Shown: piece by piece, positions 1 to 64,000 of the stretch
How the letters are laid out: each line of letters begins with the position of its first letter
How positions within the stretch are numbered: the stretch's first letter is position 1
Source: a virus
IMG/VR virus record: IMGVR_UViG_3300010278_000003
Length of the DNA: 64,000 nt
Reading direction: 5' to 3' (one strand)
The notes under the pieces: generated by a model
The model's database searches: none
The model's input: the letters and a program-made list of their open reading frames with translations, nothing else
Told to the model about the DNA's origin: nothing
Translations under genes and position numbers: made by a program

Positions 1-1
1 T

Positions 2-790
2 CTCAGTAATGGAGTTATTTACAACAGCTACAAGCCAACCACAACCATCATCATATTTGATAATCTTGGGTCTACCATCTGTGAGCATATCCTTAAGTTC
101 ATTTCTGTACTTGCAAGCATTTTCAAAATCCCATTCACAATTCTCTTTATCAAATGGAGCATATGTTGCAGCAAGTGTGCCTGAATCATAGTTGTTTATG
201 CCATTATAGAACACATACGGATATTTACTGTCTAATGGTGTAGCAGTTGCTGATGCAAAGTTTCTCTGAGGAAGTATCTCACCACACGAATTGATATTCA
301 AAACGGTATGGAATATTTTATCCTGTCCAACAATAAACACACCTCTGAAATCAGGCTTGATGCTTTCAATAGTATATTCGCCCTCTACGTTATTAATAAC
401 GGGAACAAGAGCATACTCATATTCTTGCATAAGGGGAGTAATATCTTTAAATTCTATACGAACATCTTCAACTTTTTTAATACCTGTCAATTCGTGTAAA
501 GTAATCCATTTGTATGAACCCATTGGTCTACGTTTAACACGCAAAGCAGAAAGAGTACTAAGTGTATATTCAACATTACCAGCGAATAAGTTACCATGAA
601 ATTTTGCATAAAAGATTGTATTAGACGACCATTCTGGTTTAGTTGTCGAATTATAGTTCTCTATATCTAAAGAAGTGTAAATTTCATCACATACAGAATT
701 TTCTAAGGTTACACTGTTTGAGTTATTAATATTTACAAGGGTAGGGTCTGCACTGTGACTATATCCTAATATGCCTGAACCAAAAAACAT
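2..790 (-). CDS. Phage tail-tip/distal tail-like protein, runs off the left edge (not in ORF track)
   Basis: ATG at 790 overlaps the TGA of the upstream gene (TGATG). Frame MFFGSGILGY...DGRPKIIKYDDGCGWLVAV is open to the edge. Function inferred from position after the tape measure. Confidence 0.75.
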   Translation of the reverse strand, partial: MFFGSGILGYSHSADPTLVNINNSNSVTLENSVCDEIYTSLDIENYNSTTKPEWSSNTIFYAKFHGNLFAGNVEYTLSTLSALRVKRRPMGSYKWITLHELTGIKKVEDVRIEFKDITPLMQEYEYALVPVINNVEGEYTIESIKPDFRGVFIVGQDKIFHTVLNINSCGEILPQRNFASATATPLDSKYPYVFYNGINNYDSGTLAATYAPFDKENCEWDFENACKYRNELKDMLTDGRPKIIKYDDGCGWLVAVVNNSITE

Positions 791-1881
791 CATGTGAACG
801 CCACCTCCCCAAGATCTTTAATATTTAAGTTAAACAACCCATCTATTTTTTGAATAGCTATTAGTACACAACTGTCTGTTGAAGCAAGCGTTATATGATT
901 ACTTTGTATTATATATGTAAGAGTAAACGAACTGTTAATTTTAGTATTTGCTGTTAATTCAGCATAATATACTTCTCCATCACCAAAGTTCCCTTTATTC
1001 CATGTTAATTTAATAGAATCTACACCGTTTGATATCTCAAGAAATGTAGAATAATCTTCTATATTTCTCCAAATACCTCCAATTGTAAAAGTATTTTTTT
1101 TTAACGAAAAACCATCGTCAAAAATCACTTTACCACCATTTCTCATGTCAACAGCAGCGTTGTCAATATAAGAAATATTTCCTTCTGAGCGACCTTCTAC
1201 GATTACAATATTTGTTGTAACCTTTACGCTCGATTCGTCTGCAACATTTTCGAGAGAAAGAACAAGAAACGTATTGGGGTTAACTATATTTACAGAAAAC
1301 CCTATGTATCCAGTGTCTACTTCTATGTTTGCCGCTGTGTTGCCAGTTGCTCTTACATAATAATTTGCATTATCAGTAAGACCACCAATTGTTACGCTTA
1401 AAGAAGCATCGTTGTAAATAGCCCCACTTGACCAAACTTGATTGTGTCCATAATCATATAAAGTAACGATATATTGAGACAATGCAATATTCTCTTTTTG
1501 CGAATAAGAAAGTTTAAAAGGGTAGGAGGCATCGCTAATAATATCTCCATCGTTTACATTCGAAAATTTAAAAATAGGAGTGGAATAACAGGTAAAAAGA
1601 ACGGAATTGCTTACAGGAGATTCATTGTCATTCTTATCAAAAACAGTAAGAGTTGCTACATAAGTTTTACCATTGACCATTTTTTCAGATGTAAACTCAG
1701 CAGCAACAGGGTGATATAATTGCATCGAAACAACTTTTTCTTGGTATACTGTTTTTAATGTTTCATTATCTTTTATAGTAAGTCTGCTTGCAAAAACTTG
1801 TTCTCCTGTGTAATAAAACTTTACTGTTGTACCTTTAGAAACATCAAAGTTATCTATTGCATATAAAATAGGACTTAACAC
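790..1881 (-). CDS. Tail-associated beta-rich protein (Fn3/Ig-like domains likely)
   Basis: 363 aa; motif GLTDNANYYVRATG resembles Fn3; lies downstream of the tape measure. Confidence 0.65.
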   Translation of the reverse strand: MLSPILYAIDNFDVSKGTTVKFYYTGEQVFASRLTIKDNETLKTVYQEKVVSMQLYHPVAAEFTSEKMVNGKTYVATLTVFDKNDNESPVSNSVLFTCYSTPIFKFSNVNDGDIISDASYPFKLSYSQKENIALSQYIVTLYDYGHNQVWSSGAIYNDASLSVTIGGLTDNANYYVRATGNTAANIEVDTGYIGFSVNIVNPNTFLVLSLENVADESSVKVTTNIVIVEGRSEGNISYIDNAAVDMRNGGKVIFDDGFSLKKNTFTIGGIWRNIEDYSTFLEISNGVDSIKLTWNKGNFGDGEVYYAELTANTKINSSFTLTYIIQSNHITLASTDSCVLIAIQKIDGLFNLNIKDLGEVAFT

Positions 1882-1908
1882 TTAATTTTCTTCACCATCC
1901 TTTCATTT

Positions 1909-2256
1909 TTATTCCGAATACACAATCCAAATATCACCATCATTCCCATCAGAAGATGTGGGTTCTTTTGATGATACATGAACAGATGATGAAGATTTTG
2001 GAAGCAGGGTAATATTATTCATATTATTTTGCTTGATTAAAACGTCAACTGTATCGTTGACTTTACAGGAAATATTAGATTTAATTTCATATTTTGTTCC
2101 ATCAAGCATAATGGTAACAGTATCTCTATTTACAGATATTACTCTTGCCTGTCTTGTAATATCAAATGGTAAATTTTTTACGGTGTTATTGACCATAATT
2201 TCAATAGCATCTAATATTTCTTTCTTTATATTTATGTTAGTTTTTTCGTTTAACAT
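1909..2256 (-). CDS. Hypothetical tail-module protein (OB-fold-like, C-terminal EPT..DGDIW motif)
   Basis: 115-aa ORF co-directional with the tail genes. Confidence 0.55.
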   Translation of the reverse strand: MLNEKTNINIKKEILDAIEIMVNNTVKNLPFDITRQARVISVNRDTVTIMLDGTKYEIKSNISCKVNDTVDVLIKQNNMNNITLLPKSSSSVHVSSKEPTSSDGNDGDIWIVYSE

Positions 2257-2319
2257 TTTTCTTCACCAACTAAAAAAAGACAATATGTTCGTACAAAACA
2301 TACTGTCTTTAAAAATTAT

Positions 2320-2347
2320 TTGACAAAATATGACTTTACTATATAAT
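2320..2347 (+). promoter_or_regulatory. sigma-A promoter of the putative type I toxin mRNA
   Basis: TTGACA (2320-2325), 16 nt, TATAAT (2342-2347). Confidence 0.7.
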
Positions 2348-2479
2348 TAATTGCAGAGACGTTCATGCTTTTGAGCAGAAAACAGGTGGTTGCCTTCGAT
2401 TCCAACGAATTATTATGGGAAAGGAGGCTGAGTGTACATCGTAGTATTTCGTTGAGATTTCAGCGAAGGAGTGATGTAT

Positions 2480-2584
2480 ATGTTTAATTTCATTGTAGTG
2501 TGTGCTATGATTTTTATCTTAGCTCCAAAGATACAAAGTGTAGTTGACTCATTGACGAAACTTGTTCTTGCTATAAAGAAATAA
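2480..2584 (+). CDS. Putative type I toxin, 34-aa hydrophobic peptide (not in ORF track)
   Basis: SD AAGGAG; MFNFIVVCAMIFILAPKIQSVVDSLTKLVLAIKK has an N-terminal hydrophobic stretch and a basic C-terminus; own promoter and a convergent antisense promoter. Confidence 0.65.
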   Translation: MFNFIVVCAMIFILAPKIQSVVDSLTKLVLAIKK

Positions 2585-2707
2585 TCACCTACTCGCAATA
2601 GGTGATTATTTAAAGTAACACGTATTAGATTTTCATCGAAGGCGACTACTTATTGAACGTCTTCTTTTTATATAAGTAATTATATTAAATTAATTATATA
2701 AAATCAA
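2575..2707 (-). ncRNA. Putative antisense antitoxin RNA with its promoter
   Basis: TTGATT (2707-2702), 17 nt, TATAAT (2684-2679). Hairpin AATAATCACCTA-CTCGCAA-TAGGTGATTATT at ~2580-2610 is followed by a U-rich tract on the minus strand. Confidence 0.55.
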
Positions 2708-2777
2708 TACCTTATACAAAAAAATATTGAAATATATTAAGTTATAATAGGATAGGGTGGTTAACCTATTCTAATTA

Positions 2778-5700
2778 TTATCTCCTATAAGTACGCTGTA
2801 AAGCGTCAGAACTAAGAGTTTTTAATTGACTAATAAGTTCTTCTCCATTTGAAACGTTAGGAAGTACTAATTTATCAAAGTTATATCTATATACAATATT
2901 GCTTGTTTGAGGTCTACTTACATTATCAAGACTCTTAACAAGAGTGTTAACACCAGTAAACATATCAGAATATACATTGGCAAAAACGTCACTTTGTACA
3001 GTACTGCTCTTAAATATATCAGGTATTTCGACAGGAATTAAATCATCAGGTATGTTAGAGCCATTTTTCATTTTATCATAAGTCTTTAAAATGGCTTGCG
3101 ATTCGTCATGAGGGAATACTTGATCTCCATACTCTAAGTATGTCTTTCGACCTTGTGTTGTATTACGTAAAATAAGCTCTTTGCCTGCATCATCTACTAT
3201 TGCATGATGGGGAATTTTAATTTTGTCCGTACCTTTTGCATGTCGTGTAACAGTTACACTTGTTGTACTACCCGAACTGCTCTTAGTTTCTGACTTTGTA
3301 TTACCTTTTGAGTCTGTTGTTACATTAACAGTTACATTGGTCGAACCACCAATTATACCTGAACTATTAGATGAATCACCATATTTATTTCTAATAGATT
3401 CTGCTTGTTGGTGGTATTGGTGCATTCCTTCTTTGTCGCCTCTTGCTTCAGCTTCTTTATAGGCATCCTGTGCTTTTTTAATGGCATCTTTATCAGATTG
3501 ACTATAACTATCTCTGTATGTTCCATCTGAAGAAAAGTCGCCCCTTTTGTTTCCACCACCATTAGAGCCGCCACCAGACGAGCCACCTCTATATATTTCT
3601 CCGTTTTTAGTATTGATTGTTCCTACTAGAGTGTTGGTTGCTTTATCTACAACTTCAACTACACCATTAAGTCCTTCTTTTAAATCGTAAGCTCCTTCGC
3701 CAAAAGTATCATTCAAAATACCCATAGCATCAGAGTTTTCTTTTAGTTTATCAGAATTGGATTTAATGTTTTTATCTTGTCTATCGGCAGAAATCTTAAG
3801 GTCATTATACTGTTTATTATAGTCAGATCTATAAGCTCGATTAGCATCTACATTACTACCAGGTTCGTAATTAGGGTCATTGACAATTTTATCATAAATT
3901 TTATTAAAGACATCGCTATTATAAATATCCTCAGCATTAGGAATTTCTGTGATATTATCTACTATATCCGAGAAATCAAGGGCAGTATCACTATATCCAG
4001 TTTTAACTAAATTATGATCCCTATCATAGCTAAGACTTGTTACTTTTTTTCCAGAAGCATCATAAGAACCAACAGATGATTCGCTATTTCCATTTTTGGC
4101 ATTCAGTATCTCTCTATAAACTCTCTCAGCATCTTCACGAGCTTTAATAGTTGCTTTTTTATCGCCATTGCTTCCAGTGTTGACCAAATCTAATAGGTGT
4201 TTAGTATATTCTCTACTATTAGGGTCATTAAGCCATTCATCAAGAACTCCCAATTCAATCATTTTATTAAGAGTGCTTTGAGCGTGTTGTCTGTCAGTAT
4301 AACCAGAAGGACTACCTGTAATATAGCTATTCTTAAACCAATCTTTATTTGCAGCAGTAGTGTGTCCATGTATATCGTTAAATTGATAAAAACCATTACC
4401 AATATAAGAAGTATTGTAAGATTTAAAGAAATCTTCAAAATTATCATACTTCTTGCCACTATTATAGCCAGCGTTTTTATTAGCATTTACACCAGAAACT
4501 TTTTCACCTTTTTCACCAAAAAAGCTAAGATAATAATCTCTTGCAGACTTGTAAGCATCGCTATCTTCACCAACAGTTTCCTTAAGCTGTTCAAGACCTT
4601 TTTTGAACGTGTCTTCGTCTATAAGGATTGGATTATCATTGCCATCATAGGATACTCCCGGAAGACGAGTACCATCAGCATTAATGTTACCACCATTTTG
4701 TGTTCCTTTTGCAATACTTTCTGCAACACCGCTTGATACAGCATCTTTGATATCATCAGGTAAACCTTGCATTGTTATATTGAGATTATCAACCGAGTCG
4801 GTTGCATCATCAACATACGAAGAATTGGTAGATACTGCGGAAGTATTAGTATTTAAGCCAGTGGTATTTTTTGAAGTATTAGTGTTTGATTGATCAATGC
4901 TTTTCTTCGTAACTAAAACATTGTCATTTAATACCTCAATAGTACCAGTATAAGCATATTGTCCAGCATTATTATCATCAATTTTAGTTATTAAATCTTC
5001 AACTTTTTTCGAATAAAGACCAGTGATTGTACTTTGATATACACCAGCTTCGTCTTTACGAGAAGGGTCTACTATCTCATAAACACCACCACCTGTTAAT
5101 ATTCTATCACCAACTTTTGCACCAGCAGGAGCTGTGCCGTCTTTATTGGCATAATAATATGTAACATCTTTAGTTGTAGTTTCAGGATGATTTACTCTTA
5201 TAAGATTAGCTATTCTGCCAAATAAATCTTCATATTCATTAAGAATATCCTGTGCTGTCTGCTTTGTTATTTTTTCAATATCTTCACAAACATTGTAATA
5301 TTTATCACCGAAATCTTCGACATCAAGAGTACAATCGTTTACACGTTCTTCCCAATCACTACCAAAAATATTAGAAGCTTTTAACTTATCAGCAGCCTCC
5401 TGCCATTTGTCAGTGATTTTATCCCACATATCTTTGTAATCGTTAAGGGCATCAATTTGTTTTTCAATGTCATTGATACGCTGTTCATTTTCAAAGTCTG
5501 CGAGGTCTTGTTCTTTTTGCTTAATATCATCTTCATCGGCTTCGTAAGTCCAACCAATTCCTTTACGGTAAATATGTACAACTTTATTTTGTTTGGCTTT
5601 TGATAAAGCTTCTTTTAACTGTGCTAATTTTAAGGCACGGTCTTGCTCATCATTAATTGCCTGAAGTTCTTCTTTTTGTTTCTCAAGAGCTTCTATATTA

Positions 5701-8700
5701 TTCTCTATAACTTTAATTACAGCATTTTTAGCAGAATCGTATTTATCTCTTTTATCCTCAAGTAGTTGTTTACGAGCTTCCTTTATACCATTAGATGCAT
5801 CCATTAATTGCTTAATAAGCTTTTGAACTTTCTCAGATGTATTATCAAGTCCTTGTGCGTAAGCATCATTAAGCTCTTTTAATGTTGTAGTAATTTCCTC
5901 ACCAAAAAGCTTAATCTGATCTTCGGTATTATTTAATTCTTTAGCAACACTTATCTTAAACTCAATATCAGTGATTTTATCATCATATATCTGTTCTTTT
6001 AATGACTGTAAATCATCATTATATTGTTCAAGGGTATAATTATTATCTTGCCAAGTAACAGCCAAATCTTTATTGGCATCAGCCATTTCCTCAGTCTTGT
6101 TGATTAAATCTTCATAATAATGAATAAGCTCATTAGTATCTTCTTGGTCTTTACCTTTAAGTTCATTAAGATGTTCTAAATTACTAATATGAAGCTTGTC
6201 CGTATAAGGGTCATAACTAACATCAAAATTCTTTGCTTTTAACTCTGCAACATTTTTCTGAATTTCCTTATCTCTTGCTTCGTTTAATGCTTCGATTGCC
6301 TTTTGCTCTTCTTCCATTGCCGTAATGCGGTCTTTCATAAGAGCAATTTTTTCTTCATTTGTCTTAGCATTATCATATTTTTTGTCTATAGCTTCACGTT
6401 TAGCTTTCGCATCTTCATAGGCTTCGGTAAAGTTACGAAGTGCATCTATTTCTGCTTGATAAGCTTCGGTTTCAGAGCCGCCACCGCCGCCTCCGCCGCC
6501 AGAACCGGAAGAATTTCCAGAATCTTTTGAAGTATTAGATATAAGATTACCATTAATATTTCCAACACCCGTGGTAGCCGTTGTAGAACCAGAGGTTTTC
6601 TTAGTTGTTTTATTTGAGGTTGAAATATTAACCTTGCTTTTTAAACTTGATCCCATACTTCTAGCTATTTCAGAACTTGACATCCCCTCGTATTTAGTTC
6701 CCGCATATCTAACCTTGCTATTACCACCTAAAGAAAATAAAGGTAGATGACCGCCAGTAGCATTTATTTTTGAAGCAATATTATTCCATGTACTTTTTAA
6801 CGAATCAAAATTTCCACCTACACTAATAACAGCACTCGAATTGGAAATACTATCTATGGTATTGTTTGTTGCAGTTACAGCGCTTGATGTGTTAGCACCA
6901 ACTTTAACAGTAGGATTTGAATTATTAACTTTTGATTCGAACTTGGTTAATATATTTTCAGCTTGTTTTGGATCAGCCGTAAATGTTATTACACCATTTT
7001 GATCTGTTTTAACATAATCAAGTTGAGTTTCTACACCGTCAACATTTGCTGTAAAAACAACACTTCCATCTTGTTGCTTTACTGCTTCTATAGTTTGTTC
7101 AACACCGTCAACATTTGCTGTAAAAGTAATAACAGTTCCAGCAGCCATAATACTAATTTTGTTCATAAGAGACTGAAGACTGTCAGCATTATTAATTTTA
7201 GTATCTATAGTTAAAGTGTGAGGAGTTGAGAAAAACTCATTCCAATATTCTACAAAATCATCATCAGAAGCACTTGATATATCAATATTCTTTCCGTCAA
7301 GCCAATTATTAAACTCATCTAAAAGTTCAAGATACTCAGTTTGTTTTGCTTCAATCTTCTTCTGCATCTGCATTATTTCATCGTCACTTGCAGTTCCAGA
7401 AGTAACTCTTGATTGCATTTCGTCCGTTGCTTCGTCTATACCAGATTGAAGAGCAGAGACATAATCATTTGCTATTGTATCTATATTAGTTTGGTCTTCA
7501 AGCATTTTAATGGCTTGATCATTGTACGAGAGCAAAGAAGAATAATCCTCTTTATTTTCGTTACCAAACTTCATTTTTGTTTTTATTTTATCAATTTGAT
7601 CATATAACTGCTGTAAGTTATATTCAAATTTAATTGGAATGTCAAATCCTTCAGTTAAGGCTGACATGTCATCATTAAATCCTGCAACCTGCTTATCCCA
7701 ATTTTCAATTAATTTTCCGAGTTTTTCTTTTCTTGTGCCATCCTGAAGGTCATCATAAACATCTCTTAAAGAAGATATTTCATCTTTAATTTTCTCTATT
7801 GTTTGATATGTATCCTCTACATCATCAAACACAAAGCCATAATCCGACATTGACTTTAAAACCGCACTGACAACCTCAACACTTGTACCTAACTTGTCAG
7901 CTACTTCCTGAGTACTTTTAAAATGTGTTTTAATATTTCCAGTACTTTTGTCGATGTCCACAAGAGTAGGATCTACTTTTTTCAAATCATTCCAGAAGTT
8001 CCACATAGAAGCAGTTTGATCTTCTGAATTAAACCATCTTGATACTTTCTCGTAATTTTTCTTCCAAGCATCAGCATATGCATTTGCAGGAATGGTATAG
8101 GCAGAAGTATCTATTTTTTGAGGATTCATCCATTGTGCAACCGATTGAAAGTCATCAGTACCAATAAAACCACCATCAAATAATTTTTTTGCCTTTTCTA
8201 AATAATCAGATAAAGATGTCCAATCAACACTTGAATTTGCCGATTCAAAGGCGGTTTTTACCGATTCTAAAGTACCGCCTAACACGTTTGCTACATCTTC
8301 TCCAGCTTCTTTGGCTTTTTCAAGAGATTTACGGTACTCGTCAACTGCGTTCTTTGCGTCTTGATAGCTTTTTATTGTATCGTTATCAATGCCCATACTA
8401 ACAGTACGTAATTCATCTTCTGAAAGACTGTTAAAATATGCTTCATATTGAGATGTGTAAGTAACAGAACCTTTTTTGTCTGAAAAGAATTGTTTAATTC
8501 GATTCTTATAATCGTTAGTATCTATCTCACCAATTTTTATATTTACAGTTACAACATCGTTCTCAATTTTATTAGCCATATCAAGATAATCTTGATATAA
8601 TTGTTCCATCTTAGTCTTTTCTTCTTGATCATCGTCATAGACACCAGCATCAAGATACTTTTTAATCGTATCTGCATATTCAAGATATTCTTTCTCAGTT

Positions 8701-9517
8701 TCAAGAAGGGTAGAATTATAATCTTGAAGTTTTTGTTTGGACTTATCTATGTCGTTTTTATAAAGATTAGCAGCAAACGTATTACCTGCATCTGCCATTT
8801 CTTGGGCAGCTTTGGTATAAGTATCTAACTGTTTTTCTACTCTTTCGATATGAAACATAGTATTTCCATATTTTTGAGCACTTTTACCGACCTTGCTACT
8901 TCCAGATTTACTACTAATTACACCTTCGTTTAAAAGACCGCCTCTACCATACAGTTCGTTCTCGGCTAATTTCTTTTGTTCCTGCTCATAAATCTTTTGA
9001 TCAAGTTCAAGTCTTTGTTGTAAATAATCTAAACGAGATTGTTCCGCTTCAGTTAATCCACCTTCATCACGAAGAGCAAGAAGCTTTTTCTCTTCTTCTT
9101 CAAGAGATGATATTTCGGATGAAAGATTGTCAACTATCTCTTGCTGTTCTTCAAGAGTAACATTCAGTTTATCCCAAACCCACATACCTGCTTTAATAGC
9201 TAAATTAACTGCAAGCATAATACCTATGTTTTTAGCTGCATCTAATGCTGCTTTGCCAAATTTAGCGAATTTGTCGGATGAAGCACCAATAAATGAAGCA
9301 TATTGTTCTGCTACATCCTTAGAATAATCACAAGTATTAGTAAACTTTGTTAATTCACCATCTGCGAGTTCAAAATCTTTTGCAAATTCTAATATTTCAC
9401 CTTCATTATTAAAAATTTTTCCTTGTAAGGCTTCAAGAAAATTACTTTGATTTTCTGTCAGTTTTTTAAAGAATGAGCTAAATATTGTACTCCAACCATT
9501 TTCGCCATGATTGACAA
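2778..9517 (-). CDS. Tape measure protein, exon 2 (C-terminal ~2246 codons)
   Basis: The 2146-aa ORF frame is open 107 codons upstream of the called ATG (to 9539) and that ATG lacks an SD. Long coiled-coil protein. Joins exon 1 in frame at 9517. Confidence 0.85.
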
Positions 9518-9539
9518 CGTTGTTATAAAATGGTATATT
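9511..9539 (+). promoter_or_regulatory. sigma-A promoter (extended -10) for the antisense cargo genes, straddling the 3' splice site
   Basis: TTGACA 9511-9516, 17-nt spacer, TG at 9531-9532, TATATT 9534-9539; SD AGGAGG 9573-9578 before ATG 9586. Confidence 0.75.
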
Positions 9540-9585
9540 TTAGTTAATCACTTGAGTTAAATAACCTAAATTAGGAGGGAATATT

Positions 9586-10125
9586 ATGGATGATATCACA
9601 TACAAATTTGCACGTCATGGAAAAATATTTAAATGTCCACACTGCTACGAAACAGGTGGCAATTTAGAGGAATTTAGTAAAACTGCCTCTAAGTTAAATC
9701 CGAATCATAGTGAAAAATTAAAAGAATTCGCAAAAGGTTATTTAGGATTAAGTTTAGATCCACCATTTACAGATACCTGTCCGTATTGTGGAACTAAATT
9801 AATTGACACAGGAATCTCTTTTGATGATGCTATTACAATAAGAGATTTTAGCGATTTCAACAAAGACATATTTAATATGATGATTGATTTACATCAAAAA
9901 GATTTAATAGAATATACAGCTAAAATCAATATGATGAAAGCAAACATAGAAAAAACAAAGATGATTAAAAAAGAAATTGACACAACTCCCAAATGCCCCA
10001 AATGCGGTTCTACAGCTATCACTACAGGAGCGAGAGGTGCAAACTGGGCATGGGGATTTATAGGAGCAAGTCAAACGGTTAACAGATGTGGTAACTGTGG
10101 TTATACTTGGAAACCAAAGAAGTGA
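9586..10125 (+). CDS. Intron cargo: double zinc-ribbon protein
   Basis: Four CxxC pairs (CPHC, CPYC, CPKC, CGNC), a short hydrophobic GANWAWGFIG segment and a strong SD. Confidence 0.75.
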   Translation: MDDITYKFARHGKIFKCPHCYETGGNLEEFSKTASKLNPNHSEKLKEFAKGYLGLSLDPPFTDTCPYCGTKLIDTGISFDDAITIRDFSDFNKDIFNMMIDLHQKDLIEYTAKINMMKANIEKTKMIKKEIDTTPKCPKCGSTAITTGARGANWAWGFIGASQTVNRCGNCGYTWKPKK

Positions 10126-10166
10126 GAAGGGTGTAATACAAAACACATTAATCTATAAAAGGAGAT

Positions 10167-10535
10167 TTGGTTATGAAAAACACACAAAATATTGCATCTC
10201 TCATAGCTCGGCTTGAGTACGAGATTGGAAGAGAATGCTATAATCCAAATTCATATGATGGATATACGGGAGTAGAAGGTCGTGGATATAGATATCCAGT
10301 AAAAGTTTATCAAAACGAAAATATGAGAACATATCGTTATATGATATCAGAAATTTCTCCATCAGAAATTCATACAATGAAGTATGTGTTCGGATCTAAT
10401 CATTTATTTATTGGCAAGGGAATATATAATATTCTCAACACACTTGAAAGAAGATATGGTTTAGATTTTAACGAAATGGAAGAAAACTTAAGCAATAAAC
10501 CAAAAGATGATATTCCGACTACTCGTTTCATTTAA
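10167..10535 (+). CDS. Intron cargo: hypothetical protein
   Basis: 122 aa, SD AAGGAG. Confidence 0.7.
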   Translation: MVMKNTQNIASLIARLEYEIGRECYNPNSYDGYTGVEGRGYRYPVKVYQNENMRTYRYMISEISPSEIHTMKYVFGSNHLFIGKGIYNILNTLERRYGLDFNEMEENLSNKPKDDIPTTRFI

Positions 10536-10578
10536 ATAATGATAAAATATTCCTAACAAATATAAAGGAGAGACTATA

Positions 10579-10857
10579 ATGTATACAACAGATTTCAGCA
10601 TATTCACTCAAATGGTAAATATGGCGAAGCAGAAGAATTTAGATTATATTATTATGTATTCATATCACTCAATTAGTGGTGGCAAATATTCACATTCATA
10701 TTCTTTTGTATTATCAACAAATCTATTTACTGTTACCTTTAAAAAGAAATTTGAAGAAGGGAATGATAATGCTGTACGAGGATTTATTCAACATAATGAT
10801 TGTGTCAAACTTAATTGTGATATGATAATTGAAAAAGATTGTGTTGAATTACATTAA
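10579..10857 (+). CDS. Intron cargo: hypothetical protein
   Basis: 92 aa, SD AAGGAG; stop overlaps the stop of the convergent gene. Confidence 0.6.
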   Translation: MYTTDFSIFTQMVNMAKQKNLDYIIMYSYHSISGGKYSHSYSFVLSTNLFTVTFKKKFEEGNDNAVRGFIQHNDCVKLNCDMIIEKDCVELH

Positions 10858-11087
10858 AAATGTCTATCTTTTAATAATTCCAAAAGACGAATTTTTAAAT
10901 CGTATTCATCCCACTCAAGTTCAGAATACATCTTTAAGGCTTCACTAATTATGAATTCGTCAGATTCAGTTTCTTCCGAATGATTGAATCTGGCGAGTAG
11001 TTTCTGATATTCTACAATTTTATCTATATCAGGAAAAATTTCATTATGTGTTAATTTTTTTGATTGTGAATTTATTTTATCTATCAA
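10854..11087 (-). CDS. Intron cargo: hypothetical protein
   Basis: 77 aa, SD GAGGTG, TTG start. Confidence 0.55.
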   Translation of the reverse strand: MIDKINSQSKKLTHNEIFPDIDKIVEYQKLLARFNHSEETESDEFIISEALKMYSELEWDEYDLKIRLLELLKDRHF

Positions 11088-11141
11088 ATGATTTTCACCT
11101 CGATTTTATTATTATAAGTATTCATACAGGGAGGAATACAT

Positions 11142-11429
11142 ATGAAAAAATTATATTGTCCATTTACTAATGGTAGCTGTAATAACGATTGTATTATGAA
11201 TAATAATTGTTTTGAAGAAAATAATTCTCAAAATTGTATGTTACTTAAATCTGTCGAGTCAATTATATCTTTTGTTAACGGACTTTCGGTTGTAAATAAA
11301 GACACTGAAAAATACTTAAAAAGTATAAGTGACAATACCGGGGACGATCACTCATACTCCTTTGAAATTAACAACAAACTTGATTCGATTAAGAATCTTT
11401 TAGAGGAGATTATTCAGAACGAACAATAA
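11142..11429 (+). CDS. Intron cargo: Cys-rich N-terminus, coiled-coil hypothetical protein
   Basis: 95 aa, CPF...C...C...C...C pattern, SD GGAGG. Confidence 0.65.
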   Translation: MKKLYCPFTNGSCNNDCIMNNNCFEENNSQNCMLLKSVESIISFVNGLSVVNKDTEKYLKSISDNTGDDHSYSFEINNKLDSIKNLLEEIIQNEQ

Positions 11430-11622
11430 GATTCTTAATCTTATTTTCAACAATTCTAAGTAAACCAAAAGCCTGATTGTATGTTAAATTATTTGAGGTT
11501 ATTTCTGAAATTATTTTATCTGACAATGGGGAAATAACCTCTTTTTCAAAATTTTCGTTTTCAGTTTGTTTTTTAATTATTTCTTTAATACTTTCATTCA
11601 TTTCTTTAATATTTTCGTACAT
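11410..11622 (-). CDS. Intron cargo: hypothetical protein
   Basis: 70 aa, SD AAAGGA. Confidence 0.55.
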   Translation of the reverse strand: MYENIKEMNESIKEIIKKQTENENFEKEVISPLSDKIISEITSNNLTYNQAFGLLRIVENKIKNLIVRSE

Positions 11623-11736
11623 TTTATTTTTCCTTTCAATCCGTAGTTAAATATTTTTACTTAAAAATAACTCATACATAGTATTGCAGTACGTACCAAA
11701 GTGTGAGCCTAATATTTTAGAAAGAGTGATAAAATA

Positions 11737-11943
11737 ATGGGATTATTTACCGCTATTATAATTTTTATTATTTTAGCAATCGCCGCAGCAAGTCACGGCG
11801 ATTTTTCTGGTATGCAAATAATAGGAAAAATTGTAGGAGTTATAGCAATGATTGTTATAGTAGCTGTTCTACTAATGAATCCAGTTTTGTTGGTTGCTGC
11901 ACTTATAATTGTTGCTATAATAGCGTTAACCCATAAGAGCTAA
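11737..11943 (+). CDS. Intron cargo: small multi-pass membrane protein
   Basis: 68 aa, almost entirely hydrophobic, 2-3 likely TM segments. Confidence 0.65.
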   Translation: MGLFTAIIIFIILAIAAASHGDFSGMQIIGKIVGVIAMIVIVAVLLMNPVLLVAALIIVAIIALTHKS

Positions 11944-12134
11944 TGACAATAAAAAAGTGGGGCGATACCCACTTCTTTACACATGTCTATTAACAAACAG
12001 ACAATATTATTCCGTTTCGAATACTTTCGGATAATTTTTTCAGCATCTTCTTTCGATGACAAATTATATTCTTTTAAAATATCCGAATAATATGTGTCAC
12101 ATTTAATAACAAGTAACTTAATATAATCTTTCAT
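11940..12134 (-). CDS. Intron cargo: hypothetical protein
   Basis: 64 aa, SD AAGGGG, co-directional with the upstream HTH gene. Confidence 0.55.
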   Translation of the reverse strand: MKDYIKLLVIKCDTYYSDILKEYNLSSKEDAEKIIRKYSKRNNIVCLLIDMCKEVGIAPLFYCH

Positions 12135-12162
12135 AATTACACCCCTTATTGTGTATAATAAT

Positions 12163-12363
12163 TTAGTATGGGAAAATGTCTTCTATTCGTAAATTTAAAG
12201 CTTTGCAAATTTTAATAACAGTACTAAATCTTGGATCTGAATATCCATCTTCTATCAAACTGATACTTGTTTTATTTACTTTTGCTTTTCTTTCCAATTC
12301 ACGCAAAGATATTTTCCGTTCTTCTCTAATTCTTTTAAGATTGTTTTTCATATGCATCACCAA
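12163..12363 (-). CDS. Intron cargo: XRE/Cro-type HTH regulator
   Basis: LKRIREERKISLRELERKAKVNKTSISLIEDGYSDPRFSTVIKICKAL is a classic HTH_3 pattern. Confidence 0.85.
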   Translation of the reverse strand: MVMHMKNNLKRIREERKISLRELERKAKVNKTSISLIEDGYSDPRFSTVIKICKALNLRIEDIFPY

Positions 12364-12951
12364 TAATATGATGTGTTACATCTAAAAGAATTATTTATAC
12401 ATATATTACTACATACAATGGGTTATGTATTAGCCATATGGAAAAATTTTTAATTAATTTAACTTTCGACAAAATCATATTTTATTTTATAACCTTTTAT
12501 AACCTATAACATTCCCAAGTTATTATAGGCTTGTGTGATATGTACTAAGCAGGGCAGTAGAGTAATACTCTAAGTTCGTTTCCCTGTTCGCTTCTTGCAG
12601 CCTTTCGCCACAGTAACGGACTGTATGTTGCAATCTATAAAAATAGACCGTATCTTGTCAGCCTCTCGCACGATATAACATCTTGAAATCACACTTTCAA
12701 TTAACATTTATACCGTGTCGGAACTACCATTTTCGTATCAATAATCTATGATACTTAGTTGTGACACACCCACATGGAGCTTTTATTGCAGTGTCATCAA
12801 TACCTATAAATAGGCTTACGGCTTCCTCCGATATTCGACATATTTAGGATTTCTCCAAGGATTATGTCTACTTGATGAACGACCATCTTGTAGAACACCC
12901 ACTATTATGCATAGTAGGGGGTTTGTAACCATGACTTGTAACTATACGTTA

Positions 12952-15900
12952 GCCCATAACCTTTAGCACCAGCAACACCAGAAATAATTGTTCCTATACT
13001 GCCAAGTGTTCCAACTTTTTCTACAAGAAAATCTAAAGCTTCAATCAGCTTTGTCAGACCTTCTAATACAACCTTTATTGCATCACTATCAAGAAGTGAA
13101 TTTGACAAACCTTCAAAAGCAGCTTTTACTTCTTTTGTTTTTGCTTCAACGCCTTCTTCATATGCGCCAAATTTTTCCATTGCTGTACCAGAAGCATTAG
13201 CAGCAGTTTCAGCATATTTTAAAGCATTAGGATAGTTTTCGAAAAGAACGAGTAATTTTTCAGACTGAGCTGCACCTGCCATTGCAGTCACAATAGCTCT
13301 CTGTTCTACTGAAGTAAATGTATTCCATCTACTTGCAACTTCGTCAATTACATCACCAAAGTTTCTAAATTCATCCTTACTATCACGCAGTTTAATATTA
13401 AATTTCTTAAGAACTTTTTCTACATCTGATAAATCTTCACCGTCATCAGAAATGAATTTGCCAGCCTTAACATTACCCATACGTGAGAATATACGTTTAA
13501 AGGCATTACCGACAGAACTCATGCTATCCTGTGTTGTTTCACCTACAACAGCAGCATATCCCAATAACTGATCCATTGAAATACCCATTGTTCGTGCAGA
13601 GTTTGCAGTTTCTGCCATAGCTTCAGCAAGACCACCAAGAGATACAGCAACCTGAAGGTCAACCGCAGACATTTTATCTACAACATTCATGGCATCAGAA
13701 GCTTCAAGCTTATAACCTTTTAAGGCACTTGTAAGATACTGAGTTGATTCGGCAGAATCAAGTTGACCAACTTTAGACTGTACCATACTGGCTGTTATAA
13801 GATTATTAGTGTCTTCAAGCGAGTAACCCTGTCTTAACCAGCTATCGGCACTTTCCGCAACTTCTTTTGTAGTAGCACCTAAAGTTTTTGCCATACCATT
13901 ATAGGTTTTCATTAGCGAGTTAACATAATCTTCATTCTCACCAGAAGCTATCTGTAAGTTTACAACAGACTCGTTATATTCTTTCGCCGCATTATAAACC
14001 TCAGTAAATCCACGCTGAATATTTTGTAATGCGTTTGCACCAACAAAATATTGAGCTAAGTTTTTAAATGTGGTTTTTAACGTATCACCTAATGTTTTAG
14101 AATTATATCCTGCTGTTTTAACATCATTTGAGAAATTTCTAAATTCACCAGAAAGATCTTGAATATCCTTTCTTGCTTCTCTGATGGATTTTCCATCAAA
14201 ACTATCAGCAAAACCATTTTTAACCCGATCAGCCTGTTCTTTAATCATAATCAGTCTGTTATACATCTCATCAAACTGAGTTACTAATTTTTGAGCTTCG
14301 GGTTTACTTGATGCAAACAATTTTGTATTTGTAGCTTTATAAGCATTAAATTTGGACATTAAAGACTCTGTTTGTTTTATAATAAAATCAGTGTCAGTAA
14401 CATCTTTTTGGTCAGCTTTTGCTTGAGTTTGGGCTTGAGCAACTTGTCTACGTGCTGCTGCATTTTTTAAAACAGCTTCAGTATTACTATCAATTTCAGC
14501 CTTTTCTCTTGCAAAAGCCTCTGTATCAAAATTACCACTTGCTTTTGCATTAGCTAAAGTAGAAGCATATTGTTTTCTTAAAGCCTCAATATTTTCATTG
14601 TTAGCTTTTATTACAGGGGCGTTTTTGACAGGATCTTTTTGGAGAACTTCATTATCTTTTCTTAATTTTTTTATATTATTTAATAACTTTGTAAGCTTGG
14701 TTAGATAGTTTATATCATCTGATTTGTCACTATCTGTTGCGACAGTATCAGTTTCAACAACTTCTTTTTTTTGCTTTTCTACTTTTTTTAAAGCAACTTT
14801 AGTTTTTTCTGCAGAATTAGATGTAGCTTTACCGAAATTGTCTATGGCGTCCTGTGCTGATTTAAATGTTTGTGTTAAAGTTTTTGTTTCACCATTAATA
14901 TCAGATATCTTTTTATTAATTGTAACAAATTCATTGCTGTCAACACTAATAGTATATTCATCACCAAGATTTAAACTATTTTTAATTCGTTGAGCTGCAT
15001 CTAAAGTTTGTTGATATGTAAGAGCAGGGGAAGTTTCATGATCAAAATTAGCCAATTTTTCTTCCAATAGATTGATGTTTTCAATTATAGGTTTTAAAAT
15101 TTCATCAAAAATATTTCCATCTGCATCTATTTTTGCCGAAAAAGTTTTCCAAGCCCCATTAGCATCTTTTATTTTGGCTGTGACCTGCACAAGACCTTCT
15201 GCTAATCCATCAGTTATAAGTTTAGCATCAACAGAGTTACCTAAAATTATATTATCATTTTCAGTTAATTTCTTATTTGCCGCAGTTATATAATCATTAG
15301 AATTGGTGAAAAATTCATCTTCAGAAATTTTTTTATATTTAGAATATTTATTTTTTTTTGCCTTTTTGGGGTTTTTAAAATCTTCTGAAGATCCACCTAA
15401 ATTAGAATTACTATCATTAGATGACTCTTTAACTTGCTTATTTGCCTCGACAAATTCTTTCTTTGCATCGGCAGCTTCACGAGCAGACTTGGCAATCTGA
15501 TTCATTAACTCAGCTTCAAGTTTCAAAGGGTTTTCCGAACTATCAATAGAAGATTGTACTCCTTTATTGGCTGTTGCAAAATCTTTCTTTGCTTGAGCAG
15601 CATCATTAGTTGCTTTCTCCACATTCTCAATACCGTTTGTTTCAGATTTAATGTCAGTAGAAGAATCAGGAAATGCGTCTTTCTTTTGATTAGAAGCCGA
15701 TGAAATATTCGTTTTCTGAGGAGAAGTAAGATCGTTATTTCTAACATTCGCTAATTCAGTTTCAAGCTCTTTAACTTTGTTTGTAAGATTAATTATTTCT
15801 TCAACTGAAGTATTTACATTTAAACCATTCTTGAAAATATCCGGTAATGTACTTACTGCTGTCGAAATTTCTCCAAGCTTACTTACAATAGTGGAAAGTT

Positions 15901-16813
15901 GACCAATAACTTCAGACAAATCAGTTTTGCCAAAAATGTCATTTACAGCTTCAGTTCCGCCATTAGTACTTTTTTTTATTTCGTTTTGAACTTTCGTAAT
16001 TTGTGCTAATGCTGAAGAAGCTTGAGTCCAATAGCTTTTATCCGTACCTTCACGTATTATATCGTGTCCACCATACAATGATTTGGCTTCTTTTCTTGCG
16101 TTCTTGATAAAATCTATATAAGCTTGAAGTTTTTGCATAGAATTATCATACTGATTTATATCAAAATCAAAAAATTTATCAGTAAGTGATCCAGCCGCAC
16201 CTGACATTTTTATATGATTAAATAGATTCTGATAAGATTGCAAAGCACTTGCAATTTTTGCTTGTAATTTTCTATCTAAATCCCCATCTGTGCCAACATC
16301 TATATTCATATTAAATCCAAGATTTTGAGTTTTTGTACTTAATTGAGATATAGAATCACTAACTTGTTTAATTGTTGTAAGCAGGGGAGATAATTCGTTT
16401 CCATCTCCAACATCTGATATTACTTTTTTTATATCAGATAAATGTTTTTCAATGTTAGAAAAAAGCTCTATTGTTGATTTTAATTGCTTTTCATCAATTA
16501 AAGATTTTCCTATTCCCGTATTAATACCTTTACCCGATGCAAAATCTTTAATTATTTTCTGAAATTCTTTTAAATCTTTTGCAAACTGTTCTTTTCCGTC
16601 TGCTACAACTTTAATTTTATAATCAGTAGTAGAAAGTTTCTTTTGTACTTTGTTTAATTCTTTTGCAAGACTTGCATCCGATAAATCAAAGAAAATTTCT
16701 AATTTATTATTCTCCAAATCTCTTTGTGCAGAAGAAATTGCCTTAAGAGCTTGAACCGATACATCATTTTTATCTATAATAATACTCGCTACTAATGAAG
16801 CTACCTCAGCCAC
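12952..16813 (-). CDS. Tape measure protein, exon 1 (contains TP901-type TMP core)
   Basis: The segment AKTLGATTKEVAESADSWLRQG...VVDKMSAVD...GNAFKRIFSRM is typical of the TMP core. The unspliced frame stops at 12905, inside intron hairpin P2. Confidence 0.88.
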
Positions 16814-16828
16814 AAAATCACCTCTCTA

Positions 16829-17377
16829 TTATTTTTTTAAATACTTATTAACTGTAGATTCCCATTCTCGGATAAAACCAAACTTTACATAGTTACTCAT
16901 AGACATTCCTTGAGAATAGTAAGGGTTATACCAATACTGCTGACCATCGTTCCATGATTGTCTGAAACGATAGTTGGGTCTTGACCATTCTTTCGGAAGT
17001 CCGTGAATACCTTGATTCCATTGAAGATCTAATAAATACTGTGCAGGGTTAATTCCAACATGATATCTATCCGCCCATTCATAGATAGAACTATCATTGG
17101 CTCTCGTAGCAGCAGAAAATTTTTCCATGTTAATATACGAAGTAAAATAAATAGTGGCTTTACCATCGCCTTGAGTGAGTTTATGTTCAAATTCCAAACA
17201 ATCTACCATTGTGTCGGACTCATTAAAAAACCAATTTATTGTATACTTCCTTCTAATTTCTTTTTGGGCTTTGTCTCCTGCGGAAATATATCTATTCACA
17301 GATTTAGCAACAATATTATCAACTGCCTTTTTTAGCTCTTTGTCGTTAATTTTTAATCCAGTTGCTCGTATAGCCAT
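16829..17377 (-). CDS. Hypothetical virion morphogenesis protein
   Basis: 182 aa with SD, in the late operon. Confidence 0.55.
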   Translation of the reverse strand: MAIRATGLKINDKELKKAVDNIVAKSVNRYISAGDKAQKEIRRKYTINWFFNESDTMVDCLEFEHKLTQGDGKATIYFTSYINMEKFSAATRANDSSIYEWADRYHVGINPAQYLLDLQWNQGIHGLPKEWSRPNYRFRQSWNDGQQYWYNPYYSQGMSMSNYVKFGFIREWESTVNKYLKK

Positions 17378-17555
17378 TATTTATTTCACTTCCTTTTTTT
17401 GTATAATAAAAACTGCTAACCTATAATTGATTAGCAGTTTAATAAATTAATTTATTTTTTCTGTCGTTTTATGGTGTAATTACTTTGTTCATCAATGAAT
17501 TGTGAGTGAAATGAAAATTATGTCACAACAATTCAGTCGTGGCTTTTTAATTATC

Positions 17556-18167
17556 TCACTTTACTACTTTCAGACCATCACTAATAATTTCACCGAATTT
17601 CTCAATCTTTTCATCATCTATATTGCTGATGCTTGATATAAGTTCGTATAAAACAGGTTCTAATGTAGTAGAAGCAACTGCTACAATTCTTTCAATCTGA
17701 TTTGAAATATAATTATGAACATCAAAATTATTTATCATAGCATCAGATTTTGTCATGTCTATAATTGTTTTAAATTCAGTTATTTCTTTTTCAGGAATAG
17801 ACTGCATAATAGTATCCATTAATCCACAACTGTTTAAAAGATCGTATTCCTCGAAAAAACCATCTGTTTCAATCTCTAAGTTAGTATAGTTTTCAATAAT
17901 CATTCTGCAAAATAATAAATACTGAATTACAGAATCTACTTTAGTTCTGCCAGTTTTTCTTCTTTTAATTGTTCCGTCAACATCGTTATAATCTTCATAT
18001 TCATATATAGAAATATCAACTAATTTATCTGCAAGAGTTTTTTTTGTTATAAAAGAAAGATAGGGGACTACTTTTAAATTTTTCTTTATATAACGTTCTG
18101 CTGAAGAATCGGTTTCGCATTTTTTAAATCCATCAACAAAATTTTTAATTGTAATTTTATCTTCCAT
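17556..18167 (-). CDS. Hypothetical protein, possible tail assembly chaperone
   Basis: 203 aa, acidic, between tail tube and tape measure (positional inference). Confidence 0.5.
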   Translation of the reverse strand: MEDKITIKNFVDGFKKCETDSSAERYIKKNLKVVPYLSFITKKTLADKLVDISIYEYEDYNDVDGTIKRRKTGRTKVDSVIQYLLFCRMIIENYTNLEIETDGFFEEYDLLNSCGLMDTIMQSIPEKEITEFKTIIDMTKSDAMINNFDVHNYISNQIERIVAVASTTLEPVLYELISSISNIDDEKIEKFGEIISDGLKVVK

Positions 18168-18171
18168 AATT

Positions 18172-18612
18172 TTATTTTCCTTTCATTCCTGATTTTTTTT
18201 CTTCTCGTTTAAGGCGTTTGTATTCTTCATACTCGATCCAACCACCAAACTTTTTTACCCATGTAATCCATTTATAATTTACAGTAGGATAATGATACCA
18301 AAATAGCTTTTTTTTCAAAATTGCTACACTATCAGGGCATCCCTTGGTGTCAATAACTTCTTCATGACCGTCTTTATAGACAATAAAAAAATCAGCCACG
18401 TATTTAATTGGCTGAACAGATTTTCCGTCATGTATGAACTTTGGTTGTAACTCATATGGTTTTTGTAATTCGTAATTCACCACATCGCCACTCTCCACTA
18501 ATGGGCAAAGAACATCTCTGTAATATTTCATTTCTAATACAGAATCAAAAGTTATTCCATTATAAGTTCGTTTTGTTTTGTCTTTATCTACATTAAATTT
18601 ACTTCTATTCAT
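18172..18612 (-). CDS. DUF1064-family PD-(D/E)XK nuclease-like protein
   Basis: GITFDSVLE...ELQKPYELQ...YVADF...VIDTKG signature. Confidence 0.85.
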   Translation of the reverse strand: MNRSKFNVDKDKTKRTYNGITFDSVLEMKYYRDVLCPLVESGDVVNYELQKPYELQPKFIHDGKSVQPIKYVADFFIVYKDGHEEVIDTKGCPDSVAILKKKLFWYHYPTVNYKWITWVKKFGGWIEYEEYKRLKREEKKSGMKGK

Positions 18613-18621
18613 ATCTAAACC

Positions 18622-18846
18622 TTACTCGATGTCATAATCACACCATCGTTTATATAATTCTCTTGTTTTATCTTTTTCAAAAATCATGACAATAATTTTT
18701 CTGTCGTTTCTTTCATCAATACTTGAATAGACATCAATAGGATACACACCAGAAGTTAAATAAAAAATTTGTTGTTTAACATTACAAATCCTTACGATTT
18801 CTTTTAACTCGTAATCCTTTGGTGTTAAATTTGTTTTTATTTTCAT
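18622..18846 (-). CDS. Small hypothetical phage protein
   Basis: 74 aa, SD GAGG. Confidence 0.6.
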   Translation of the reverse strand: MKIKTNLTPKDYELKEIVRICNVKQQIFYLTSGVYPIDVYSSIDERNDRKIIVMIFEKDKTRELYKRWCDYDIE

Positions 18847-18931
18847 ATAATGTTCCTCAAAAAATCGTAAAAAATAGGGGATACAACATGTTGAAAAGTT
18901 TTATGTCATACCCCCTCATAGGTCAAATAAA

Positions 18932-19390
18932 TCACTCTTCAACATTATCATCAGTCTCTTTCGACTTCTTATAATAATTCTTCTTTCTTTCTTTTTTCTC
19001 AACAATAGGCTCTTCTATCAAAGAACTATCAAGAATACCATCATTATTATCTATAACACTTACTTCGTCATTAATAGATTCTTTATTAACAGCATCGTTT
19101 ATTTTACCAATAGTAATTTTATAGCTTTTTCCATAATTCTCGTATTTGGATAAATCTAAGTTATCTAATTTATGTTTCGCTTCATCTGCGGAAATATTTC
19201 CATTTTCAAATCCAGAAGTTACCTCGTAAATGTCCTTACAGTTCTGCGAACACCAAGCAAAATGCCAAGGTTCAAGTTCAGCATCTTTAGGATTACATAC
19301 TGGACAAAATGAATATGTTTCTTTGCATAAAATGCATGTTCTTAATTTATTACTCAAAAAAAATTTCCTCCTTAAATAAATAGGTGACAC
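18932..19390 (-). CDS. Hypothetical Zn-binding protein (start probably TTG ~19357)
   Basis: CILC-CPVC-CSQNC; SD AAGGAGG lies inside the called ORF start. Confidence 0.6.
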   Translation of the reverse strand: MSPIYLRRKFFLSNKLRTCILCKETYSFCPVCNPKDAELEPWHFAWCSQNCKDIYEVTSGFENGNISADEAKHKLDNLDLSKYENYGKSYKITIGKINDAVNKESINDEVSVIDNNDGILDSSLIEEPIVEKKERKKNYYKKSKETDDNVEE

Positions 19391-19425
19391 AATTAAGTGC
19401 CACCTAAATTATCATTCAGAATAGA

Positions 19426-20226
19426 TTAGATATCTTCTTCTTCCTCATCAATGTAATAGATTGAGAAGAGTTCCTGATCTGTTGAGCAAGAATTAACCAT
19501 CATAGCTCCTTTGTAATCCATTGTCTGTGAATCTCCACCCTGAAGAGCAAGTGTAAATTCAGGTGAGGGCATAAATGAAGGAATGTGAATTATTGCTGCA
19601 TGAAGGACATCTGTATCACATTTATCAACAACAAGTGCCTTGAAGAATAATTCATGAGCCTTTGCAAACTTGTCACCAGAGTTTGTAATCTTAGCACCAC
19701 TCTTAACATTCTTCTCAAATTTAACAAGATATCTTACTTCTTCTGCATCTGTGGGAGGTGTAAGTGTACTTACATTTGTTTCAGTTTTAATGGCAAATTC
19801 TGTTTCGTTTGCATCTGTGCCAAGTGTATATTCCTTACCCATTGAATTCTGAAGTGAAAGAGCACATACTTTAACAGAACCATCAACATAACCAGAAATA
19901 TCAATTGTTTTACCAGCGTCAACAATTTCAAGCATAGGCATAACAATTGAATGCTCCTCTGTTGCAATTTCTGCATCAACTGCTGAAAGAGCTTCAACAA
20001 TTGCAAGGTTAAGGAACGCATTTGTAGCTGTAACCTCACCTTTCTTACCTGTATATTTTCTGTATACAAGGTTGCCATCCTTGTCTGTAATGTCTGTTGA
20101 ATCTGCTGTAATTTCAATATTTGCCTCTGTAAGCTGTGTTAAAGCATACATAGGTGTACCATTCTTTTTCTGACCGTAACCAAACTGAAGTCTATCTACG
20201 ATTACGTCACCTAATTTAAATGCCAT
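19426..20226 (-). CDS. Major tail (tube) protein, putative
   Basis: 266 aa, beta-rich, strong SD, biased codon usage, located between head-tail genes and tape measure. Confidence 0.7.
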   Translation of the reverse strand: MAFKLGDVIVDRLQFGYGQKKNGTPMYALTQLTEANIEITADSTDITDKDGNLVYRKYTGKKGEVTATNAFLNLAIVEALSAVDAEIATEEHSIVMPMLEIVDAGKTIDISGYVDGSVKVCALSLQNSMGKEYTLGTDANETEFAIKTETNVSTLTPPTDAEEVRYLVKFEKNVKSGAKITNSGDKFAKAHELFFKALVVDKCDTDVLHAAIIHIPSFMPSPEFTLALQGGDSQTMDYKGAMMVNSCSTDQELFSIYYIDEEEEDI

Positions 20227-20275
20227 ATTGTTTCCTCCTTTAAATTATTTGATTTTTTGCAATAAAAAAGAGCGA

Positions 20276-21094
20276 TTATATATCGCCCATAAAATTTAAT
20301 GATTCCGATGGTAGCTTTGATGAATCTACAAAACCGGAATAACAGCCACGTAAAGCAGCTATTGAGTTTTCATATTTTTGGATACGTTTAACCGCATCCA
20401 TAAATTGATATATACTAACATCACGCAATTCTTCAAGCTTATATTTAAAGCCAGAATAATTCGTACATGTTGAGATTAAAGATAATAAATTCGATGAATC
20501 ATTGTTTTTATTTTCTTTTAATTTCATTTTTTCTTCTTGAATCGTCCATTGCTTAGCTGATTTACCTTTTACCTTTTCAACTTTTGGATGAATATTTAAC
20601 AACTCTCGTAAATATTCAGCTATTTCCGTATATTCATTTTCAGTAAGTAAAATATCTTGAGATTTACTGTATAACAAAAATTCTTTTTTTGAATCATCTT
20701 CAGTTTTTTTCTGTAGTAATTGAAAATCTGAAAAATTTATTCCATCAAAAATTAAATCCAAAATATCTTTATAAGGAATTGCAATAGCTGGCATTAAATA
20801 CGAAAATACCTCTATATCACTTACTTTGTTCCAGTCTATTTTATTTTCCCAAAGAAACAATCTTATTGAAGTTGAATTATACAGAAAAGGAGATAACGCC
20901 TTATAAAAATTATCTTCGCCAAAATTTAAAATATCACCGATACTTGGTTGTATGATAGTAATTTTATTTACAATATATGGCTGACCAAAAAACATTTTTA
21001 ACTTATCAAAATGATATTCTGGTTTATTATTTTTAAAAGGTTTATCCTCGATAATTTTATTCTGAAGTAAATCTAATGTATTTAATAAATCCAT
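20276..21094 (-). CDS. Hypothetical tail assembly/neck protein
   Basis: 272 aa in the late operon. Confidence 0.55.
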   Translation of the reverse strand: MDLLNTLDLLQNKIIEDKPFKNNKPEYHFDKLKMFFGQPYIVNKITIIQPSIGDILNFGEDNFYKALSPFLYNSTSIRLFLWENKIDWNKVSDIEVFSYLMPAIAIPYKDILDLIFDGINFSDFQLLQKKTEDDSKKEFLLYSKSQDILLTENEYTEIAEYLRELLNIHPKVEKVKGKSAKQWTIQEEKMKLKENKNNDSSNLLSLISTCTNYSGFKYKLEELRDVSIYQFMDAVKRIQKYENSIAALRGCYSGFVDSSKLPSESLNFMGDI

Positions 21095-21098
21095 AAAA

Positions 21099-21773
21099 TC
21101 ACCTTCTTACAGAATAATTATCTATCATTGTTTTTCCACCATAAGGAGTTTTATGAATTCCATTTGTATCAATAACTTCAAACACAAGAGTACGAACAAT
21201 ATAATTATTATCCATTACAGATTCTTTTGAGGATATTAACTTAGTCTGCATTCCAAATATATTAGACCAATTAAAACGATCTCTAATAATAGAAGCAATA
21301 AGATCATGACGTGGAATGCCTGTCAATTTATCCATACTATTATCACCATGTACAAATATATTAAAGGTAATATTTGTATATTTTAATGTGTCGTTATATT
21401 TTGGAACTTCATTAAAACTAACCTGATAACAAATAAAATTTTTAACATCGGTCTGGGTTTCAGGAATAAATAAAAAAGGACGTATATTTGAGCTATCACC
21501 AAAATATCTGTCCCATTCACCTAAAGATTCAAATTCTTTTTTTTCTTCGTTCCATTCCCAATTAATATTACCGTCATTATTAAACAGTTCTGTTTCAAGT
21601 TTTTTTTCGTTTAACGCATATAATAAACAAGGATTTGCCAGTAATGCTTTTTTAATTTTTTGTTTATATTGGACATTTTCATCGTCAGGGGCGTTTCTAT
21701 ATATACGAAGCTTATTCAGCAAATCATCTTTTGTTATTAATTTTTCTTCCATTAAAAACACCACCTTACTCAA
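21099..21773 (-). CDS. Putative tail terminator/neck protein
   Basis: 224 aa; positional inference. Confidence 0.5.
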   Translation of the reverse strand: MSKVVFLMEEKLITKDDLLNKLRIYRNAPDDENVQYKQKIKKALLANPCLLYALNEKKLETELFNNDGNINWEWNEEKKEFESLGEWDRYFGDSSNIRPFLFIPETQTDVKNFICYQVSFNEVPKYNDTLKYTNITFNIFVHGDNSMDKLTGIPRHDLIASIIRDRFNWSNIFGMQTKLISSKESVMDNNYIVRTLVFEVIDTNGIHKTPYGGKTMIDNYSVRR

Positions 21774-23100
21774 TCAAATTAAACTGCATTACTTCGGATT
21801 CTATCGGCAAATCATCTTTAGTAATTGTACATTTAATAGATAATATTTTCCCAATAACGGAACTATCATTAGGAAACTTTATTTTTATCTGATTAAATTC
21901 TGTACCATCTCGCCATGTCACTTTATCTGTCCAATCTTCGTTATCTATACTACAAATCCAACTAAACTTTGTGTCAGAATATTTGATTGTAATATCTTCA
22001 TTAGAATTATCAAATAAATTCACTGTAAGAGATTTGTAACTGCCACCAACTTTAATTGTTGGCGTTGAAGCTGAAACTTTAGCTGTGATAGAAAATATGG
22101 GTGTAGTTGGAACAAGTGGCTCAGACGGATCAATTTCAGAAGTATCTGTACTGTAATAATCCGCATACATTTCACCAGTTTTAAGATTTACATAATCCGT
22201 ATGTTCGTTAAAGAAATTGCTGTAAATAGTAAGTTTTTGTAAGCCTAATGGGGAAGCTGATTCGCATTTTGTAATCTTCCATACGGAGGGATGCCTCATT
22301 AAAGCACTTACAACAACACGCATATTTTTAGAATCTTCATTTGTATACCAGATGTTTTCTGTGATAGAATTCATGGGCAACCAAATTTTATCTTGATTAT
22401 CCGTGTGTCCAAAGTATCTATCTACATAAACACCACTGGTGTAACTTTGCTGTTGTCTTAATACAGACCACATACGGCGTTTAATTCTATCTTTACCGTT
22501 CTGCTCAATCCACATAAGTTCGTAATTTACTGGCAAAATTAAAAATTTGGGAAACTGATTTGCAGGTTCATCTCTACAAATTAACCATTTGTGATATATT
22601 CCTCTATCATCAGGTAGATCACAAAACAAACCTACAGGAAATGTAGCTCCGTAACGTTTTTTAAAATCTGTTTCGTAATAATAAAGGTCATCATTTTCGT
22701 CAAATTCAAATTTTTGGCTTGGCTTAAACTGTAGATAATATTCCACTTGATTTTTATCCATAGACTGATAAGACTTTACAATAAACTTTACATCAACTTT
22801 CGTTTTATTGGTATTTTCGTAACTCATACCATCTTTAAGTGTGTAATTAAATAGGGGAGTGACACCATCTTTATCATACTTGGTAAGAAAATCATCATGA
22901 AAATAATCATAAATGTAAGCAACTTTGTTTTGAAGATCATGTTGCCATGTTTGTCCCATAACAAAATCTGCATTTTCTTTATGAATCTGTCCGATTGTTT
23001 TCGCACAATTTGTTTTCGTGTTTGTTACTCTTCTTGCAACGTTCAAACTCGGCAATCGGATCACCTCCTTCGAACATAATCTTAATGTAACTATGAGCAT
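21766..23100 (-). CDS. Putative head-tail joining protein with C-terminal Ig-like domain (start probably TTG ~23056)
   Basis: SD GGAGG precedes LPSL; beta-rich C-terminus. Confidence 0.55.
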   Translation of the reverse strand: MLIVTLRLCSKEVIRLPSLNVARRVTNTKTNCAKTIGQIHKENADFVMGQTWQHDLQNKVAYIYDYFHDDFLTKYDKDGVTPLFNYTLKDGMSYENTNKTKVDVKFIVKSYQSMDKNQVEYYLQFKPSQKFEFDENDDLYYYETDFKKRYGATFPVGLFCDLPDDRGIYHKWLICRDEPANQFPKFLILPVNYELMWIEQNGKDRIKRRMWSVLRQQQSYTSGVYVDRYFGHTDNQDKIWLPMNSITENIWYTNEDSKNMRVVVSALMRHPSVWKITKCESASPLGLQKLTIYSNFFNEHTDYVNLKTGEMYADYYSTDTSEIDPSEPLVPTTPIFSITAKVSASTPTIKVGGSYKSLTVNLFDNSNEDITIKYSDTKFSWICSIDNEDWTDKVTWRDGTEFNQIKIKFPNDSSVIGKILSIKCTITKDDLPIESEVMQFNLIE

Positions 23101-23446
23101 CTAAAATTGCTGTTCTGAAAACATTAAAATCATAATTGCTACTTAAAACTTCATTATAAGCTCCTTGAAGTACAGACATAAGAGATACCATGTAGCCATT
23201 ATCATTAAACAAAGTCACAGTACCACTAAACCTATACATAACTTTTTTAAAAAAATGAAAAAATGCTTTGTCATCCTCAAAAATCATTTGTTCGACTTGA
23301 GGATCTTTGTAAAGTAAAAGCTTGTGAATATCATTATGCATTGCACGAGCTGCTTCTTTGATTTGCTTTCCAGAAAATGAACCATATATGTATCTCATAT
23401 TAAGACTCCGTGTTAATATAAGAATTATACATATATCCGTAATCAC
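22979..23446 (-). CDS. Hypothetical protein (start probably MRYIYG ~23398)
   Basis: ORF track; SD GGAG upstream of the internal ATG. Confidence 0.55.
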   Translation of the reverse strand: MITDICIILILTRSLNMRYIYGSFSGKQIKEAARAMHNDIHKLLLYKDPQVEQMIFEDDKAFFHFFKKVMYRFSGTVTLFNDNGYMVSLMSVLQGAYNEVLSSNYDFNVFRTAILDAHSYIKIMFEGGDPIAEFERCKKSNKHENKLCENNRTDS

Positions 23447-23855
23447 GTATCATTTTGTGTAATTCTTTCTTCATAGAATCAAGACGTTCAATCATATTTT
23501 TGTGATTGTCGAGTAACTTTTTTTCTTCTTTTCCTCCTATCATTACTGATGTATGAAGAATAGAATCAATTTGCGGTTGTAACCATTCAATCGTCATTCC
23601 AAGGATAATCAAGTCTACCACAAAATCTTCATCCGATACTTTATCAACAGAATTATTTAATTCAAAACTTATCTGTTGAATTTCATCATCTAATAAAAGT
23701 GAAGAAAAAAGTCTACGTACTCTTGGATTCCCTATTACGTTATGTAATCTTTCTGTATAAATCTCAAGCAAATCATTTTCATTTAAAGATAGTTCTTTTG
23801 GATCGTTAATACGACCTCTAGTGCGTGAAAACACCGTTTCATATGGAAGCGTCAT
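23400..23855 (-). CDS. Putative head-tail connector
   Basis: 151 aa, helical, two genes after the capsid gene. Confidence 0.55.
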   Translation of the reverse strand: MTLPYETVFSRTRGRINDPKELSLNENDLLEIYTERLHNVIGNPRVRRLFSSLLLDDEIQQISFELNNSVDKVSDEDFVVDLIILGMTIEWLQPQIDSILHTSVMIGGKEEKKLLDNHKNMIERLDSMKKELHKMIRDYGYMYNSYINTES

Positions 23856-23870
23856 TTTAACCCTCCCTTA

Positions 23871-24476
23871 TTATCTCTGTGCAAGTGTAAGTAAAAGATG
23901 TGTTTCAAAAATTTCATCAAGTGCTGTTATCTTTTTTACAGAATCATATTTTCCACTCATAATCATAGATGCAGCAATTCCTTTAAGTGACTCACGAGCA
24001 CTATTAGGCAGTTCTGCAATAGCAGATTTCATCTGGTAAACTGGAAGGTTAAGAATATCTGTTAAATCCTTCTGTGTATAAAGAGAATCATATAAGGTTT
24101 TTAAATCAGGATACTGTGCAAGAAATTCTTCGTCCTGTATGATAAAACGAGGTCTTGTTATGCAAGCTTTATGTGATCGAATCATATATACCAAATCTTG
24201 ATACTCTACTTCTTCAATATCTCCATAATCAGCCCATCTATATAAAATTCCTGATTTTTCTCCTGTGACAAGAAGTTTTCCATTAGTAAAAGATCTGCAA
24301 GGAATAACATCTTCCTTTTCATACTTGCGTATTTTAGGTTCTTCTTTTATTTTTGTTTCAACAATTTCCTGTTCCACATCTTTTGTTTCAACAGGAACTG
24401 CTGTCTTTTTCTGATACGCCATTTTATTTTCCTTTCTATCCAATAAAATAGGAGAGTGGTATTTCGCACTCTCCAT
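23871..24476 (-). CDS. Hypothetical virion-associated protein (start probably MAYQKK ~24422)
   Basis: ORF directly after the capsid gene. Confidence 0.55.
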   Translation of the reverse strand: MESAKYHSPILLDRKENKMAYQKKTAVPVETKDVEQEIVETKIKEEPKIRKYEKEDVIPCRSFTNGKLLVTGEKSGILYRWADYGDIEEVEYQDLVYMIRSHKACITRPRFIIQDEEFLAQYPDLKTLYDSLYTQKDLTDILNLPVYQMKSAIAELPNSARESLKGIAASMIMSGKYDSVKKITALDEIFETHLLLTLAQR

Positions 24477-24497
24477 AAATTTTTATATAATTAAATT

Positions 24498-25562
24498 TTA
24501 TTCTAATGTCCACTGACCAAACTGACGTGTGATAATTGTTGCAACACCCATACGTCTCTGAGCTTCGTATGTCTGCATATCATCTGCTGTATCACCAATC
24601 TCACTTATTTCGAGAGTAGTCTCACCGCCATCAATAAATTTAACAGGCTTGTAGTCAATTACAGGGAATATTAAAAGAACATTTGAATCAATTAATTTCT
24701 CTGCGAGTTTGTTATCTTTAAATCTCTGAGGAATTTCAAGAAGCTGTGTTCCTTCATATGAACCAAGAATACCTGTGGCTGCCACTGCTTCTTTCTGTGA
24801 ATTAGCAATCCAATCAACAGAACCATCACCTGCTAAAGCATTGAGCTTCTTAAGAGCTGTTTTTGTACCCATAATAACAACAGATGATACATTGTTTACT
24901 GTTGCAACATTAGAAATAATTTCATCAAAATCTTCTTTCTTTGTCTTGTCAAGTGTACCTGTGCCTGTAAATCCAGTTGTAACAGGAAGCTTATTAGCGG
25001 CGTTCATAAATTCTGCATAAAGTTCATTCTGAATTTTATGTACATAAGCCTTTGCAACTGCATCAATAAGTTCTGACCAGTCTTTTCTACCTGTAAGGAA
25101 GAGTCTAATATCTCCACCAACTTTTACAGCATATCTGCTTGTAGGTACTGTATAGCTTGAGCCAGCAGCAAGTCTCTGAATTGTATAAGAATGTTGATCG
25201 CCTGAAACCTTGGCAACGTTAAGAATGATGTCTTCGTCTGTCCAGAAGTCAGTTCTGTCTCCGTCTGCAATATTTCTTGTTTCTACAAACTGATTAAAGA
25301 ATTCATTATCTCTGAAACCATATTCAATTTCTCTTTCAATAATTTCTTCAATTACTTCGAAAAGAGCTGTAGCTCTATCTGATTTTAAAGCTCTCTTAAT
25401 CTGTTTATCTGTTGAGTTAGCACTAAGACCAAGTTCTTCAAAACATACATTTCTTACTGCGTCATTTGCTTCTGCTTTGCTGATAACTCTGTTCTGTTCA
25501 TCATCAAAAATCTCACGACCTGAAGCAAGGTCAAACATTAAATTTCTAACTGTGTTTTCCAT
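24498..25562 (-). CDS. Major capsid protein
   Basis: 354 aa, HK97-like size, strongly biased codons, downstream hairpin, position after protease and decoration genes. Confidence 0.8.
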   Translation of the reverse strand: MENTVRNLMFDLASGREIFDDEQNRVISKAEANDAVRNVCFEELGLSANSTDKQIKRALKSDRATALFEVIEEIIEREIEYGFRDNEFFNQFVETRNIADGDRTDFWTDEDIILNVAKVSGDQHSYTIQRLAAGSSYTVPTSRYAVKVGGDIRLFLTGRKDWSELIDAVAKAYVHKIQNELYAEFMNAANKLPVTTGFTGTGTLDKTKKEDFDEIISNVATVNNVSSVVIMGTKTALKKLNALAGDGSVDWIANSQKEAVAATGILGSYEGTQLLEIPQRFKDNKLAEKLIDSNVLLIFPVIDYKPVKFIDGGETTLEISEIGDTADDMQTYEAQRRMGVATIITRQFGQWTLE

Positions 25563-25590
25563 AATTTATACCTTTCTCCTTTCGTAAAAT

Positions 25591-26064
25591 TTAGGCAACT
25601 ACCCATTTCTTCTCTGTGATAGTTGTGATTGTTGAACCTACTTTAACGTCACCTGTGAAATTTTCTTTTGAAAGTTCCCAGACATCTCCTTCACGAGCAG
25701 GGTAGCATCTAGCTTCCATAGAAGCAGGAATATAAAAATTACTTTCAAGTAAGAATGACTTATTGTATTCCTCTTCAATAACGGGAGGGTTATATACAAT
25801 AAGAAGTTCTGATGCAGGAATATCCTCTAAAATTTCTACATAAAAGTTTCCATTAGCTGCTGTATCAACAACTTTTGCATTTACCTTTGTAGCTTCAGCC
25901 TCTTTGTAAAGATCGAGAGATACATAATCTCCTTTAGCGATTGCAGCACCGTTCCAAAGGTCGTCTGTATGCTGGATACTATACATGTGACATGCTCCGT
26001 CTCTGGCAGCGACCTTCGAGGGAAAAGCAACGCCGAATTTTTCGATATTAACTTTAATAGCCAT
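25591..26064 (-). CDS. Putative capsid decoration/cement protein
   Basis: 157 aa between protease/scaffold and capsid; strong SD. Confidence 0.6.
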   Translation of the reverse strand: MAIKVNIEKFGVAFPSKVAARDGACHMYSIQHTDDLWNGAAIAKGDYVSLDLYKEAEATKVNAKVVDTAANGNFYVEILEDIPASELLIVYNPPVIEEEYNKSFLLESNFYIPASMEARCYPAREGDVWELSKENFTGDVKVGSTITTITEKKWVVA

Positions 26065-26174
26065 TATTTTTCCTCCTTAATTTTTGACATAATAAAAAGC
26101 CATACGTTTCCGTATGACCTACCTAAAAATTATTATTTTTTTGATTTAAATTTTGCATTTATAATGAAATATAA

Positions 26175-27803
26175 TTACTTCTTGAAAATATCTCCGTATC
26201 TACCGGATCTACTATTTCTACGAGTATTCGGGTTTCCGAATAACTTCATAGAATGATTTTTTGTATTAGGCTCTTCTAATGAAAAACTACCAACAGATGC
26301 AACATGATCGGCAAAAATTACTTTTGCTTCTTTTTCTAAGTCTTCAAGAGAATAGTTGTCCATGTTTTTCTTTAATTCTGTAAATGTTTCGTTTTCTGAT
26401 AACACAGAATATTTTTCATCTGCAAGAATTTCCTCACGTTTTGCATGAAGTTCATTTTTTTCGGCATTTTCTTTAAACTCTTTAAGGGCTGTGTAGTTTG
26501 AACGCATATCTTCTATAGAAAGCTTTTCTGATTCTGTAAGAAGCATAGCAAACATTTCGATTCTTTCACCAGACAACGCAACATTATCTCCGTCTTTTGT
26601 GTAAGACTGTTTGTAGTATTTATTACTATCCCAATCCTCCATAATAAAATAATCTTCATAAACCTGAGATACATAGCACCATTCTGAATCATTTCTGTAA
26701 ATTGAACATAACGCATTTAATGCGTAATGAATTTCATCAAATGAAATCTCAAACAATTTATTAAATAACTCATCTTTGGAAAAATCTTTATTGTCACCTT
26801 CATCATTGGAAGGCTCACCAGATTGTCCATTATCTGCATTGTCGTCATCAAACACTTCAGCAAATTTTGCTTCAAGTTCTTCATCTGACATTTCTGCATA
26901 ATCAAATGTTACATCTTCAGCAGTCTTGCCGTATTTAGCAAGTAGCTCTTCAAACTTTGTCATGTCTTTATTTATTCCTCCTTCCTTTGATTGTGTTTGA
27001 GCATGGTTTTGCTCTTTATTGAATTTAGAAAGTGTCTTATTAAGATTTTCTAAGAGTTCAATCAATTTTTCATCTTTGTCAAATTTAATTGAATTATTAA
27101 CTGTAAAATCTTCTATTTTAAAATTTGATCCAGCCATTCCTGGCTTTGATTTTGCCGACAATAAAGTTAAAGCTGAAACATAAAAGTCGTCCAAAACTAA
27201 TACTTTTTCAGCACCATCAAAACTCATAGCTCTGATGCTTAATTCAATTGAACAATCTACTGTTCCTCGTCTATTCAAGATGTCAATGGCATCTTGGCAA
27301 TATTCATTATATAAATACCCATGTAATACAGCCCTGTTTACATCAGCTTCTTTGTCATACTCAATAGCATTTTTAGAACCATCAATAACACCAATTGGTT
27401 GTTCATCATAAACAGTTTTTTTAATTTCTACTTGTTTCCCATTAGAATCTGTTTCTATAACCTTTTCTATATGAAAGTCATGCGCCCCAAAATCAAGCTC
27501 ACCAGTTTCTTCATCTTTTACAATATTCGCCAGAATTGGACGTAAATGTGATGATGGTAAATTCTCTTCGAAACTTTCTGTCTCTATCTTCGACTTATTT
27601 AGGTTAATTTTGTCATGAAAAGCTCTACTGACAAAAGGAGTCATTCCTTCTGTAAAACGTGTTTCACTTTCAGTATCTTTTTCAAAAAGTCCCGGCATTT
27701 TTACTACAATTTCAGCACCAGAATCATTGCTATCAAATTTTAAAAAATTATTTTGTAAACAAAAATCATATAATTCATCTACAGTCATAACTTTTATTTT
27801 CAT
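26175..27803 (-). CDS. Prohead protease / scaffold fusion
   Basis: N-terminal H...CSIEL protease-like region and an acidic coiled-coil C-terminal half with an internal SD (AAGGAGG) before MTKFEE. Confidence 0.7.
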   Translation of the reverse strand: MKIKVMTVDELYDFCLQNNFLKFDSNDSGAEIVVKMPGLFEKDTESETRFTEGMTPFVSRAFHDKINLNKSKIETESFEENLPSSHLRPILANIVKDEETGELDFGAHDFHIEKVIETDSNGKQVEIKKTVYDEQPIGVIDGSKNAIEYDKEADVNRAVLHGYLYNEYCQDAIDILNRRGTVDCSIELSIRAMSFDGAEKVLVLDDFYVSALTLLSAKSKPGMAGSNFKIEDFTVNNSIKFDKDEKLIELLENLNKTLSKFNKEQNHAQTQSKEGGINKDMTKFEELLAKYGKTAEDVTFDYAEMSDEELEAKFAEVFDDDNADNGQSGEPSNDEGDNKDFSKDELFNKLFEISFDEIHYALNALCSIYRNDSEWCYVSQVYEDYFIMEDWDSNKYYKQSYTKDGDNVALSGERIEMFAMLLTESEKLSIEDMRSNYTALKEFKENAEKNELHAKREEILADEKYSVLSENETFTELKKNMDNYSLEDLEKEAKVIFADHVASVGSFSLEEPNTKNHSMKLFGNPNTRRNSRSGRYGDIFKK

Positions 27804-27871
27804 ATGTTTGTTCTGTCCCTCCTTTCTTTAAAAATGAACATAAATAAAACCACTCAAAGATAGGAGAGTGG

Positions 27872-28042
27872 TTAAAATGTAAGCATATTTGTGTATTGTA
27901 TTTTTGATTTATCTTCAAACGTAAAAGGTTTGTCGTTTACAAAAATAGCAAATTCACCGTTTTTTGAAACCATTGTAAATCCTTCTTTGAGAAGGGTAGA
28001 TATTGTTTCTTTGTCCAATGTTCGAATAAAATTCTGTTTCAT
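27872..28042 (-). CDS. Small hypothetical protein, 56 aa (not in ORF track)
   Basis: SD GGGAG; MKQNFIRTLDKETIST...YTNMLTF. Confidence 0.6.
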   Translation of the reverse strand: MKQNFIRTLDKETISTLLKEGFTMVSKNGEFAIFVNDKPFTFEDKSKIQYTNMLTF

Positions 28043-28058
28043 CCAGTCACTCCCTTAA

Positions 28059-29624
28059 TTATCCTTTTGCCTTATCTTTCTTGTCACGACTAGCTTCTCC
28101 TTCAGAAGATATTTCATCATCCGACTTAGTTTGTCCACCAGCATCCTTTCCAGATTGAACATAAGAAGTTTGCAATGGAACAAAACGGCTTGAAAGTTGT
28201 AAACAATCTTCTTCCAAAAAATTTAAAGCAAGGGTATCTAATTCACTAAATCCATTAATGCTGTTAATCATCAATTTGGTAGGTAGTCCATTTTGACCAG
28301 ATTCCAATATTGATTTCTTAAATTCTTCTTTTGTAAAAGTCGAAACCTCAAAAAATTTAATCTTGCATGGATCTGAAATATAACTTCCTATAATTCGATT
28401 AACAATTAATTCAGTTTGTGGAATAAGTGAGGATAGAGCAAATTCAGAGTCCACACGCATACTGCCAGAAAACGCAGTTGATCCAGATACTGTTGCAGAG
28501 TTTAAAACCTGAGCACCGCCAGCAGTGTTCAAAATATTTTCAGTTGCCTTTTCTATTTTATTTACATCAGTAGCCTGGTCATCTGAAAATGTCATTTTAT
28601 TTAGTTTGCCCGGAATTAACGCATAAGAAGCATAATCAGGTAAAGCTTCCGAGGTCATTCTATTCCAATAAGGAATAGTTACTTGTTCAGGGTCAACTTT
28701 AAAATCATTAGGTTCGCCACTATCAAATGTCTCCATTTCCATCCAAACGAGATTGTAAATTTGTTTCTCATCTACTACAGCTTGGATATCGGCAAGGTCT
28801 AATAAAGAAACTAAATCTGTAAACATCGGAGCAAAAACAGGGACTATTGTTTCCCAATCTTCAGCTCTAAATTTTAAGCACACACCATATTGAGGATCAA
28901 ATACTTGATATTTCTCTCCTGTTTTTTGATATGCGTTAAACATACTTTGGAAAGGCTCTCCATAATATTCAAGTAAATCTTGATTACTTTTAAAATATGA
29001 CATATCCATACAAGGTGCAAAGTCACCTTTGTTATAAAAACCTGCAATTTTACAATAATCTGGGTCAAGTGGAAGTATAAACATACCTTCGCCTTCGGTG
29101 TAATAAGCACAGCCATAAAATACGTCTTCTCTCAATGCTATAACATAAGCTTTGAAAAATTCGTATTGTAAATTCATATTATCTAATGTTTTTAAAGTTT
29201 CATAATAACTTTGCAATGTCGAATCTTTATCGTTTTCGCCAGTTATATCATATTTAGGGATTACCGAGCGAATAGATAAATCAGCTTGTCCTGCATAGTA
29301 CTTGACGAGCCTATAATAAATTTCACATCTATAAAATAAATAACGTGAAAGACCTCTAAGGTTCTTTTCATTAGAAGAAATATTCTGTAAATATGCCCTG
29401 ATAGTTTCCTTATTGTAGTTACTAATACTACGATAAGTTTTGGATTTCTGAATATCTCTTAATTGTTTTGCTACAGTAGTAGCATCAAATTTTGCTATAC
29501 GATTTTTATTTTTTTCATAAAATTCTCTCATCTCAGCAGCAGTTGGTTGCTTTGATTGGGAAGTAGAAGAGGGTATTGTGTTTGCAGTAGGTGCATTAGC
29601 ATCTACTTTCTTTGTTCTTGGCAT
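28059..29624 (-). CDS. Portal protein
   Basis: 521 aa immediately after terminase; ALREDVFYG...LPLDPDYCKI pattern. Confidence 0.8.
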   Translation of the reverse strand: MPRTKKVDANAPTANTIPSSTSQSKQPTAAEMREFYEKNKNRIAKFDATTVAKQLRDIQKSKTYRSISNYNKETIRAYLQNISSNEKNLRGLSRYLFYRCEIYYRLVKYYAGQADLSIRSVIPKYDITGENDKDSTLQSYYETLKTLDNMNLQYEFFKAYVIALREDVFYGCAYYTEGEGMFILPLDPDYCKIAGFYNKGDFAPCMDMSYFKSNQDLLEYYGEPFQSMFNAYQKTGEKYQVFDPQYGVCLKFRAEDWETIVPVFAPMFTDLVSLLDLADIQAVVDEKQIYNLVWMEMETFDSGEPNDFKVDPEQVTIPYWNRMTSEALPDYASYALIPGKLNKMTFSDDQATDVNKIEKATENILNTAGGAQVLNSATVSGSTAFSGSMRVDSEFALSSLIPQTELIVNRIIGSYISDPCKIKFFEVSTFTKEEFKKSILESGQNGLPTKLMINSINGFSELDTLALNFLEEDCLQLSSRFVPLQTSYVQSGKDAGGQTKSDDEISSEGEASRDKKDKAKG

Positions 29625-29644
29625 TCTTAGTTAACGCACCTCCT

Positions 29645-31717
29645 TTAATTGAACATAGAAAAACGCTTACCTTGACGAATAGGTAAGCGATTGACTAGAT
29701 CGTCAGTATTAGTTAATCGTTTTTTATTTGTTATTGCTTTTCTGCGTTCACACATGAGGGCGTAAGAAGCCATACATGCCGTGTAAGCCCTATCATCATG
29801 GAGCTTGTTGGCTTTCTCTGGTGTAAGTTCAAACGAATCCTTTCCAGAATCACGCTTTTTACGAACCATATTTACAAGCTCTTCTTTTAAAGCGTCAATA
29901 TTAGCAAGAGCAATTTCATCCTGCCAATCAAGTTTTATAGTCTTTGTATTAACAGATTCAATTTTCTCTAATTCTTCATTGAGCTTAGTTTCAAATTCCT
30001 TTTCATTGACTTTTTGTTTCCTTAGTTCAGCAGAAATTCGTTCTTTTTCTTTAGCCAATTTCTTCTCATCAACATCAAAAACAGTGAGATAGCCTTTATG
30101 ATCATATTGTGATGTAAAGCTGATTTTATCCTGATTCATCAATTCTATCATTGCTTCATACATTTCAGATTTATAACCAGCAGGAGACATAAGATGCACC
30201 TTGTCTACTGCATTAGGAAATTTCTTAACATAATCAGCGGAATATTCTTTGTCAATTAAGCCTCTATGAACAATGCCAGCAGAGTCTGTCCAATCTGGCA
30301 TTAAATAATCAGCTATATTAACACCAGATCCGCCGCTACCTGCATCAATGTACACACCAACAATATTTCCATATGCGTCAGCTCCACCGTTATAATCAAG
30401 AATTACTTTTTTTAAATATTCGATCTGATCTGGCGTTTGCATAGGAGATTTGATTTTTTTGCCAACATCAACAAGATTAATACAGTTTACTAATCTCATT
30501 CTTGTATCAATACTTCCATCTACTTGCTCGTATTCATAAATTTCTCCAACAAGAATTACTGAATTATCACGACTTCTGGCAGGATCGTATGTAATAACAA
30601 ATTTTTTATCACCAGTGTCATTATAAAGAAGCGGTTTTCTTGTTTCTTCGTTTCGTGTGATAACACCTCTACGGATAATTGCATCAGTACCAGCGTCTGT
30701 GGTAAAAATACAATAATACTCACGTCTTGCCTTTTCAGGATTTGTTCTCATTTCAGATTCAACAGTATTTCGAGATAGAAGAGGAGTGACTAATTCACCT
30801 CTAAGAGTTGGTTTAAATGCTTGTTCGCAATCTATATGTAAAACACAATAATCTGGATTTCCCATAATTTGTTGTTTTGAAAAATCACGATATAATCTCC
30901 AAAATTGAGTATCGGTTGAAGAAGCCGAACTGATATAATACTTTTGATATGATAAATCTCGTGGCAAACATCTCTGACGGATAGGGTCTATCGAATTACC
31001 ATCTATGTCCTTACCTGTCTTTAAACTCTTGTTAACAACAGCAAACGCACCGTAAACATTCATCATTTCATCAGACAAGAAACCACTTTCATCAAAAATT
31101 ACAGTTCCTCGCATACCTCTTTTGGCATCTATATTTCCATTTAATGTCCTAGTCATAGATCCATTATAACAGGAATAGGAAAATCCATTAGACGAGTGTG
31201 AAAATCCATCTCCTGCTGCATTTTTAATTTCAATCTCATTCTTAAATAAAGAACCCGTTGAACCATAAAATGTATCAATATTATCATTGGCAAGTCGTTC
31301 CAAGGTGGTAAAAGTCTGTTCAGCCTGACCACCTGTTCCACTTGCAATATATGTCCATACGTTACAAAAACACATATCTTTAGCCATAATCTCAAGGTCT
31401 ATGACTGTACTTTTACCATATCCACGAGTACATACAGCAAGTACATTTGGACAAATCCAGCTTCTCTGAACAAGGAGAGATTGCCCATCCAAAAGTTCTA
31501 TATTAAAAAAAAGATCTATAGCTTTCACAGGGTTGCATTGTAGATATTTCTGAATTTCGGCAATTTGAATATAAGACTCAATTTTACGAGATGAAATTGA
31601 ATAACCATGTGGTTTTACATATATTCCGTATTGATTATAAAAATCCTTATCATAATCAAGAATTTCATTCTGATAATAATTCAGAATCATTTGTTTATTC
31701 TGATTCACTTTCAGCAA
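29645..31717 (-). CDS. Terminase large subunit
   Basis: Walker A TRGYGKS, Walker B VIFDE, coupling motif ISSA, nuclease YDPARSRDNS...HDDRAY. Confidence 0.92.
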   Translation of the reverse strand: MLKVNQNKQMILNYYQNEILDYDKDFYNQYGIYVKPHGYSISSRKIESYIQIAEIQKYLQCNPVKAIDLFFNIELLDGQSLLVQRSWICPNVLAVCTRGYGKSTVIDLEIMAKDMCFCNVWTYIASGTGGQAEQTFTTLERLANDNIDTFYGSTGSLFKNEIEIKNAAGDGFSHSSNGFSYSCYNGSMTRTLNGNIDAKRGMRGTVIFDESGFLSDEMMNVYGAFAVVNKSLKTGKDIDGNSIDPIRQRCLPRDLSYQKYYISSASSTDTQFWRLYRDFSKQQIMGNPDYCVLHIDCEQAFKPTLRGELVTPLLSRNTVESEMRTNPEKARREYYCIFTTDAGTDAIIRRGVITRNEETRKPLLYNDTGDKKFVITYDPARSRDNSVILVGEIYEYEQVDGSIDTRMRLVNCINLVDVGKKIKSPMQTPDQIEYLKKVILDYNGGADAYGNIVGVYIDAGSGGSGVNIADYLMPDWTDSAGIVHRGLIDKEYSADYVKKFPNAVDKVHLMSPAGYKSEMYEAMIELMNQDKISFTSQYDHKGYLTVFDVDEKKLAKEKERISAELRKQKVNEKEFETKLNEELEKIESVNTKTIKLDWQDEIALANIDALKEELVNMVRKKRDSGKDSFELTPEKANKLHDDRAYTACMASYALMCERRKAITNKKRLTNTDDLVNRLPIRQGKRFSMFN

Positions 31718-33005
31718 CCTCCTTTATTTTTTCATTTGGAGACTCTTCAGCTTCATCAAATTCCGCAAAGACAGAATAAACATCTTTTAAGTCTTTTAGT
31801 TGTTCTTCATTTAGCAAATTATTTTCCTTTAATGTGTCTCTTAAATCAAGATTTTCACGTAATAATATTCTATTAATTTCTTGGTAAGCATCTTTTTCCT
31901 TACGAAGACAAGTATTTACAACACGCATTTCAGAAACCATATCTGACCACTCAGATTCATCAAGTGCCAATTGTTTCATAATAGAAGCATCGCTGATTTC
32001 CTGAACCTGTTGCATACCTCTGCATGTATCAATATCAAAGCCGTTAACTTCACCGCTTCGTAGATTAAGACTTTTAATTTTTTTGATTTTACCAGTCCAA
32101 GTATTTTCACCTTTTTTAGCATTTTTATTATGTTTTAATGATATACAACTATCTTGAGCAAGACTTGTAATAACTGAAGTTATTTTGCTCTTGCTTTCCT
32201 GCAAAGATTTTATTGTTGCAGAATTGTGTTCAATATTTGAAATATCACACATTAACTTTGATATAGTGTCATCAATTTTAGATTGTTGTAAGAATCCACG
32301 AACAATAGAAATGGCAGAAGATGTACGCATCATGTCTTCATTGGCATCCTCACTAGAATCTAATAATCCTAATAGTTGTGAATACAAAAAAGGTTGGTCG
32401 GCTATATCTTCTTTTTCAAAAGGATCATAACTAAGCAATCGTATAACATCATTTTTGTTTTTTAAAAAACTATCATACGTATCCAATCCTGCGTGAGATT
32501 CAATTAATTTTTCTTCATTTGTTGCTTCGTTTTCAGTATTATCTTTAATAAAATGGTCTGAATCAAAGTATGTCTTACCAACATAATTAACCATTTGAAT
32601 ATTTTTAATATAAGAATTCCAAACGTTTGTTTTTACTTTTCCTGACACGAGATTTTCAGTTTCTTGTATACTTGCGTTCCATACCGAATCGAGAAAAGGC
32701 TTTTGCAAATATTTTAATGCTAGTTTTACACTGTCTTTTGTTGGTTCATGTTCATGTCCTTTTTCATCTACTCGTAGTGCAATTTTTCTTGCACATTCAC
32801 GACATATAGGAGTACAAGTCAATCCACCATACATAGGATCTGTATTAACATAAAATTTAGTTTCTCTATCTTTATGTTTTTTACACATTAAACAAAAAGC
32901 TGTTTTATCATAGTTATCAAGTTTATGTTGCAATTCCTCAACTTTTTCTCTAGCCTCGGCAGCCGTTAATTTAACTGGTTGCGTAGTGCTTTTTTTTGTA
33001 GCCAA
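31695..33005 (-). CDS. Hypothetical Zn-finger/coiled-coil protein, possible terminase small subunit
   Basis: CLMC/CREC pairs; overlaps the terminase start. Confidence 0.55.
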   Translation of the reverse strand: MATKKSTTQPVKLTAAEAREKVEELQHKLDNYDKTAFCLMCKKHKDRETKFYVNTDPMYGGLTCTPICRECARKIALRVDEKGHEHEPTKDSVKLALKYLQKPFLDSVWNASIQETENLVSGKVKTNVWNSYIKNIQMVNYVGKTYFDSDHFIKDNTENEATNEEKLIESHAGLDTYDSFLKNKNDVIRLLSYDPFEKEDIADQPFLYSQLLGLLDSSEDANEDMMRTSSAISIVRGFLQQSKIDDTISKLMCDISNIEHNSATIKSLQESKSKITSVITSLAQDSCISLKHNKNAKKGENTWTGKIKKIKSLNLRSGEVNGFDIDTCRGMQQVQEISDASIMKQLALDESEWSDMVSEMRVVNTCLRKEKDAYQEINRILLRENLDLRDTLKENNLLNEEQLKDLKDVYSVFAEFDEAEESPNEKIKEVAESESE

Positions 33006-33205
33006 TCAACAGCCACCTCCTTTTATTCCAATAAAAAGAGCCATCTCATATGAAATGGCTCTTTCTTAACACACAATATTTAATATTTACCAATCAGTCG
33101 CCAAACTGATCATAACTGTAAGGCGGTAGTAAGTGATAAACTTACAGATATAAGTTTCGTATGCATCCAAAAAATAGGTTTTGGCATCAGGTTTACCGCA
33201 CGAAA

Positions 33206-33276
33206 TAGGGCATAACGGACTCGAACCGATACTCACGGGATGAAAACCCATTGTCTTACCTTTTGACTAATGCCCT
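33206..33276 (-). tRNA. tRNA-Glu(UUC)
   Basis: Acceptor AGGGCAT/ATGCCCT, anticodon loop TT-TTC-AT, T loop TTCGAGT; one T-stem mismatch; no encoded CCA. Confidence 0.8.
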
Positions 33277-33280
33277 AAAA

Positions 33281-33355
33281 CGAATCGTATGAGACTTGAA
33301 CCCATGTTATTCTACCGTGACAGGGTAGTACCATAACCAACTAGGCAAACGATCC
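33281..33355 (-). tRNA. tRNA-Asp(GUC)
   Basis: Acceptor GGATCGT/ACGATTC, anticodon arm CTACC-CTGTCAC-GGTAG, T loop TTCAAGT. Confidence 0.85.
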
Positions 33356-33652
33356 ATGTTATATAATCAGCATAAAGCACTAACTATCTGATATTGGACT
33401 GTACACATCCAGTTATTTAGAATAGAAAGTTAAACAATCCATTCATGCTTACTGATTATTCTCCACATATTTTCAGTCTTCGGAGCAAAGACCAATAGCG
33501 ATTAGGGAATTAATGTCGGTTTACGTTGACATAGGTTTTACGCTATTGAATGCCACCATCCAATATGCCTGTAAAGGCACAACCTAATCTTTGTATATTT
33601 TATTATTCTCTGAATTAGACGAAGTATTAGATGAAAGTTTCATCGGGATTGT

Positions 33653-34687
33653 CTACAAATCAGAAAGTGATTTTTGTTCTACTTGTTTTATTTCTCCATC
33701 AGCAAAATATTTTGCAAATTGCTCATCAGCATCAATATCCTTGTACACTGATACCATATCTAACGAACTCCAACCGACTAGCATTTGAATTACATCATCA
33801 GGAAGACCGCTTCGAGAACAAGAAGTTGTAAAGAAGTGACGAAGACTGTGGAAATAAAAGTCTTCTCCTAAATGTTTGCTAAATGTATCAGCCCAACTGT
33901 CAAGAGTGCTTGAATCCATAGGTTCATCTATATATTCTCCATTTACCTTTTTTGGGAACAACCATTCTGATTCAATTCCGTGTTCTTTTCTATAATTCAT
34001 CCACAAATCAAAATATGGCTTAAATGGTTTTGCAAGTGTATATGCCACTAACATTTTTCCGTGAGAACCTCTTCCTTTTGTTTGGATCTTTTCAGGTGTT
34101 TTATATAAAGAACCGTATATAATATTTTCATCATTGAAATAAGATACTTTAAATCGTGGTAACTCACTCTTACGTCTGCCACTAAATGCAGCTAATGCTA
34201 AAATACAAGCCTTGTCATATTTACCTTTTTCAACCCAATAATCAAGCATACTCTGTACTTGTTCATCGGATAGTACAGTTTTAGTAAATACTTTCTCATT
34301 TGCAGGATTTTCAATTTTGCGTATAATCGGTTTAAAGTTCTCATACTCATCATCTAATATAGCTTCGACATAATTTGAAAGAGAAGAGAGAGTAGATTTT
34401 ACTCTACGCATTCTAGCTGGCGACCACTTATATTCAATAAGGCAAAAACTCTGATAACGAGCAATATCCCTCTTAGATAAATCAATAAAGAATTTGTTGT
34501 CACAATGCTGAAGTAAATACACCCAGAAAATGTAAAGGTCGCGTCTATATGCATTGATTGTATTTAGGGATCTATCAACTGAACGAAGATAATCCAAAAA
34601 ATCATTTCCTAACTCTACATTCTCTTTATTACACTGAGTCAATAACTCATCAGTAACAATATTGTTATGCTGTATTTTTCTACCCAT
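33653..34687 (-). CDS. Tyrosine recombinase (XerC/D-like, with SAM-like N-domain)
   Basis: SGRRKSEL, TKG, HSLRH, LVGW, VY catalytic pattern. Confidence 0.9.
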   Translation of the reverse strand: MGRKIQHNNIVTDELLTQCNKENVELGNDFLDYLRSVDRSLNTINAYRRDLYIFWVYLLQHCDNKFFIDLSKRDIARYQSFCLIEYKWSPARMRRVKSTLSSLSNYVEAILDDEYENFKPIIRKIENPANEKVFTKTVLSDEQVQSMLDYWVEKGKYDKACILALAAFSGRRKSELPRFKVSYFNDENIIYGSLYKTPEKIQTKGRGSHGKMLVAYTLAKPFKPYFDLWMNYRKEHGIESEWLFPKKVNGEYIDEPMDSSTLDSWADTFSKHLGEDFYFHSLRHFFTTSCSRSGLPDDVIQMLVGWSSLDMVSVYKDIDADEQFAKYFADGEIKQVEQKSLSDL

Positions 34688-34831
34688 TAAATCTCACTTC
34701 CTTTCAAATAAAAAAGAAGTGAGATAGTAGTAAATACTAAGCCACTTCTTCCAAATATAATATTCTCTATAATAAATGCTCACTTACTCATAATTAAAGT
34801 CACGAGTGTGCATTCGCACCTTTATCAAAAG

Positions 34832-34876
34832 TGGACGACTGAGGAATCGAACCTCAACGAAAAACCATTTCATCCA
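34832..34876 (-). pseudogene. tRNA-like minihelix (acceptor stem plus T arm only)
   Basis: TGGATGA/TCGTCCA 7-bp stem and TGAGG-TTCGATT-CCTCA T arm; only ~12 nt where the D and anticodon arms should be. Confidence 0.6.
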
Positions 34877-34944
34877 TAATAAAAATAGGAGGGGACATAC
34901 CCCTCCAAAAATTTTACTAATTATTTAAAAATTAAAAATTAGAA

Positions 34945-37017
34945 TTAAGCAAATAATGCGTTAATCTCATCCTCTGTAATGGCAACATAAGTTGTTTCTT
35001 CAAGAGTTTCTACTTTTGTCTTAAGAGTAGCGATGTCACTCTTGTTAGTTGCGACCTGACCATCAGCAAGAGCTTTTACTTTAGTTTCGGCAACACCAGC
35101 AGCATCAAAAGCTGTGTCTGCTTTATAAGCAGCAGAACCAAGACCTGTTACAGCTACATCATTACCATCAACAGCAATTGTACCGTCAGCAGTACCACTT
35201 GCAACTGACTGAACTGCTGAATCAGCTTTCTTACCCTGAGCTGCTGTAGCATAGTTCTTAGCAAGACCATCTGCATAAGTTTTAGCTGCACTTATAGCAT
35301 CAGTTTCGCTTTGGTCTGCATACTCTTTTGTAGCATAGTTTGTAAGGTCAACAGCAGAGTCACCAATTTTTTCAAACTTTTTACTCTCTCCTGAAACAAC
35401 AAGCATATACTCATTGTAACCATTTCCTTCAGCAGAACCATTATCTCCTGTTGCTTTTGCAACCATATAAATTGTATGTTCATCAGCTTCTGCAACAGCA
35501 GGAAGTTCTGTCACGATTGCTCTTTTAAGATGTCCAGCATTAGCAACAGCAGTAGTAATAGCACTATTTGTCTGCTCTTTTGTATAAGCATCAGTAATAC
35601 CATAGCCTTCAAGAGTTGTAGCTTTGTTAGCCTTATCACTCTTAAGTGTAGCAATATCTGATTTATTAGTTGCAACCTGACCATCTTCAAGAGCACTTAC
35701 TGCGTCCTTAACTTGTTTAGCAACTGAGCCTACAACTGTGTCAGCACCATTAAGTGTAGTAATCTTACTCTCAGCGGCAGTCATTCTTGATTTGAGATCA
35801 GAATCATTATACTGTGAATCTGTAATCTTACCTTCAAGCTCTGTCTTAACATCGTTAATCTGCTTCTTTACAGAGCCTTCAACAGTAACCGCACCATCAA
35901 GTTTATCAATTACATTTTTATTAGCTGTAATCTGTTCCTGAAGAGCAGACTTTGCATCGGAAACAGCCTTTGATACAGAACCTGCACCTGTGCCGTTAAG
36001 TACACCGATAGCATCTGTATTAGTCTTAATTTTGCCTTCAAGTTCTGTCTTAGCATCACTTACAGCTTTGGAAATAGAACCTGCACCTGTACCCTGAATT
36101 GTTGTAAGCTTACCTTCTGCTGTACCGACTCTTGTATCAAGAGCTTCAATAGCAGCGGTATTTGTAGCAATACCTGAAAGATCTACACCGCCAACTTTGT
36201 CATCAGCATATTTCTTAGCATCAGTTAATGCCTGTGTAGCAGAACCTTTTGTATCAAAAGCATCGCTATTCTGATAAGCTGCTGTTCCAAGACCATGTAC
36301 AGATACATCTTCTCCCTTTACAGAAATAGTACCATTTGTAAGTCCTTCTGCAATATCAGCTTTCTGAAGGGCAGAATCTGCTTTTGTACCCTGTTCAGCA
36401 GTTGCATAATTCTTGGCTAATCCGTCAGCATATTTTTTAGCATTTGTTTCAGCGGCACTAGCTTTTGTCGTAGCATCGGCTGCGGCAGCATCAATAGCTT
36501 CTTGTTTTGCTGTTGCAATAGCTTCTGTATAATCAATTGCACCAACTTTTGAATCTATATATTCAACAATTGTTTTGGCTTCTGTACTAGCAGGAAGACT
36601 GCCTACTAACTTAACAAGATTAGCAATATCTGTTTTGTTAGTTTTAATCTGACTATTCATCGAAGCAGCATCTGTGCCGTGTGTTGAAATCCAATCCGAA
36701 ATTTCCTTGAGTGTATCATAAGCTTCGGGCGCACCATTAAGGATACCAGCTACCGCATCAGCAACTTTCTTGTCAACTGAACCGTCACCTGTACCATTAA
36801 GAATATCAATAGCATCGGCATTTGCTTTAATGCTTGCTTTTACTGTTGAATCATCATATTTTGCAGCTTCAATTTTTTCGTCCGTCTCTGATTTTGTATA
36901 CGCATCAACATTATCAACCGGAATATTAAAACCAGTCCAGTCGATATCAATGGCATCCATAAGTTTGAATGTACCATTATTTTTTTGTTTAATCTTATCT
37001 ATAAGTAAAATTGACAT
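34945..37017 (-). CDS. Repetitive Ala/Thr/Asp-rich fibre-like protein
   Basis: Repeats G(T)G(A)GS(I/V)xK(A/Q)VxDA, YADGLAKNYATA x2, GLG(T/S)AAY x2, DGQVATNKSDIATLK x2, ATTLEGYGITDAYTK. Confidence 0.7.
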   Translation of the reverse strand: MSILLIDKIKQKNNGTFKLMDAIDIDWTGFNIPVDNVDAYTKSETDEKIEAAKYDDSTVKASIKANADAIDILNGTGDGSVDKKVADAVAGILNGAPEAYDTLKEISDWISTHGTDAASMNSQIKTNKTDIANLVKLVGSLPASTEAKTIVEYIDSKVGAIDYTEAIATAKQEAIDAAAADATTKASAAETNAKKYADGLAKNYATAEQGTKADSALQKADIAEGLTNGTISVKGEDVSVHGLGTAAYQNSDAFDTKGSATQALTDAKKYADDKVGGVDLSGIATNTAAIEALDTRVGTAEGKLTTIQGTGAGSISKAVSDAKTELEGKIKTNTDAIGVLNGTGAGSVSKAVSDAKSALQEQITANKNVIDKLDGAVTVEGSVKKQINDVKTELEGKITDSQYNDSDLKSRMTAAESKITTLNGADTVVGSVAKQVKDAVSALEDGQVATNKSDIATLKSDKANKATTLEGYGITDAYTKEQTNSAITTAVANAGHLKRAIVTELPAVAEADEHTIYMVAKATGDNGSAEGNGYNEYMLVVSGESKKFEKIGDSAVDLTNYATKEYADQSETDAISAAKTYADGLAKNYATAAQGKKADSAVQSVASGTADGTIAVDGNDVAVTGLGSAAYKADTAFDAAGVAETKVKALADGQVATNKSDIATLKTKVETLEETTYVAITEDEINALFA

Positions 37018-37050
37018 ATTATCTACATTGCTCCTTTCTTCAAAATTAAA

Positions 37051-38034
37051 TTACTTAACAACTACTGTTGTACTACCAAGGTTTGCGTTCTTTGATCTCC
37101 ATACTTTGTAACTTTCTTTGAAACCAGAAGCATTTGTATAATCAAATGTTTTAATAAGGTCAAAGCCACCTTCAAAACCACCAACATTAAATACGGGCGT
37201 TCCAAATGAAGCAGGGTGAGCATAGTAAATATACTGACCTACGCCAGCATTTACTGTAAATGTTTTGCTGTTATTGCTTGAAAGCTCTTTTGTAAGTCCC
37301 TGAACAAATTTATTATCTACACCGGAACCATCAACTGTACCTACACCCCAATAACGACCATTTTTGAAGTAAACACCAGTTGATTTCTGAGAGGAAGCGT
37401 TTCTTGCGTCAACAGCTTTAAGTGTCCATGTTTTATCTGACTGAAGACCAAGACCTGTAACTGCCTTGCTTGTAGAAGAAGTATCTACAGCGACACCATC
37501 AAGTGTTAAAGTTGTAGGAACTTTATTCATTGACCATGTAAGTGTTACATCGTTGATTGTTCTACCTTTTTCTACTGTGTTTGTGTTGTTTCCAAATGAA
37601 TTAATAGCCATAGTTTTATATAAACTAATTGTTCCGTCTGCTGTTATATCAAAGTCTCCACCAGGAATTACTTTGCCAGCTATTTTTGAAGTAGCAATAG
37701 GTGTTTTTGCGTCTTCAACATCTGTTTTAGAAGCAAGATCTGTAAGTTTTACACCACCATCTGCAACAGTTCCATCAGCTTTTGCAACAACAACATCACC
37801 TGCTATAGCTTTATCAATTTTAGTAATTAAATTACTAATGTCTGTTTCGGGAAGTGGAATTGAGTAATCAGGTACTGCATCCTGAGCAGGAGTTTCAACT
37901 TTATAAAAATTTAATCTGTTGCCTGATATACCAACTGCTTTAAATGACTTTGCATCTGCATCAGAGATATAAGTCTTAATTTTACTATCGTACTGAGTAA
38001 GACGCTCAAGTGTAACCATTTTAATTTGTGCCAT
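37051..38034 (-). CDS. Fibre-associated protein with C-terminal beta-sandwich domains
   Basis: ATSKIAGKVIPGGDFDITADGTIS fibre-type repeat; beta-rich C-terminus. Confidence 0.6.
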   Translation of the reverse strand: MAQIKMVTLERLTQYDSKIKTYISDADAKSFKAVGISGNRLNFYKVETPAQDAVPDYSIPLPETDISNLITKIDKAIAGDVVVAKADGTVADGGVKLTDLASKTDVEDAKTPIATSKIAGKVIPGGDFDITADGTISLYKTMAINSFGNNTNTVEKGRTINDVTLTWSMNKVPTTLTLDGVAVDTSSTSKAVTGLGLQSDKTWTLKAVDARNASSQKSTGVYFKNGRYWGVGTVDGSGVDNKFVQGLTKELSSNNSKTFTVNAGVGQYIYYAHPASFGTPVFNVGGFEGGFDLIKTFDYTNASGFKESYKVWRSKNANLGSTTVVVK

Positions 38035-38082
38035 TATTTTTCCTCCTTGTTTTTTTGTAATAAAAAAGAGCCTAACGCTCTC

Positions 38083-38925
38083 TTAAGAAAATAAATTTTC
38101 TATATCATCCGCAGAGGTTTCAGAAATTTTTTCATTAATCTTTTTCTCTACGGTCGATTCAATTGTACTTTGTAATACAGGATTATCCTGCAAATATGCT
38201 GTAATATAATCTTCAGCTTCTTTTTTTGTAAAAACATCAAGAACAGCGATCTTTTTATCAACATCATCAGAAGTTACATAATTATTTTCTTTCAAATATT
38301 CCGTTGTAACTACTTCAGATTCTGTAATTTTATCCGAAGAACTTTCCGAAACATACGTTTTAATATTTCTTGCATTAATCTCTCGGATATAAATGATATC
38401 TGTGTTATTTTCAATCCAAAAAAGGGTAGGATAGGCTGAAGAAAAAACTGTAGCTAATTTATTAGATATTTTGTATTGGTTTTTTACTAAATATATTCCA
38501 GAAGATTGTTGATCAAGTACAATTGGTTCAGCAAATGATCCAGTTAAATTAATTATTGGACGATTCCCAATAGTATCATAATTGATATCATCAAACTTAC
38601 TTAACGGTTCAACAAAAAATTTATTTTCTTCGTTTGTATTAACTATATAAGCCGTATATTTATTGTTAGTAAATACAGAAATTATTTGACCATTATATGT
38701 GTCAGTATTCGTATTAAGTTTTTCAACTGCATCTTCAATACTCTCAAAAGTATATACTCTTGATTTAATCGCCCAAGGTTCTAAGCTTGGTGAAATAATA
38801 TAACATTGTTTTTGTTGCTCGACATAAACAACATCATATGCATCTAAATCACCAGATGCAATTTTTGCCAACATATTATCGTAAGAAAGATAACCTTGCT
38901 TGGCACGAGTTTTGACCAATGCCAT
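38083..38925 (-). CDS. Hypothetical protein
   Basis: 280 aa, SD AAGGAGG; its C-terminal ...DDIENLFS resembles the ...DEINALFA end of the fibre protein. Confidence 0.6.
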   Translation of the reverse strand: MALVKTRAKQGYLSYDNMLAKIASGDLDAYDVVYVEQQKQCYIISPSLEPWAIKSRVYTFESIEDAVEKLNTNTDTYNGQIISVFTNNKYTAYIVNTNEENKFFVEPLSKFDDINYDTIGNRPIINLTGSFAEPIVLDQQSSGIYLVKNQYKISNKLATVFSSAYPTLFWIENNTDIIYIREINARNIKTYVSESSSDKITESEVVTTEYLKENNYVTSDDVDKKIAVLDVFTKKEAEDYITAYLQDNPVLQSTIESTVEKKINEKISETSADDIENLFS

Positions 38926-38954
38926 TTTATATACCTCCTTTCTTTAAGTATATG

Positions 38955-39776
38955 TTAGATTATAACCTCGTTAGTACCATCTGCTCTAGTTGCTTCTATA
39001 ATAGATTCACCTAAGTCTTGAGCCGTAATAGTACTAACAACCACACCATTTGAAAGAAGATATAATTTATTTTGTTCTTGATCTAACTTTAAACTATATT
39101 GAGATTTTGTTTCTTCAGACTGACCCGTATCCGAATCTGTTATTACAAAAGTAAGACCATCATCAGTCTGTTCAGCAAGAGCATCACCAAGTTTATTAAG
39201 TTCAATTGGTGTACCAATTTCTTTACCCTTCGAAATTAATTTAATTTTTCCGTCATTAACGTCAAGCTTAATGTCATCAGCTTTATTTTGATCAATAGAC
39301 TCATTAAGCATATTTGCGGCTTCAATACTTGCTTGTAATTGAAGTAATTTGTTATCTAAAACCTCAAGAGATTCGTCACTTACGTGTGCATAAATATCCT
39401 TTAATGGATTAATTTCTATTTCTGTTTCACCAGAGTGCATTACGATATTATCTTTAAAATTTTCTTTATCTATCTGGATAAAAGTAAGATGTAAAGAAAT
39501 GTTCCCAGCAAATCTTGTCAAGTTGGTATCAACAGGCAATACACAACGTACATAATTTTCTTTATATAATTCTTCATCTTTAACAAGCTGTTCAGACTGT
39601 GCAACATTGCCTTGATCAACATATTTTAAAAAAATCAAGCATTCCGAAATATCAATATCATCATATATTTTAGGAATTAAAATTTGTAATTTATCTGCTA
39701 ATTTTTCTCGTTGATACAATGTAGTACGATTCGAACAAACAAGACTTTTATCATTAAGCATTAAAATTGTATACAT
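38955..39776 (-). CDS. BppU-N-like (baseplate upper protein-type) domain protein
   Basis: LYQREKLADKLQILIP...LPVDTNLTRFAGNISLHLTF resembles BppU N-terminal domains. Confidence 0.55.
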   Translation of the reverse strand: MYTILMLNDKSLVCSNRTTLYQREKLADKLQILIPKIYDDIDISECLIFLKYVDQGNVAQSEQLVKDEELYKENYVRCVLPVDTNLTRFAGNISLHLTFIQIDKENFKDNIVMHSGETEIEINPLKDIYAHVSDESLEVLDNKLLQLQASIEAANMLNESIDQNKADDIKLDVNDGKIKLISKGKEIGTPIELNKLGDALAEQTDDGLTFVITDSDTGQSEETKSQYSLKLDQEQNKLYLLSNGVVVSTITAQDLGESIIEATRADGTNEVII

Positions 39777-39830
39777 TCATATGTTCATCTCCTTTCTTTT
39801 TTATGTTTCCATTCATTCCAAAAAAATAAA

Positions 39831-39911
39831 TACAGCTAACCAGACTCGAACTGGTACGGAATATCCGGTGGATTTTAAGTCCACTGCGTCTACCAATTAC
39901 GCCATAGCTGT
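39831..39911 (-). tRNA. tRNA-Leu(UAA)
   Basis: Acceptor ACAGCTA/TAGCTGT, anticodon arm GTGGA-CTTAAAA-TCCAC, long variable arm CGGATATTCCG, T loop TTCGAGT. Confidence 0.92.
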
Positions 39912-39947
39912 ACAAAAAATAAAAGAGGGGACATGCCCCTCTTAAAA

Positions 39948-40580
39948 TTAAAATCCAAACTCTTTGAGCAAATTTGATATAAGTACTTCATCCATATCTT
40001 CAGAAGTGTAAAACGAATACCCATAATAATTATTTCCTTCTGATCTGCTTGCAGAAAAACCATGAAGTTTTCCATCTTTGTCTTTACTAATATTTACAGC
40101 AGAATCTTTTTTACGTTCATTACACTTATCACATTTACATGATACATTATGTGTATTATATTCACTGTTATCATCGTTTGTAAAGTCGTCAGCATCATAA
40201 GTAAAAGCAACCATATTAGCACCTTTATTTCTAATGATAAACTTAGAGTTTACATCATTGTGTACATAAATAATATTATTTTCAGCATAAATATAATTGC
40301 CACCGTATTTTGCTGTCTGACACCGAATATCACCTGCGGAATCTATTGATATAATATATTCGTCTTCATATCCATCAACTTCAGGTGAATCAATCTCAAT
40401 ATTATAAAATCTAAATTTAGTTCTTTTAACAAGTTCATTAAGAAGTTCAATGATAATTTCGTAGTGACCAACAATACTTACACCAAAGAAATCTTCTTCG
40501 TTTTTATATTTATAAGCGTAATAATCTTCAACAATATTCTCAATTAGTGTTTCAGGACAATCGTAAAAATTTGTTCTCAT
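39948..40580 (-). CDS. Hypothetical acidic protein
   Basis: 210-aa ORF with SD. Confidence 0.6.
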   Translation of the reverse strand: MRTNFYDCPETLIENIVEDYYAYKYKNEEDFFGVSIVGHYEIIIELLNELVKRTKFRFYNIEIDSPEVDGYEDEYIISIDSAGDIRCQTAKYGGNYIYAENNIIYVHNDVNSKFIIRNKGANMVAFTYDADDFTNDDNSEYNTHNVSCKCDKCNERKKDSAVNISKDKDGKLHGFSASRSEGNNYYGYSFYTSEDMDEVLISNLLKEFGF

Positions 40581-40594
40581 TATTTTTCACCGCC

Positions 40595-40954
40595 TTAAAC
40601 TTCAAGTGTAGCAATATTATCTTTCATAGTTTCTGAAGGTTTAAATCTTACAACTTTTTTATCTGGTGAAACATATTTTTCACCTTTCTTTTCACCAAAA
40701 TTAATGTAACCAACACGTCCACCCTGAGTTACAATATTAAAATTACCAAAACCGTAAACACTAACACTTTCGCCACTCTCAAGAGTTTCTTTAATTACCT
40801 CAAAAATTGTATTAACCATCAATCTTGTGTCTTTTATTGTTGCACCTTCTATGCAACCTGCAACTTTCCTAGTGAGCTGTTCTCTGTTCATTTTTATTTT
40901 TCTCCTTTTAATCCATATTTTCCAAACAAAAAAGGGGTAGAATTTGTCTACCAC
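40595..40954 (-). CDS. HU/IHF-family DNA-binding protein (true start MNREQL ~40891)
   Basis: GESVSVYGFGNF...KKVVRFKPSETMKD signature. Confidence 0.9.
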   Translation of the reverse strand: MVDKFYPFFVWKIWIKRRKIKMNREQLTRKVAGCIEGATIKDTRLMVNTIFEVIKETLESGESVSVYGFGNFNIVTQGGRVGYINFGEKKGEKYVSPDKKVVRFKPSETMKDNIATLEV

Positions 40955-41041
40955 CTAACCGATGCTTTATAATCTTTCACCCAGATATTGTGATCAAACT
41001 CTTATATTGATTGTATTTCTTGGTGACTGATGAGCTTATTT

Positions 41042-42013
41042 TTAATTTAAAGTTTTTATATGTGTTTTTCCGTCAATTACATGTCCATCCTTATCAAGAC
41101 ATATAATCATGAAGCCTTCTTTCTGGGAGTTGATTAACTGTCCGTCATTGTATCTCATTTTATTTGTCTCACAACAACATCCTTGTTCATAAATCATTGT
41201 GTTACCAATTTTATACGAGCCTGTCCTATGAGTATGCCCTAACGTGATAGCTCTGAACGAATATCCTTCGTTCCTAAACCAATATAATGCCTTTTCCGCA
41301 GTTTTTAACGGACTACTTGAAAATGCTTTCGGATGACAAAATAAAACATCCTTATATTGTGAAAACCATGTTCCCGTATAGGTAATTTCTATATCATTGA
41401 ACATATCACATAAAGGTGCATATTTTGTTTTTGTTCCAGTTTTTCTATCATAATGAGTAAAACCATCTGTAAAAATATAATCCAAAGCAGTTTCTGGCAT
41501 TAATTCTTGTAATTCGTTATCTAAATTACGTGCTAAAAATGTTCCAAGTCGTAAATCATGGTTTCCGTGATTGACAAGAACTTTCTTAGGATTAATCATT
41601 TCAATTAAATCAATCAAATATTGTCGTACTCCAATTAATTCTTCGATAGGGGATACTCTATACATTTTTAAAAACTTAGACAAGGAGGTACAATCTATTA
41701 AATCTCCATTTAGTTGCAAAATATCTATCTTATTAGCATAATCTTTAAATGTATCTATAGGTTTAGCAAAAGGGTAGTGTAAATCAGATATTGATAATAT
41801 AGTTGTAGCTACACCCTCATATCCATTAATATAATTGTCATATTCCCAATAACCAACAGCCTGTTTTCTAAGCTGATCAGGATTAATAGACAATCCAAGC
41901 ATATCTCTGATTTCTACCCAATCCATATCTGTTTCTTTACGTTTTTTAGCAAGGCAACATCTTAATTTCCATTCAAAGTCTGTTTCGCCTTCTAATCTAT
42001 ATAAGTCAACTAT
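41042..42013 (-). CDS. Calcineurin-like metallophosphoesterase (extended to a probable ATA/ATT start)
   Basis: SDLH, NGD..D, GNHD, HP, GHTH motifs; frame open upstream of 41926 to SD AGGTGG. Confidence 0.85.
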   Translation of the reverse strand: MVDLYRLEGETDFEWKLRCCLAKKRKETDMDWVEIRDMLGLSINPDQLRKQAVGYWEYDNYINGYEGVATTILSISDLHYPFAKPIDTFKDYANKIDILQLNGDLIDCTSLSKFLKMYRVSPIEELIGVRQYLIDLIEMINPKKVLVNHGNHDLRLGTFLARNLDNELQELMPETALDYIFTDGFTHYDRKTGTKTKYAPLCDMFNDIEITYTGTWFSQYKDVLFCHPKAFSSSPLKTAEKALYWFRNEGYSFRAITLGHTHRTGSYKIGNTMIYEQGCCCETNKMRYNDGQLINSQKEGFMIICLDKDGHVIDGKTHIKTLN

Positions 42014-42027
42014 AATTAAACACCACC

Positions 42028-42288
42028 TTAGTTGATGTCAGGATATTCTATTTCCGTATCCTCGTCTTCATCAGTAGGTTCAATCTCAAGGTCTTCACTT
42101 GCTTTTTCAGAAATTGCAATATCAATTTCTTTCCCTGTAAATGGTGCAAAACAATCCGTTATCTTAATTTCTCTTTCTACATCATCTTCGTCAAAATATG
42201 TAATTGTTTTTCCATCTTCGGAAAGTGTTCCTTTAATAGTCATCTTGCTTACGATTGTTTTATTATAATTTAATTTTGATTTTGCCAT
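42028..42288 (-). CDS. Small acidic protein (YonK-like by size and position)
   Basis: 86 aa, upstream of the phosphoesterase as in SPbeta-type arms; family call is inference. Confidence 0.5.
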   Translation of the reverse strand: MAKSKLNYNKTIVSKMTIKGTLSEDGKTITYFDEDDVEREIKITDCFAPFTGKEIDIAISEKASEDLEIEPTDEDEDTEIEYPDIN

Positions 42289-42346
42289 TTTTTATTTTCC
42301 TTTCAATCCATCTATTCCAAAAAAATAGGGAGTAGAATGCTCCCTT

Positions 42347-42985
42347 TTAAATTATTGTAGTAATATTAGTAACTACTTCATTTATGATTCCATATTTTAA
42401 AAGTTCATCACTTGATAAATACCAATCTTTATTCCTGTTCTTATTAAAAGTTTTTTCATCAATATTGGTATTAGCAAGAATATACGACTTCATTTGCTCA
42501 ATCTGTTTCTTATAATTCTTTTGAGCCTCTTCAATTTGTTCTGCTGTTCCCTGAAAAGCAGCAGATCCCGAATGTACCAACATAGAAGTATGTTCAAATG
42601 CAAAGCGTTTATGTCCAGATAAGAAGATTAAAAATCCTGCTGACATTGCTACTCCCATTCCAATGGTGATAATTGGTATTCTGCTCGCTTTTACAAGATC
42701 ACAAAAGAAAAGTGACTGTTCAATGTCTCCTCCGTAACTATGTATAAAAAGTCGAATAGGTAACGGATTAGGAATATCTTTTTCCTCAATATTTATTTGA
42801 ATAATAATTTTTGCAAGTTCTACAAGAGAATAATCTTCATCAATTTCATAATCAATATAAAAAGTTCTGTTTTTTCTATCTTTCCAATAAGTATATTCTT
42901 CTGGACTTGGTAAATCCTTATCTTTTAATTCACCAATCAAAGGTATTTCCATTAATTCCATAGGCATTTGTACCTGTTCTTTCAT
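42347..42985 (-). CDS. clpP: ClpP-like serine protease
   Basis: LFIHSYGG, GVAMSAG (catalytic S), MLVH, DWYLSSDELLKYGII. Confidence 0.88.
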   Translation of the reverse strand: MKEQVQMPMELMEIPLIGELKDKDLPSPEEYTYWKDRKNRTFYIDYEIDEDYSLVELAKIIIQINIEEKDIPNPLPIRLFIHSYGGDIEQSLFFCDLVKASRIPIITIGMGVAMSAGFLIFLSGHKRFAFEHTSMLVHSGSAAFQGTAEQIEEAQKNYKKQIEQMKSYILANTNIDEKTFNKNRNKDWYLSSDELLKYGIINEVVTNITTII

Positions 42986-43006
42986 AATATTTACTCACTT
43001 TGAGCA

Positions 43007-44446
43007 TTAGATTCTTGCAACAGTATCTTTATTTGTTGCTACAACTTTTGTTGTTTTAGAGATTTTTGAAATTCTATTTTCTAATTCTTCTTTAAACTTA
43101 ATTTTGTTTTTATCACCATGAACCAACCAAATTACATCACAACCATTGTTTGCTAAATTAGTGTAATAGTTTTGTAAATCTTCGAACTGCATATGTGAGC
43201 TAAACGAATCTAAGCATTTAATATCACAGCGATTGTAATATGGTTTTTGGTCTATGGTAATTGTTTTTTGAGATGGGTTATTTTTTATTTTCCAACCAAT
43301 ACCACCTTCAGCCATATAACCACAAGTTAAAATGGAACAATTACTTCTTGGTAATATCTTTTTTAAATATAAAATACTACGTCCCTGTGTTAACATGCCT
43401 GATGATGAGCATACTATTTTGGGACTGTCATCTGCTACACAAGCTATGCTTTCCTCAACTGTACGTATAACTTTTATATTTTTCCATGACATCATTCTAT
43501 TAAATTCTTCAAGCCAATAACCCTCCAAGTTGTTTCTAAAACAATCAAGTAATTTAACTGCAAGAGGGGAGTCAACAATTATTGGAATGTTAAATTCTTT
43601 ATCATCTTTAAATATATTCCAAAGTGTATACAGCATTGTTTCTGTTCGTTGTAGCGCAAAAGTGGGAATAAGAACTATTCCTTTATGATCAACACATGTT
43701 TGTGTAATGACATTCTTTATTGTTTCTATGTCTTTTTTTCGTTGATCCTTTTTTACGGATCTTCTTTTATCATTGTAAGTCGTTTCACCAATAAACATAG
43801 AACATTTTACAACAGGTGATAGTTCTTCAACAAAAGGTTGTTCGAATAAAATATTTCCTAAATCGCCTGAATAAGCAATTTTTTTAATAACCCCAGAGGG
43901 CAATTTGATGTATAGTTCTATTTGACAAGAGCCAAAAATATGACCTGCATTTATAAATTTAAACCATACATTTTCTGTGATATAATGTTCTTCGTTTTTT
44001 GAACATCCACGAAAATATTTAAGTGAGTTTTCAACATCATCAAAGTTGTAAACTGGGATATGTTCACGCTTAAATTTTCTGTTAAATGCTTGTACATCTC
44101 TTTCAAATATTTTTGCAGAGTCTTCTAACATAGGTCTAACAAAGTCAATAGTTTCTGCTGAAATATAAAAGTTGCAATGTGCTCCGTCATGAACTAATTT
44201 TGGAAGTAGAGCATAATGATCTGCGTTAATGTGAGATATTATAACTGCTGTAAGTTCTGAAGGCTTAAAATCAAATTTTCGTCTATTAATTTTATAGTCT
44301 TCATAAGGTTTTGAAGTTTGATAAATACCACAATCCAAAAGAATTTTTTCTCCTGTTGGACATTCGATCAAATAACTACTTCCAGTTACATCACATGATG
44401 ACATTCCCACGCACTTAACAGTTACTTTATCTTTTTTCTTTCCAAT
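43007..44446 (-). CDS. MBL-fold beta-CASP nuclease (extended to a probable ATT start)
   Basis: VTGS, LLDCG, SHINADH, AGHIFGS, YSGDLG, ETTY, IPTFALQR, FSSH, LVHG. Confidence 0.88.
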   Translation of the reverse strand: MGKKKDKVTVKCVGMSSCDVTGSSYLIECPTGEKILLDCGIYQTSKPYEDYKINRRKFDFKPSELTAVIISHINADHYALLPKLVHDGAHCNFYISAETIDFVRPMLEDSAKIFERDVQAFNRKFKREHIPVYNFDDVENSLKYFRGCSKNEEHYITENVWFKFINAGHIFGSCQIELYIKLPSGVIKKIAYSGDLGNILFEQPFVEELSPVVKCSMFIGETTYNDKRRSVKKDQRKKDIETIKNVITQTCVDHKGIVLIPTFALQRTETMLYTLWNIFKDDKEFNIPIIVDSPLAVKLLDCFRNNLEGYWLEEFNRMMSWKNIKVIRTVEESIACVADDSPKIVCSSSGMLTQGRSILYLKKILPRSNCSILTCGYMAEGGIGWKIKNNPSQKTITIDQKPYYNRCDIKCLDSFSSHMQFEDLQNYYTNLANNGCDVIWLVHGDKNKIKFKEELENRISKISKTTKVVATNKDTVARI

Positions 44447-44476
44447 AAGGCATTCAACCTTTCAATATGTATTTTT

Positions 44477-44674
44477 TTACTTTTTCTTTTTCTTGTTACT
44501 ATCAGAAAAATATCTTTCTGTCACTAAATTTTCTTTATACTGTTTCAGCACATCAAGATTTTCTTTAGTCGAAACCATATAATGTTTGTGATAATGACAG
44601 TGCATACCAGCAAATTCAGTTACCGGTAAAACCTTTCTTAAAGCTTTATATTCTGTTTCTGTAATCGGAATTAT
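44477..44674 (-). CDS. Small basic hypothetical protein, ATA start (not in ORF track)
   Basis: 65 codons open after SD AAAGGTGG; IIPITETEYKALRK...KKKKK. Confidence 0.5.
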   Translation of the reverse strand: MIPITETEYKALRKVLPVTEFAGMHCHYHKHYMVSTKENLDVLKQYKENLVTERYFSDSNKKKKK

Positions 44675-44717
44675 AGTAATTCCACCTTTCGTTTAAAATT
44701 TCCCAAATGGGATTGAA

Positions 44718-44789
44718 CAGGGTGTACAGGATTCGAACCTGTGCATATAGGAGTCAAATTCCTAGGTCTTTCCGCTTGACGAACACCCT
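44718..44789 (-). tRNA. tRNA-Gln(UUG)
   Basis: Acceptor AGGGTGT/ACACCCT, anticodon arm TAGGA-ATTTGAC-TCCTA, T loop TTCGAAT. Confidence 0.9.
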
Positions 44790-45020
44790 ATAATAAGAAA
44801 CGCTCCGAGTGTTAATAACTCGGAGGTTAAAAAAAAAGAGAGATTTACCCGTAAAAGGGTTTTGATTTGTATACTGCCCGTATAGGGCTTTGTAATAAAA
44901 GTTTATAAAGGAGGGTAATGCAAACAAAAATACATCACCAAGAGAAGCATATTTAGAATTGTGAATACTTATGTATATTTATAACGTTATTATTTTTGTA
45001 TGTCACAATATTTAATCTAT

Positions 45021-45455
45021 AATAAGAAAATTGAGATATCCTTTCATAATTTCAACCAATTTGACCAATATAATATGAAAGATATTTTATTTTTTTCTGT
45101 AATTAATTTGAAACCTTTTAAGAGAATAGAGGTGCTGTTTACACCAACATACATTAAAAGTGATTGACGAATTGAATATTGAATTACGAATTTTCAAATT
45201 GACGAATTAGCAAATTGTTGAAATTGTGAGAGAATGATTAACGTTTACGACTAACGTACTATTATTTGTTCTAAATTAAATTTTAAGTCTATTAGATTTA
45301 ATATTTTCCTCTTGAATAAATATAATATAAAAGTATGTAAACTTGCGTAAGCATTAATATTTTTTGATATTTCTGGCATATCTGCCTCGCAGCCTTATAG
45401 TTCATCTGCGACTGAACCGATTGACAATTAATCAGTCAATCTCAATTTTCCTATT
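45021..45455 (-). ncRNA. Candidate ~435-nt structured RNA of unknown class
   Basis: 17-bp terminal helix, H-type pseudoknot, internal AAUU-periodic repeats, no ORF of 60 aa or more. Confidence 0.6.
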
Positions 45456-45476
45456 GACAATTTTACAAAGTAGGGA

Positions 45477-46085
45477 TTAACCTACAATATCTTCTAAAGA
45501 ATCAGACAAATCCCAAATAGGTTCATAATCTACTTCAGTGGTTGCCTGAATAGCATCTATCTTTATAGATACGTCATCTGTTTCTTTTTGAAGCTTCTTT
45601 GAAATACCTCTAACATCATTTCTATCAAAATTGATAGTTGTGACATTATCTATATCATAGTAATAAGCTACCTGATTTCCGTCTGTATTAAATTTGTATC
45701 CAGAACCTCTGGAAACTGTTTCTGAAGGTTTAGTTTTAGTCATCGAGCTAAGAACGCCAATATATCCCTGTTTAATTCTGTTCATTTCAATTGAAGAATC
45801 TATATTAATTTCAGCATTCTTTTTAGCAGTATCAATAGCATTTGTAAGTTTCTGTTTTTCTACTAATGCTTTGTTGATAAATTCTATAAGCTGCATAGGC
45901 GTAAAATCAACATTATAAGATGTTTTAACAACCATAACTTCATCTTCTGCTTCAGGATTTACTTTCTTACGATTATGTGTCTGTGTTGTCTCTGTGATAA
46001 AATCTTTTTTACAAAGATAACCTTCAGCAGATGAAATGAGATTGCTTAAATAATTCTGATAACGGTAAGCTTCTTTAAGTATCAT
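45477..46085 (-). CDS. Conserved-looking coiled-coil hypothetical protein (possibly DIP1984/septicolysin-like)
   Basis: 202 aa, MILKEAYRYQNYL start, long amphipathic helices; family assignment is tentative. Confidence 0.6.
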   Translation of the reverse strand: MILKEAYRYQNYLSNLISSAEGYLCKKDFITETTQTHNRKKVNPEAEDEVMVVKTSYNVDFTPMQLIEFINKALVEKQKLTNAIDTAKKNAEINIDSSIEMNRIKQGYIGVLSSMTKTKPSETVSRGSGYKFNTDGNQVAYYYDIDNVTTINFDRNDVRGISKKLQKETDDVSIKIDAIQATTEVDYEPIWDLSDSLEDIVG

Positions 46086-46401
46086 ATTTATTCTCCTTTT
46101 AATCCAATTAATAGTTTATTATTATATTTATATATTCGCTTTTCTTTTACAAAAATCAGCTCTTACAACAACCTGTTTATAAACGTTTTTATTTATTTTT
46201 TTAAAATATACTTGCAATGTCAAAATGACACTGCAAGCTACAAAGATTGTCGGTTTGTTTCTTCCAAGACAATCGTTTTTGTATCAAGTTTTTATTTATT
46301 TTCACTATACCTACATTTAAGAAAAAACAAATTTTTGTGAAAAAGTGCTGAAAAGCCAGTAAAATCAAGGGTTTGGGACAGATTCTATTTCGCTACAAAA
46401 A

Positions 46402-47160
46402 TCAGTTTCTTAGTAATTTTGCACAAATTCTTTTGCGATTTTTCTCGTTTTCTTCAGCACATTGTGTGCAATACATTTTTTTGTTACCAGTATCCTTTAT
46501 CTTTTTTCCACAACATTTGCACTGTTTATATCCTTTTTTAAAGTTTCCTATGTACTGATTGCCAATGTTTTCGAAAGAGGTGAGTTTATAGGCGATAGTG
46601 CCGGGAGAGGAAAGAGGAACACGGATATTGAGATTGTCAATTTTCTTACCAAAACTGATGTAACCATTAATATATAATTCGTGAAGTAACTCATTTTTCT
46701 TATCAGATGGAAGTGTTACATTAGCAAGTTTGAATACTTCGGACAAACCTTTTAAATTCTTCTTGTTTATCCATCCGTCACAATTCATATATCTTGCTAT
46801 AGCAAATAGGGTAAACATAAACTTTTTTTGACGGTCATTTGGAAGGGTTTCTATAAGGGACAATTCTTCTTCATAAATAGGAATATATTCGAGTTCTCTA
46901 AAAAGATTTTCTGTTTCTAACTCATATAAAGCTGTACATGATTTTTTAATTTTTTTATAATACTTATACTCTTGGTATCCATCCAAATTAAATTCAAGCA
47001 TTTTTTCTTTAACAGTATTAATAAGTTCATTTGCTTCTTTATTTTTATCAAAATAATATTTCGCAATTAAGGTTATCAAATATCCATTGGATAAATCATC
47101 AGGTTTGTTTTTAGAGGCAAGTATGTTTCTAATATAATCTCTTTCGTTTAATATATACAG
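46402..47160 (-). CDS. Hypothetical protein with C-terminal Zn finger, coupled to the RNAP gene (probable CTG start)
   Basis: CKCC...YCTQC; frame open to a CTG at 47160 overlapping the RNAP 3' end. Confidence 0.65.
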   Translation of the reverse strand: MYILNERDYIRNILASKNKPDDLSNGYLITLIAKYYFDKNKEANELINTVKEKMLEFNLDGYQEYKYYKKIKKSCTALYELETENLFRELEYIPIYEEELSLIETLPNDRQKKFMFTLFAIARYMNCDGWINKKNLKGLSEVFKLANVTLPSDKKNELLHELYINGYISFGKKIDNLNIRVPLSSPGTIAYKLTSFENIGNQYIGNFKKGYKQCKCCGKKIKDTGNKKMYCTQCAEENEKNRKRICAKLLRN

Positions 47161-49670
47161 TTTTCTTCACCATCCATTTCTTTCAATTCTTCTAAACGTT
47201 TAATTATCAATTTCCCAATACAATCCCAACAAAACTGTCTATTTCCCTTGTAGCCATAGGTCATATCAAGTATTATATTCATACGTTCATCATCATTAGG
47301 ACATATTTCTGCTGCTTCGTTTCTAAATTTTTTAATCATATTAACTCTTTGATAATACCTATCAAATTCATCCTGTTTGTCTTTTCTTGCCTTATATTGT
47401 TTTATACATTCACAATAATACTGCTCTAATTCCTTTAAAGCTTGTCTATGTTCTTCAGTACAGCGTCTTTTTACTTTTAATTTGTTATAATCAAACGTAG
47501 AATTTTTATGTAATTGTGATTTATAGCCATCCAATTGACTTTCAACATATCTACATATTTTATTCATAGAACAATTGCCTATACCAACGGGCATTTTTCG
47601 TTCATACCAAAATAAAAATTCTTTTTGTTCGTCTGTCAAATTTTCTTTTTCACTTAATTCTTGAATAGAACATTTATAAATTGCATAACACTTTGCGTTA
47701 CTTTCTTTTACATACTGTTTATATTGTTTTTTTGTTTCATCATAAACATAAATCATAAAATATGGCTTTCTATAAGCGCATAAAGACTGTAGACGTTTAT
47801 CATCACCACAAGCACCGAGATTATACCAATATGCTGGCATAGGAGTTGCAACAATCCCTTTTATACGATCCAGCTCATTCTGCTGAAACAACTGTCCACA
47901 TTCAATTCTATACTCCAACTCTTTGTATTCTTCAGAATTTTTTTCAAAATGTGATTGAACTTCCATCATAGAAGTAACATAGTTTGTAATAGTACCAACT
48001 TGATTACCCATACCATCCTTGTTTGTTTTCTTTACAGCACTTTCAGTTACTACAATTTTTTCTGTATTACGCTGTATACATTCAATAGCAGGTAAATATC
48101 TATAACGTCTTTTAAGCACAGGATTGTTAGTGGAAAAATTAAGATCTGAATCGTAATCTTCACCATTCTCAGCCATACAGAATGAATCCCAACCATTAAT
48201 AATTATTATAGTGTCCATGTATTGATACCAATATTTACACTCGTCCGAAGAGTTTATCTTACACATTCTTATATTATTATGACTTGTCATTGGGCTTCTA
48301 AACACAACTACTTCGTCTTCATTTTTATTAATCCAGAATTTTGAATATATCTCATCAGATTTTAACAATCCAGTAACCTTTAAACCACAAATTGATTGCA
48401 TAAGAGCAAATGGATCTCCACTTGCGATTTGGTAATTACCTTTTACAAACAATTTTCCAATCTTGGCATCATTCATTTTTTTCTTAATATATCTATGTGT
48501 GGAGTCTATTATATATGGATCGCCAAGCATATATTCACTTGTATACAAGGCTCTTTGCCATGAGTTAACATCAGTATTTTCATTAATTCCAAGAAATTTG
48601 ATAGTTGAGTTATAATCTCCACACATAGCATCTTTTAGATAATTAATAGTTGGAGCACATAGTTCTTCTATATCTTCTTGCGTAAAATCATAAGACTGTA
48701 AATATTGATAGTTTAACTCTCTTTCCTCTTCAAGAACATGAGATGAAATTTTAGTAACTGAAAAGCCATAACCACACTCTCTATAAGCTGTAACATAATC
48801 TTCTATACAATCATACGCACTCCATAATTTAAGAGAAGATTCCGTTAATATCATTTCACATTTACGTAAGTCCTGTGTATTGCCCCAAATATCTTCAATC
48901 ATATAATTTCCATTATTATATTTTTCAATAAATTCATAAATTGGAAAAGGGTAAAGCATTCCTTTTAACCATGCATTTCTTAAGCATACACCACTTGGAG
49001 TATATGTAAGATTTAATGACCTTCCGACTCTTTCCATATATTGAATTGTACAAAGATTAAAACCATCAGATATATTATTTTCAAGCGTTTTATCATGAAT
49101 AATTTCACGTTTTGGTTCTTCGCCACTACTGTCATCAAGTGAAATAACATCAGCTATATATTCTGCTATACAATCTTTAACAACCAAAATACCATTTGGT
49201 TCACAGATAGGCTGTGAAGCAGAGCAGGTTAGAGCTTTATATGCTTCATATTTTGCAGGTACTAATTTTATTTCAGGGTTTCTTTTGCATTCGCATAATT
49301 CGTTTAATTTATCAATATATTCAGAATTGCAAAAGAGTAGGGTATTATTTTTTAAACCACCTGTAGTCCCAACAAAACGTCTATAATTAATACCATTTAC
49401 TATTACTTCTTTTTTACCAGTAGCCCTTGTAAAATCTGTTTTTGTATCTATTACAACTTGAAGAAAAATTTTAGAAAAGTCTATATCTTGAATGTTTTTA
49501 TGTAGTATTTTATTTGCCATTATTAAAAAATGTCTTCCTTCAAACAGCGAAATAAGTTCCTGATACTTAAAAGCTTCTTTTGCAGAAATTGTTAAATTCC
49601 AATTAGAATATTTTAATTTGTTTGTTCCAATTTTGAAAATTTCATATTGAGGTACGCTAATTCCAGCCAT
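47148..49670 (-). CDS. YonO-like single-subunit (double-psi beta-barrel) RNA polymerase
   Basis: 840 aa; DGFNL, R..W.KGML, FRSP, NGEDYDSD (DxDxD), ELDRIKG; heads the late arm as yonO does in SPbeta. Confidence 0.85.
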   Translation of the reverse strand: MAGISVPQYEIFKIGTNKLKYSNWNLTISAKEAFKYQELISLFEGRHFLIMANKILHKNIQDIDFSKIFLQVVIDTKTDFTRATGKKEVIVNGINYRRFVGTTGGLKNNTLLFCNSEYIDKLNELCECKRNPEIKLVPAKYEAYKALTCSASQPICEPNGILVVKDCIAEYIADVISLDDSSGEEPKREIIHDKTLENNISDGFNLCTIQYMERVGRSLNLTYTPSGVCLRNAWLKGMLYPFPIYEFIEKYNNGNYMIEDIWGNTQDLRKCEMILTESSLKLWSAYDCIEDYVTAYRECGYGFSVTKISSHVLEEERELNYQYLQSYDFTQEDIEELCAPTINYLKDAMCGDYNSTIKFLGINENTDVNSWQRALYTSEYMLGDPYIIDSTHRYIKKKMNDAKIGKLFVKGNYQIASGDPFALMQSICGLKVTGLLKSDEIYSKFWINKNEDEVVVFRSPMTSHNNIRMCKINSSDECKYWYQYMDTIIIINGWDSFCMAENGEDYDSDLNFSTNNPVLKRRYRYLPAIECIQRNTEKIVVTESAVKKTNKDGMGNQVGTITNYVTSMMEVQSHFEKNSEEYKELEYRIECGQLFQQNELDRIKGIVATPMPAYWYNLGACGDDKRLQSLCAYRKPYFMIYVYDETKKQYKQYVKESNAKCYAIYKCSIQELSEKENLTDEQKEFLFWYERKMPVGIGNCSMNKICRYVESQLDGYKSQLHKNSTFDYNKLKVKRRCTEEHRQALKELEQYYCECIKQYKARKDKQDEFDRYYQRVNMIKKFRNEAAEICPNDDERMNIILDMTYGYKGNRQFCWDCIGKLIIKRLEELKEMDGEENCIY

Positions 49671-49711
49671 AAATCCTCCTTTTAACTATATATGTATTTT
49701 GTTTATTATTT

Positions 49712-50047
49712 TTATTTACTTTCGGCACGTTCCTGCTCATTCAATACTTCACTACCAATATCAAAACACTGCTGCTGATATTCAAAACGAGTAATATATT
49801 TATTAAACATTTTATTTTTCCAACATTTTTCTATAAAATCACATACATGCATTTTAATATTTTCCTTGCCAACAGCAGGGAGTACCATGTTTTCAACTTC
49901 TTCAATTAAATCAAAAGTAGGAATATCATTTCTATGTAAATATAATGTTAATGTATGCTTACCTCTATCACTGTTAATTAATGCTGCAACCGAATATCTA
50001 TCCGTAATATCTACAGAAATTATGTTTCCTAAATTTGTATATCTCAT
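49712..50047 (-). CDS. Hypothetical protein
   Basis: 111 aa, SD AAGGAG. Confidence 0.6.
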   Translation of the reverse strand: MRYTNLGNIISVDITDRYSVAALINSDRGKHTLTLYLHRNDIPTFDLIEEVENMVLPAVGKENIKMHVCDFIEKCWKNKMFNKYITRFEYQQQCFDIGSEVLNEQERAESK

Positions 50048-50070
50048 TCAAATCTCTCCTTCTATGTGAA

Positions 50071-50346
50071 TTATCTAATTTTAATTATTTGTTTTTTACT
50101 GCACAAAATATCAAATTTATTTGCGTTTTCTATGTATATAGCCCATTTTGACTCACATTCAATCTTAGTTTTTGTGCCATCCCAAGGATTATCAAAGTGA
50201 ATTCTTTCAATTAGTCCTCCCCAATGCCTATGAGATTCTTCACGATCAACCCTAAATTTTTTATGGTCATAGGGTTCTTTTATATTGTTAACTTTCTCTT
50301 TTAATTCTTCTTTTAGTTCTTCGTTCATTAATATCAATCCTTTCAT
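50071..50346 (-). CDS. Hypothetical protein
   Basis: ORF track; likely start MNEELK. Confidence 0.5.
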   Translation of the reverse strand: MKGLILMNEELKEELKEKVNNIKEPYDHKKFRVDREESHRHWGGLIERIHFDNPWDGTKTKIECESKWAIYIENANKFDILCSKKQIIKIR

Positions 50347-50425
50347 TTGTCATTAACATCACACTCCTTTTGATAATTTGAAATGCTGTCTAAGTAATAG
50401 AGTATCTGAGTTATAGGGTAGGTGG

Positions 50426-50695
50426 TTAATTCCTACCCCAAAATTCTACTTTCTGTAAATTATTTGGTGCAGATATTTTATCTGTATTTATTGAAATGGG
50501 ATTTATCTTAGTAATAGTATTTACTTTTGATACTGTAATAGCAGGGTCAACTATTATCTCTGATATAATTCCTTCTTCCTGTATTGATTTCTTGAATTTT
50601 TCATATTCATCACCTGAAATATCATCAAAAAATTCAAGATTTCTTGGATGTGCCTTTAACACATCAATAGATACATTTGTTATTTCTTTACTCAT
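50426..50695 (-). pseudogene. Truncated ParB/Srx N-terminal domain gene
   Basis: SIDVLKAHPRN...FKKSIQEEGIISEIIV is ParB-like, but the GxxR motif and the rest of the domain are replaced by unrelated sequence. Confidence 0.6.
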
Positions 50696-50787
50696 TTGTT
50701 GCTCCTTTCGTATTTTAAAATTAATAAAATAGTTTTATTGAATGTTTAAGCATTTCAGCTTACATTTTATTATTCGCTTTTTAATAA

Positions 50788-51609
50788 TTATTTTTGGTCA
50801 AATTCCCATAACTCCAATTCTTCTCTCTGCATTTTCTGATTTTCTAAAATTTCTATTTGTTTTTGTATTTCTACAGATGCATCATAATTACTATCTATTT
50901 TCTGATTTCCGTAATCATCTCGTTTAAAATGTCTATAGTCTGCAAAAACTTTTGGAGTAGTAAGAAATTTCTTTTTATTATCTTTATAATATTGTTCTCT
51001 CTTTAGTGGTTGAAATTTTATAATTTTAAGTGCTTCTAAAATATTAACTATACGTCCAATATATCTTTCAGAAAGATCAATATCTTCTGAAATTGTTTTA
51101 AAATGTCTATAACAGCATAATGGTTTGTCTTCCATACGATTTAAATTTACACGAATATATGAAAGTAAAAGCAGAAGATACGCAGATGACATCCTTGCAA
51201 GATCAATATCTTTATTATCTTTTAACTCTTCTTTAAAATTTAAAATTTTATCTAATTCATCAAAATAAATAATTCCAAAATTATCTGGAACATCAAATTT
51301 TTCAATGTTTAATTTTACTTGCTGATATTTTTCAGAGTTAGTATTTGCTTCTAAACATTTTTCAAAATCTGGATGCAAGCCAAAATAATCATAATGCGAA
51401 AGCTGTAAAAGCACTTCATAATATTTTTGATTAATTTTACCTTTTCTATAATTAGGTTTAAGCTTAGACCAATTACAAAGTTCCGTTGTCGAAAATGCAA
51501 CCGTATCATCAAGAGAACGTCTAACACATAAATATGAGAAAATAATTACTCGTTTATCAGTTAGTTTTTTGTTGTAAATAATATCTCTTGGAATTTTCAC
51601 ATAATTCAA
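50788..51609 (-). CDS. Putative tandem winged-helix DNA-binding / replication protein
   Basis: YVKIPRDII...IFSYL and FKTISEDIDLSERYIGRIVNILEALKII wHTH-like segments. Confidence 0.55.
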   Translation of the reverse strand: MNYVKIPRDIIYNKKLTDKRVIIFSYLCVRRSLDDTVAFSTTELCNWSKLKPNYRKGKINQKYYEVLLQLSHYDYFGLHPDFEKCLEANTNSEKYQQVKLNIEKFDVPDNFGIIYFDELDKILNFKEELKDNKDIDLARMSSAYLLLLLSYIRVNLNRMEDKPLCCYRHFKTISEDIDLSERYIGRIVNILEALKIIKFQPLKREQYYKDNKKKFLTTPKVFADYRHFKRDDYGNQKIDSNYDASVEIQKQIEILENQKMQREELELWEFDQK

Positions 51610-52315
51610 AATTATTTCACCTCCTTAGTTGTTTAACATTTAATTCTTTATTCTCTTTTTATTTTTTAGATTTTTATTAAAATTTCATTTAGGTACATAT
51701 ATAGCGTACCTAAAAATAAAAATTTTTATCATTTGGGTACATGCCAGCTATCATTTTTGTGCAGTCAATATCTAAATAGACTCATTATTATCAAGAGAAG
51801 AATATTAACTCATATTCCGCTAAAGCTACATATGAGTTAATTTAACTTTCCGCTAAATAGCGTAAAGTTAAAAATTATTTCGCTTCGCTTTTGTCAAACT
51901 TTTCTCTTTTTAATATTTTTATCTTTCTCTATTTGTTTTTCTCTGTTTTGTATTTAAACCTATGTAGAGTAGAGTGGAGCAGTTTACTGTGTAGTTTAAA
52001 ATTACCCCCCATATAGCTAATACCACAGTTTTTGTAATTATTTTATAAATTTTAATATGTTTACAATTTGATTTTTGTTTATATTGCACAAATGCAATTA
52101 TTTGTATATTATTAAAATCCTTTGTATTTCGACTTGTAGTTAATTTATTTATCTTAAATGATTAATTTATCATTGAGATATAAAAATCTCTTAAAAGTTA
52201 AATAAGAGCAAATTTTAATAGGGTATAAAAATAGGCATCTGAATTTTGTTCATATACGAAATAAATTTCATACACGAAGTAAATTTCAAATGCCTGTAAT
52301 TGATCCTGTAATTGA

Positions 52316-53185
52316 TTATGCTATATTCTGTGCCAGTATATCAAAGATGTTCTTGGGTGATGAAATGTCTGTTCTAAGATTAAGCCTTTCCATGATCGAA
52401 TCGATTGTTGCAGAATATAAATCTCTAATATTTTTGTAATAGTTGATAACATCTAAATCATAAGGTTTTTCTTCTGAGCTGTTTTCTAACATATAATCCT
52501 TTATGTAGTCAGAGAGTTCTATGTCATATGTATCCTGCATTTCATTTATTGTTATGTGAAGAGTATCTGCAAGAGTGATGTTATAAGCCGAATTACTGTT
52601 TGCGTATTCTGTGAGCAGCTTTAATTTTTCAAACATTCTTGATTTCCAGCGAGAGTATTTAAGTTCTGATAATTTCTTTGTAGATGAAATGGGTGAAGAT
52701 GTTTGAAATTTAAGTGCTGATATATCTTCCTGCATCTGTGTTATTGTTTGTGTAAGAGTAATAACTGCATCTATAAGTGGTTGAATATTCTGCTGTGTAT
52801 TTAATGTGTTGTGTCTATATTTTTCAATTATATCCCATACCCAATCCATGAAAAGGTTAGCTTTAGGCTGTCTTGACCATCTGCAAATTTCCATGACACC
52901 TCTTTCTGTGTAGTAAACACGTTCAGTTATAAGATTTTCATTTTGTTCTCGAATAGCCCCATTTTGGGTATAGTCGAAAGTTTTATCTTTTATTCTTACA
53001 CATAATTCGTCTAATCTATCTTTGTGTTTAAGATGGATTTTACGAATTGCTTTAGACGGATCAACATATTCTAATGCCTGCCCAATCTGTTCTCTTGTAA
53101 GAAGAATGTCATTATTCATGTTTCTGTAAAAATTACATGATAAGTTGTTAAAGTCCTCTGTTGTGATTAATGTCAAATTGCTCAT
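52316..53185 (-). CDS. BRO-N family antirepressor-like protein
   Basis: TREQIGQALEY...YTERGVMEICRWSRQPKANLFMDWV. Confidence 0.85.
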   Translation of the reverse strand: MSNLTLITTEDFNNLSCNFYRNMNNDILLTREQIGQALEYVDPSKAIRKIHLKHKDRLDELCVRIKDKTFDYTQNGAIREQNENLITERVYYTERGVMEICRWSRQPKANLFMDWVWDIIEKYRHNTLNTQQNIQPLIDAVITLTQTITQMQEDISALKFQTSSPISSTKKLSELKYSRWKSRMFEKLKLLTEYANSNSAYNITLADTLHITINEMQDTYDIELSDYIKDYMLENSSEEKPYDLDVINYYKNIRDLYSATIDSIMERLNLRTDISSPKNIFDILAQNIA

Positions 53186-54302
53186 AAAAATCTCTCCTTT
53201 GTTTTAAATATTTTGAATTTTATTTTGTGGAATTACTTTCTGTATAGTTATTCTCTTTTTTTAAAATAAAAAGGTGAGATGTATAAAGTCAGTCTGAGAT
53301 AAGTAGTTGCAAAGTAATTATAATTAATTTGAATATTGGACACCAATAAATAGATTTATTGTGGTTAAGAAGATTGGAATAAAAAAATAAAGCAGACTGA
53401 AAATCAATCTGCTTTGTGTGAGGATATTTAATTTTCTTCTTCTTTTTTTTCTTCAGTAAAAACTATGTTTTCTGCTACTAACCAGTTTGATTCTGGTCTT
53501 GCTATTAAATGAGCTTTCATATTCGCCATTTGGATTATTAATAGAATGAAAAAATGAAAACTTGATGGAACGTAATTTGATAATGAAAAAGTTCGTTATA
53601 TTTGTAAAGTTAAAAGTGTCGGGTTGAAAGTAAGGTGTTTATTTAGGATTTTAGGGATTGGAGTTATTGCAGGGTGAATTAATAATTGAGTTGTTTTGTG
53701 ATTAGGTGAGGCAAAAAGTAGAGTGGTTAATTGGGAAGTTCTACGATATGAGTGGCGATGGGAATGAAAAACGGGAATTTTTGTGGTTTTTTAATAGAGG
53801 GAGAGGGGAGATGTTCAGGTGAAAAGAGGGACGGAACGATGTGATATTTTAAGGTAAAAAGAGGGATTGAGTGAGTGAGAGAGAGGGCTGGCAGGGAAGA
53901 GCGGAGATGGAGGAAAGGAGAGGAGAGTTGGATTTTAAGGCGAGTGTGGAGATGAAACAGCTTTAGGGTTTCCGCTGATTTCAAGGCTTGCTGCTGGTTT
54001 TAAATACCCCCATGTACTGCGGTATTTCCGCATTTTTCCGCAGGAATCAGTGCTTTACAATTTTTTACATATTTACATAAAAATAACACATAGTATTAAA
54101 AACCATGTGTTATAGTATTTTTTATAATGTAAAATAGTATAAGGTATTGCATATCGGATTTTACGTTGTAATTACAACGTAATTTATTTATCTTCCACAC
54201 GTTCACCACTTTGCTCATAAAACAATTTAAAATCAATCTTCCATACTCCACTTTACACCAAAAAACAATTTAAAAATAGGGATAACTCACCACTTTTATA
54301 TA

Positions 54303-54548
54303 TTATCCTTGTTTTTTGCTCTGATCCTTCTCTTTATTTTCATTATCCGGAATATATTCTATAATATCTTCGATTTTACAATCTAATAATTGACATAAAC
54401 AATTAATTGTATCCAATGTAATATTTGTACTATTATTGTTAAATTTTGTAAGTGTCGATTGACTGAAGATATTATCATGTCTAATTTTATAAGTTGTATA
54501 ACCTTTACTTTTTAAAACATTTATTACATTTATTTTATATTTTATCAT
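54303..54548 (-). CDS. Cro/C1-type HTH regulator
   Basis: ITLDTINCLCQLLDCKIEDIIEY signature. Confidence 0.85.
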   Translation of the reverse strand: MIKYKINVINVLKSKGYTTYKIRHDNIFSQSTLTKFNNNSTNITLDTINCLCQLLDCKIEDIIEYIPDNENKEKDQSKKQG

Positions 54549-54768
54549 TTTTTACAATCCTTTACATCTTAAAAAATAATGCACAATAAACTAATAAAAT
54601 ATGCACGAAATTTAGTATATATTGTGTATTAATTATACACGAATAATCGTATATAATACTACTTGTAAACATTAAATAAACAAAAAAAATTAAAGCAATT
54701 CCGTATTTTAATAATTGAATAAAGGCTTTACACTATGATATAATACCACTTGAGAAGGTGGTGATATT

Positions 54769-54930
54769 ATGAATAGGGATGATGATATAATGGATATGAG
54801 TGACGAACAATTTCAAGTCTATAATAATTTAATTAGTTTTATTGATGAATTAATTGACAGAGAAAAAGACGAACACGAACAAAAAATATTAAAAGAACGA
54901 AAAAGAAATATTTTAGCAAATAACAAATAA
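54769..54930 (+). CDS. Small hypothetical protein, 53 aa (not in ORF track)
   Basis: Promoter TTGAAT-18-TATAAT (54715-54744), SD AAGGTGG, downstream hairpin with U-tract. Confidence 0.55.
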   Translation: MNRDDDIMDMSDEQFQVYNNLISFIDELIDREKDEHEQKILKERKRNILANNK

Positions 54931-54990
54931 CTATTATCTAATGTGTAAAGCTTTTAATAACCTATGTATTTATTGCATAGGTTATTTTTT

Positions 54991-55245
54991 TTATTCCGTT
55001 TTCATTCCATCATCTGGAATATATCCTTCTTTTATACATTTTGCCAAACATTGTAAAATAAAATACTGTCTGGATTTTATACCATTTTTTTCTATATAGC
55101 TGTCCAGATCTGCTGCATCAGCTTTTTTCATCCTAAATGTAAAAACTTGGTAAGTTTTATCATTATATCTTTTATTGGAAATTTTTTTCTTTTCTGATAA
55201 ACTCATACAATCACCATCTTGTAATATATAATTTGCACAAAACAT
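54991..55245 (-). CDS. Ribbon-helix-helix-like DNA-binding protein (start probably MSLSEK ~55206)
   Basis: SNKRYNDKTYQVFTFRMKKADAADL...SRQYFI pattern. Confidence 0.65.
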   Translation of the reverse strand: MFCANYILQDGDCMSLSEKKKISNKRYNDKTYQVFTFRMKKADAADLDSYIEKNGIKSRQYFILQCLAKCIKEGYIPDDGMKTE

Positions 55246-55293
55246 TACACCGCATACGTGCTATATTTATGCACAATTTATCTATAAAATCTG

Positions 55294-55411
55294 TTGACAC
55301 AACACGTATGCGGTGCTATACTTTAGCCATAGTCAATCAAATGATTGACAAATAAAAATCATCAAAAAATGTGATTAACCTATTGACATTTACAATTTTA
55401 TGTGATATGCT
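55294..55411 (+). promoter_or_regulatory. Tandem strong sigma-A promoters for the rightward arm
   Basis: TTGACA(55294)-17-TATACT(55317) and TTGACA(55383)-17-TATGCT(55406), both with TG extension. Confidence 0.75.
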
Positions 55412-56201
55412 TTAATCACAAAAACAAATGAAGGAGGCAATGCTTATAAAGTCACGGTTTTAATTTTTAGTAATTAGTAGTAAACAAACAATTTAATCAA
55501 TTAATATTATACCAATGTTTACTACTAATTACAAGCTCGGAAAAAACAATTTTATATCATTTGAATTTAACACTATTTGCAGAGTCCTGGACATTGCAAA
55601 AAAGCTTTTTTCAAACTATAAAATTCTATGGTAGTTACTCAAGTAGTTTTATCATATACAAATTGAATAAAAGCGGTTATAAGATTAATCCCGTAAAAAT
55701 CCATGGAGTCTATTTCGGTAGCAAGAGATAGGATGATTAGCAATCATAGGCTTTAAAACCGACTCCCACCTACTAATTTTTTATTAGTGGAAGATAGCAA
55801 AAAAGCTATAAGCGAACGGCTTAAATCTTAGATTATTTCCAGGAGTGGTCAATAATAGATGCGAGAACGGCAAGACTTATAAAGTCTAAAATAAAAATTC
55901 AACCGTTGTCACGGTTGACAGTGTAAATTCAGTAATCAAACTTATAGCACTGTAAATATAAAAGCATAATAGTTATTCAATTTTAACCAGGTAAAGGGTG
56001 ATGCCTCCGGTTATTTTTATTTTAATAGAGTAATGTCTGTATTATAAAAATACTTGTAAAATTGCTTAACTCCCTTATGTGGACAAAAATTATACATAGT
56101 TAGAAGGGTAGACAATACACAATAGGTCTACCCTTTTATAGTGTGTATAACACTTATTACAAATAACATAACATTTTTTATATTTCAAGGAGGTTATTTT
56201 T

Positions 56202-57050
56202 ATGACTAAAACAACATTATCAATCAACTTTTACAATGCTAAAATTACAGATGAACTCAAAAATGAGTTTATGCAGGCAATCAATCACGAATTAGCAGGG
56301 ATGAACATTGAGATGCTCAATGACTCCATTGCACGACTTGAAAAACAGACTTCATCTATTCAGAAGGATATTGATGACAACGGGGATGACGAAGCAGGTA
56401 CTAAGCAGAAAAAACTTGACGGAATTAATGCGACTATTAGCGATAACAAGGATGCACGGATTAAGTGCGAAGAATCGCAAGAAAAGACTCTTGAAATTTA
56501 TAACAAGGTTGTAACTGTCATGTCTGAAAAGAATAAGGATCATTTTGGCAATAAAAAAGATGTGGTGCGTACTGTTTTACGAGTATTAGCAACATGGAAC
56601 AATTCTAAGCTTGTAAAATATGCAATTATTCCCGCTTTCCAGTCACCAGCACTTTATGACGCACTCGAAACAATCCATATTACATCAACGGCAGATGATG
56701 ACGGTATGCTCATATTGACCGATGATGTAGAACAGGCTTACAAGAAAGCTTCACAGGAATTGGAAACTATCATTAAAACAACCTTCAGTTTGTCATTTGA
56801 AACACCTTATACAGCACAAATGCGTGTAAAATTAAATGCTACAGACAAAAAGCTTTTAAATGATTGTTATGTAAAGGGCTTTACAAATAAATTTGATACA
56901 GATGATGACGGCAATGTATCATTCAAAAAACGTCAGATCAACACACTTGTAAAGGCTAAAAAGAATAAGAAAACACAGGAAGTAACATATGATTATACTG
57001 GACTTGCAAGCACGATCAGCAACATTGTAATTAAACACTATTTCGCATAA
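56202..57050 (+). CDS. Hypothetical coiled-coil protein, first gene of the rightward arm
   Basis: 282 aa, SD AAGGAGG. Confidence 0.75.
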   Translation: MTKTTLSINFYNAKITDELKNEFMQAINHELAGMNIEMLNDSIARLEKQTSSIQKDIDDNGDDEAGTKQKKLDGINATISDNKDARIKCEESQEKTLEIYNKVVTVMSEKNKDHFGNKKDVVRTVLRVLATWNNSKLVKYAIIPAFQSPALYDALETIHITSTADDDGMLILTDDVEQAYKKASQELETIIKTTFSLSFETPYTAQMRVKLNATDKKLLNDCYVKGFTNKFDTDDDGNVSFKKRQINTLVKAKKNKKTQEVTYDYTGLASTISNIVIKHYFA

Positions 57051-57137
57051 TGCAAAAATATAAAGTGTATAGTACGAAGGGCAGAATTTCGGTTCTGCCC
57101 TTTAATAGTGTACATTTTAATATAAGGAGGAAATATT

Positions 57138-57377
57138 ATGAACGCAGTACAAATTAGAAATATGATGCTCAATATTAAAGCTGATTTTGTCGGTATGGGT
57201 AGACCATGGCATTTAAACGATAATTCTGTAATGGAATTATTAATGCAGGTGTATTATCAAACCGATTGTATAGACTGGGAAGAGATAAAATGGCTTTTCA
57301 TAACTTATTTACAAAAAGGAATTTTAGATTTTCCAACAGCAACAAAAATGGCTATGAAAAGAATAAAGGAGGCATAA
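57138..57377 (+). CDS. Hypothetical protein
   Basis: 79 aa, SD AAGGAGG. Confidence 0.65.
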   Translation: MNAVQIRNMMLNIKADFVGMGRPWHLNDNSVMELLMQVYYQTDCIDWEEIKWLFITYLQKGILDFPTATKMAMKRIKEA

Positions 57378-57381
57378 TACT

Positions 57382-57792
57382 ATGAAAATTTATAAAGCAC
57401 TCAATACGGAATATCTGCACAACAAAGTATTTCATATGAATTCAATTATCCTGAAATTAGACAACGGAACTATTTTCGTATGTAATAAATTTAATCATCC
57501 ACACAAATATAATCTTGAATTGATCGTATGGCTGCCACATGAAAAGAAGTGGTTTCGCACATATGCGAAGAATCAGTATACGGAAATGATGTGGGATTAT
57601 TACCGGAAACATAAACCAAAAACAAGTTATGATTTCAAAAAGTATGAAAATATGATGAAGCATTCAAGAAAACATAAATCTGGTGGTTCGGGAATAAGAC
57701 TAAAAAAGGAAAACTATTACGCACGTAAAACATTCACTGACTATGAATGCTCAAATAATCCTTTACATGATTTTAGAAGATATTACAATTAA
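57382..57792 (+). CDS. Hypothetical basic protein
   Basis: 136 aa, SD AAGGAGG. Confidence 0.65.
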   Translation: MKIYKALNTEYLHNKVFHMNSIILKLDNGTIFVCNKFNHPHKYNLELIVWLPHEKKWFRTYAKNQYTEMMWDYYRKHKPKTSYDFKKYENMMKHSRKHKSGGSGIRLKKENYYARKTFTDYECSNNPLHDFRRYYN

Positions 57793-57902
57793 AAATTAAA
57801 ATGTAATTATGGACAATGAAAACAATAGAAACTATTAAAAAGAAATAAAGATTATTGAAAAACACATAAATATGTGATATTATTGGAGGTGATAAGGGAG
57901 GC

Positions 57903-58202
57903 ATGGTTATGATAATTTATGATAAACTTGCAAGTATTTTACAAAAACGTAATATGCAATGGAAAGACCTTTGTAACGCTGGATTAAGTATAAATACACC
58001 TACAAAGTTTTCTCACAATAGAACTATGAACACAGAAAATATAGACAAAGTATGTAGTTTTTTGCAGGTTCAACCAAGCGAAATTATGGAATGGGTATCA
58101 GATGATGAATATAAGATTCGAAAGCAAAACAAAATAAATAAAGAAAAACAAGAACTTAAAGCTCAAATTGCCGAATTGCAAGCGAAATTGAAACAAATGT
58201 AG
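57903..58202 (+). CDS. Cro/C1-type HTH regulator with C-terminal coiled coil
   Basis: IIYDKL...MNTENIDKVCSFLQVQPSEIMEW. Confidence 0.85.
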   Translation: MVMIIYDKLASILQKRNMQWKDLCNAGLSINTPTKFSHNRTMNTENIDKVCSFLQVQPSEIMEWVSDDEYKIRKQNKINKEKQELKAQIAELQAKLKQM

Positions 58203-58230
58203 GGCATACTATAAATTTTATATTTGTGGG

Positions 58231-58440
58231 TTATTTAGTTACGAAACCATTCTCATCTACTTTGCTAGAGAAAATTTCGTTTTCGTTGTTAAATTTTTCA
58301 ACAATTGCTTCAATGATAAATTCATCAATGTCGTTATATGATTTTTCATCGAATTTTGTTTCGTATATGTAATCATTTAAAATGTTATATAGTTCCTTAG
58401 ACATATGCAATTCATGTATAATAATTTTATTTTTATCCAT
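58231..58440 (-). CDS. Small RHH-like hypothetical protein, antisense to the arm
   Basis: 69 aa, SD GAGGAG, flanked by 10-bp inverted repeats. Confidence 0.55.
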   Translation of the reverse strand: MDKNKIIIHELHMSKELYNILNDYIYETKFDEKSYNDIDEFIIEAIVEKFNNENEIFSSKVDENGFVTK

Positions 58441-58577
58441 AGCTCCTCATTTCCGTATGCCCTAAAATAATTATACTAAACTAAATTTACAAATGCAAAT
58501 TGCAATTAAAATTATTCAAGCACCTAAGCGAAAACTTAGGTGCTATTTTTATACTCAAAATTAAGGAGGTTTTTAAA

Positions 58578-61500
58578 ATGGAAAACAAAAAGTCAAAGGA
58601 AATTTCTAAATTATTTTCACATGACAACATTGAAAAAACAAAAGAATATTTAGACATTGCAAAAAGAGAAGCAAAAAGAGAAAAGGCTGCCAATTAAGGC
58701 AGTCTATTATTAAGGAGGTTCTAACATGAGTAAAGAATTAATCAGAGAATATACAAAAATAGCAAAAGAACTCTGCTATGGAAGCGAAATAATAAATGCA
58801 ATTAAACAGGCAAATACTGAAAACGAAGTAGCAAGAATATTAAGAAATGCACGGTTAGCATAGTAAACGGAAAACAAAAAAAGGAAAATATAAAGGGAGG
58901 AATTACAAATGGCAGCTTATGCAGTATTAGGAATTTACGCAATGGTTATATTTATTATTTACAGAGCAATAGAATGGATACACTATGGAATCCAGAAACA
59001 CGAAAGCGAAAGCAGAGAAGGGAGAATGTAATTATAATGACATATACTAATACAAACGTAACGGAAATCGAATATCACGGTATTCCGGGATGGGAATTTA
59101 TAGATGGAACAAAAGTACTTCTTCCTTTTGGTTCTCATATTTTCGAGGTGTACAATGCAAACCAGGATTTAATAGGTAATATTGACGCAGACGGGCAGAT
59201 TGCTAATATAATTGATCTGTTACGCAATGGGCATAATCCGATTAAAGAAAACTGGGAAATGGAGATGGTATGCAATGCTTAAGGCAACAAAAGAAAGATA
59301 CTGGATAAACACCGAAATGGAAAAGGCAGATGCAATCAGTATATAAGGAGGAAACATTTATGAATATTATTTATGCCGTAGTTGCAGATATAAAAAACAA
59401 AGAGCATTTTATAGAAAGCTATTATGATGCAGAGTTATACGAAAAGGTAAGAGAAAAAAGAAATTCTGAAAACTCTGATTTAAGATTTCAAAGCGTCTTT
59501 GAGTTTTATAAAGATGCTATTAGAGAAGCAAAAAGAATTTCAAAACCGTCATATGTAAAAGGATGGAACTATAACGAAAAAAGGAATACAGCTATAACAG
59601 CAAAGTAAATTCGTATTTCCTATGAAAGGATAATATATTAATGAAAAAATGGATAACGAAACAATCTAGTGCTTTTGTACTTGGATTTTTGGACAAATTA
59701 AAAGAATTTAGGTCTACGCCAGATAATGTAGTTGAAGCATTGAATATTGTAACAGAATATATTACTAATAAATATTGGCATTGAAACTAAGATTTGTTTT
59801 GGTTTAGCAACTAAACAGAATAATGCAAACGCAAAGGCAGTTAGGAGAATAAATACCTAGTTGCCTATTTTATTACAAGAAATGGAGGAAACGATTATGA
59901 GTAGATTTAAAACAATTAAAGAAGCAACTGAAGCATGGGTACATGAAATGAATGCAATTCCACAGGGAATGATTTTACGGTTATTCCAGGATCATCCTGA
60001 CGATTGGACAGAAGTTACAAAGCCAAGTAAATATGACAGAGTATATGTATTTGATAATGGAGGCTATGGAGAAATCACAGACTTTGACGAAGAAACGGAA
60101 GAATACATTATCTCACTTGACAACGGAGAAGAAATCAGATGTGAAAATGGCGATTTTGAAGTTAATCATGATGGTTATCTTCCAATGTGGGGAACAATGT
60201 GGAGCTTTGGAGATAGTTGTGATGATTGGTGGTTAGAAGAAGATAACGGAATTGAGCTGATGTCACAGTGCGGATTTAGAATTTATGAAAGTGAAGAGTT
60301 TGGTTACTTCTTTGGAATTGATGGAGCTGGTTATGATTTTTATGAAAGTCATTGGATTCCATTATATAAGGCAAGAGGATTGCAGTGGCACGAAACAGAA
60401 ACGGAGGAATAAGATATGGCATATAAGAGAAAAACAAAAGATTGTTATGCAATTGAAGGAAATTGTGGTTATGGATGGGATATTGAGTGTAATTGTGAAG
60501 ATAGAGCAGATGCAAAAGCACAGTTGAAAACATACAGAGAAAACGTAAATTATCCTGTACGAATTAAAAAATGGAGAGAAAGGATTGGTGATTAGTATGA
60601 ATAAAGAATATGAAATTGAATTTTATAAGGAACTCGCAAGAGAAATTAAACCACATGGCTTCAGATGTTTCTTATATAACAAAGATACAAGTTCATGGTT
60701 ATATATTATTACTCCGAATAATTCATGGTTATATGTGGATAATGGAGATTTTGGTGGATTTAATATTACTTATGAGTATGAACCATCAAGAGATTTTGGT
60801 TCTGGTTGTTGTTACAACGAAGATGCACTGTATGAAATTACTGTTGATACACTGACTAAGGCAGAGCAGTATGGAAAATCTTATGGTAATCGTGGATGGA
60901 TAAATGTTCCTAATATATATGACGGAAGAAGTCATAAAGAAAGTGTATGGAGAAGTCCTAAACATTATGTAGATGCATATAAAGCGATGTCAAAAAATTG
61001 GTGTGCTGATAGATTGATTGAATTATAAAGCAAAGGAAATTGTAATTTTCTCGTAAAAATGAAAGGTAGGTAGATGATATGAAGATTGTAGAAATAGAAC
61101 TTAATCCGGAAGAATCAAAAAATTATAACTTTGAGATGTACGCAGAATATGAGGATGGATATTCATGTTATGTATATGGTAAAGATGAAGAAAGTTGTAT
61201 GTATGAAATTGGAGTGTTAGTAGATAAACACAAAGAGTGTATATATTATACTGCTGTTAATGATGAAGATAGAACGGACGGAGAATGGATTGGAAGAGAA
61301 AATTATATTTATGAGTAAATGAAAAGCACATTTTAAAATACGAAGGGAGATAGTAAAATGGATACAAACAAAAATGTTTATTTAATCACAAATGATAACG
61401 ACTATACAAAGGCAATTAGAATGACGAAAGAACAGGCAGAGGCAATAAATTGGTTTATTGATTTCTTTGATCTTGATTTTAAATTTGAGTGTCCAGAGGA

Positions 61501-61760
61501 TAATGAAATCGATGAGATTTAAAAAAAATAAAAGGTGATAGTTTATGAAATTAAAAGAGATAAATACAATAGAAAAAATATTAAAAAACAATAAAGAAGA
61601 AAAAGACAAAGCTCTTTCGCAGTTTACAAAAGAAATATCATCTGCGAAACTAATAATAGAGGAAAACGGATGCGAAGAAGAAAAATATAAAAGACTATTA
61701 AAGGAGTTAAACGAAGCAAACACTGCATATACATCGTTTACAGAACATAACTGGATATAA
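58578..61760 (+). CDS. Array of small hypothetical early-type genes (e.g. 58578-58697, 58726-58863, ~59037-59282, ~59360-59608, 59641-59784, ~59897-60412, 60416-60595, ~60597-61028, 61079-61318, 61545-61760)
   Basis: Tightly packed co-directional ORFs, nearly all with an SD; no family recognised. Confidence 0.65.
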
Positions 61761-61775
61761 AAGGAGAGTGATTAT

Positions 61776-61973
61776 ATGAAAAAACAATGGAAATATGACG
61801 AATTTGTAAGTATGCTCGAAGCGAAGGGATATGTTTACTTAAGAGATGGTAAGGGAAGTCACAGAATATACGGAAATGATAAAGGAAATATTATTGCAGT
61901 TCCTAAGAAAGAAAAGGTAAATAGAATGATGGCAAAGAGATTATTAAAAGAAATAGAAAGGAAAAGAGCTTAA
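61776..61973 (+). CDS. hicA: HicA-family mRNA interferase-like protein
   Basis: LEAKGY..LRDGKGSHRIY...IIAVP pattern, 65 aa. Confidence 0.8.
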   Translation: MKKQWKYDEFVSMLEAKGYVYLRDGKGSHRIYGNDKGNIIAVPKKEKVNRMMAKRLLKEIERKRA

Positions 61974-61974
61974 T

Positions 61975-62301
61975 ATGAAAATAAACAAAGACGAGTATAA
62001 CAAAATGCAAAATACAAAGCGGATAATAAACGAAATGATTAAAACTGGGAACATGAGGAAATATAATGTTATCTCTTCAGTATGGCTAAAGGAAATTATT
62101 AATTGTTATAAACAGATAGTGAAAAGCACTGAACATTCCGCAGAAACAGAATTTGAGGACGTTGCCAAATTTTTTGTTCGCTGCGGATTTTTTGTTATAA
62201 GAAGTATCAGTGGAAAATGGAAAATATATATATCATTGAGATCTTATGATAATACAATATGTGAAGAAAAAATGAGAAAAGTTAGAAACAAAACAGCGTG
62301 A
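61975..62301 (+). CDS. Hypothetical protein
   Basis: 108 aa, directly after the hicA-like gene; not HicB-like. Confidence 0.55.
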   Translation: MKINKDEYNKMQNTKRIINEMIKTGNMRKYNVISSVWLKEIINCYKQIVKSTEHSAETEFEDVAKFFVRCGFFVIRSISGKWKIYISLRSYDNTICEEKMRKVRNKTA

Positions 62302-62467
62302 TTATAAGGAGGAATAATTTATGGTTATAATAGCACTCGCATTTATTATGTTAATATACGAAGCATGGCATGAAACAAAAGCAAGAGAAACAATGTTAGG
62401 AATTGGGGTTTCAGTTGGAATACTTTTATTACTTGCTTTTATAGGTATGGGATTAGGATTGTAATTA

Positions 62468-63463
62468 ATGAAAGGAAATGGTATCATGGAAAAGAATAGA
62501 TATGCAACGAAGAAAAAAGGCAAGACGGAAGTTTATCCATTTTGGAACATGAAAGACATAAAGAATGTTGTTGAATGGTTTGAGAAAAATAATGAATGGG
62601 ACGGATATTTGATTACATTATTAGAACTACTTCTTGGTAGACGAATTGGTGATACTGTGATGATGAAATGGTCTGATCTGTATTATGAGAACGGTAAATG
62701 TAAAAATGAAATTAATACCATAGAGGAACAGAAAACAGGTAAAACAACAAACATTCCTATAAGCAATATGGTTTGGGAAGCAGTTGATAATTATTTAAGT
62801 CATACTAAAATCAATCCTCTTGAACATTATAATGAGTATATATTTGATTACGAGCCTAAAACAGAATGGATAAACAGAAATACTTTATCAATATATAGCA
62901 AAAACAGTATTGATGCTTGGTGCAGGGCGTTAAATAAAGATCTTTCTGATAAGAGAAAAGGGGAAATATTCAATGATTTTCATAAACAGAAAATGTATTC
63001 TTCGTTAGGGGATTATCTTTATTATGAAGTCGAATATAGTGATATAATCAAATGGCAAACTGATGATTATAGGAGAAAGCTAAAAAAGGCTGTTAAAGCT
63101 TCTGGCATAGATTATCCTGTAAGTACGCACAGTTTAAGAAAATCATGGGGATATTGGATACATAAAACGCATCCATTTGATCCAGATTGTTTATTATCCT
63201 TACAGAAAATGCTCAATCATAGTGACTTACAAACAACAATGAACTATATTGGATTAACAGAAGAGAAGAATCGTCAGTTAATCAATGATCATGGTGAATT
63301 TATTCATAATGTTTTAGCTGGTAAGGGAGATGAAATAGTTAAAAATATGCCTGTTATATCATTAAAATCAGATGACTTAGGGAAGATTATAAGGATGTTG
63401 ACTGATGATGTAGACAAGTACCAAGCAGCAATTAATATGGCAAATGAGCTAAGAGTGTCTTAA
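62468..63463 (+). CDS. Tyrosine recombinase (catalytic domain, no N-terminal binding domain)
   Basis: GRRIGD, EQKTGK, HSLRK, LNHS, TMNY. Confidence 0.9.
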   Translation: MKGNGIMEKNRYATKKKGKTEVYPFWNMKDIKNVVEWFEKNNEWDGYLITLLELLLGRRIGDTVMMKWSDLYYENGKCKNEINTIEEQKTGKTTNIPISNMVWEAVDNYLSHTKINPLEHYNEYIFDYEPKTEWINRNTLSIYSKNSIDAWCRALNKDLSDKRKGEIFNDFHKQKMYSSLGDYLYYEVEYSDIIKWQTDDYRRKLKKAVKASGIDYPVSTHSLRKSWGYWIHKTHPFDPDCLLSLQKMLNHSDLQTTMNYIGLTEEKNRQLINDHGEFIHNVLAGKGDEIVKNMPVISLKSDDLGKIIRMLTDDVDKYQAAINMANELRVS

Positions 63464-63538
63464 CGCAAATTAAAATACACAAAAGAGAGAAATGATATTA
63501 TGTAAATAGTATCATTTCTTTTTTAAGGAGGAAAGCAG

Positions 63539-64000
63539 ATGTCTTATATGATCTGTGATAACAGTAAAAATATTTATGTAAATCAAATTGTTGGTATTGT
63601 TAGGCTTACAACAGAAATATCTGAAGCCACTTTATGGAAGACTTTGAAAGCTGCAACGAATATGTGTAAGAGTTTGCGGAATTCAAAGGAATTTAAAGAG
63701 TATAACCTTCAGATAAAAGATGTAAACAAGAAGGTAAAGCGGTTAGATTTGCTTGAAGATACCGATTATACAGAGTATAATACATATGATAAACTAAACG
63801 AAATCAACGAAATTTTTGGGCAAATTAGTAAACGTCAAACATACTTATTGGCAAAGCTTCAGGAAATTGATTTGAAAATTTCGGATATAGAACATTACGC
63901 TGAAATGTACGAGTTAAATGCAGCTAAAGGTTATAAAGTATATAAGATGTTACATGATGCTAGAAATGAACGAAGAACATACAAGGAAGAATTGAAGGTT
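63539..64000 (+). CDS. Hypothetical coiled-coil protein, runs off the right edge
   Basis: SD AAGGAGG, ATG 63539, frame open to 64000. Confidence 0.65.
   Translation, partial: MSYMICDNSKNIYVNQIVGIVRLTTEISEATLWKTLKAATNMCKSLRNSKEFKEYNLQIKDVNKKVKRLDLLEDTDYTEYNTYDKLNEINEIFGQISKRQTYLLAKLQEIDLKISDIEHYAEMYELNAAKGYKVYKMLHDARNERRTYKEELKV

Follow-up and report, generated by a model that had tools for sequence, protein, structure and literature searches.

A predicted antisense promoter across the 3′ splice junction of a group I-type intron in a phage tape-measure gene

In IMGVR_UViG_3300010278_000003, the record of a large gut phage, a stretch of 64,000 nt was analysed (the window). As judged from its sequence, the minus-strand tape-measure gene is split by a group I-type intron of 3,434 nt. 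The opposite strand displays a promoter-like sequence lying across the 3′ splice junction, with its −10 region in the intron and its −35 hexamer in exon 2. A mobile group I-type intron in the tape-measure gene, combined with an antisense host-type promoter that straddles the 3′ splice junction, is the reading preferred here, with a probability of about three in four. The straddling layout recurs in dozens of related phages. The gene, the intron and the promoter elements are located as follows:

2778–9517, minus strand: tape-measure exon 2, frame open from 9539, conserved protein from (L)VNHGENGW
12952–16813, minus strand: tape-measure exon 1, with the PF10145 domain, its coding part ending in ...GAKGYG and one further base, the first of the following codon
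9518–12951, minus strand: group I-type intron of 3,434 nt, starting with TAACG and ending with G at 9518
9511–9516, plus strand: −35 hexamer TTGACA, complement of exon 2 nucleotides 2–7 (TGTCAA, Val-Asn codons)
9517–9533, plus strand: spacer of 17 nt, acgttgttataaaatgg, with the TG of the extended −10 at 9531–9532
9534–9539, plus strand: −10 hexamer TATATT, in the 3′ tail of the intron
9546–9547, plus strand: predicted transcription start, placed by the geometry of the −10

The promoter-like stretch of 29 bp, read directly, consists of TTGACA, a 17 nt spacer and the −10 in the context TGgTATATT. The motif, the intronic position of its −10 and its overlap with exon 2 and P10 were present as given in a preliminary description of this DNA. 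The −35 at 9511–9516 is also the complement of the exon strand of P10. In the spacer, position 9517 is complementary to nucleotide 1 of exon 2 and 9518 to the terminal G of the intron, and 9519–9533 cover the last 15 intron nucleotides. The preliminary description had placed the terminal G, P9.0 and a clamp helix in the spacer; the terminal G is indeed there, but the intron's closing helix, which is conserved across relatives, is situated beyond the −10 and outside the spacer, and the AT-rich clamp pairing proposed beside AAC-G was found only in the window and a 95% identical relative (L001), and is lineage-specific.

The spacing of the hexamers and the TGn ahead of the −10 are as in sigma-70/sigma-A extended −10 promoters (17 ± 1 nt between the hexamers), and with a score of 11/12 plus the TG this is the best promoter-like site within 8500–13500. 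The 64 kb window contains 3 copies of the pattern TTGACA-N14-TGnTAnnnT, where shuffled sequence would give 0.15; besides the present site, these are at 55294 and 55383, in a divergent control region upstream of plus-strand genes. As had been claimed, these bases would have two uses: exon, P10 strand and 3′ splice signal for one strand and, for the other, an extended −10 promoter of the sigma-70/sigma-A type. Three constraints meet on the −35, as its bases also belong to the Val-Asn codons and to the strand that exon 2 contributes to P10, and the claim that it is fixed by splicing (through P10) and by coding was borne out. The −35 is contributed by the target gene, so that the promoter is complete only with the intron at its cognate site.

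The conservation of this layout was followed in 17 loci, representing 12 distinct sequences and 11 lineages below 85% identity. Each of the 17 has TTTACA or TTGACA, a −10 of the form TAnnnT exactly 17 nt further on with TGn before it, and after these a Shine-Dalgarno sequence and the ATG of a zinc-ribbon gene. The check at homologous exon 2 starts that had been suggested at the outset was thereby positive in 11 of 11 lineages, with TTTACA (5/6) or TTGACA as the −35. The TG and −10 positions 1, 2 and 6 were invariant in the 11 lineages and the spacer was constant in length (17 nt) and free in sequence, the combination of fixed key positions and spacing with a free spacer sequence being a signature of selection. 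The mean information content was 0.59 for the first 14 spacer columns, 2.16 for the TG and 1.47 for −10 positions 1, 2 and 6. Insertions and deletions were found between the −10 and the closing helix (34–40 nt from helix to terminal G) and never in the spacer. One locus (L063) has a longer 3′ tail, which puts the exonic TTTACA 28 nt from the −10, and a second, intronic TTTACA restores the 17 nt spacing. In a second intron subfamily (L007 and L008) the −35 is likewise in exon 2 and TGATATAAT is intronic. The best promoter of L004 and L009 is located entirely in the intron (TTCCAA-17-TGnTATAAT), and straddling is therefore common, not universal.

An unlikely alternative is that the promoter pattern is a non-functional by-product, with the TG and TAnnnT kept for a role in the RNA (P9.0 or a tertiary contact) and the zinc-ribbon gene transcribed from elsewhere. 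The 14 bp P10 of the relatives and the Val-Asn codons fully account for the −35, which cannot be separated from these constraints, and conservation of the −35 alone is accordingly no proof of selection for a promoter. The region is also AT-rich, and 8500–13500 contains 37 promoter-like sites against 26.6 in shuffles, a modest enrichment. However, invariance falls precisely on T1, A2 and T6 of the −10 and on a TG one base upstream, at a fixed 17 nt from the −35, no conserved partner in the core was found for the 3′ tail of the intron, and L063 retains the spacing through its internal TTTACA. The chance expectation was estimated by scanning viral and genome collections with the exon 2 14-mer, which gave 240 loci (3 true sites, the rest nearly all chance); both the TG and TAnnnT were present in just 2 of 235 chance occurrences. 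Promoters of this kind also precede zinc-ribbon genes in other tape-measure types with different exon sequences: a TG-extended promoter with 17 nt spacing was found at 32 of 41 distinct zinc-ribbon genes on viral contigs against 33 of 784 random windows, a background of 4%. Of the 43 distinct zinc-ribbon loci scanned, approximately 33 had a facing ORF of at least 850 aa opening 0–80 nt away.

Downstream of the promoter, the plus strand carries these genes:

9573–9579, plus strand: Shine-Dalgarno sequence AGGAGGG of the zinc-ribbon ORF
9586–10125, plus strand: zinc-ribbon ORF of 179 aa with four Cys pairs, the conserved antisense gene of the intron family
10173–10535, plus strand: second ORF, 120 aa, own Shine-Dalgarno sequence, variable cargo
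10579–10857, plus strand: third ORF, 92 aa, own Shine-Dalgarno sequence, variable cargo

The zinc-ribbon ORF of these introns encodes 137–179 aa and has 1,781 homologues. It was found antisense and adjoining the 3′ splice site in every interrupted locus inspected, and in minimal introns of 1.0–1.3 kb it is the only gene carried; the earlier view of the gene directly behind the promoter as captured cargo was thus not supported, and the gene is rather a conserved companion of the intron. Searches with the protein gave little by way of function. Pfam returned sub-threshold zinc-ribbon matches only, one of them to the zinc-ribbon domain of TnpB (E 6.5e-4; 20.3 bits, with 26.3 as the cut-off), the two PHROGs matched (3845 and 2546) are both of unknown function, and one HNH family was matched by 1 of 13 members (E 0.002). 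Sequence searches of the PDB and Foldseek searches with an AlphaFold model (mean pLDDT 74.9) found generic zinc ribbons, none at E ≤ 0.001, and the ESM Atlas, like these other fold and sequence searches, gave generic zinc ribbons or viral hypothetical proteins only. A role as homing endonuclease was considered, but no LAGLIDADG, GIY-YIG, HNH, His-Cys box or PD-(D/E)xK motif or fold was recognised. Some contigs harbour several zinc-ribbon paralogues (P0036, P0037, P0048; P0065, P0105).

The transcript predicted from the promoter would match, in antisense, the looped-out part of the intron in the late pre-mRNA. The main product of a functional promoter might be an antisense RNA acting as a regulator of the intron or of the tape-measure pre-mRNA, by a splicing block or RNase III cleavage until late transcription overrides it, with the protein secondary. 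Complementarity to the looped-out part of the intron, a 5′ end complementary to the closing-helix strand 9550–9556 and unavoidable convergent transcription with the late operon agree with such a role, which we nevertheless regard as very improbable in view of the clear constraint on the ORF at the protein level (11 invariant columns in A3: 8 Cys, Gly, Pro, Ser, Trp; 24–42% identity across 13 sequences; 1,781 homologues) and of the Shine-Dalgarno sequence with ATG at 25–51 nt in each copy. Such complementarity would be a cost, which suggests that the antisense transcript and the late pre-mRNA may be expressed at different times.

The second and third genes have no homologues in related introns and are specific to the window, and the content of the slot directly after the zinc-ribbon stop codon is swapped in the 95% identical relative. 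The proposal of a ready-made promoter for captured genes is plausible for these two only. The unit had also been likened to a moron expressed in the lysogen. It has a predicted promoter of its own, and no intrinsic terminator was predicted after the third gene (10857). An integrase is encoded at 62468–63463 within the window, and relatives were found in Lachnospiraceae genome assemblies. A host-type promoter would fit early lytic expression and expression in the lysogen equally well.

The RNA elements of the intron were assigned as follows:

12430–12951, minus strand: putative ribozyme core, the first ~520 nt of the intron, with an approximate boundary at 12430
12919–12933, minus strand: internal guide sequence, pairing with exon 1 (P1) and exon 2 (P10)
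12514–12520, minus strand: 5′ strand of the closing helix, ACTTGGG
9550–9556, minus strand: 3′ strand of the closing helix, CTCAAGT, on the plus strand within the 5′ UTR of the zinc-ribbon mRNA

The 84 pairs of the core were 97.2% paired across the alignment, with 18 two-sided changes against 1–4 in slid controls. The order P3, P4, P5, P6, P7, P3′, P8, J8/7, P7′ and P9 can be drawn, P7 (G[A]GGC/GUCC) and P3 being invariant or variable on one side. The Rfam group I model RF00028 gave no match even at E ≤ 10 in three loci (the window and two compact relatives), and the same loci matched neither group I nor group II models of Rfam at gathering and permissive thresholds. A group II intron was ruled out by the lack of a GUGYG start and of a domain V, and an IStron by the lack of any transposase match among the intron ORFs, the match to the TnpB zinc-ribbon domain being sub-threshold. 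Introns of the interrupted loci span 1.0–5.4 kb.

P1 is formed by ACCC (12922–12919) with GGGC of exon 1 and has C.A at the cleavage site, and P10 by CATGGTTACAA (12933–12923) with exon 2 in 4 + 7 bp with one bulged C (−9.5 kcal/mol). Six full-length relatives form P1 from GGGT with GCCC (4 of 4 pairs, U.G included) and a P10 of 14–15 contiguous bp, and P1 of the second subfamily is CATGAGT/GCTCATG against CTTGGGT/GCTCAAG. The U.G pair typical of the 5′ cleavage site of group I introns is replaced by C.A in the window and L001 and is present in the remaining 6 of 6 rows of alignment A2. A C.A wobble can take the same shape as U.G and is compatible with activity. The last intron nucleotide is the terminal G at 9518, as in 17 of 17 loci of the subfamily, and, once phase and P10 are taken into account, L004, L007, L008 and L009 also have a G before exon 2. 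In three subfamilies the two exons share their codon phase (phase 1/phase 1 here, phase 0/phase 0 in the second). The long-range closing helix, which closes the cargo loop, is conserved, and its 3′ strand in relatives, TTCCAAG, covaries with the 5′ strand. Ligation is predicted to join ...GGGC at 12952 to TTGTCAAT at 9517. An uninterrupted homologue of 2,550 aa (P0015) is collinear with both halves of the protein and has a matching linker length. The exact intron-less homing site, GGNT followed by TTGTAAAC, was absent from every fetched locus. Neither the region nor the intron core had a DNA match among deposited phage genomes, where only distant tape-measure protein matches were obtained, and a first scan of viral contigs with a single-protein query gave no match.

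The annotated exon 1 ORF continues into the intron and stops at 12905–12907. It is hardly credible that there is no splicing and that two genes for separate tape-measure proteins flank an accessory-gene island (9540–12904) whose intergenic promoter is divergent. Such a reading would agree with the two ORFs annotated by gene callers at every locus, with the lack of an Rfam intron match and with an ATG or TTG close to where the frame opens in some distant relatives. Against it, no start codon in exon 2 comes before 9218, so that 107 conserved codons lack a preceding start codon or ribosome binding site (neither was found in the relatives, those ATG or TTG codons apart), exon 1 ORFs end 0–20 codons past the shared GAK-G-x-G motif in unrelated tails, the guide pairs with both exon ends, phases match, a G stands before every exon 2, a one-piece homologue exists, and the core RNA is structured and covarying.

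For the intron with a straddling promoter, the proposed mechanism may be outlined as follows: The ribozyme would be contained in the first ~520 nt, and a gene-carrying segment of ~2.95 kb would be looped out by the long-range helix 12514–12520/9550–9556. From that helix, the final 32 nt of the intron would lead to the terminal G at 9518, with the 11 bp P10 aligning exon 2. The last 21 nt of the intron would provide the −10 and the TG, and the first codons of exon 2 the −35. Recognition by RNA polymerase with sigma-A/sigma-70 would give a start near 9546 and a transcript encoding the zinc-ribbon protein, which probably also spans the two captured genes downstream, and this transcription may take place before the late phase or in the prophage.

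It is further conceivable, though we think it rather doubtful, that the zinc-ribbon protein serves the mobility or maintenance of the tape-measure introns, which would form a large family not described before. Its gene would then be active solely at the correct site and be silenced by convergent late transcription. If so, the introns would encode a nuclease or a DNA- or RNA-binding protein of a new kind, and the switch-off by late transcription would coincide with the need for splicing of the tape-measure pre-mRNA.

The usual picture of a group I intron is that of a ribozyme with a homing endonuclease encoded on the sense strand. Here, a conserved antisense gene without known nuclease motif is found instead, and the halves of its predicted promoter flank the 3′ splice junction. 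The junction is a natural case of a short DNA under three constraints: protein code, RNA pairing for splicing and, as predicted, promoter recognition on the opposite strand. A promoter assembled at the junction of element and target hints at how a mobile intron might sense its correct insertion. The consistent genomic context of an unannotated family with ~1,800 homologues gives it a testable role, and the variable slot indicates how accessory genes could reside in an essential late gene and yet be expressed independently. For annotation, an intron-containing reading is advised where "split" tape-measure genes and an antisense zinc-ribbon ORF occur in large Firmicute phages.

Several known systems share parts of this layout, and the literature search returned no description of an antisense promoter across the splice site of a bacterial or phage intron. 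The td, nrdB and sunY introns of phage T4 contain homing-endonuclease ORFs with their own intronic promoters. They resemble the present intron in an intron-borne gene with its own promoter (predicted here), independent of the pre-mRNA of the host gene. In T4, however, the ORF is on the sense strand and looped from the ribozyme and the promoter is all intronic, whereas here the gene is antisense and the −10 and −35 are divided between intron and exon. Hybrid promoters of insertion sequences, with one hexamer in the end of the element and the other in flanking DNA, are likewise completed only at the junction of a mobile element and its target. Those promoters usually read outward into host genes from a −35 in the insertion sequence, whereas here the target supplies the −35, the element the −10, and the reading is inward. 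IStrons of Clostridioides combine a 5′ group I ribozyme with IS200/605 genes before the 3′ splice site. The 5′-packed ribozyme, the big gene-carrying segment, the short 3′ tail and the Clostridia hosts are shared, but the present introns are without TnpA or TnpB, and their conserved gene is antisense and encodes 137–179 aa.

Closest in location are the group I introns IVS1–3 in prophage tape-measure genes of the Bacillus cereus group (Tourasse and Kolsto 2008, PMC2504315), which are likewise of self-splicing type, with site-adapted P1 and P10 defining the splice sites. A term search of that paper found no mention of an antisense ORF, a promoter or a zinc protein; by comparison with the introns described there, those reported here span 1.0–5.4 kb, carry an antisense zinc-ribbon gene and no recognisable homing endonuclease, and have a P10 of 11–15 bp. 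Antisense homing-endonuclease genes are reported in group I introns of fungal and protist nuclear rDNA (PMC9548176), where a protein gene opposite the ribozyme strand also needs separate transcription. As described there, these introns are eukaryotic and nuclear, encode His-Cys box endonucleases and have spliceosomal introns in some of the genes, whereas the tape-measure introns encode a protein without known nuclease motif, with a predicted promoter of the bacterial sigma-70 type lying over the splice site.

The highest-scoring promoter-like site between positions 8500 and 13500 was a TTGACA/TATATT pair on the plus strand, matching in 11 of 12 positions and carrying the TG extension. TTGACA, 17 nt and TGnTATATT had been described as an antisense promoter merged with exon and splice signal, and direct reading found them in place. 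We put the probability that the promoter works and spans a genuine splice site at about three in four. The features concerned are:

9511–9516, plus: −35 hexamer TTGACA, read in the sequence
between 9516 and 9534, plus: 17-nt spacer acgttgttataaaatgg, read in the sequence
9534–9539, plus: −10 hexamer TATATT, TG one base upstream
9573–9579, plus: Shine-Dalgarno AGGAGGG, downstream of the −10
ATG at 9586, plus: 179-aa zinc-ribbon ORF, after AGGAGGG
10173–10535, plus: second co-oriented ORF, own Shine-Dalgarno
10579–10857, plus: third co-oriented ORF, own Shine-Dalgarno
12905–16813, minus: tape-measure piece 1, profile match to PF10145
9539 to 2778, minus: tape-measure piece 2, open frame, first start codon only at 9218
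12514–12520 with 9550–9556, minus: closing helix, ACTTGGG with CTCAAGT

Over the 64-kb window the pattern TTGACA-N14-TGnTAnnnT turned up 3 times; the expected number was 0.15. The other two perfect copies (55294–55322 and 55383–55411, plus strand) were located inside a divergent gap, with minus-strand ORFs ending at 55245 on one side and plus-strand genes on the other, and are likely early or immunity-region promoters. Since both lie in a divergent control region, the phage appears to place the pattern at positions where a host-type promoter would be expected.

Homology of tape-measure piece 2 to its relatives reached the opening of the frame, well ahead of the start codon at 9218, and both pieces aligned collinearly with a 2,550-aa relative (P0015, locus L006), in which a linker of about 103 residues matches the missing stretch and the gene order downstream is identical. 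The interruption was found at the same place in twenty-odd related loci, with sizes of 1.0–5.4 kb. Exon 1 ended in ...G-A-K/N-G-x-G in all interrupted loci, with unrelated tails and a stop 0–20 codons later, and exon 2 of the related interrupted loci had neither start codon nor ribosome binding site and encoded conserved protein from (V)VN(Y/H)D onward. The predicted ligated product reads ...GAKGYG-L-VNHGENGW..., the last intron base being a G (9518), and the codon phases of the exons match (phase 1/phase 1 in the window, phase 0/phase 0 in the subfamily of loci L004, L007 and L009).

The first approximately 520 nt of the insertion constitute a highly conserved structured RNA. A group I-style fold of this core had 97.2% of cells paired, and 18 core pairs were changed on both sides, versus 1–4 in a control with the partners slid; P7 was invariant, and the core assignment therefore comes from topology and from covariation in P2, P4, P8 and P9. 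In relatives the guide sequence GTCATAGTTTACAA|GCCC forms a P10 of 14–15 bp with exon 2 TTGTAAACTATGAC and, through GCCC and exon 1 GGGT, a P1 whose cleavage-site pair is U.G. The guide in the window, CATGGTTACAA|ACCC (12933–12919), gives a P10 of 4+7 bp flanking one bulged C and a P1 (ACCC with exon 1 GGGC) whose cleavage-site pair is C.A. P1 covaries in the L004/L007/L009 subfamily (CATGAGT/GCTCATG versus CTTGGGT/GCTCAAG). The gene-bearing loop is closed by a helix conserved in all relatives, where it reads CTTGGAA/TTCCAAG, with CCCAAG in L001, the window's 95%-identical relative, and CTTCCAAA/TTTGGAAG with strands swapped in the L004 type. The Rfam group I model had no match in the intron of the window or of two compact relatives. 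The intron is very probably real, and it is regarded as group I-type though the curated model does not match its core.

Other observations were made on these introns. Exon 1 nucleotides −5 to −11 (GGTTATG; in relatives GGATTAG or GGAGCAG) pair with an intron segment (columns 9–15 with 141–147 of alignment A2; in the window approximately 12956–12962 with 12862–12869, minus strand). Several of these pairs changed on both sides, and the contact, upstream of P1, is a second exon-binding contact uncommon for group I. The P6 loop GUGUGAU and the invariant AUCACAC after P9.1 (window 12688–12694 and 12533–12539, minus strand) are complementary and may form a long-range tertiary contact, for which covariation is uninformative, both elements being almost invariant. 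In locus L021 (3100–6000) the exon 1 tail and intron form a tandem duplicate with a period of 1,581 nt, 300 nt being 100% identical and the copies holding different zinc-ribbon genes (150 and 158 aa); two strains may have been joined in a chimeric assembly, or else the double insertion is real. In locus L003 the tape-measure gene is interrupted a second time (4588–6793), within its PF10145 domain; this insert carries a sense-strand 427-aa DUF4379 ORF and is probably a further intron with a site of its own. Another copy of the GGGTTAACG 9-mer, the relatives' 5′ splice-site motif, was found inside the cargo of the window (11929–11940, minus, at the end of ORF 11737–11943) and also in L001, probably by chance.

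Placing the junction at 9518|9517 makes the −35 complementary to exon 2 nt 2–7 (TGTCAA), within codons GTC AAT and within P10, puts exon 2 nt 1, the terminal G and the final 15 intron nt in the spacer, and leaves the −10 in the intron, as the preliminary description had it. The clamp helix which it also placed in the spacer (GGTTATAAAA... with ...TTTTATAAC beside AAC-G) held for the window and L001 only; in the other lineages the last 15 intron nt displayed no conserved pairing. The conserved closing helix lies 11–17 nt past the −10, in the would-be 5′ UTR.

Conservation at homologous exon 2 starts had been set beforehand as a test, and TTTACA/TTGACA-17-TGn-TAnnnT was present in all 11 lineages (<85% identity over the surrounding 100 nt) of a subfamily sample of 17 loci and 12 distinct sequences. 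The antisense −35 was TTTACA, or TTGACA in the window and L001, and in 17/17 loci it was followed by exactly 17 nt with TGn next to the −10 (TATACT, TAAAAT, TAATAT, TATAAT, TATATT or TAACAT) and, 25–51 nt downstream, by a Shine-Dalgarno and the ATG of a 142–179 aa ORF. Invariant columns were the −35, the TG and −10 positions 1, 2 and 6, with information of 0.59 bits in the first 14 spacer columns and 0.32 bits in the 12 columns past the −10. Indels occurred between the −10 and the closing helix (34–40 nt from helix to terminal G), and none in the spacer. In locus L063, with a longer 3′ tail, the exon TTTACA is 28 nt from the −10, and a second, intronic TTTACA lies exactly 17 nt from TGATAAAAT. 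Among 235 chance copies of the exon-2 14-mer in unrelated genomes, TG followed in 17, TAnnnT in 5 and both in 2. In a second subfamily with other exon sequences, L007 (TTTACA) and L008 (TTGCAA) likewise draw their −35 from exon 2, followed by 17 nt and intronic TGATATAAT; L004 and L009 have an intron-internal TTCCAA-17-TGnTATAAT overlapping the closing helix. Conservation of the −35 is inseparable from the P10 and coding constraints. The fixed spacing, free spacer, T1/A2/T6 and TG, as aligned, read as the outcome of sigma-70-type extended −10 selection and not of an RNA helix.

The zinc-ribbon ORF, antisense and adjoining the 3′ splice site, was present in every interrupted locus inspected, and minimal introns of 1.0–1.3 kb consist of ribozyme and this ORF, nothing else. 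Its product carries N-terminal CxxC...CxxC, a helical middle (...IEY..K.SQF.TQ...) and C-terminal CPxCxS...CxxC..W, and belongs to a family of 1,781 proteins at E<=1e-5. A wider survey covered 66 zinc-ribbon loci on viral contigs, 43 of them distinct. Approximately 33 of the distinct loci lie opposite an ORF of 850 aa or more that opens 0–80 nt from the ATG and often starts ...(V/I/F)xNYD, and opposite-strand tape-measure homology was detectable in 19/66 loci, duplicates not collapsed. The TG-extended promoter with 17-nt spacer occurred in 32 of 41 distinct scorable loci, versus 33 of 784 windows drawn at random from these loci. Searches with Pfam, PHROGs, PDB sequences, an AlphaFold model with Foldseek and the ESM Atlas gave the protein no catalytic motif or fold; a role in intron mobility or maintenance is our leading guess. 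Several paralogues were noticed on single contigs (P0036, P0037 and P0048 on one of 33.7 kb; P0065 and P0105 on one of 89 kb), and such phages may carry several of these introns.

Plus-strand genes 2 and 3 had no homologue in any related intron. Given this and the zinc-ribbon ORF in every inspected locus, the promoter is assigned to the intron's own gene. The earlier idea of a ready-made promoter for captured cargo needs amending: the first gene served is the constant zinc-ribbon ORF, and what stands is a variable slot behind the promoter, in which captured genes, here genes 2 and 3, would be co-transcribed. The window and L001 were 97–99% identical in exon 1 and core, XRE block, and zinc-ribbon gene with junction, and wholly different in a cassette starting directly past the zinc-ribbon stop (window 10133–11709 versus L001 8311–9086). 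L001 has an extra approximately 785 nt (6777–7561, 194-aa ORF) between core and XRE block. In sense orientation directly past the ribozyme core are an XRE-type HTH gene (12163–12363, minus) and a 64-aa ORF (11940–12134, minus), a pair that the larger introns (L001, L003 and L007–L010) share at 45–60% identity and that minimal introns lack.

A tyrosine integrase (62468–63463, plus; PF00589, E 1.8e-17) suggests a temperate phage or prophage end, and two close relatives of related introns are in Lachnospiraceae genome assemblies (L245 and L270), one from an isolate; together these make a temperate phage with a Clostridia host plausible. The predicted host-type promoter could be active either in the prophage or in the early stage of infection, and would be expected to fall silent under convergent late transcription. 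Four tRNA genes were located amid minus-strand genes (33206–33355, 39831–39911 and 44718–44789, minus).

Intron ORFs of T4 have promoters of their own, and IS elements have junction or hybrid promoters. Prophage tape-measure genes are already known to host group I introns (PMC2504315), and group I introns of eukaryotic nuclei can carry endonuclease genes on the antisense strand (PMC9548176). The searched literature gave no account of a bacterial-type promoter divided by the 3′ splice junction of a group I intron with the present features combined. Tape-measure introns, self-promoted intron ORFs, antisense intron endonuclease genes and IS junction promoters are each known separately; new, relative to that literature, is the combination of a split promoter, its conservation in many lineages and a conserved antisense gene that resembles no known endonuclease.

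Follow-up and report, generated by a model that had tools for sequence, protein, structure and literature searches.

Group I introns have been described in the tape-measure genes of Bacillus cereus-group prophages (TMP-IVS1/2/3; Tourasse and Kolsto 2008, PMC2504315). They belong to types IA1/IA2, are of ordinary size and detectable by known models, and carry at most a (partial) endonuclease gene. In the IStrons CdISt1 and BcISt1 a group I ribozyme is joined to an IS200/IS605 or IS607 element; the ribozyme is of type IA2 with P7.1/P7.2, and the cargo is one transposon (1–2 transposase genes), which mobilises the element (PMC4227781). The ND5-717 intron of hexacorals and corallimorphs is organellar, holds ordinary mitochondrial genes in P8 and shows no cargo turnover between close relatives (PMC6545197). 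Finally, the moron or accessory-gene islands of phages consist of small genes with their own promoters, including toxin-like and regulator genes, which are swapped between close relatives.

The locus analysed here lies in a window of 64,000 nucleotides (the whole stretch of viral DNA that was analysed) and can be set beside each of these systems. Our analysis makes it likely that the tape-measure gene of this uncultured SPbeta-like phage of gut Lachnospiraceae is interrupted by a group I-type self-splicing intron that works by the mechanism set out below. The putative intron has its core at the 5' end, its cargo in a distal 3' loop and its omega-G at 9518, all as placed by an earlier, sequence-only reading of this DNA; that reading knew of no description of such an arrangement, and the introns and IStrons above are its nearest precedents. 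It shares with TMP-IVS1/2/3 the host gene, the setting in Firmicutes prophages, insertion in conserved stretches, several introns per gene, the adaptation of different introns to one site via P1 and P10, and the frequent lack of a working homing endonuclease (PMC2504315), but its core escapes RF00028, its P1 is formed on two intron strands, its P10 is 13–22 bp long and its 3' loop holds, across relatives, 1–9 kb of unrelated genes. Like an IStron it has a 5' ribozyme, a foreign block placed after P9.x, a distant 3' splice site beyond that block, an RNA stem that closes the block, and tolerance of unusual 5' splice-site bases (PMC4227781); unlike an IStron it has no transposase among the cargo genes searched, its cargo (up to a dozen genes) changes and lies on both strands, and its site is fixed in one gene. 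With ND5-717 it has in common an essential-gene group I intron, fixed in its lineage, that harbours many unrelated genes (PMC6545197). Small genes that have their own promoters and are swapped are a trait it shares with moron islands, which lie between genes, whereas the island here lies inside a coding sequence and would be harmless only through RNA splicing.

The split tape-measure gene

The tape-measure gene is on the minus strand and is found in two pieces, 16813-12952 and 9517-2778. The two open reading frames have the coordinates and lengths that were first given for them:

12905-16813, minus strand: open reading frame on the exon-1 side, 1302 aa
12952-16813, minus strand: tape-measure exon 1, ending in ..GAKGYG and the opening base of a Leu codon
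9518-12951, minus strand: putative intron, 3434 nt
2778-9517, minus strand: tape-measure exon 2, beginning at codon position 2 (UU GUC AAU..)
2778-9218, minus strand: open reading frame on the exon-2 side, 2146 aa

A PhageMin_Tail domain lies near the 3' end of exon 1. Joining 12952 to 9517 reproduces the single 3533-aa frame proposed earlier (..KGYG-L-VNHGENGW..), and intron-free homologues (P0003, P0131 and others) align through the joint, which falls between ..KG[YF] and a hydrophobic residue; the split interrupts a conserved motif which the intron-less homologues have in one piece. On the exon-2 side the frame is open from 9539 to the first ATG, GTG or TTG at 9218, a run of 107 start-less codons, and exon 2 itself has no start codon in its initial 100 codons and no ribosome-binding context.

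These features bear on a decidedly improbable alternative, in which the insert is a decayed, non-splicing relic: either the phage would produce its tape measure as two proteins, or the prophage would be defective and the island a plain insertion. Gene callers do annotate two separate tape-measure proteins in all relatives, as such a reading would have it; the missing start and the interrupted motif speak against it, as does the finding that no intron-less allele of greater than 52% identity exists among the 5.8 billion proteins searched, which indicates that the lineage persists with its intron. The split would also explain the "two tape-measure genes" that are called in many gut phages.

Ribozyme fold, exon guides and intron ends

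A group I-type ribozyme (P1–P9.2) can be folded from the 5' ~450 nt of the insert; its predicted elements are:

12955-12963, minus: 5' exon bases -12 to -4, pairing with intron 12866-12858 (second exon-binding site, or P1 extension)
12923-12935, minus: P10 guide for the 3' exon, GUCAUGGUUACAA, pairing with exon 2 9517-9504 (13 bp, one bulge)
12920-12923, minus: P1 internal guide AACC, pairing with 12954-12951
12898-12918, minus: P2 hairpin, its loop holding the in-frame stop of exon-1 read-through (12907-12905)
12867-12894, minus: P2.1 hairpin
12858-12866, minus: P1-extension intron strand, CAUAAUCCU, part of which was used earlier as P3
12837-12840, minus: 5' strand UGUC of the probable P3, pairing with GAUA 12654-12651 (UGCC/GGCA in relatives)
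12669-12831, minus: P4-P6 domain, with a branched P5 extension
12831-12826/12723-12718, minus: P4
12822-12818/12730-12726, minus: P5
12717-12708/12678-12669, minus: P6
12618-12665, minus: catalytic core (P7, P3', P8, J8/7, P7')
G12665, bulged A12664 and 12663-12659, minus: P7 5' strand, with P7' at 12623-12618
12650-12631, minus: P8
12630-12624, minus: J8/7
12617-12615, minus: P9.0 5' strand GUU, partner AAC 9521-9519
12613-12594, minus: P9 with GAAAG loop
12586-12550, minus: P9.1
12530-12502, minus: P9.2
12514-12520, minus: P9.2 loop ACUUGGG, complementary to intron tail 9556-9550
12484-12493, minus: clamp strand GUUAUAAAAU, complementary to 9531-9522
9550-9556, minus: tail partner of the P9.2 loop, CUCAAGU
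9518-9531, minus: intron 3' end, with clamp strand 9531-9522, AAC 9521-9519 and omega-G 9518

The fold was tested on nine type-A sequences, the relatives being from gut metagenomes; these nine represent only about five lineages, three of which are mutually close. In them 98.4% of cells are paired, and both-side changes are seen in 35 pairs, compared with 16.2 in shuffles (0 of 500 reached the observed value) and at most six with slid partners; for the 5' 481 nt, minimum-energy folding gives z = -2.7. Every one of the helices P2, P4, P5, P6, P7, P8 and P9 can be found, including the bulged A of P7 and the GAAAG loop of P9, and the eight relatives keep them. Compensatory changes occur in P2, P2.1 (three pairs), P7 (two pairs, in which G-C is swapped for C-G and C-G for G-C while the bulged A and the adjoining G-C, the guanosine site, are invariant), P8 (three pairs) and P9. 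P4, P5, P5a and P6a are invariant in all nine sequences, which is compatible with the fold and leaves covariation uninformative there, and P6 and P5b vary compatibly with pairing.

The P3 of the earlier reading, AUCCUUG/CAAGAU, was rejected. Neither the window nor one relative (L015) keeps this pairing intact, and its 5' strand (12863-12857) covaries with the exon instead; the strand is part of the second exon-binding site, which makes P1 13 bp long. P3 is probably better placed at 12840-12837/12654-12651 (UGUC/GAUA), where the P3-P7 pseudoknot that is a feature of group I introns would form with a P3 of only 4 bp and one compensatory pair. Another stem, GACAUA/UAUGUC (12868-12863/12842-12837), is not conserved in L007 and was treated as chance. 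The shortness of P3, a J3/4 of 5 nt and an extra hairpin upstream of P3 speak against the group I reading. P7.1/P7.2 are absent from the fold. The P9.0 pairing of GUU with the AAC before G9518 had already been proposed and is supported by one compensatory change (GC/GC in other lineages). The search with group I covariance models that had been suggested as a check went the other way: at E<=10, RF00028 fails to match the window, its sub-windows, L001/L002 or the type-B core, and at the gathering threshold Rfam gives no group I match for the window element, sub-windows or relatives. RF00028 works in this setting: another intron, from a related tape-measure gene, scores 40.9 bits with it.

The composite P1 has 13 bp, four to 12923-12920 and nine to 12866-12858. 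Five of the nine extension pairs show compensatory changes, columns 11–14 covary with 47–50, and the -2 pair is G-C in three sequences and A-U in six (GUCAU as P1 guide was dropped for this position, which aligns among relatives). The last base of exon 1, C12952, faces A12922, so that C.A replaces U.G at the 5' splice site in the window and L001, and U.G is present in the other seven of the nine type-A sequences; a C at this position is exceptional (PMC4227781). P10 is 13–22 bp long across six lineages, its value in the window (E -13.4) being reached by 6 of 300 shuffles and those in the five other lineages by none of 300, and three exon-2 substitutions in L001 all preserve the pairing; in type B, P10 is not significant. 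At the distal end, every lineage has the P9.2 loop-tail pairing 37–44 nt ahead of its 3' splice site; the pairing shows a compensatory change and is the predicted closure of the cargo loop. The 10-bp clamp (12493-12484/9531-9522) is confined to the window lineage (3 of 300 shuffles), L001 retaining it with one U.G; it is not significant elsewhere and was rejected as a general feature. All type-A introns have a terminal G, and all six that were compared end in ..CG.

The guides covary with both exons and the core keeps compensatory changes, which requires selection on pairing. The window intron is very probably spliced. The covariation across lineages argues against the decayed relic, to which the C.A at the splice site and the lack of an Rfam match would otherwise lend themselves. 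It also makes it hard to credit that the insert is removed or bypassed in some other way, by DNA excision before late expression or by translational bypass, since the conserved RNA structure and exon pairings would then have no role; in addition, the borders have no direct repeats and no transposase or recombinase was found in the window cargo. We know of no ribosomal hop remotely near 3.4 kb.

In the mechanism that we favour, a late transcript would run across the entire 3.4-kb insert, and the ribozyme would form from its 5' ~450 nt (P1–P9.2). The 13-bp composite P1 would hold the 5' exon and the 13-bp P10 to 12935-12923 the 3' exon, and the distal intron end would be returned by the P9.2 loop pairing with 9556-9550, by P9.0 (GUU/AAC) and, in the window lineage, by the 10-bp clamp. 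Guanosine-initiated cleavage after C12952 and subsequent attack at omega-G 9518 would yield the mRNA for the 3533-aa tape measure. The loop from P9.2 to the tail, structurally unconstrained, could gain and lose small accessory genes with their own promoters by recombination. We infer the transcription through the cargo, the catalysis, any benefit from the cargo and the absence of a coding cost.

Cargo and relatives

The cargo loop contains the following genes, in addition to the zinc-ribbon gene considered in the last section:

9532-12483, both strands: cargo loop, ~2.95 kb, nine open reading frames of 64–179 aa
12163-12363, minus: XRE-type helix-turn-helix gene, first cargo gene, sense orientation
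11940-12134, minus: small cargo open reading frame
11737-11943, plus: small cargo open reading frame
11410-11622, minus: small cargo open reading frame
11142-11429, plus: small cargo open reading frame
10854-11087, minus: small cargo open reading frame
10579-10857, plus: small cargo open reading frame
10167-10535, plus: small cargo open reading frame

The seven frames in 10167-12134 have no match to a known family, and three pairs among them converge with overlapping 3' ends. Pfam, PHROGs, NCBIfam and PADLOC find no homing endonuclease (LAGLIDADG, GIY-YIG, HNH, His-Cys or PD-(D/E)xK) in the window cargo, in agreement with the original description of nine cargo genes in place of an endonuclease, and PADLOC finds no defence family apart from the helix-turn-helix. 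The relatives' cargo frames that were scanned (three in L009, one in L005, two in L007, six in L018 and two in L015) include no transposase. A terminator-like hairpin, recognised by eye on the sense strand near 11975-11950, is the terminator part of a weak STnc290 match; it and the convergent cargo genes could stop a host polymerase short of a full-length transcript. The window phage encodes a YonO-like RNA polymerase (47148-49670), and the YonO of SPbeta ignores pause signals and reads the late operon as a single unit (PMC5467207).

It is improbable, in our estimation, that the ribozyme joins exons from separate RNAs (trans-splicing via P10 and the loop-tail pairing) or needs a helper such as the zinc-ribbon protein. 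The unusually long P1 and P10 guides, the conserved loop-tail pairing, cargo of up to 9 kb on both strands, the sense-strand hairpin and weak minus-strand promoter-like sites at 9733-9704 and 9618-9590 would all suit such a scheme, and coral ND5-717 is a precedent for a giant group I intron with a non-standard transcript (PMC6545197). However, promoter-like sites in the region barely exceed those in shuffles (35 versus 23.8 +/- 4.9), L005 has the same pairings in an intron of just 1 kb, which shows that they are not peculiar to long cargo, the encoded YonO-like polymerase is processive, and the zinc-ribbon protein has no RNA-binding or maturase fold (below).

Six true relatives were kept from a metagenome motif scan (L014, L016, L017 and L021 were discarded as chance GC-rich matches). 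Neither DNA searches nor a protein search with exon 2 gave a match in a phage collection; scanning viral and genome contigs for exact motifs, and genome contigs for related loci, likewise yielded nothing. A conserved core with variable cargo had been predicted, and this is what is seen: the ribozyme of L001 is 99.6% identical to that of the window and its cargo is rearranged, and relatives carry 1–9 kb of other cargo genes, including RelA/SpoT-like, MazF/PemK-like, PIN/NYN and Bro/ANT genes. The site after ..GAKGxx is occupied in tape-measure genes whose proteins are only 22–25% identical, by ribozymes that are ~70% identical in DNA. Another ribozyme type, with a classical AAGGUAUAGUCC element, occupies it in L002, L004 and L005, and a further type in L009; additional introns occur in these tape-measure genes, one of them RF00028-positive. 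A covariance model of the type-A core (R1) finds type A only, and not types B, C or the RF00028-positive intron, and no sequence-level link between ribozyme types was found.

The intron thus seems to let an essential gene house a store of exchangeable genes. If splicing is real, an essential structural gene of a phage can conceal an island of toxin, regulator and defence-type genes whose content changes, simple deletion of the island would destroy the tail gene, and the island travels with its intron between very different phages. Multi-gene group I introns, hitherto an organelle oddity, would extend to bacterial viruses, and natural ribozymes with 13-bp and 13–22-bp guide pairings that tolerate kilobase inserts would be of interest for RNA circularisation and trans-splicing designs.

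The antisense zinc-ribbon gene

The gene adjoining the 3' splice site, and the promoter match that faces it, are as follows:

9586-10125, plus: zinc-ribbon gene, antisense, 179 aa, two zinc ribbons
9511-9539, plus: sigma-70-like promoter match, the best in this region (TTGACA, spacer of 17 nt, TG, TATATT), spanning the 3' splice site

The cargo is not freely variable throughout: this gene is kept in every relative examined and so may be part of the element. No acidic or His residue is invariant in its protein; the predicted structure (pLDDT 72) has no nuclease, RNA-binding or maturase fold, and Foldseek against the PDB gives only generic zinc-ribbon matches (E>0.1).

A broader reading, on balance unlikely, would make these elements a distinct class of introns, derived from group I and very widespread, whose dedicated role in phage tape-measure genes is to carry accessory genes. 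With their split exon-binding site, exceptionally long P10 and loop-tail clamp they would bridge up to 9 kb between exons, possibly even exons on separate transcripts, and their hallmark antisense zinc-ribbon gene, with its promoter overlapping the 3' splice site, would encode a new intron-associated factor acting in mobility, splicing control or lysogenic cargo expression. The zinc-ribbon marker falls into >1,100 clusters at 50% identity. Three distant members were sampled, and in both of the two with long enough contigs the gene faces a large open reading frame that begins with intron-tail motifs; in one of these two (L030) the homology of the facing frame to tape-measure exon 2 was confirmed.

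Split tape-measure gene

Two ORFs carry the tape-measure sequence:
16813-12905, - strand: exon-1 ORF, 1302 aa, with a PhageMin_Tail domain near its end
9218-2778, - strand: exon-2 ORF, 2146 aa, 3.7 kb downstream of the exon-1 ORF

The exon-2 frame is open from 9539, and its first ATG, GTG or TTG is found only at 9218, leaving 107 codons without a start. Joining C12952 to U9517 (..GGGC followed by UUGUCAAUC..) gives a single 3533-aa frame whose protein, expected at about 390 kDa, reads GYG-L-VNHGENGW across the joint. Long uninterrupted Clostridia tape-measure proteins, P0003 (52% identity) among them, align to the end of exon 1 (..AKGY) and on into exon 2, and the alignment of exon 2 with another homologue, P0131 (2550 aa), starts at the joint. 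The joined frame, the start-less exon 2 and these homologues show that the two ORFs are one gene in two pieces; frame and alignments thus agree with the sequence-only reading, which had joined them to the same 3533 aa. The exon-1 frame continues for 15 codons into the intron (12905-12951, -), and its stop falls within the loop of P2, before the catalytic core is reached, a position that would keep ribosomes off the ribozyme.

In related contigs (L numbers), too, gene calling gives exon-2-like proteins as genes of their own, and each of these contigs has an exon-1-like ORF ending ..GAKGxx and then an intervening block. Six more loci, from human-gut assemblies, were found by searching metagenomes with a 19-nt motif from the window's ribozyme. 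The same insertion site holds three types of ribozyme.

Ribozyme types at the tape-measure site (length of intervening block in brackets)
Type A: the window, L001 (3.4 kb), L007 (9.0 kb) and the metagenome loci L013, L015, L018, L019, L020 and L022
Type B: L002 (2.3 kb), L004 (2.9 kb), L005/L006 (1.0 kb); a textbook AAGGUAUAGUCC element
Type C: L009 (4.4 kb)

The host tape-measure proteins of type A share only 22–25% identity with that of the window, and the ribozymes share about 70% of their DNA sequence, so the type-A intron has moved from phage to phage.

Ribozyme structure and intron class

RNAalifold, run on the nine type-A sequences (alignment A3), recovers P2, P2.1, P5 with a branched extension, P6, P7, P8, P9 (GAAAG loop), P9.1 and P9.2, and so returns the P2, P5, P6, P7 with its bulged A, P8 and GAAA-looped P9 previously folded by eye. 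In the full structure used for pair counting, written by hand with P1, P3 and P4 added, 98.4% of 1135 cells are paired, and both-sided changes occur in 35 of 131 pairs (16.2 ± 2.6 in shuffles, 0/500); sliding the partners by 1–3 columns leaves at most 6 such pairs. In P7, the window has G-A-GGCUG/CAGUCC where the other type-A sequences have C-A-GGGUG/CACUCG, and two compensatory pairs flank a bulged A and a G-C pair that never change; a bulged base beside a G-C pair in P7 is the guanosine-site arrangement of group I introns. P4, P5, P5a and P6a are invariant in the nine sequences, so although the P4 and P5 of the sequence-only reading can both be drawn in the fold, covariation speaks neither for nor against them.

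The P3 register had to be changed. Its earlier 5' strand, within 12866-12858, was rejected, as this segment pairs instead with exon bases -12 to -4 (12963-12955), five of the nine pairs covarying with the coding sequence. A better P3 is UGUC (12840-12837) with GAUA (12654-12651), which is UGCC/GGCA in other type-A sequences (one compensatory and one wobble change). P1 is 4 bp (12954-12951 with 12920-12923), so that two distinct parts of the intron together form 13 bp with the 5' exon strand; P2 and P2.1 emerge between these parts. Exon 1 ends in a U that pairs with G in seven type-A sequences, and in a C opposite an A in the window and L001; group I introns have a C there only exceptionally (PMC4227781). 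Directly 5' of the P1 guide, the intron pairs with the first 13–22 nt of exon 2 (P10) in all six lineages for which both ends are available; only 0–6 of 300 shuffles reach its energy in these lineages, and the three exon-2 substitutions in L001 all preserve it.

Every type-A intron has ..CG at its 3' end; exon 2 then starts with UUGU.. or AUGU.., in codon position 2, which fits an exon 1 whose last base is always in codon position 1. The proposed P9.0 pairing of the GUU after P7 with the AAC before G9518 gains support from the GC/GC found there in other lineages. The P9.2 loop, with the sequence CUUGGAA (window: ACUUGGG), can pair with UUCCAAG (window: CUCAAGU), a motif of the intron tail 37–44 nt before the 3' splice site, and one compensatory change is seen; the equivalent type-B loop and tail are CUUCCAAA/UUUGGAAG. 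Only the window's lineage has an additional 10-bp clamp, formed by 12493-12484 and 9531-9522.

The structural hallmarks that can be checked by comparison are all present, yet the covariance-model search that the sequence-only reading had proposed as a check gave no match: RF00028, the Rfam group I model, does not score the element in the window or in the relatives scanned, while it finds a second intron in the L009 tape-measure gene (L009:2705-4800, 40.9 bits). We therefore call the element a group I-type intron, probably of a divergent lineage; it is very probably spliced. That second L009 intron contains a 450-aa ORF with a DUF4379 treble-clef zinc finger and, like a structured interruption of about 550 nt in L007 (L007:135-700; no Rfam match), lies within the PhageMin_Tail domain.

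The arrangement had been thought undescribed. This does not hold for group I introns in prophage tape-measure genes (PMC2504315), for the 5'-ribozyme/3'-cargo layout, which IStrons share (PMC4227781), or for group I introns holding many genes, as in coral mitochondria (PMC6545197); for a phage group I intron with a changing multi-gene load, our searches returned no description.

Variable cargo and a constant zinc-ribbon gene

Between 12483 and 9532 lie nine cargo ORFs of 64–179 aa on both strands, of which only an XRE-type regulator (12363-12163) has a known family; for seven of the nine, the identical protein is also recorded in other assemblies. The window and L001 introns have positions 1-457, 495-1242 and 2820-3434 in common at 97–99% identity and differ by one insertion and a swapped middle block. 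L001 carries a DUF2513 gene, L018 RelA/SpoT-like and PemK/MazF-like genes, and L007 NYN/PIN, Bro-N/ANT and PemK genes, so the predicted conserved core with variable cargo is indeed seen among related phages.

A 92-aa gene (10579-10857) and its convergent partner of 70–77 aa, whose 3' ends overlap by 4 nt (10579-11087 in the window; L023-L026:7001-7488), also adjoin smpB in Agathobacter-like genomes. Occurrence both in the intron and next to smpB marks the pair as a mobile cassette, and the smpB-adjacent copies point to a Lachnospiraceae host for the phage; Agathobacter and Lachnospira are the likely ones. The window's cargo has three tail-to-tail pairs of this kind. The 9-kb L007 cargo holds two similar, GC-richer, structured-looking elements of about 110 nt (L007:3235-3360 and L007:3655-3790), each ending in a hairpin and T-run, with no Rfam match at E≤1.

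An antisense gene with two zinc ribbons lies directly inside the 3' splice site in every relative of types A and B (alignment A4). It is under purifying selection, with 0/2/6 and 9/7/20 substitutions at the first, second and third codon positions. The aligned relatives have no invariant catalytic-type residues, and the structure model (pLDDT 72) gave no nuclease match. A profile search gave 1137 clusters at E≤1e-10; three distant members were sampled, and in both whose contigs were long enough to judge (the third was too short) the gene faces a large ORF beginning with the intron-tail motifs. In one of the two, L030, the facing ORF is homologous to tape-measure exon 2 (30% identity, E 4e-22). 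Of the promoter-like sites in the region, the best (9511-9539, +) spans the 3' splice site and faces the zinc-ribbon gene.

Transcription and other phage genes

Further genes of the window are:
47148-49670, - strand: YonO-type polymerase relative, 840 aa, with matches in SPbeta-like, Enterocloster and Clostridium phages
43007-44410, - strand: phage-encoded metallo-beta-lactamase/beta-CASP/RMMBL protein (RNase J/CPSF-like)
33206-33355, 39831-39911 and 44718-44789, - strand: four tRNA genes, in the structural and replication region

In SPbeta, the late operon is transcribed as a single unit by YonO, which disregards pause signals (PMC5467207); the presence of a YonO relative here makes transcriptional read-through of the cargo plausible. 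The sense strand has a terminator-like hairpin (GUGGG..CCCAC, then a U run) at 11950-11975 (-), within the end of ORF 12134-11940; it is absent from the pattern-scan list and is covered by a weak Rfam STnc290 match. The YonO-type matches in Enterocloster phages and Clostridium phage c-st are in two to three pieces, and these genes may be interrupted too.

What the first reader, a model, noticed from the sequence alone, without database searches (positions are those of the whole stretch)
9522..12493. Long-range helix clamps the ~2.95-kb cargo loop next to the omega-G
Seen in sequence: a perfect 10-bp inverted repeat, GTTATAAAAT (9522-9531) / ATTTTATAAC (12484-12493), extendable through an internal loop. 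It sits just after the last P9 hairpin on one side and directly abuts the P9.0 AAC-G on the other. A second near-copy (TTTTATAAC 12495-12503) offers an alternative register. Inference: this helix defines the cargo boundary and delivers the 3' splice site to the core. It could also allow trans-splicing if the late transcript is discontinuous within the cargo.
Basis: partly seen in the sequence, partly recalled or inferred. Interest (0 to 1): 0.7.

Follow-up and report, generated by a model that had tools for sequence, protein, structure and literature searches.

The report
Weak AU helix spanning intron cargo
A ten-base-pair match that brackets the 3-kb insert of a self-splicing intron in a phage tail gene is really there, but relatives of the intron lack it and instead hold the far splice site to the ribozyme with a different, conserved loop-to-loop contact, so the reported helix is at most a local extra.

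Summary
The 10-nt perfect inverted repeat (9522-9531 / 12484-12493) and its near-copy (12495-12503) exist as described. This exact 10-mer occurs nowhere else in the window. Everything is read on the minus strand. A group I intron (12951 down to 9518) splits a tape-measure gene, and the repeat flanks the roughly 3-kb loop-out between the last core hairpin (P9.2) and the 3' splice site.

The helix is not a family feature. In 11 related introns with mapped 3' ends (loop-outs 655-6091 nt), including the closest relative L018, the equivalent segments pair over only 4-7 bp. The placement is unusual at p about 0.02 for this window, but about 0.2 across the family. The isolated duplex is worth only -6 kcal/mol. 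Its 3' strand is the spacer of a conserved antisense promoter that straddles the splice site.

What is conserved is a kissing contact between the P9.2 loop (12512-12520) and the loop of a small hairpin 26-35 nt before omega-G (9548-9556). It has compensatory variants in every relative, and the window's version is the weakest.

The same stretch was also noted from an overlapping window of this genome (e1-5676134).

The parts
12952..16813 (-). Tape-measure gene, exon 1
   Evidence: Pfam PF10145 and tape-measure PHROG profiles match up to residue about 1287 of 1302. A contiguous 2550-aa relative, P0011, aligns to it.
9518..12951 (-). Group I intron, 3434 nt, with its core at the 5' end and a long loop-out before the 3' splice site
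   Evidence: The frame stays open without a start codon from 9539 to 9218. The exons join in frame. Introns sit at the same site in L001, L003, L005, L006, L018, L020, L022. Core pairings are supported by covariation.
12503..12951 (-). Ribozyme core, P1 to P9.2
   Evidence: 83% identical to L018 down to 12501. P3-P9.2 form 76% standard pairs on alignment A2 against 35-42% in slid controls, with 26 pairs changed on both sides.
12503..12529 (-). P9.2 hairpin. Its loop (12512-12520) is one partner of the conserved kissing contact.
   Evidence: The stem covaries in 8 of 9 pairs. The loop is complementary to the tail in all relatives.
12484..12493 (-).
   Evidence: It lies in sequence that has no counterpart in L018.
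12495..12503 (-). Near-copy of the 5' strand (alternative register). Its last base is the closing pair of P9.2.
   Evidence: Pair probability is about 0.015, against 0.14 for the main register.
9586..12363 (.). Looped-out genes on both strands: a Cro/CI-type regulator (12166-12363, minus), a zinc-ribbon protein (9586-10125, plus) and small ORFs
   Evidence: Pfam and PHROG hits. The zinc-ribbon protein family recurs next to the 3' splice site in every relative.
9544..9560 (-). Small tail hairpin. Its loop (9548-9556) pairs with the P9.2 loop: 12520-12514 with 9550-9556, 7 pairs including one G-U.
   Evidence: Same distance from omega-G as in L018 (32 nt). Relatives have 8-11 pairs at 26-35 nt. 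Energy is -8.1 kcal/mol, against -10.5 to -14.1 in relatives.
9522..9531 (-). On the plus strand it is the spacer of the antisense promoter.
   Evidence: It differs at 3 of 10 positions from L018:74-83.
9518..9521 (-). Three nucleotides that can form P9.0 with 12616-12618, then the terminal G
   Evidence: Read from the sequence. The same four-nucleotide ending occurs in L018, L020, L033, L001, L039.
9511..9539 (+). Antisense sigma-70-like promoter across the 3' splice site, driving the zinc-ribbon gene
   Evidence: Matches 11 of 12 consensus positions with an extended -10, the best in the region. The equivalent promoter is present in L018, L020 and L003.
2778..9517 (-). Tape-measure gene, exon 2
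   Evidence: Homologues P0004-P0011. P0011 aligns to it downstream of its match to exon 1.

Best explanation
The 10-bp pairing is a real but lineage-specific, weak, almost pure A-U complementarity. It is most likely fortuitous, or at most a minor helper. In this intron family the 3' splice site is brought back to the ribozyme across 0.65-6 kb of looped-out genes by a conserved kissing interaction. The partners are the loop of the last core hairpin (P9.2; window 12512-12520) and the loop of a small hairpin 26-35 nt upstream of the terminal G (window 9548-9556). The usual short P9.0 and P10 pairings act at the splice site itself. Shown: the pairing exists; relatives lack it; the loop-loop complementarity is conserved through compensatory changes; the core folds as a group I ribozyme. 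Inferred: that the kissing contact forms in RNA and promotes the second splicing step.
For: The closest relative, L018, shares the core (83%), the same splice sites and the 3' tail. It has 3 changes in the 10-nt 3' strand and unrelated sequence where the 5' strand should be. Across 11 relatives, the best perfect pairing between the 60 nt after P9.2 and the last 24 nt of the intron is 4-7 bp, with shuffle p of 0.12-1.0. The window has 10 bp at p 0.018, so the family-wise chance of one such case in 12 is about 0.2. Duplex-energy z-scores average -0.19 over the family. The isolated duplex is -6.0 kcal/mol and its pair probability in a two-piece fold is 0.14. The 3' strand lies in the spacer of an antisense promoter conserved in the window, L018, L020 and L003. 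Kissing contact: 7-11 complementary bases in every one of 11 relatives, always 26-35 nt before omega-G. There are at least four different compensatory sequence states, including one lineage (L005/L006) with the two strands swapped. The P9.2 stem covaries in 8 of 9 pairs.
Against: The placement is improbable by chance at the 1-3% level. The window has the weakest kissing contact of the family: 7 pairs with a G-U, -8.1 kcal/mol, and not significant on its own (p 0.32). This leaves room for a compensating helix. An unrelated lineage, L003, has its own 10-bp pairing with three G-C pairs in the corresponding position. Engineered precursors show that a duplex next to omega-G helps the second step across a long insert (PMC11417360). 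No close relatives (87-95% identical exon 2) could be fetched, so short-range conservation is untested.
Confidence: 0.6

Rival explanations
1. One reading: in this phage the 10-bp helix is a selected auxiliary clamp next to omega-G. It extends P9.0 and compensates for a degenerate kissing contact and a large loop-out.
For: Placement p is 0.007-0.027. The two-piece minimum-energy fold contains it. The window's kissing contact is the weakest in the family. L003 has an analogous 10-bp pairing. Homology arms next to omega-G raise the efficiency and accuracy of the second step in engineered group I precursors (PMC11417360).
Against: It is absent in 11 relatives, some with larger loop-outs of up to 6 kb. 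It is only -6 kcal/mol, with one G-C pair. It crosses the kissing contact topologically rather than stacking on it. There is no family-wide tendency for these segments to pair.
Confidence: 0.25
2. The repeat acts on DNA: three copies of one short motif serve as binding sites for the cargo's Cro/CI-type regulator. Two tandem copies lie about 130-150 nt upstream of the regulator gene and one lies in the spacer of the antisense promoter. Together they couple the two ends of the cargo.
For: A 66-aa helix-turn-helix regulator is encoded at 12166-12363. One copy sits exactly in the 17-nt spacer of the 11/12 promoter. The exact motif is confined to these sites in 64 kb.
Against: L020 and L033 also carry such a regulator but share no motif between the two positions. 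No convincing promoter lies downstream of the tandem copies. One-mismatch copies are at chance frequency: 32 found against 27 expected.
Confidence: 0.08
3. The repeat is a scar or terminal repeat left by the recombination event that brought in the window-specific part of the cargo.
For: The 5' strand lies immediately after the point (12501) where homology with L018 ends, inside a tandem duplication.
Against: The 3' strand is not at a homology breakpoint. The zinc-ribbon gene, promoter and tail on that side are shared with L018, and the breakpoint is near 10000-10126. There is no target-site duplication.
Confidence: 0.05
4. The helix joins two separately made RNA pieces for trans-splicing.
For: None beyond the existence of complementary ends and of internal promoters.
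Against: -6 kcal/mol is too weak for bimolecular assembly. The strong internal promoter points the wrong way (antisense). No sense-strand promoter or terminator pair that would cut the precursor was found.
Confidence: 0.02

Closest known systems
Phage T4 nrdD (sunY) group I intron and its remote 3'-terminal domain (Michel and co-workers, early 1990s; recalled from memory, not checked here)
   Same: The ribozyme core is at the 5' end. A long coding insert separates it from the 3' splice site. Short pairings near the 3' end (P9.0, P10 and a 3'-terminal domain) dock the distant splice site.
   Different: Here the insert holds several genes, some read from the opposite strand. The docking element supported by comparison is a loop-loop contact between P9.2 and a tail hairpin. 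The 10-bp helix has no counterpart.
Peripheral kissing-loop contacts of group I introns such as P13 and P14 of the Tetrahymena intron (established knowledge, from memory)
   Same: Two hairpin loops with 6-10 complementary bases clamp peripheral domains around the core.
   Different: Here one partner lies beyond 0.65-6 kb of inserted genes, so the contact also closes the loop-out. Homology to P13 or P14 was not tested.
Engineered cis-splicing circular-RNA precursors with homology arms and P9.0 next to omega-G (PMC11417360)
   Same: A duplex formed by sequences on either side of a long insert, placed next to omega-G, raises the yield and accuracy of the second step.
   Different: That system is artificial, uses the Tetrahymena and other ribozymes, and has arms longer and stronger than this 10-bp A-U helix.
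Group I introns in tape-measure genes of Bacillus cereus-group prophages, sites IVS1-3 (PMC2504315)
   Same: Self-splicing introns interrupt the phage tape-measure gene and are spread by phages.
   Different: Different hosts (this family is found in Lachnospiraceae prophages and gut phage contigs). Relatedness of sites and sequences was not tested. Those introns carry at most a homing-endonuclease gene.

Membership tests
Group I intron | Conserved core helices P3-P9, with the P3/P7 pseudoknot, supported by comparison | tested here: met
   On 23 family members (A2), 59 proposed pairs are 76% standard pairs against 35-42% when slid. 26 pairs change on both sides against 10-14 in slid controls. 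0 of 500 shuffles reach the observed values.
Group I intron | Terminal G at the 3' splice site and in-frame ligation of the flanking exons | tested here: met
   The G at 9518 is preceded by the same three nucleotides as in five relatives. Joining 12952 to 9517 keeps the frame, and a contiguous relative, P0011, covers both exons in order.
Group I intron | P1 with a wobble pair (usually U-G) at the 5' splice site, plus an internal guide that also pairs with exon 2 (P10) | tested here: inconclusive
Reading by hand gives a short P1 ending on a C, not a U, and a long P10. L018 has the same C. Relatives L001 and L005 end exon 1 on a U. An alternative U-G hairpin at 12916 could not be excluded by me.
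Group I intron | Match to the Rfam model RF00028 | tested here: not met
   No hit for the window core even at E up to 10 in a 551-nt search, nor for L018, L025, L015, L017, L036. A more distant intron at the same gene site (L003) scores 20.4 bits, E 0.007, below the gathering score of 50. The model evidently covers this subgroup poorly.
Group I intron | Self-splicing activity | not testable with these tools
   Needs in vitro transcription and splicing.
Peripheral helix that closes an ORF-bearing loop of a group I intron (the role claimed for the 10-bp helix) | The helix is kept, with compensatory changes, in related introns that carry different inserts | tested here: not met
   4-7 bp at the corresponding place in 11 relatives; mean z -0.19.
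Kissing-loop tertiary contact (the role proposed for P9.2 loop x tail hairpin loop) | Complementarity of two hairpin loops maintained through changes on both sides | tested here: met
   7-11 complementary bases in 11 of 11 relatives at a constant distance from omega-G, in at least four sequence states including a strand swap. In the window there are only 7 pairs with one G-U, and this is not significant alone (p 0.32).

The most novel reading that the evidence does not exclude
This phage lineage let the family's kissing contact decay. It replaced or reinforced that contact with two new long-range duplexes across the 3-kb cargo: the 10-bp helix next to omega-G, and a 15-bp perfect pairing between intron 12440-12454 and exon 2 at 9408-9422. 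This would be a natural counterpart of the 'homology arms' used to make engineered group I precursors splice across long inserts, and a visible case of turnover in how a ribozyme tethers a remote splice site.
Probability: 0.2. Interest if true: 0.5.

Novelty: new member of a known kind. Interest (0 to 1): 0.3.

Why it matters
If the helix were the tether, it would show how a ribozyme copes with a 3-kb multi-gene insert. The comparison shows instead that the family solves this with a conserved loop-loop contact that survives inserts from 0.65 to 6 kb and complete exchange of the cargo. That gives a concrete, testable element for anyone studying or engineering group I introns with very long inserts. 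It also marks the 10-bp helix as a low-priority target. The family is missed by the Rfam group I model, so its introns will be mis-annotated as split tape-measure genes in gut phage and Lachnospiraceae prophage genomes.

Tried and rejected
1. Nucleotide and protein searches of the GenBank phage collection with the intron, the core and exon 2 found nothing.
2. No whole genome is held for the window.
The contigs of the closest relatives (P0004-P0006) could therefore not be fetched. A scan of viral contigs for a window/L018-specific core stretch returned only L018, and a window-specific 31-mer found nothing.
4. A 9-10 bp complementarity between a core segment (12725-12733) and the 3' tail (9527-9535) looked attractive in the window and L018. 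I rejected it. The core segment is the 3' strand of P5 with its junction. The tail segment is the extended -10 region of the antisense promoter. L020 and L033 lack the match.
5. I first placed the 5' splice site at a U-G pair in the hairpin at 12898-12918. Protein profile ends and relatives favour 12952.
6. A family-wide 'soft' purine-rich/U-rich pairing of the two segments was tested and not found.
7. RNAduplex of the whole tail against the intron gave only long, loop-ridden A-U pairings and was uninformative.
Full report
OBSERVATION. The 10-mer at 9522-9531 and its exact reverse complement at 12484-12493 are present, with a 9-nt near-copy at 12495-12503. The exact 10-mer occurs only at these two places in the 64-kb window. 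One-mismatch copies are at chance frequency, 32 found against 27 expected.

CONTEXT. Everything relevant is read on the minus strand.
- A 1302-aa ORF (12905-16813) matches tape-measure profiles up to about residue 1287.
- A second frame is open from 9539 down to 2778 but has no start codon until 9218.
- A contiguous 2550-aa relative (P0011) aligns first to the upstream ORF and then to the downstream one.
- Joining 12952 to 9517 keeps the frame.

The 3434 nt between (12951 to 9518) are therefore an intron. Its first roughly 450 nt are structured. The rest carries genes on both strands: a Cro/CI-type regulator, a zinc-ribbon protein and small ORFs.

IS IT A GROUP I INTRON? Rfam's model does not see the window's core. 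A more distant intron at the same position of the gene (L003) gives a weak full-length match to RF00028.

A pattern taken from the P7-P3-P8 region found 31 viral contigs. A 19-mer from the same region found 12 further copies, mostly in Lachnospiraceae genomes.

On an alignment of 23 of these (A2) I mapped the pairings worked out by hand for the window (P3, P4, P5, P6, P7, P8, P9, P9.1, P9.2). Results:
- 76% of cells are standard pairs, against 35-42% with the partners slid.
- 26 pairs change on both sides, against 10-14 in the slid controls.
- None of 500 shuffles reaches the observed values.
- P8, P9 and P9.2 covary at nearly every pair.

The fold is that of a group I ribozyme with a terminal G. 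The 5' splice-site pairing I leave as inconclusive.

RELATIVES WITH THE SAME GENE SITE. L001, L003 (with L002 and L004), L005, L006 (with L007), L018, L020/L033/L014/L028, L022 and its many near-copies, L039/L043, L046, L048 and L053 all have the core first. They then have a loop-out of 655 to 6091 nt and then a short tail.

L018 is the closest:
- Its core is 83% identical to the window down to 12501, which is the last base of P9.2.
- Its sequence is then unrelated until the end of a homologous zinc-ribbon gene.
- It is then 79% identical from 9578 into exon 2.

TEST OF THE HELIX.
- In L018 the ten nucleotides corresponding to the 3' strand (L018:74-83, minus) differ at three positions. Nothing after its P9.2 is complementary to them.
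- Using one procedure for all (60 nt after P9.2 against the last 24 nt of the intron), the window gives 10 bp (shuffle p 0.018). The 11 relatives give 4-7 bp (p 0.12-1.0).
- One such case among 12 is expected with probability about 0.2.
- Duplex energies of the same segments give z = -1.96 for the window and a family mean of -0.19.
- The isolated duplex is worth -6.0 kcal/mol. In a two-piece fold with 100-nt flanks the helix is in the minimum-energy structure, but with pair probabilities of only 0.14. The alternative register reaches 0.015.
- Perfect inverted repeats of 10 nt or more at 0.2-4 kb spacing number 578 in the window.
- Only L003, a different subgroup, has a comparable feature: a 10-bp pairing with three G-C pairs (L003:8977-8986 with 9739-9748), ending 10 nt before its terminal G.

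WHAT THE 3' STRAND ALSO IS. The best sigma-70-like site of the region (11 of 12, extended -10) lies on the plus strand at 9511-9539, just upstream of the ribosome-binding site and start of the zinc-ribbon gene. Its -35 element lies in exon 2, its spacer covers the terminal G and the last 16 nt of the intron, and its -10 element lies in the tail. The same arrangement scores 11 of 12 in L018, L020 and L003. This explains why the flanking bases are conserved with L018 while the spacer itself drifts.

THE CONSERVED LONG-RANGE CONTACT. In L018 the nine-base loop of P9.2 (L018:1253-1261, minus) is perfectly complementary to nine bases of the tail (L018:102-110), ending 32 nt before the terminal G. 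The same holds, with different sequences, in other relatives:

| Relative | P9.2 loop | Tail partner |
|---|---|---|
| L020 | 3826-3833 | 7763-7770 |
| L033 | 6413-6420 | 10695-10702 |
| L022 | 2616-2623 | 5118-5125 |
| L005 | 1157-1164 | 3028-3035 |
| L006 | 7187-7194 | 9673-9680 |

It also holds in L039, L043, L046, L053 and L048. Overall there are 7-11 pairs, always 26-35 nt before the terminal G.

At least four compensatory sequence states occur. In L005/L006 the two strands are exchanged. Their tail hairpins have different stems but the same loop. The tail partner sits in the loop of a small hairpin, so the contact is loop to loop.

In the window the homologous bases (12520-12514 with 9550-9556) form seven pairs, one of them G-U. 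That is -8.1 kcal/mol against -10.5 to -14.1 in relatives, and on its own it is not significant. Because the partners are an inverted repeat in DNA, a DNA-level role cannot be formally excluded. Three points favour RNA: the loop positions, the covarying stems with G-U pairs, and the G-U in the window.

MECHANISM. The most likely sequence of events is as follows. After transcription of the core, P9.2 presents its loop. Once the polymerase has crossed the cargo, the tail hairpin forms and kisses that loop. This places the last 30 nt, with P9.0 and the terminal G, near P7, and P10 aligns exon 2. The 10-bp A-U duplex could add a little stability next to the terminal G. It crosses the kissing contact rather than stacking on it.

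Engineered precursors show that a duplex adjacent to the terminal G does help across long inserts (PMC11417360). The comparative data simply do not single out this helix. Tape-measure introns as such are known from Bacillus cereus-group prophages (PMC2504315).

LIMITS.
- The number of truly independent lineages among the 11 relatives is perhaps six or seven.
- Splice sites of relatives were placed by frame and homology, not by experiment.

Noticed in passing
window 12440-12454 and 9408-9422: A 15-nt perfect inverted repeat, one of only two that long in the window. It is worth -12.7 kcal/mol, 0 of 300 shuffles reach it, and it is absent in five relatives. Its core is partly palindromic, and a 2-mismatch copy lies at 9619-9633. 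It could be a second local clamp or a protein-binding site.
   Followed up: partly
window 9586-10125 (+); L018, L020:6754-7782, L005:1929-2965, L006:7949-9634, L003:9226-9708, L001:9316-9888: Every intron of this family carries, next to the 3' splice site, one to three genes of one zinc-ribbon protein family with a conserved C-terminal double-cysteine motif. They are mostly on the antisense strand and are driven by a promoter that straddles the splice site. Pfam gives only weak zinc-ribbon hits.
   Followed up: partly
L018:575-1095 (minus strand): Inside the intron of the closest relative lies an open stretch that translates to a tape-measure exon-2-like segment, corresponding to residues about 280-440 of exon 2. 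This suggests a past recombination or duplication within the gene.
   Followed up: no
L005:701-2632 versus L006:6731-8699: Two contigs share the intron core and the first part of the cargo at 93% identity. They then diverge completely, including the start of exon 2, and carry different numbers of the zinc-ribbon genes. The cargo and downstream exon are exchanged by recombination while the core is kept.
   Followed up: partly
L051:7720-8000: A family member in a different host gene seems to end a few nucleotides after the conserved block that precedes P9.2. It has no P9.2, no cargo and no tail hairpin. The two kissing hairpins may therefore belong to the cargo-bearing forms only. The locus ends 96 nt later.
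   Followed up: no
L046 (two copies, at about 1563-1967 and 6776-7180): One Lachnospiraceae contig holds two copies of the intron core within 8 kb, with different P9.2 loops but one tail that fits both.
   Followed up: no
window 12440-12990; L018, L015, L017, L025, L036: Rfam RF00028 gives no match to this intron subgroup even with relaxed thresholds, so automatic annotation will report split tape-measure genes.
   Followed up: yes
L039-L053: Genome hits place the intron family in prophages of Lachnospiraceae and other Clostridia (for example Mediterraneibacter hominis NSJ-55), which suggests the host range of the window's phage. Three hits in Actinomycetota and Acidobacteriaceae contigs are chance matches of the 19-mer.
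   Followed up: partly
window 33206-33355, 39831-39911, 44718-44789 (minus): Four tRNA genes, consistent with a large phage genome. The protein cluster of exon 2 reports a 224-kb contig.
   Followed up: no

Follow-up and report, generated by a model that had tools for sequence, protein, structure and literature searches.

A gene for a protein of 202 amino acids, located on the minus strand of a viral DNA stretch of 64,000 nt (further called the window), is followed by about 1.07 kb of non-coding DNA that ends at the next long gene (44410) and holds a tRNA-Gln gene (44790-44717). For the part of this non-coding stretch closest to the gene, the earlier note had proposed a closed RNA of about 435 nt, which raises the question whether this region indeed encodes a structured RNA and, if so, whether this RNA belongs with the protein encoded directly upstream.

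With about 30% GC the window is AT-rich, and it looks like a large phage, with long runs of same-strand genes, four scattered tRNA genes and genes encoding a ClpP-type protease, a beta-CASP/RNase J-like nuclease and a metallophosphoesterase. The identical 202-aa protein occurs on 2 contigs, the longest of 224 kb, and a contig of 257 kb encodes a relative with 95% identity; searches of GenBank phages gave no relative of gene or RNA, either as DNA or as protein. An 840-aa protein (47148-49670, minus strand) is homologous to YonO, the single-subunit RNA polymerase of SPbeta. Its gene lies two genes upstream of the 202-aa gene, and its matches include Enterocloster phage proteins, at 48% identity, and yonO of SPbeta-like phages. 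Directly 3' of the RNA and tRNA-Gln, genes for a beta-CASP/RNase J-like metallo-hydrolase (467 aa) and then a ClpP-type protease (212 aa) occupy 42347-44410 on the minus strand, and this pair is also found after the cassette in several relatives (L001, L003 and L010). Elsewhere in the window, two very long ORFs (2778-9218, 2146 aa, and 12905-16813, 1302 aa, both on the minus strand) are part of a same-strand run, and at about 52000-56000 gene orientation flips from minus to plus and the GC skew changes sign, a switch which may be a module boundary or a phage replication landmark.

The RNA begins 21 nt past the stop codon of the 202-aa gene and its parts are listed in Table 1. Folding of 45455..45021 gave an MFE of -88 kcal/mol with z = -5.2 compared to 100 shuffles, and only short, non-conserved ORFs were called inside it. 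As such, it shows the general features by which a large structured non-coding RNA is recognised, being long and non-coding, having several covarying helices and lacking a conserved reading frame.

Table 1. Features of the gene and RNA locus in the window (positions of the whole stretch)
Feature	Position	Strand	Basis
Terminator-like hairpin of the preceding gene; a promoter-like site 5' of the 202-aa gene overlaps it	46195..46238	-	consensus scan only
Gene of the 202-aa protein, putative RNA partner	45477..46085	-	ORF list
Whole closed RNA (435 nt), terminal-helix 5' strand to 3' strand	45021..45455	-	fold, conservation, structure counts
P1 terminal helix, 5' strand	45439..45455	-	inverted repeat of 17 nt, 94% complementary
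P1b, 5' strand of the inner long-range helix, adjoining pseudoknot 1 on its 5' side	45419..45431	-	RNAalifold consensus
Pseudoknot 1 (H-type), most widely conserved core	45387..45418	-	covariation, model R1
Pseudoknot 1 stem 1	45418-45414 / 45403-45399	-	alignment of 68 cores
Pseudoknot 1 stem 2 (loop pairing)	45411-45406 / 45392-45387	-	alignment of 68 cores
Pseudoknot 1 extra pair	45404 / 45395	-	covaries, U-A 60, C-G 8
Pseudoknot 2	45366..45386	-	stem 1 counted; stem 2 by inspection
Pseudoknot 2 stem 1 (GGCA/UGCC hairpin)	45386-45384 / 45377-45375	-	pair counts
Pseudoknot 2 stem 2 (loop pairing)	45382-45378 / 45370-45366	-	inspection across clades
A/U-rich tract, AAUU every 7-9 nt (once 12)	45161..45226	-	TRF, pattern count
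P1b 3' strand, within near-invariant 3' block	45046..45057	-	RNAalifold consensus, pair counts
P1 terminal helix, 3' strand	45021..45037	-	inverted repeat; covariation in relatives
First terminator-like hairpin past the RNA	44914..44939	-	consensus scan

In relatives whose proteins are only 50-60% identical, two nucleotide blocks past the stop codon are still 80-90% identical and the middle varies. These blocks map to window positions 45454-45360 and about 45064-45005. Such a two-block pattern, which is unusual for phage intergenic DNA, prompted a wider sampling. In all, about 250 related loci were gathered from viral contigs, metagenomes and genomes.

Comparison of these relatives shows an RNA fold under selection, with strong support for the terminal helix, the inner long-range helix and the H-type pseudoknot. 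The terminal helix, by which the earlier note had closed the RNA, is present and is the best-supported element: in relatives it counts 24 pairs, 19 of which show changes on both sides, with 96% of cells paired. P1b has 11 pairs, five with double changes, and 97% of cells paired; both counts come from the AT-rich clade, of which 20 full-length members (345-534 nt) were compared. The H-type pseudoknot was likewise confirmed, as 97.4% of cells pair in 68 distinct cores aligned without gaps, compared to 30-49% in slid controls, and six of its 12 pairs show double changes. Its covariation score amounts to 0.294 versus 0.108 in shuffles, none of 500 reaching the observed value, and model R1 scores 69.5 bits at this pseudoknot as its sole match in the window. 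A G-U wobble closes stem 1 in 62 of the 68 sequences, and in the extra pair the base preceding the 3' strand of stem 1 is matched with a linker A. The GGCA/UGCC hairpin (45386-45375) was confirmed too and constitutes stem 1 of a second pseudoknot, for which two of the three stem 1 pairs show double changes; that both stems change in step between clades, whose alignment registers differ, was seen by eye, so that the second pseudoknot rests on inspection. Over the whole model, 31 of 50 modelled pairs carry compensatory changes and 95.1% of 994 cells pair, against 35-46% when slid.

Not every helix read from the window itself recurs in relatives. A local hairpin (45441-45435 / 45425-45419) exists in the sequence and receives no support from the comparison, its 3' arm (45425-45419) pairing in the consensus with the near-invariant 3' block (45057-45046); a 3' helix (~45088-45077 / 45049-45037) can also be formed and is not conserved. 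The AAUU-periodic tract that had been described for the centre of the RNA is real at 45226-45161. TRF reports it as a period-16 array with 2.3 copies of a 16-nt unit, and AATT-N4-AATT-N4-AATT sites were found twice in the 64 kb (0.22 expected), both times in the tract. A period of ~8 nt is seen again in the RNAs of AT-rich relatives.

With 435 nt in the window and about 345-535 nt in relatives, the RNA keeps a similar size down to ~32% protein identity. In GC-rich prophages a helix of ~24 bp closes ~400 nt of different sequence with the same geometry, and loci missed by the first core model have a compact H-type pseudoknot at the same place together with a near-perfect terminal duplex of ~25 bp.

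At the DNA level, the two inverted repeats, which lie 400 bp apart, and the periodic A/T-rich tract could also be explained as a small transposon with inverted repeats at its ends, as an attachment site or as an origin with iterons. Across the modelled pairs 110 G-U cells were counted versus nine A-C cells, a ratio not given by DNA repeats, and the same pairs are formed in 95.1% of cells on the gene strand compared to 84.9% on the opposite strand. The excess of G-U over A-C together with this drop indicates an RNA made from the strand of the gene rather than a DNA inverted repeat. Moreover, the pseudoknot covaries, a single copy is found per window and per genome, and its position and orientation towards one gene do not vary, so that an element acting at the DNA level is all but excluded; a MITE-like transposon was rejected on the same copy number and pair counts. 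A retron was likewise rejected: a closing helix is present, but no reverse-transcriptase domain was found among the neighbours in 10 loci with precomputed Pfam matches or in L133.

Whether this RNA is tied to the 202-aa gene was addressed from both sides. Ten contigs fetched by exact protein identity all have a gene-free gap of 640-1060 nt after the gene. In the wider sampling, loci were chosen by the protein alone (79 viral loci and 80 genome loci). On the protein side, the 5' block lies on the strand of the gene in 117 of 169 loci, all matches being on that same strand, and the canonical core is present in about 125 of the 169, typically 50-75 nt past the stop. Most remaining protein-selected loci carry variant pseudoknots and a terminal helix of ~25 bp, and in two or three (L057, L058, L088) another gene follows straight after the stop instead of the RNA. 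Conversely, a 17-base core pattern run over IMG/VR yielded 80 loci, 70 of which have the gene directly upstream on the same strand and two of which lie at contig ends; the other eight were discarded as chance matches inside coding sequence, without the rest of the motif. Genuine core matches with enough upstream sequence are therefore preceded by the gene on the same strand in 70 of 70 cases. Homologues without the element had been named as the refuting outcome, and the opposite was found, with linkage in both search directions.

The cassette is patchily distributed over a wide range of elements. Four genomes each contain exactly one core match, at the known place, and among 151 genomes of one family three have a core match, including a new one with the gene beside it and another, of 27 bits, without the gene. 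Among one-per-species prokaryote genomes, 277 places encode a relative of the 202-aa protein, and the sampled genome loci belong to prophages or integrated elements in Lachnospiraceae, Oscillospiraceae, other Clostridia and Selenomonas; cultured genera with the cassette comprise Blautia, Mediterraneibacter, Intestinibacter, Pseudoflavonifractor, Flavonifractor and Lawsonibacter, with strains such as Pseudoflavonifractor capillosus ATCC 29799, Blautia fusiformis CLA-AA-H217, Mediterraneibacter hominis NSJ-55 and Intestinibacter bartlettii N19 among the carriers. In large phages the cassette follows a YonO-like gene and lies near genes for HU, beta-CASP, ClpP and homing endonucleases. In ~40 small elements a terminator lies between the cassette and a repressor-like HTH gene that converges on it, and in the one annotated small element (L133) the cassette is preceded by an integrase and an excisionase-like gene. 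Relatives also have genes for HNH and GIY-YIG homing endonucleases scattered around the cassette (L007 5245-5733, L009 1657-2331, L010 1776-2615), insertions that fit a recombination-prone region.

Two-way linkage across the sampled loci thus shows gene and RNA to be inherited together as one unit in very different settings. Ahead of the gene, the terminator-like hairpin and promoter-like site of Table 1 are a possible start of an independent transcription unit, and the first terminator-like hairpin past the RNA is a possible end. In relatives a hairpin with a U-run lies ~45-70 nt past the terminal helix, and GC-rich prophages have a bidirectional terminator after the RNA. These sites before the gene and hairpins after the RNA point to gene plus RNA, ~1.1 kb in all, as the conserved unit, which, judged by where it is found, behaves as an autonomous cassette.

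In a comparison with known RNA families, Rfam 15 at gathering score returned only the four tRNAs in the window; at E up to 10, nothing overlapped the RNA element within 44350-45550, and at E up to 1, eight diverse relatives gave no match on the element. The Rfam 15 models that were not matched include ROOL, GOLLD, OLE, HEARO, 6S, tmRNA, RNase P and the known ribozymes and riboswitches. The Rfam scan suggested in the earlier note hence confirms that the RNA matches no catalogued family, and together with the two-way linkage it strongly supports the proposal of a dedicated pair of protein and non-coding RNA outside the known families.

ROOL and GOLLD are large ornate RNAs of >350 nt with multiple pseudoknots, found in phages and prophages of Clostridia and Lactobacillales and often near tRNA genes. 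The RNA described here resembles them in size, multiple pseudoknots, carriage by phages and prophages and a nearby tRNA gene (44717-44790), but it strictly accompanies one protein gene and has a closing helix of ~25 bp. By analogy to ROOL and GOLLD, it might have a function of its own and merely share a transcription unit with the 202-aa gene, for instance as a self-assembling particle, a decoy of RNA polymerase or RNase, a ribozyme or a ligand sensor, and the palindromic AAUU repeats could mediate RNA-RNA contacts. [quoted passage not shown] Nevertheless, the core model found nothing in SPbeta, c-st or Enterocloster phage PMBT24, though all have YonO homologues, and a homologue of the 202-aa protein is absent from SPbeta. 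Moreover, many cassettes sit in elements without a YonO-type gene in the fetched flanks. The same-strand adjacency in 70 of 70 cases across unrelated contexts is hard to explain without functional dependence, and none of the ROOL, GOLLD, OLE, 6S, RNase P, ribozyme or riboswitch models applies, which makes an RNA acting independently of the protein very unlikely.

The protein itself belongs to no family, having no match in Pfam, PHROGs, PADLOC or NCBIfam, even though its relatives are numerous (127 in a 90%-identity collection and 1041 clusters at 50% identity). An AF2 model (pLDDT 92.7) shows an alpha/beta fold with long helices, so that the description of the gene as 'coiled-coil' is loose. 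The best, and only clear, solved structural match is 3kdq, an uncharacterised Corynebacterium protein (Z 10.4, 145 residues aligned, rmsd 3.4), and all structural neighbours are uncharacterised (3kdq, DUF6847 and DUF7873), those among predicted structures being hypothetical viral clusters. Fold and structure searches revealed no recognisable RNA-binding fold. Profile matches among PDB sequences to 'Tail Tube gp217' and 'PVC Protein gp192' were marginal (E 0.03-0.05) and not trusted. A symmetric homodimer is predicted, supported by an ipSAE of 0.71 versus 0.00 for the best control, on a benchmark in which the ipSAE mark was reached by 20 of 30 proteins solved as same-chain pairs and one of 23 solved as single chains; contacts agree for at least 97% between runs and the partner pLDDT is at least 91. 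With a pI of 4.9 the protein is acidic, like the whole family (pI 4.7-5.6). No fusion to an informative domain was found: two longer homologues (305 and 317 aa) show no C-terminal domain that could be recognised and look like read-through into the RNA rather than fusions.

Taken together, these data leave us evenly divided on whether the RNA acts in trans as the functional partner of the 202-aa protein, in a gene-plus-RNA cassette in which the RNA works with or controls the protein. The RNA would be co-transcribed with the 202-aa gene, given that only ~20 nt lie between stop codon and helix. The long, nearly perfect terminal duplex could then protect the ends of the RNA or, alternatively, serve as a substrate for RNase III or another RNase specific for double strands, so that a stable RNA is set free. 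The released RNA would act with the dimeric protein, either in a ribonucleoprotein or as its regulator or antagonist, with the pseudoknot domain and the near-invariant 3' block as a putative recognition surface, and the cassette might serve as an accessory module in phage-host or phage-phage conflict. The predicted homodimer fits the oligomeric RNA binder that the earlier note had in mind, whereas a role of the RNA as 'sponge' is pure conjecture. Against a functional partnership stand the acidity of the protein, the lack of a recognisable RNA-binding fold and of an informative fusion, and the two or three loci with another gene in the place of the RNA; tight linkage can, in addition, arise from promoter sharing or control in cis alone.

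A precedent for such a pair is OLE: this large structured RNA works as a ribonucleoprotein, and its gene neighbours that of a dedicated Oap partner protein. The likeness consists in a large structured RNA adjoining the gene of a partner protein; there is no similarity in sequence or to the model, and the partner here looks like a soluble acidic dimer, unlike the membrane protein of OLE. Furthermore, the element described here is mobile, whereas OLE is chromosomal.

An RNA that lies this close behind the stop codon has no room for a promoter of its own, and it could accordingly be a purely cis-acting 3' untranslated region that stabilises, destabilises or times the 202-aa mRNA and is without function once separated. 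One possible route would be a switch. In many clades a strong hairpin was observed past the stop, the 3' half of which is the 5' strand of the terminal helix (L133 3643-3690, L010 4619-4660), and such a hairpin occurs in L031 and L047 within the first 40 nt past the stop. Due to the common strand, this hairpin and the terminal helix are mutually exclusive, and their alternation could be a processing or expression switch. Within the GC-rich clades and part of the AT-rich ones, this 5' strand is able to form a strong hairpin with the sequence immediately upstream instead, an alternative pairing of the kind used by regulatory switches. Such a role in cis only seems unlikely to us, for known 3' stabilisers need far less than ~400 nt that include two pseudoknots, conserved unpaired bases and a near-invariant 3' block, and element size stays similar over protein divergence down to ~32% identity.

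Cis control by a related architecture is known from the T4 gene 32 operator, in which a pseudoknot followed by an A/U-rich tract of short repeats provides the nucleation site and cooperative lattice for the protein encoded by the same mRNA. A pseudoknot and then an A/U-rich tract with short repeated motifs are found here as well, but the operator is a 5' leader of <100 nt over the ribosome-binding site, whereas the present RNA lies past the stop codon and has long closing helices. Pairing of the RNA with the start of its own gene was also considered. Its centre (45327-45314) is complementary in 13 of 14 positions to the ribosome-binding and start region of the 202-aa gene (46093-46080); as a general mechanism such antisense pairing was rejected, since 134 loci performed no better than shuffled ones (mean z -0.28).

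A third way in which RNA and protein could depend on each other is a toxin-antitoxin-like or defence/counter-defence pair, in which the RNA neutralises or licenses the protein in a type III-like manner within another family. It would suit an autonomous two-part cassette with a patchy distribution, a pseudoknotted RNA paired with a protein of ~200 aa, and a location, in ~40 loci, beside the lysogeny switch and facing a convergent repressor-like gene, with an integrase near in L133. Type III systems (ToxIN, CptIN, TenpIN) likewise are cassettes of a protein of ~170-200 aa and a pseudoknotted RNA on phages and plasmids. In these systems, the gene of the toxin, a basic endoribonuclease, is preceded by a tandem array of ~36-nt repeats, with a terminator between array and gene, whereas here a single 435-nt RNA lies downstream of the gene of an acidic protein. 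Membership of type III, to which the earlier note had likened the pair as one example, therefore fails on the defining layout, the RNA being downstream, in single copy and not a repeat array, with the 2.3 copies of the 16-nt unit as its only tandem signal. No match of the protein to ToxN, AbiQ, CptN or TenpN was found with PADLOC, Pfam, PHROG, NCBIfam or fold searches, a remote relation being possible, and PADLOC and Pfam gave no match to any defence protein. Moreover, known RNase toxins are not acidic. We consider such a pair rather improbable, and within the partnership of RNA and protein the toxin-antitoxin-like or defence version is a minority.

A weak hint of expression comes from contigs. 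Pieces of 38-60 nt that match the pseudoknot core and nothing else reach depths of 1,850-11,650 in one wastewater library, which is labelled RNA-Seq and flagged as probably DNA; as these depths come from contigs, level, strand and ends cannot be read from them. In the same library, longer relatives running through the core have depths of 53-262 and all other pieces on the 2-kb stretch at most 26; of the core contigs over 45364-45430, one loose end enters the Nextera adapter after 9 nt. Two RNA-Seq-labelled libraries (probably DNA) contain exact-match contig pieces at 45100-45482. A literature search by sequence words returned unrelated papers only. A catalogue of about 10,000 phage candidate RNAs (PMC10690425), in which the T4 gene 32 translational operator is mentioned, contains unnamed, highly expressed candidates of 64-86 nt in Lachnospiraceae and Blautia phages, and these could be the 5' domain of the RNA described here.

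Gene and RNA together look like a new protein-plus-RNA module of phages and prophages of gut Clostridia. The RNA is new to Rfam 15, although fragments may already sit unnamed in the PMC10690425 catalogue. Its closest kinds are ROOL, GOLLD and OLE with its partners, from whose models it departs and from which it differs by one fixed partner gene. More specifically, it is conceivable, though we hold this only tentatively, that the module is a ribonucleoprotein system of these phages, consisting of a dimer of a new protein family and a dedicated ornate RNA of ~400 nt, which would act in lysogeny or in phage-host conflict, for example as an RNA-controlled toxin or defence module of a new class or as an RNA-scaffolded particle.

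Big, intricately folded RNAs of bacteria and phages are rare, and RNase P, OLE, ROOL and GOLLD each opened new biochemistry. For the RNA described here the comparative support is unusually clean, and the cassette is widespread, with 277 places in genomes and >1000 protein clusters at 50% identity. A single conserved partner gene that travels with the RNA provides an experimental handle that is absent for ROOL and GOLLD and, as the cassette occurs in cultured strains (Blautia and others), its function is directly testable.
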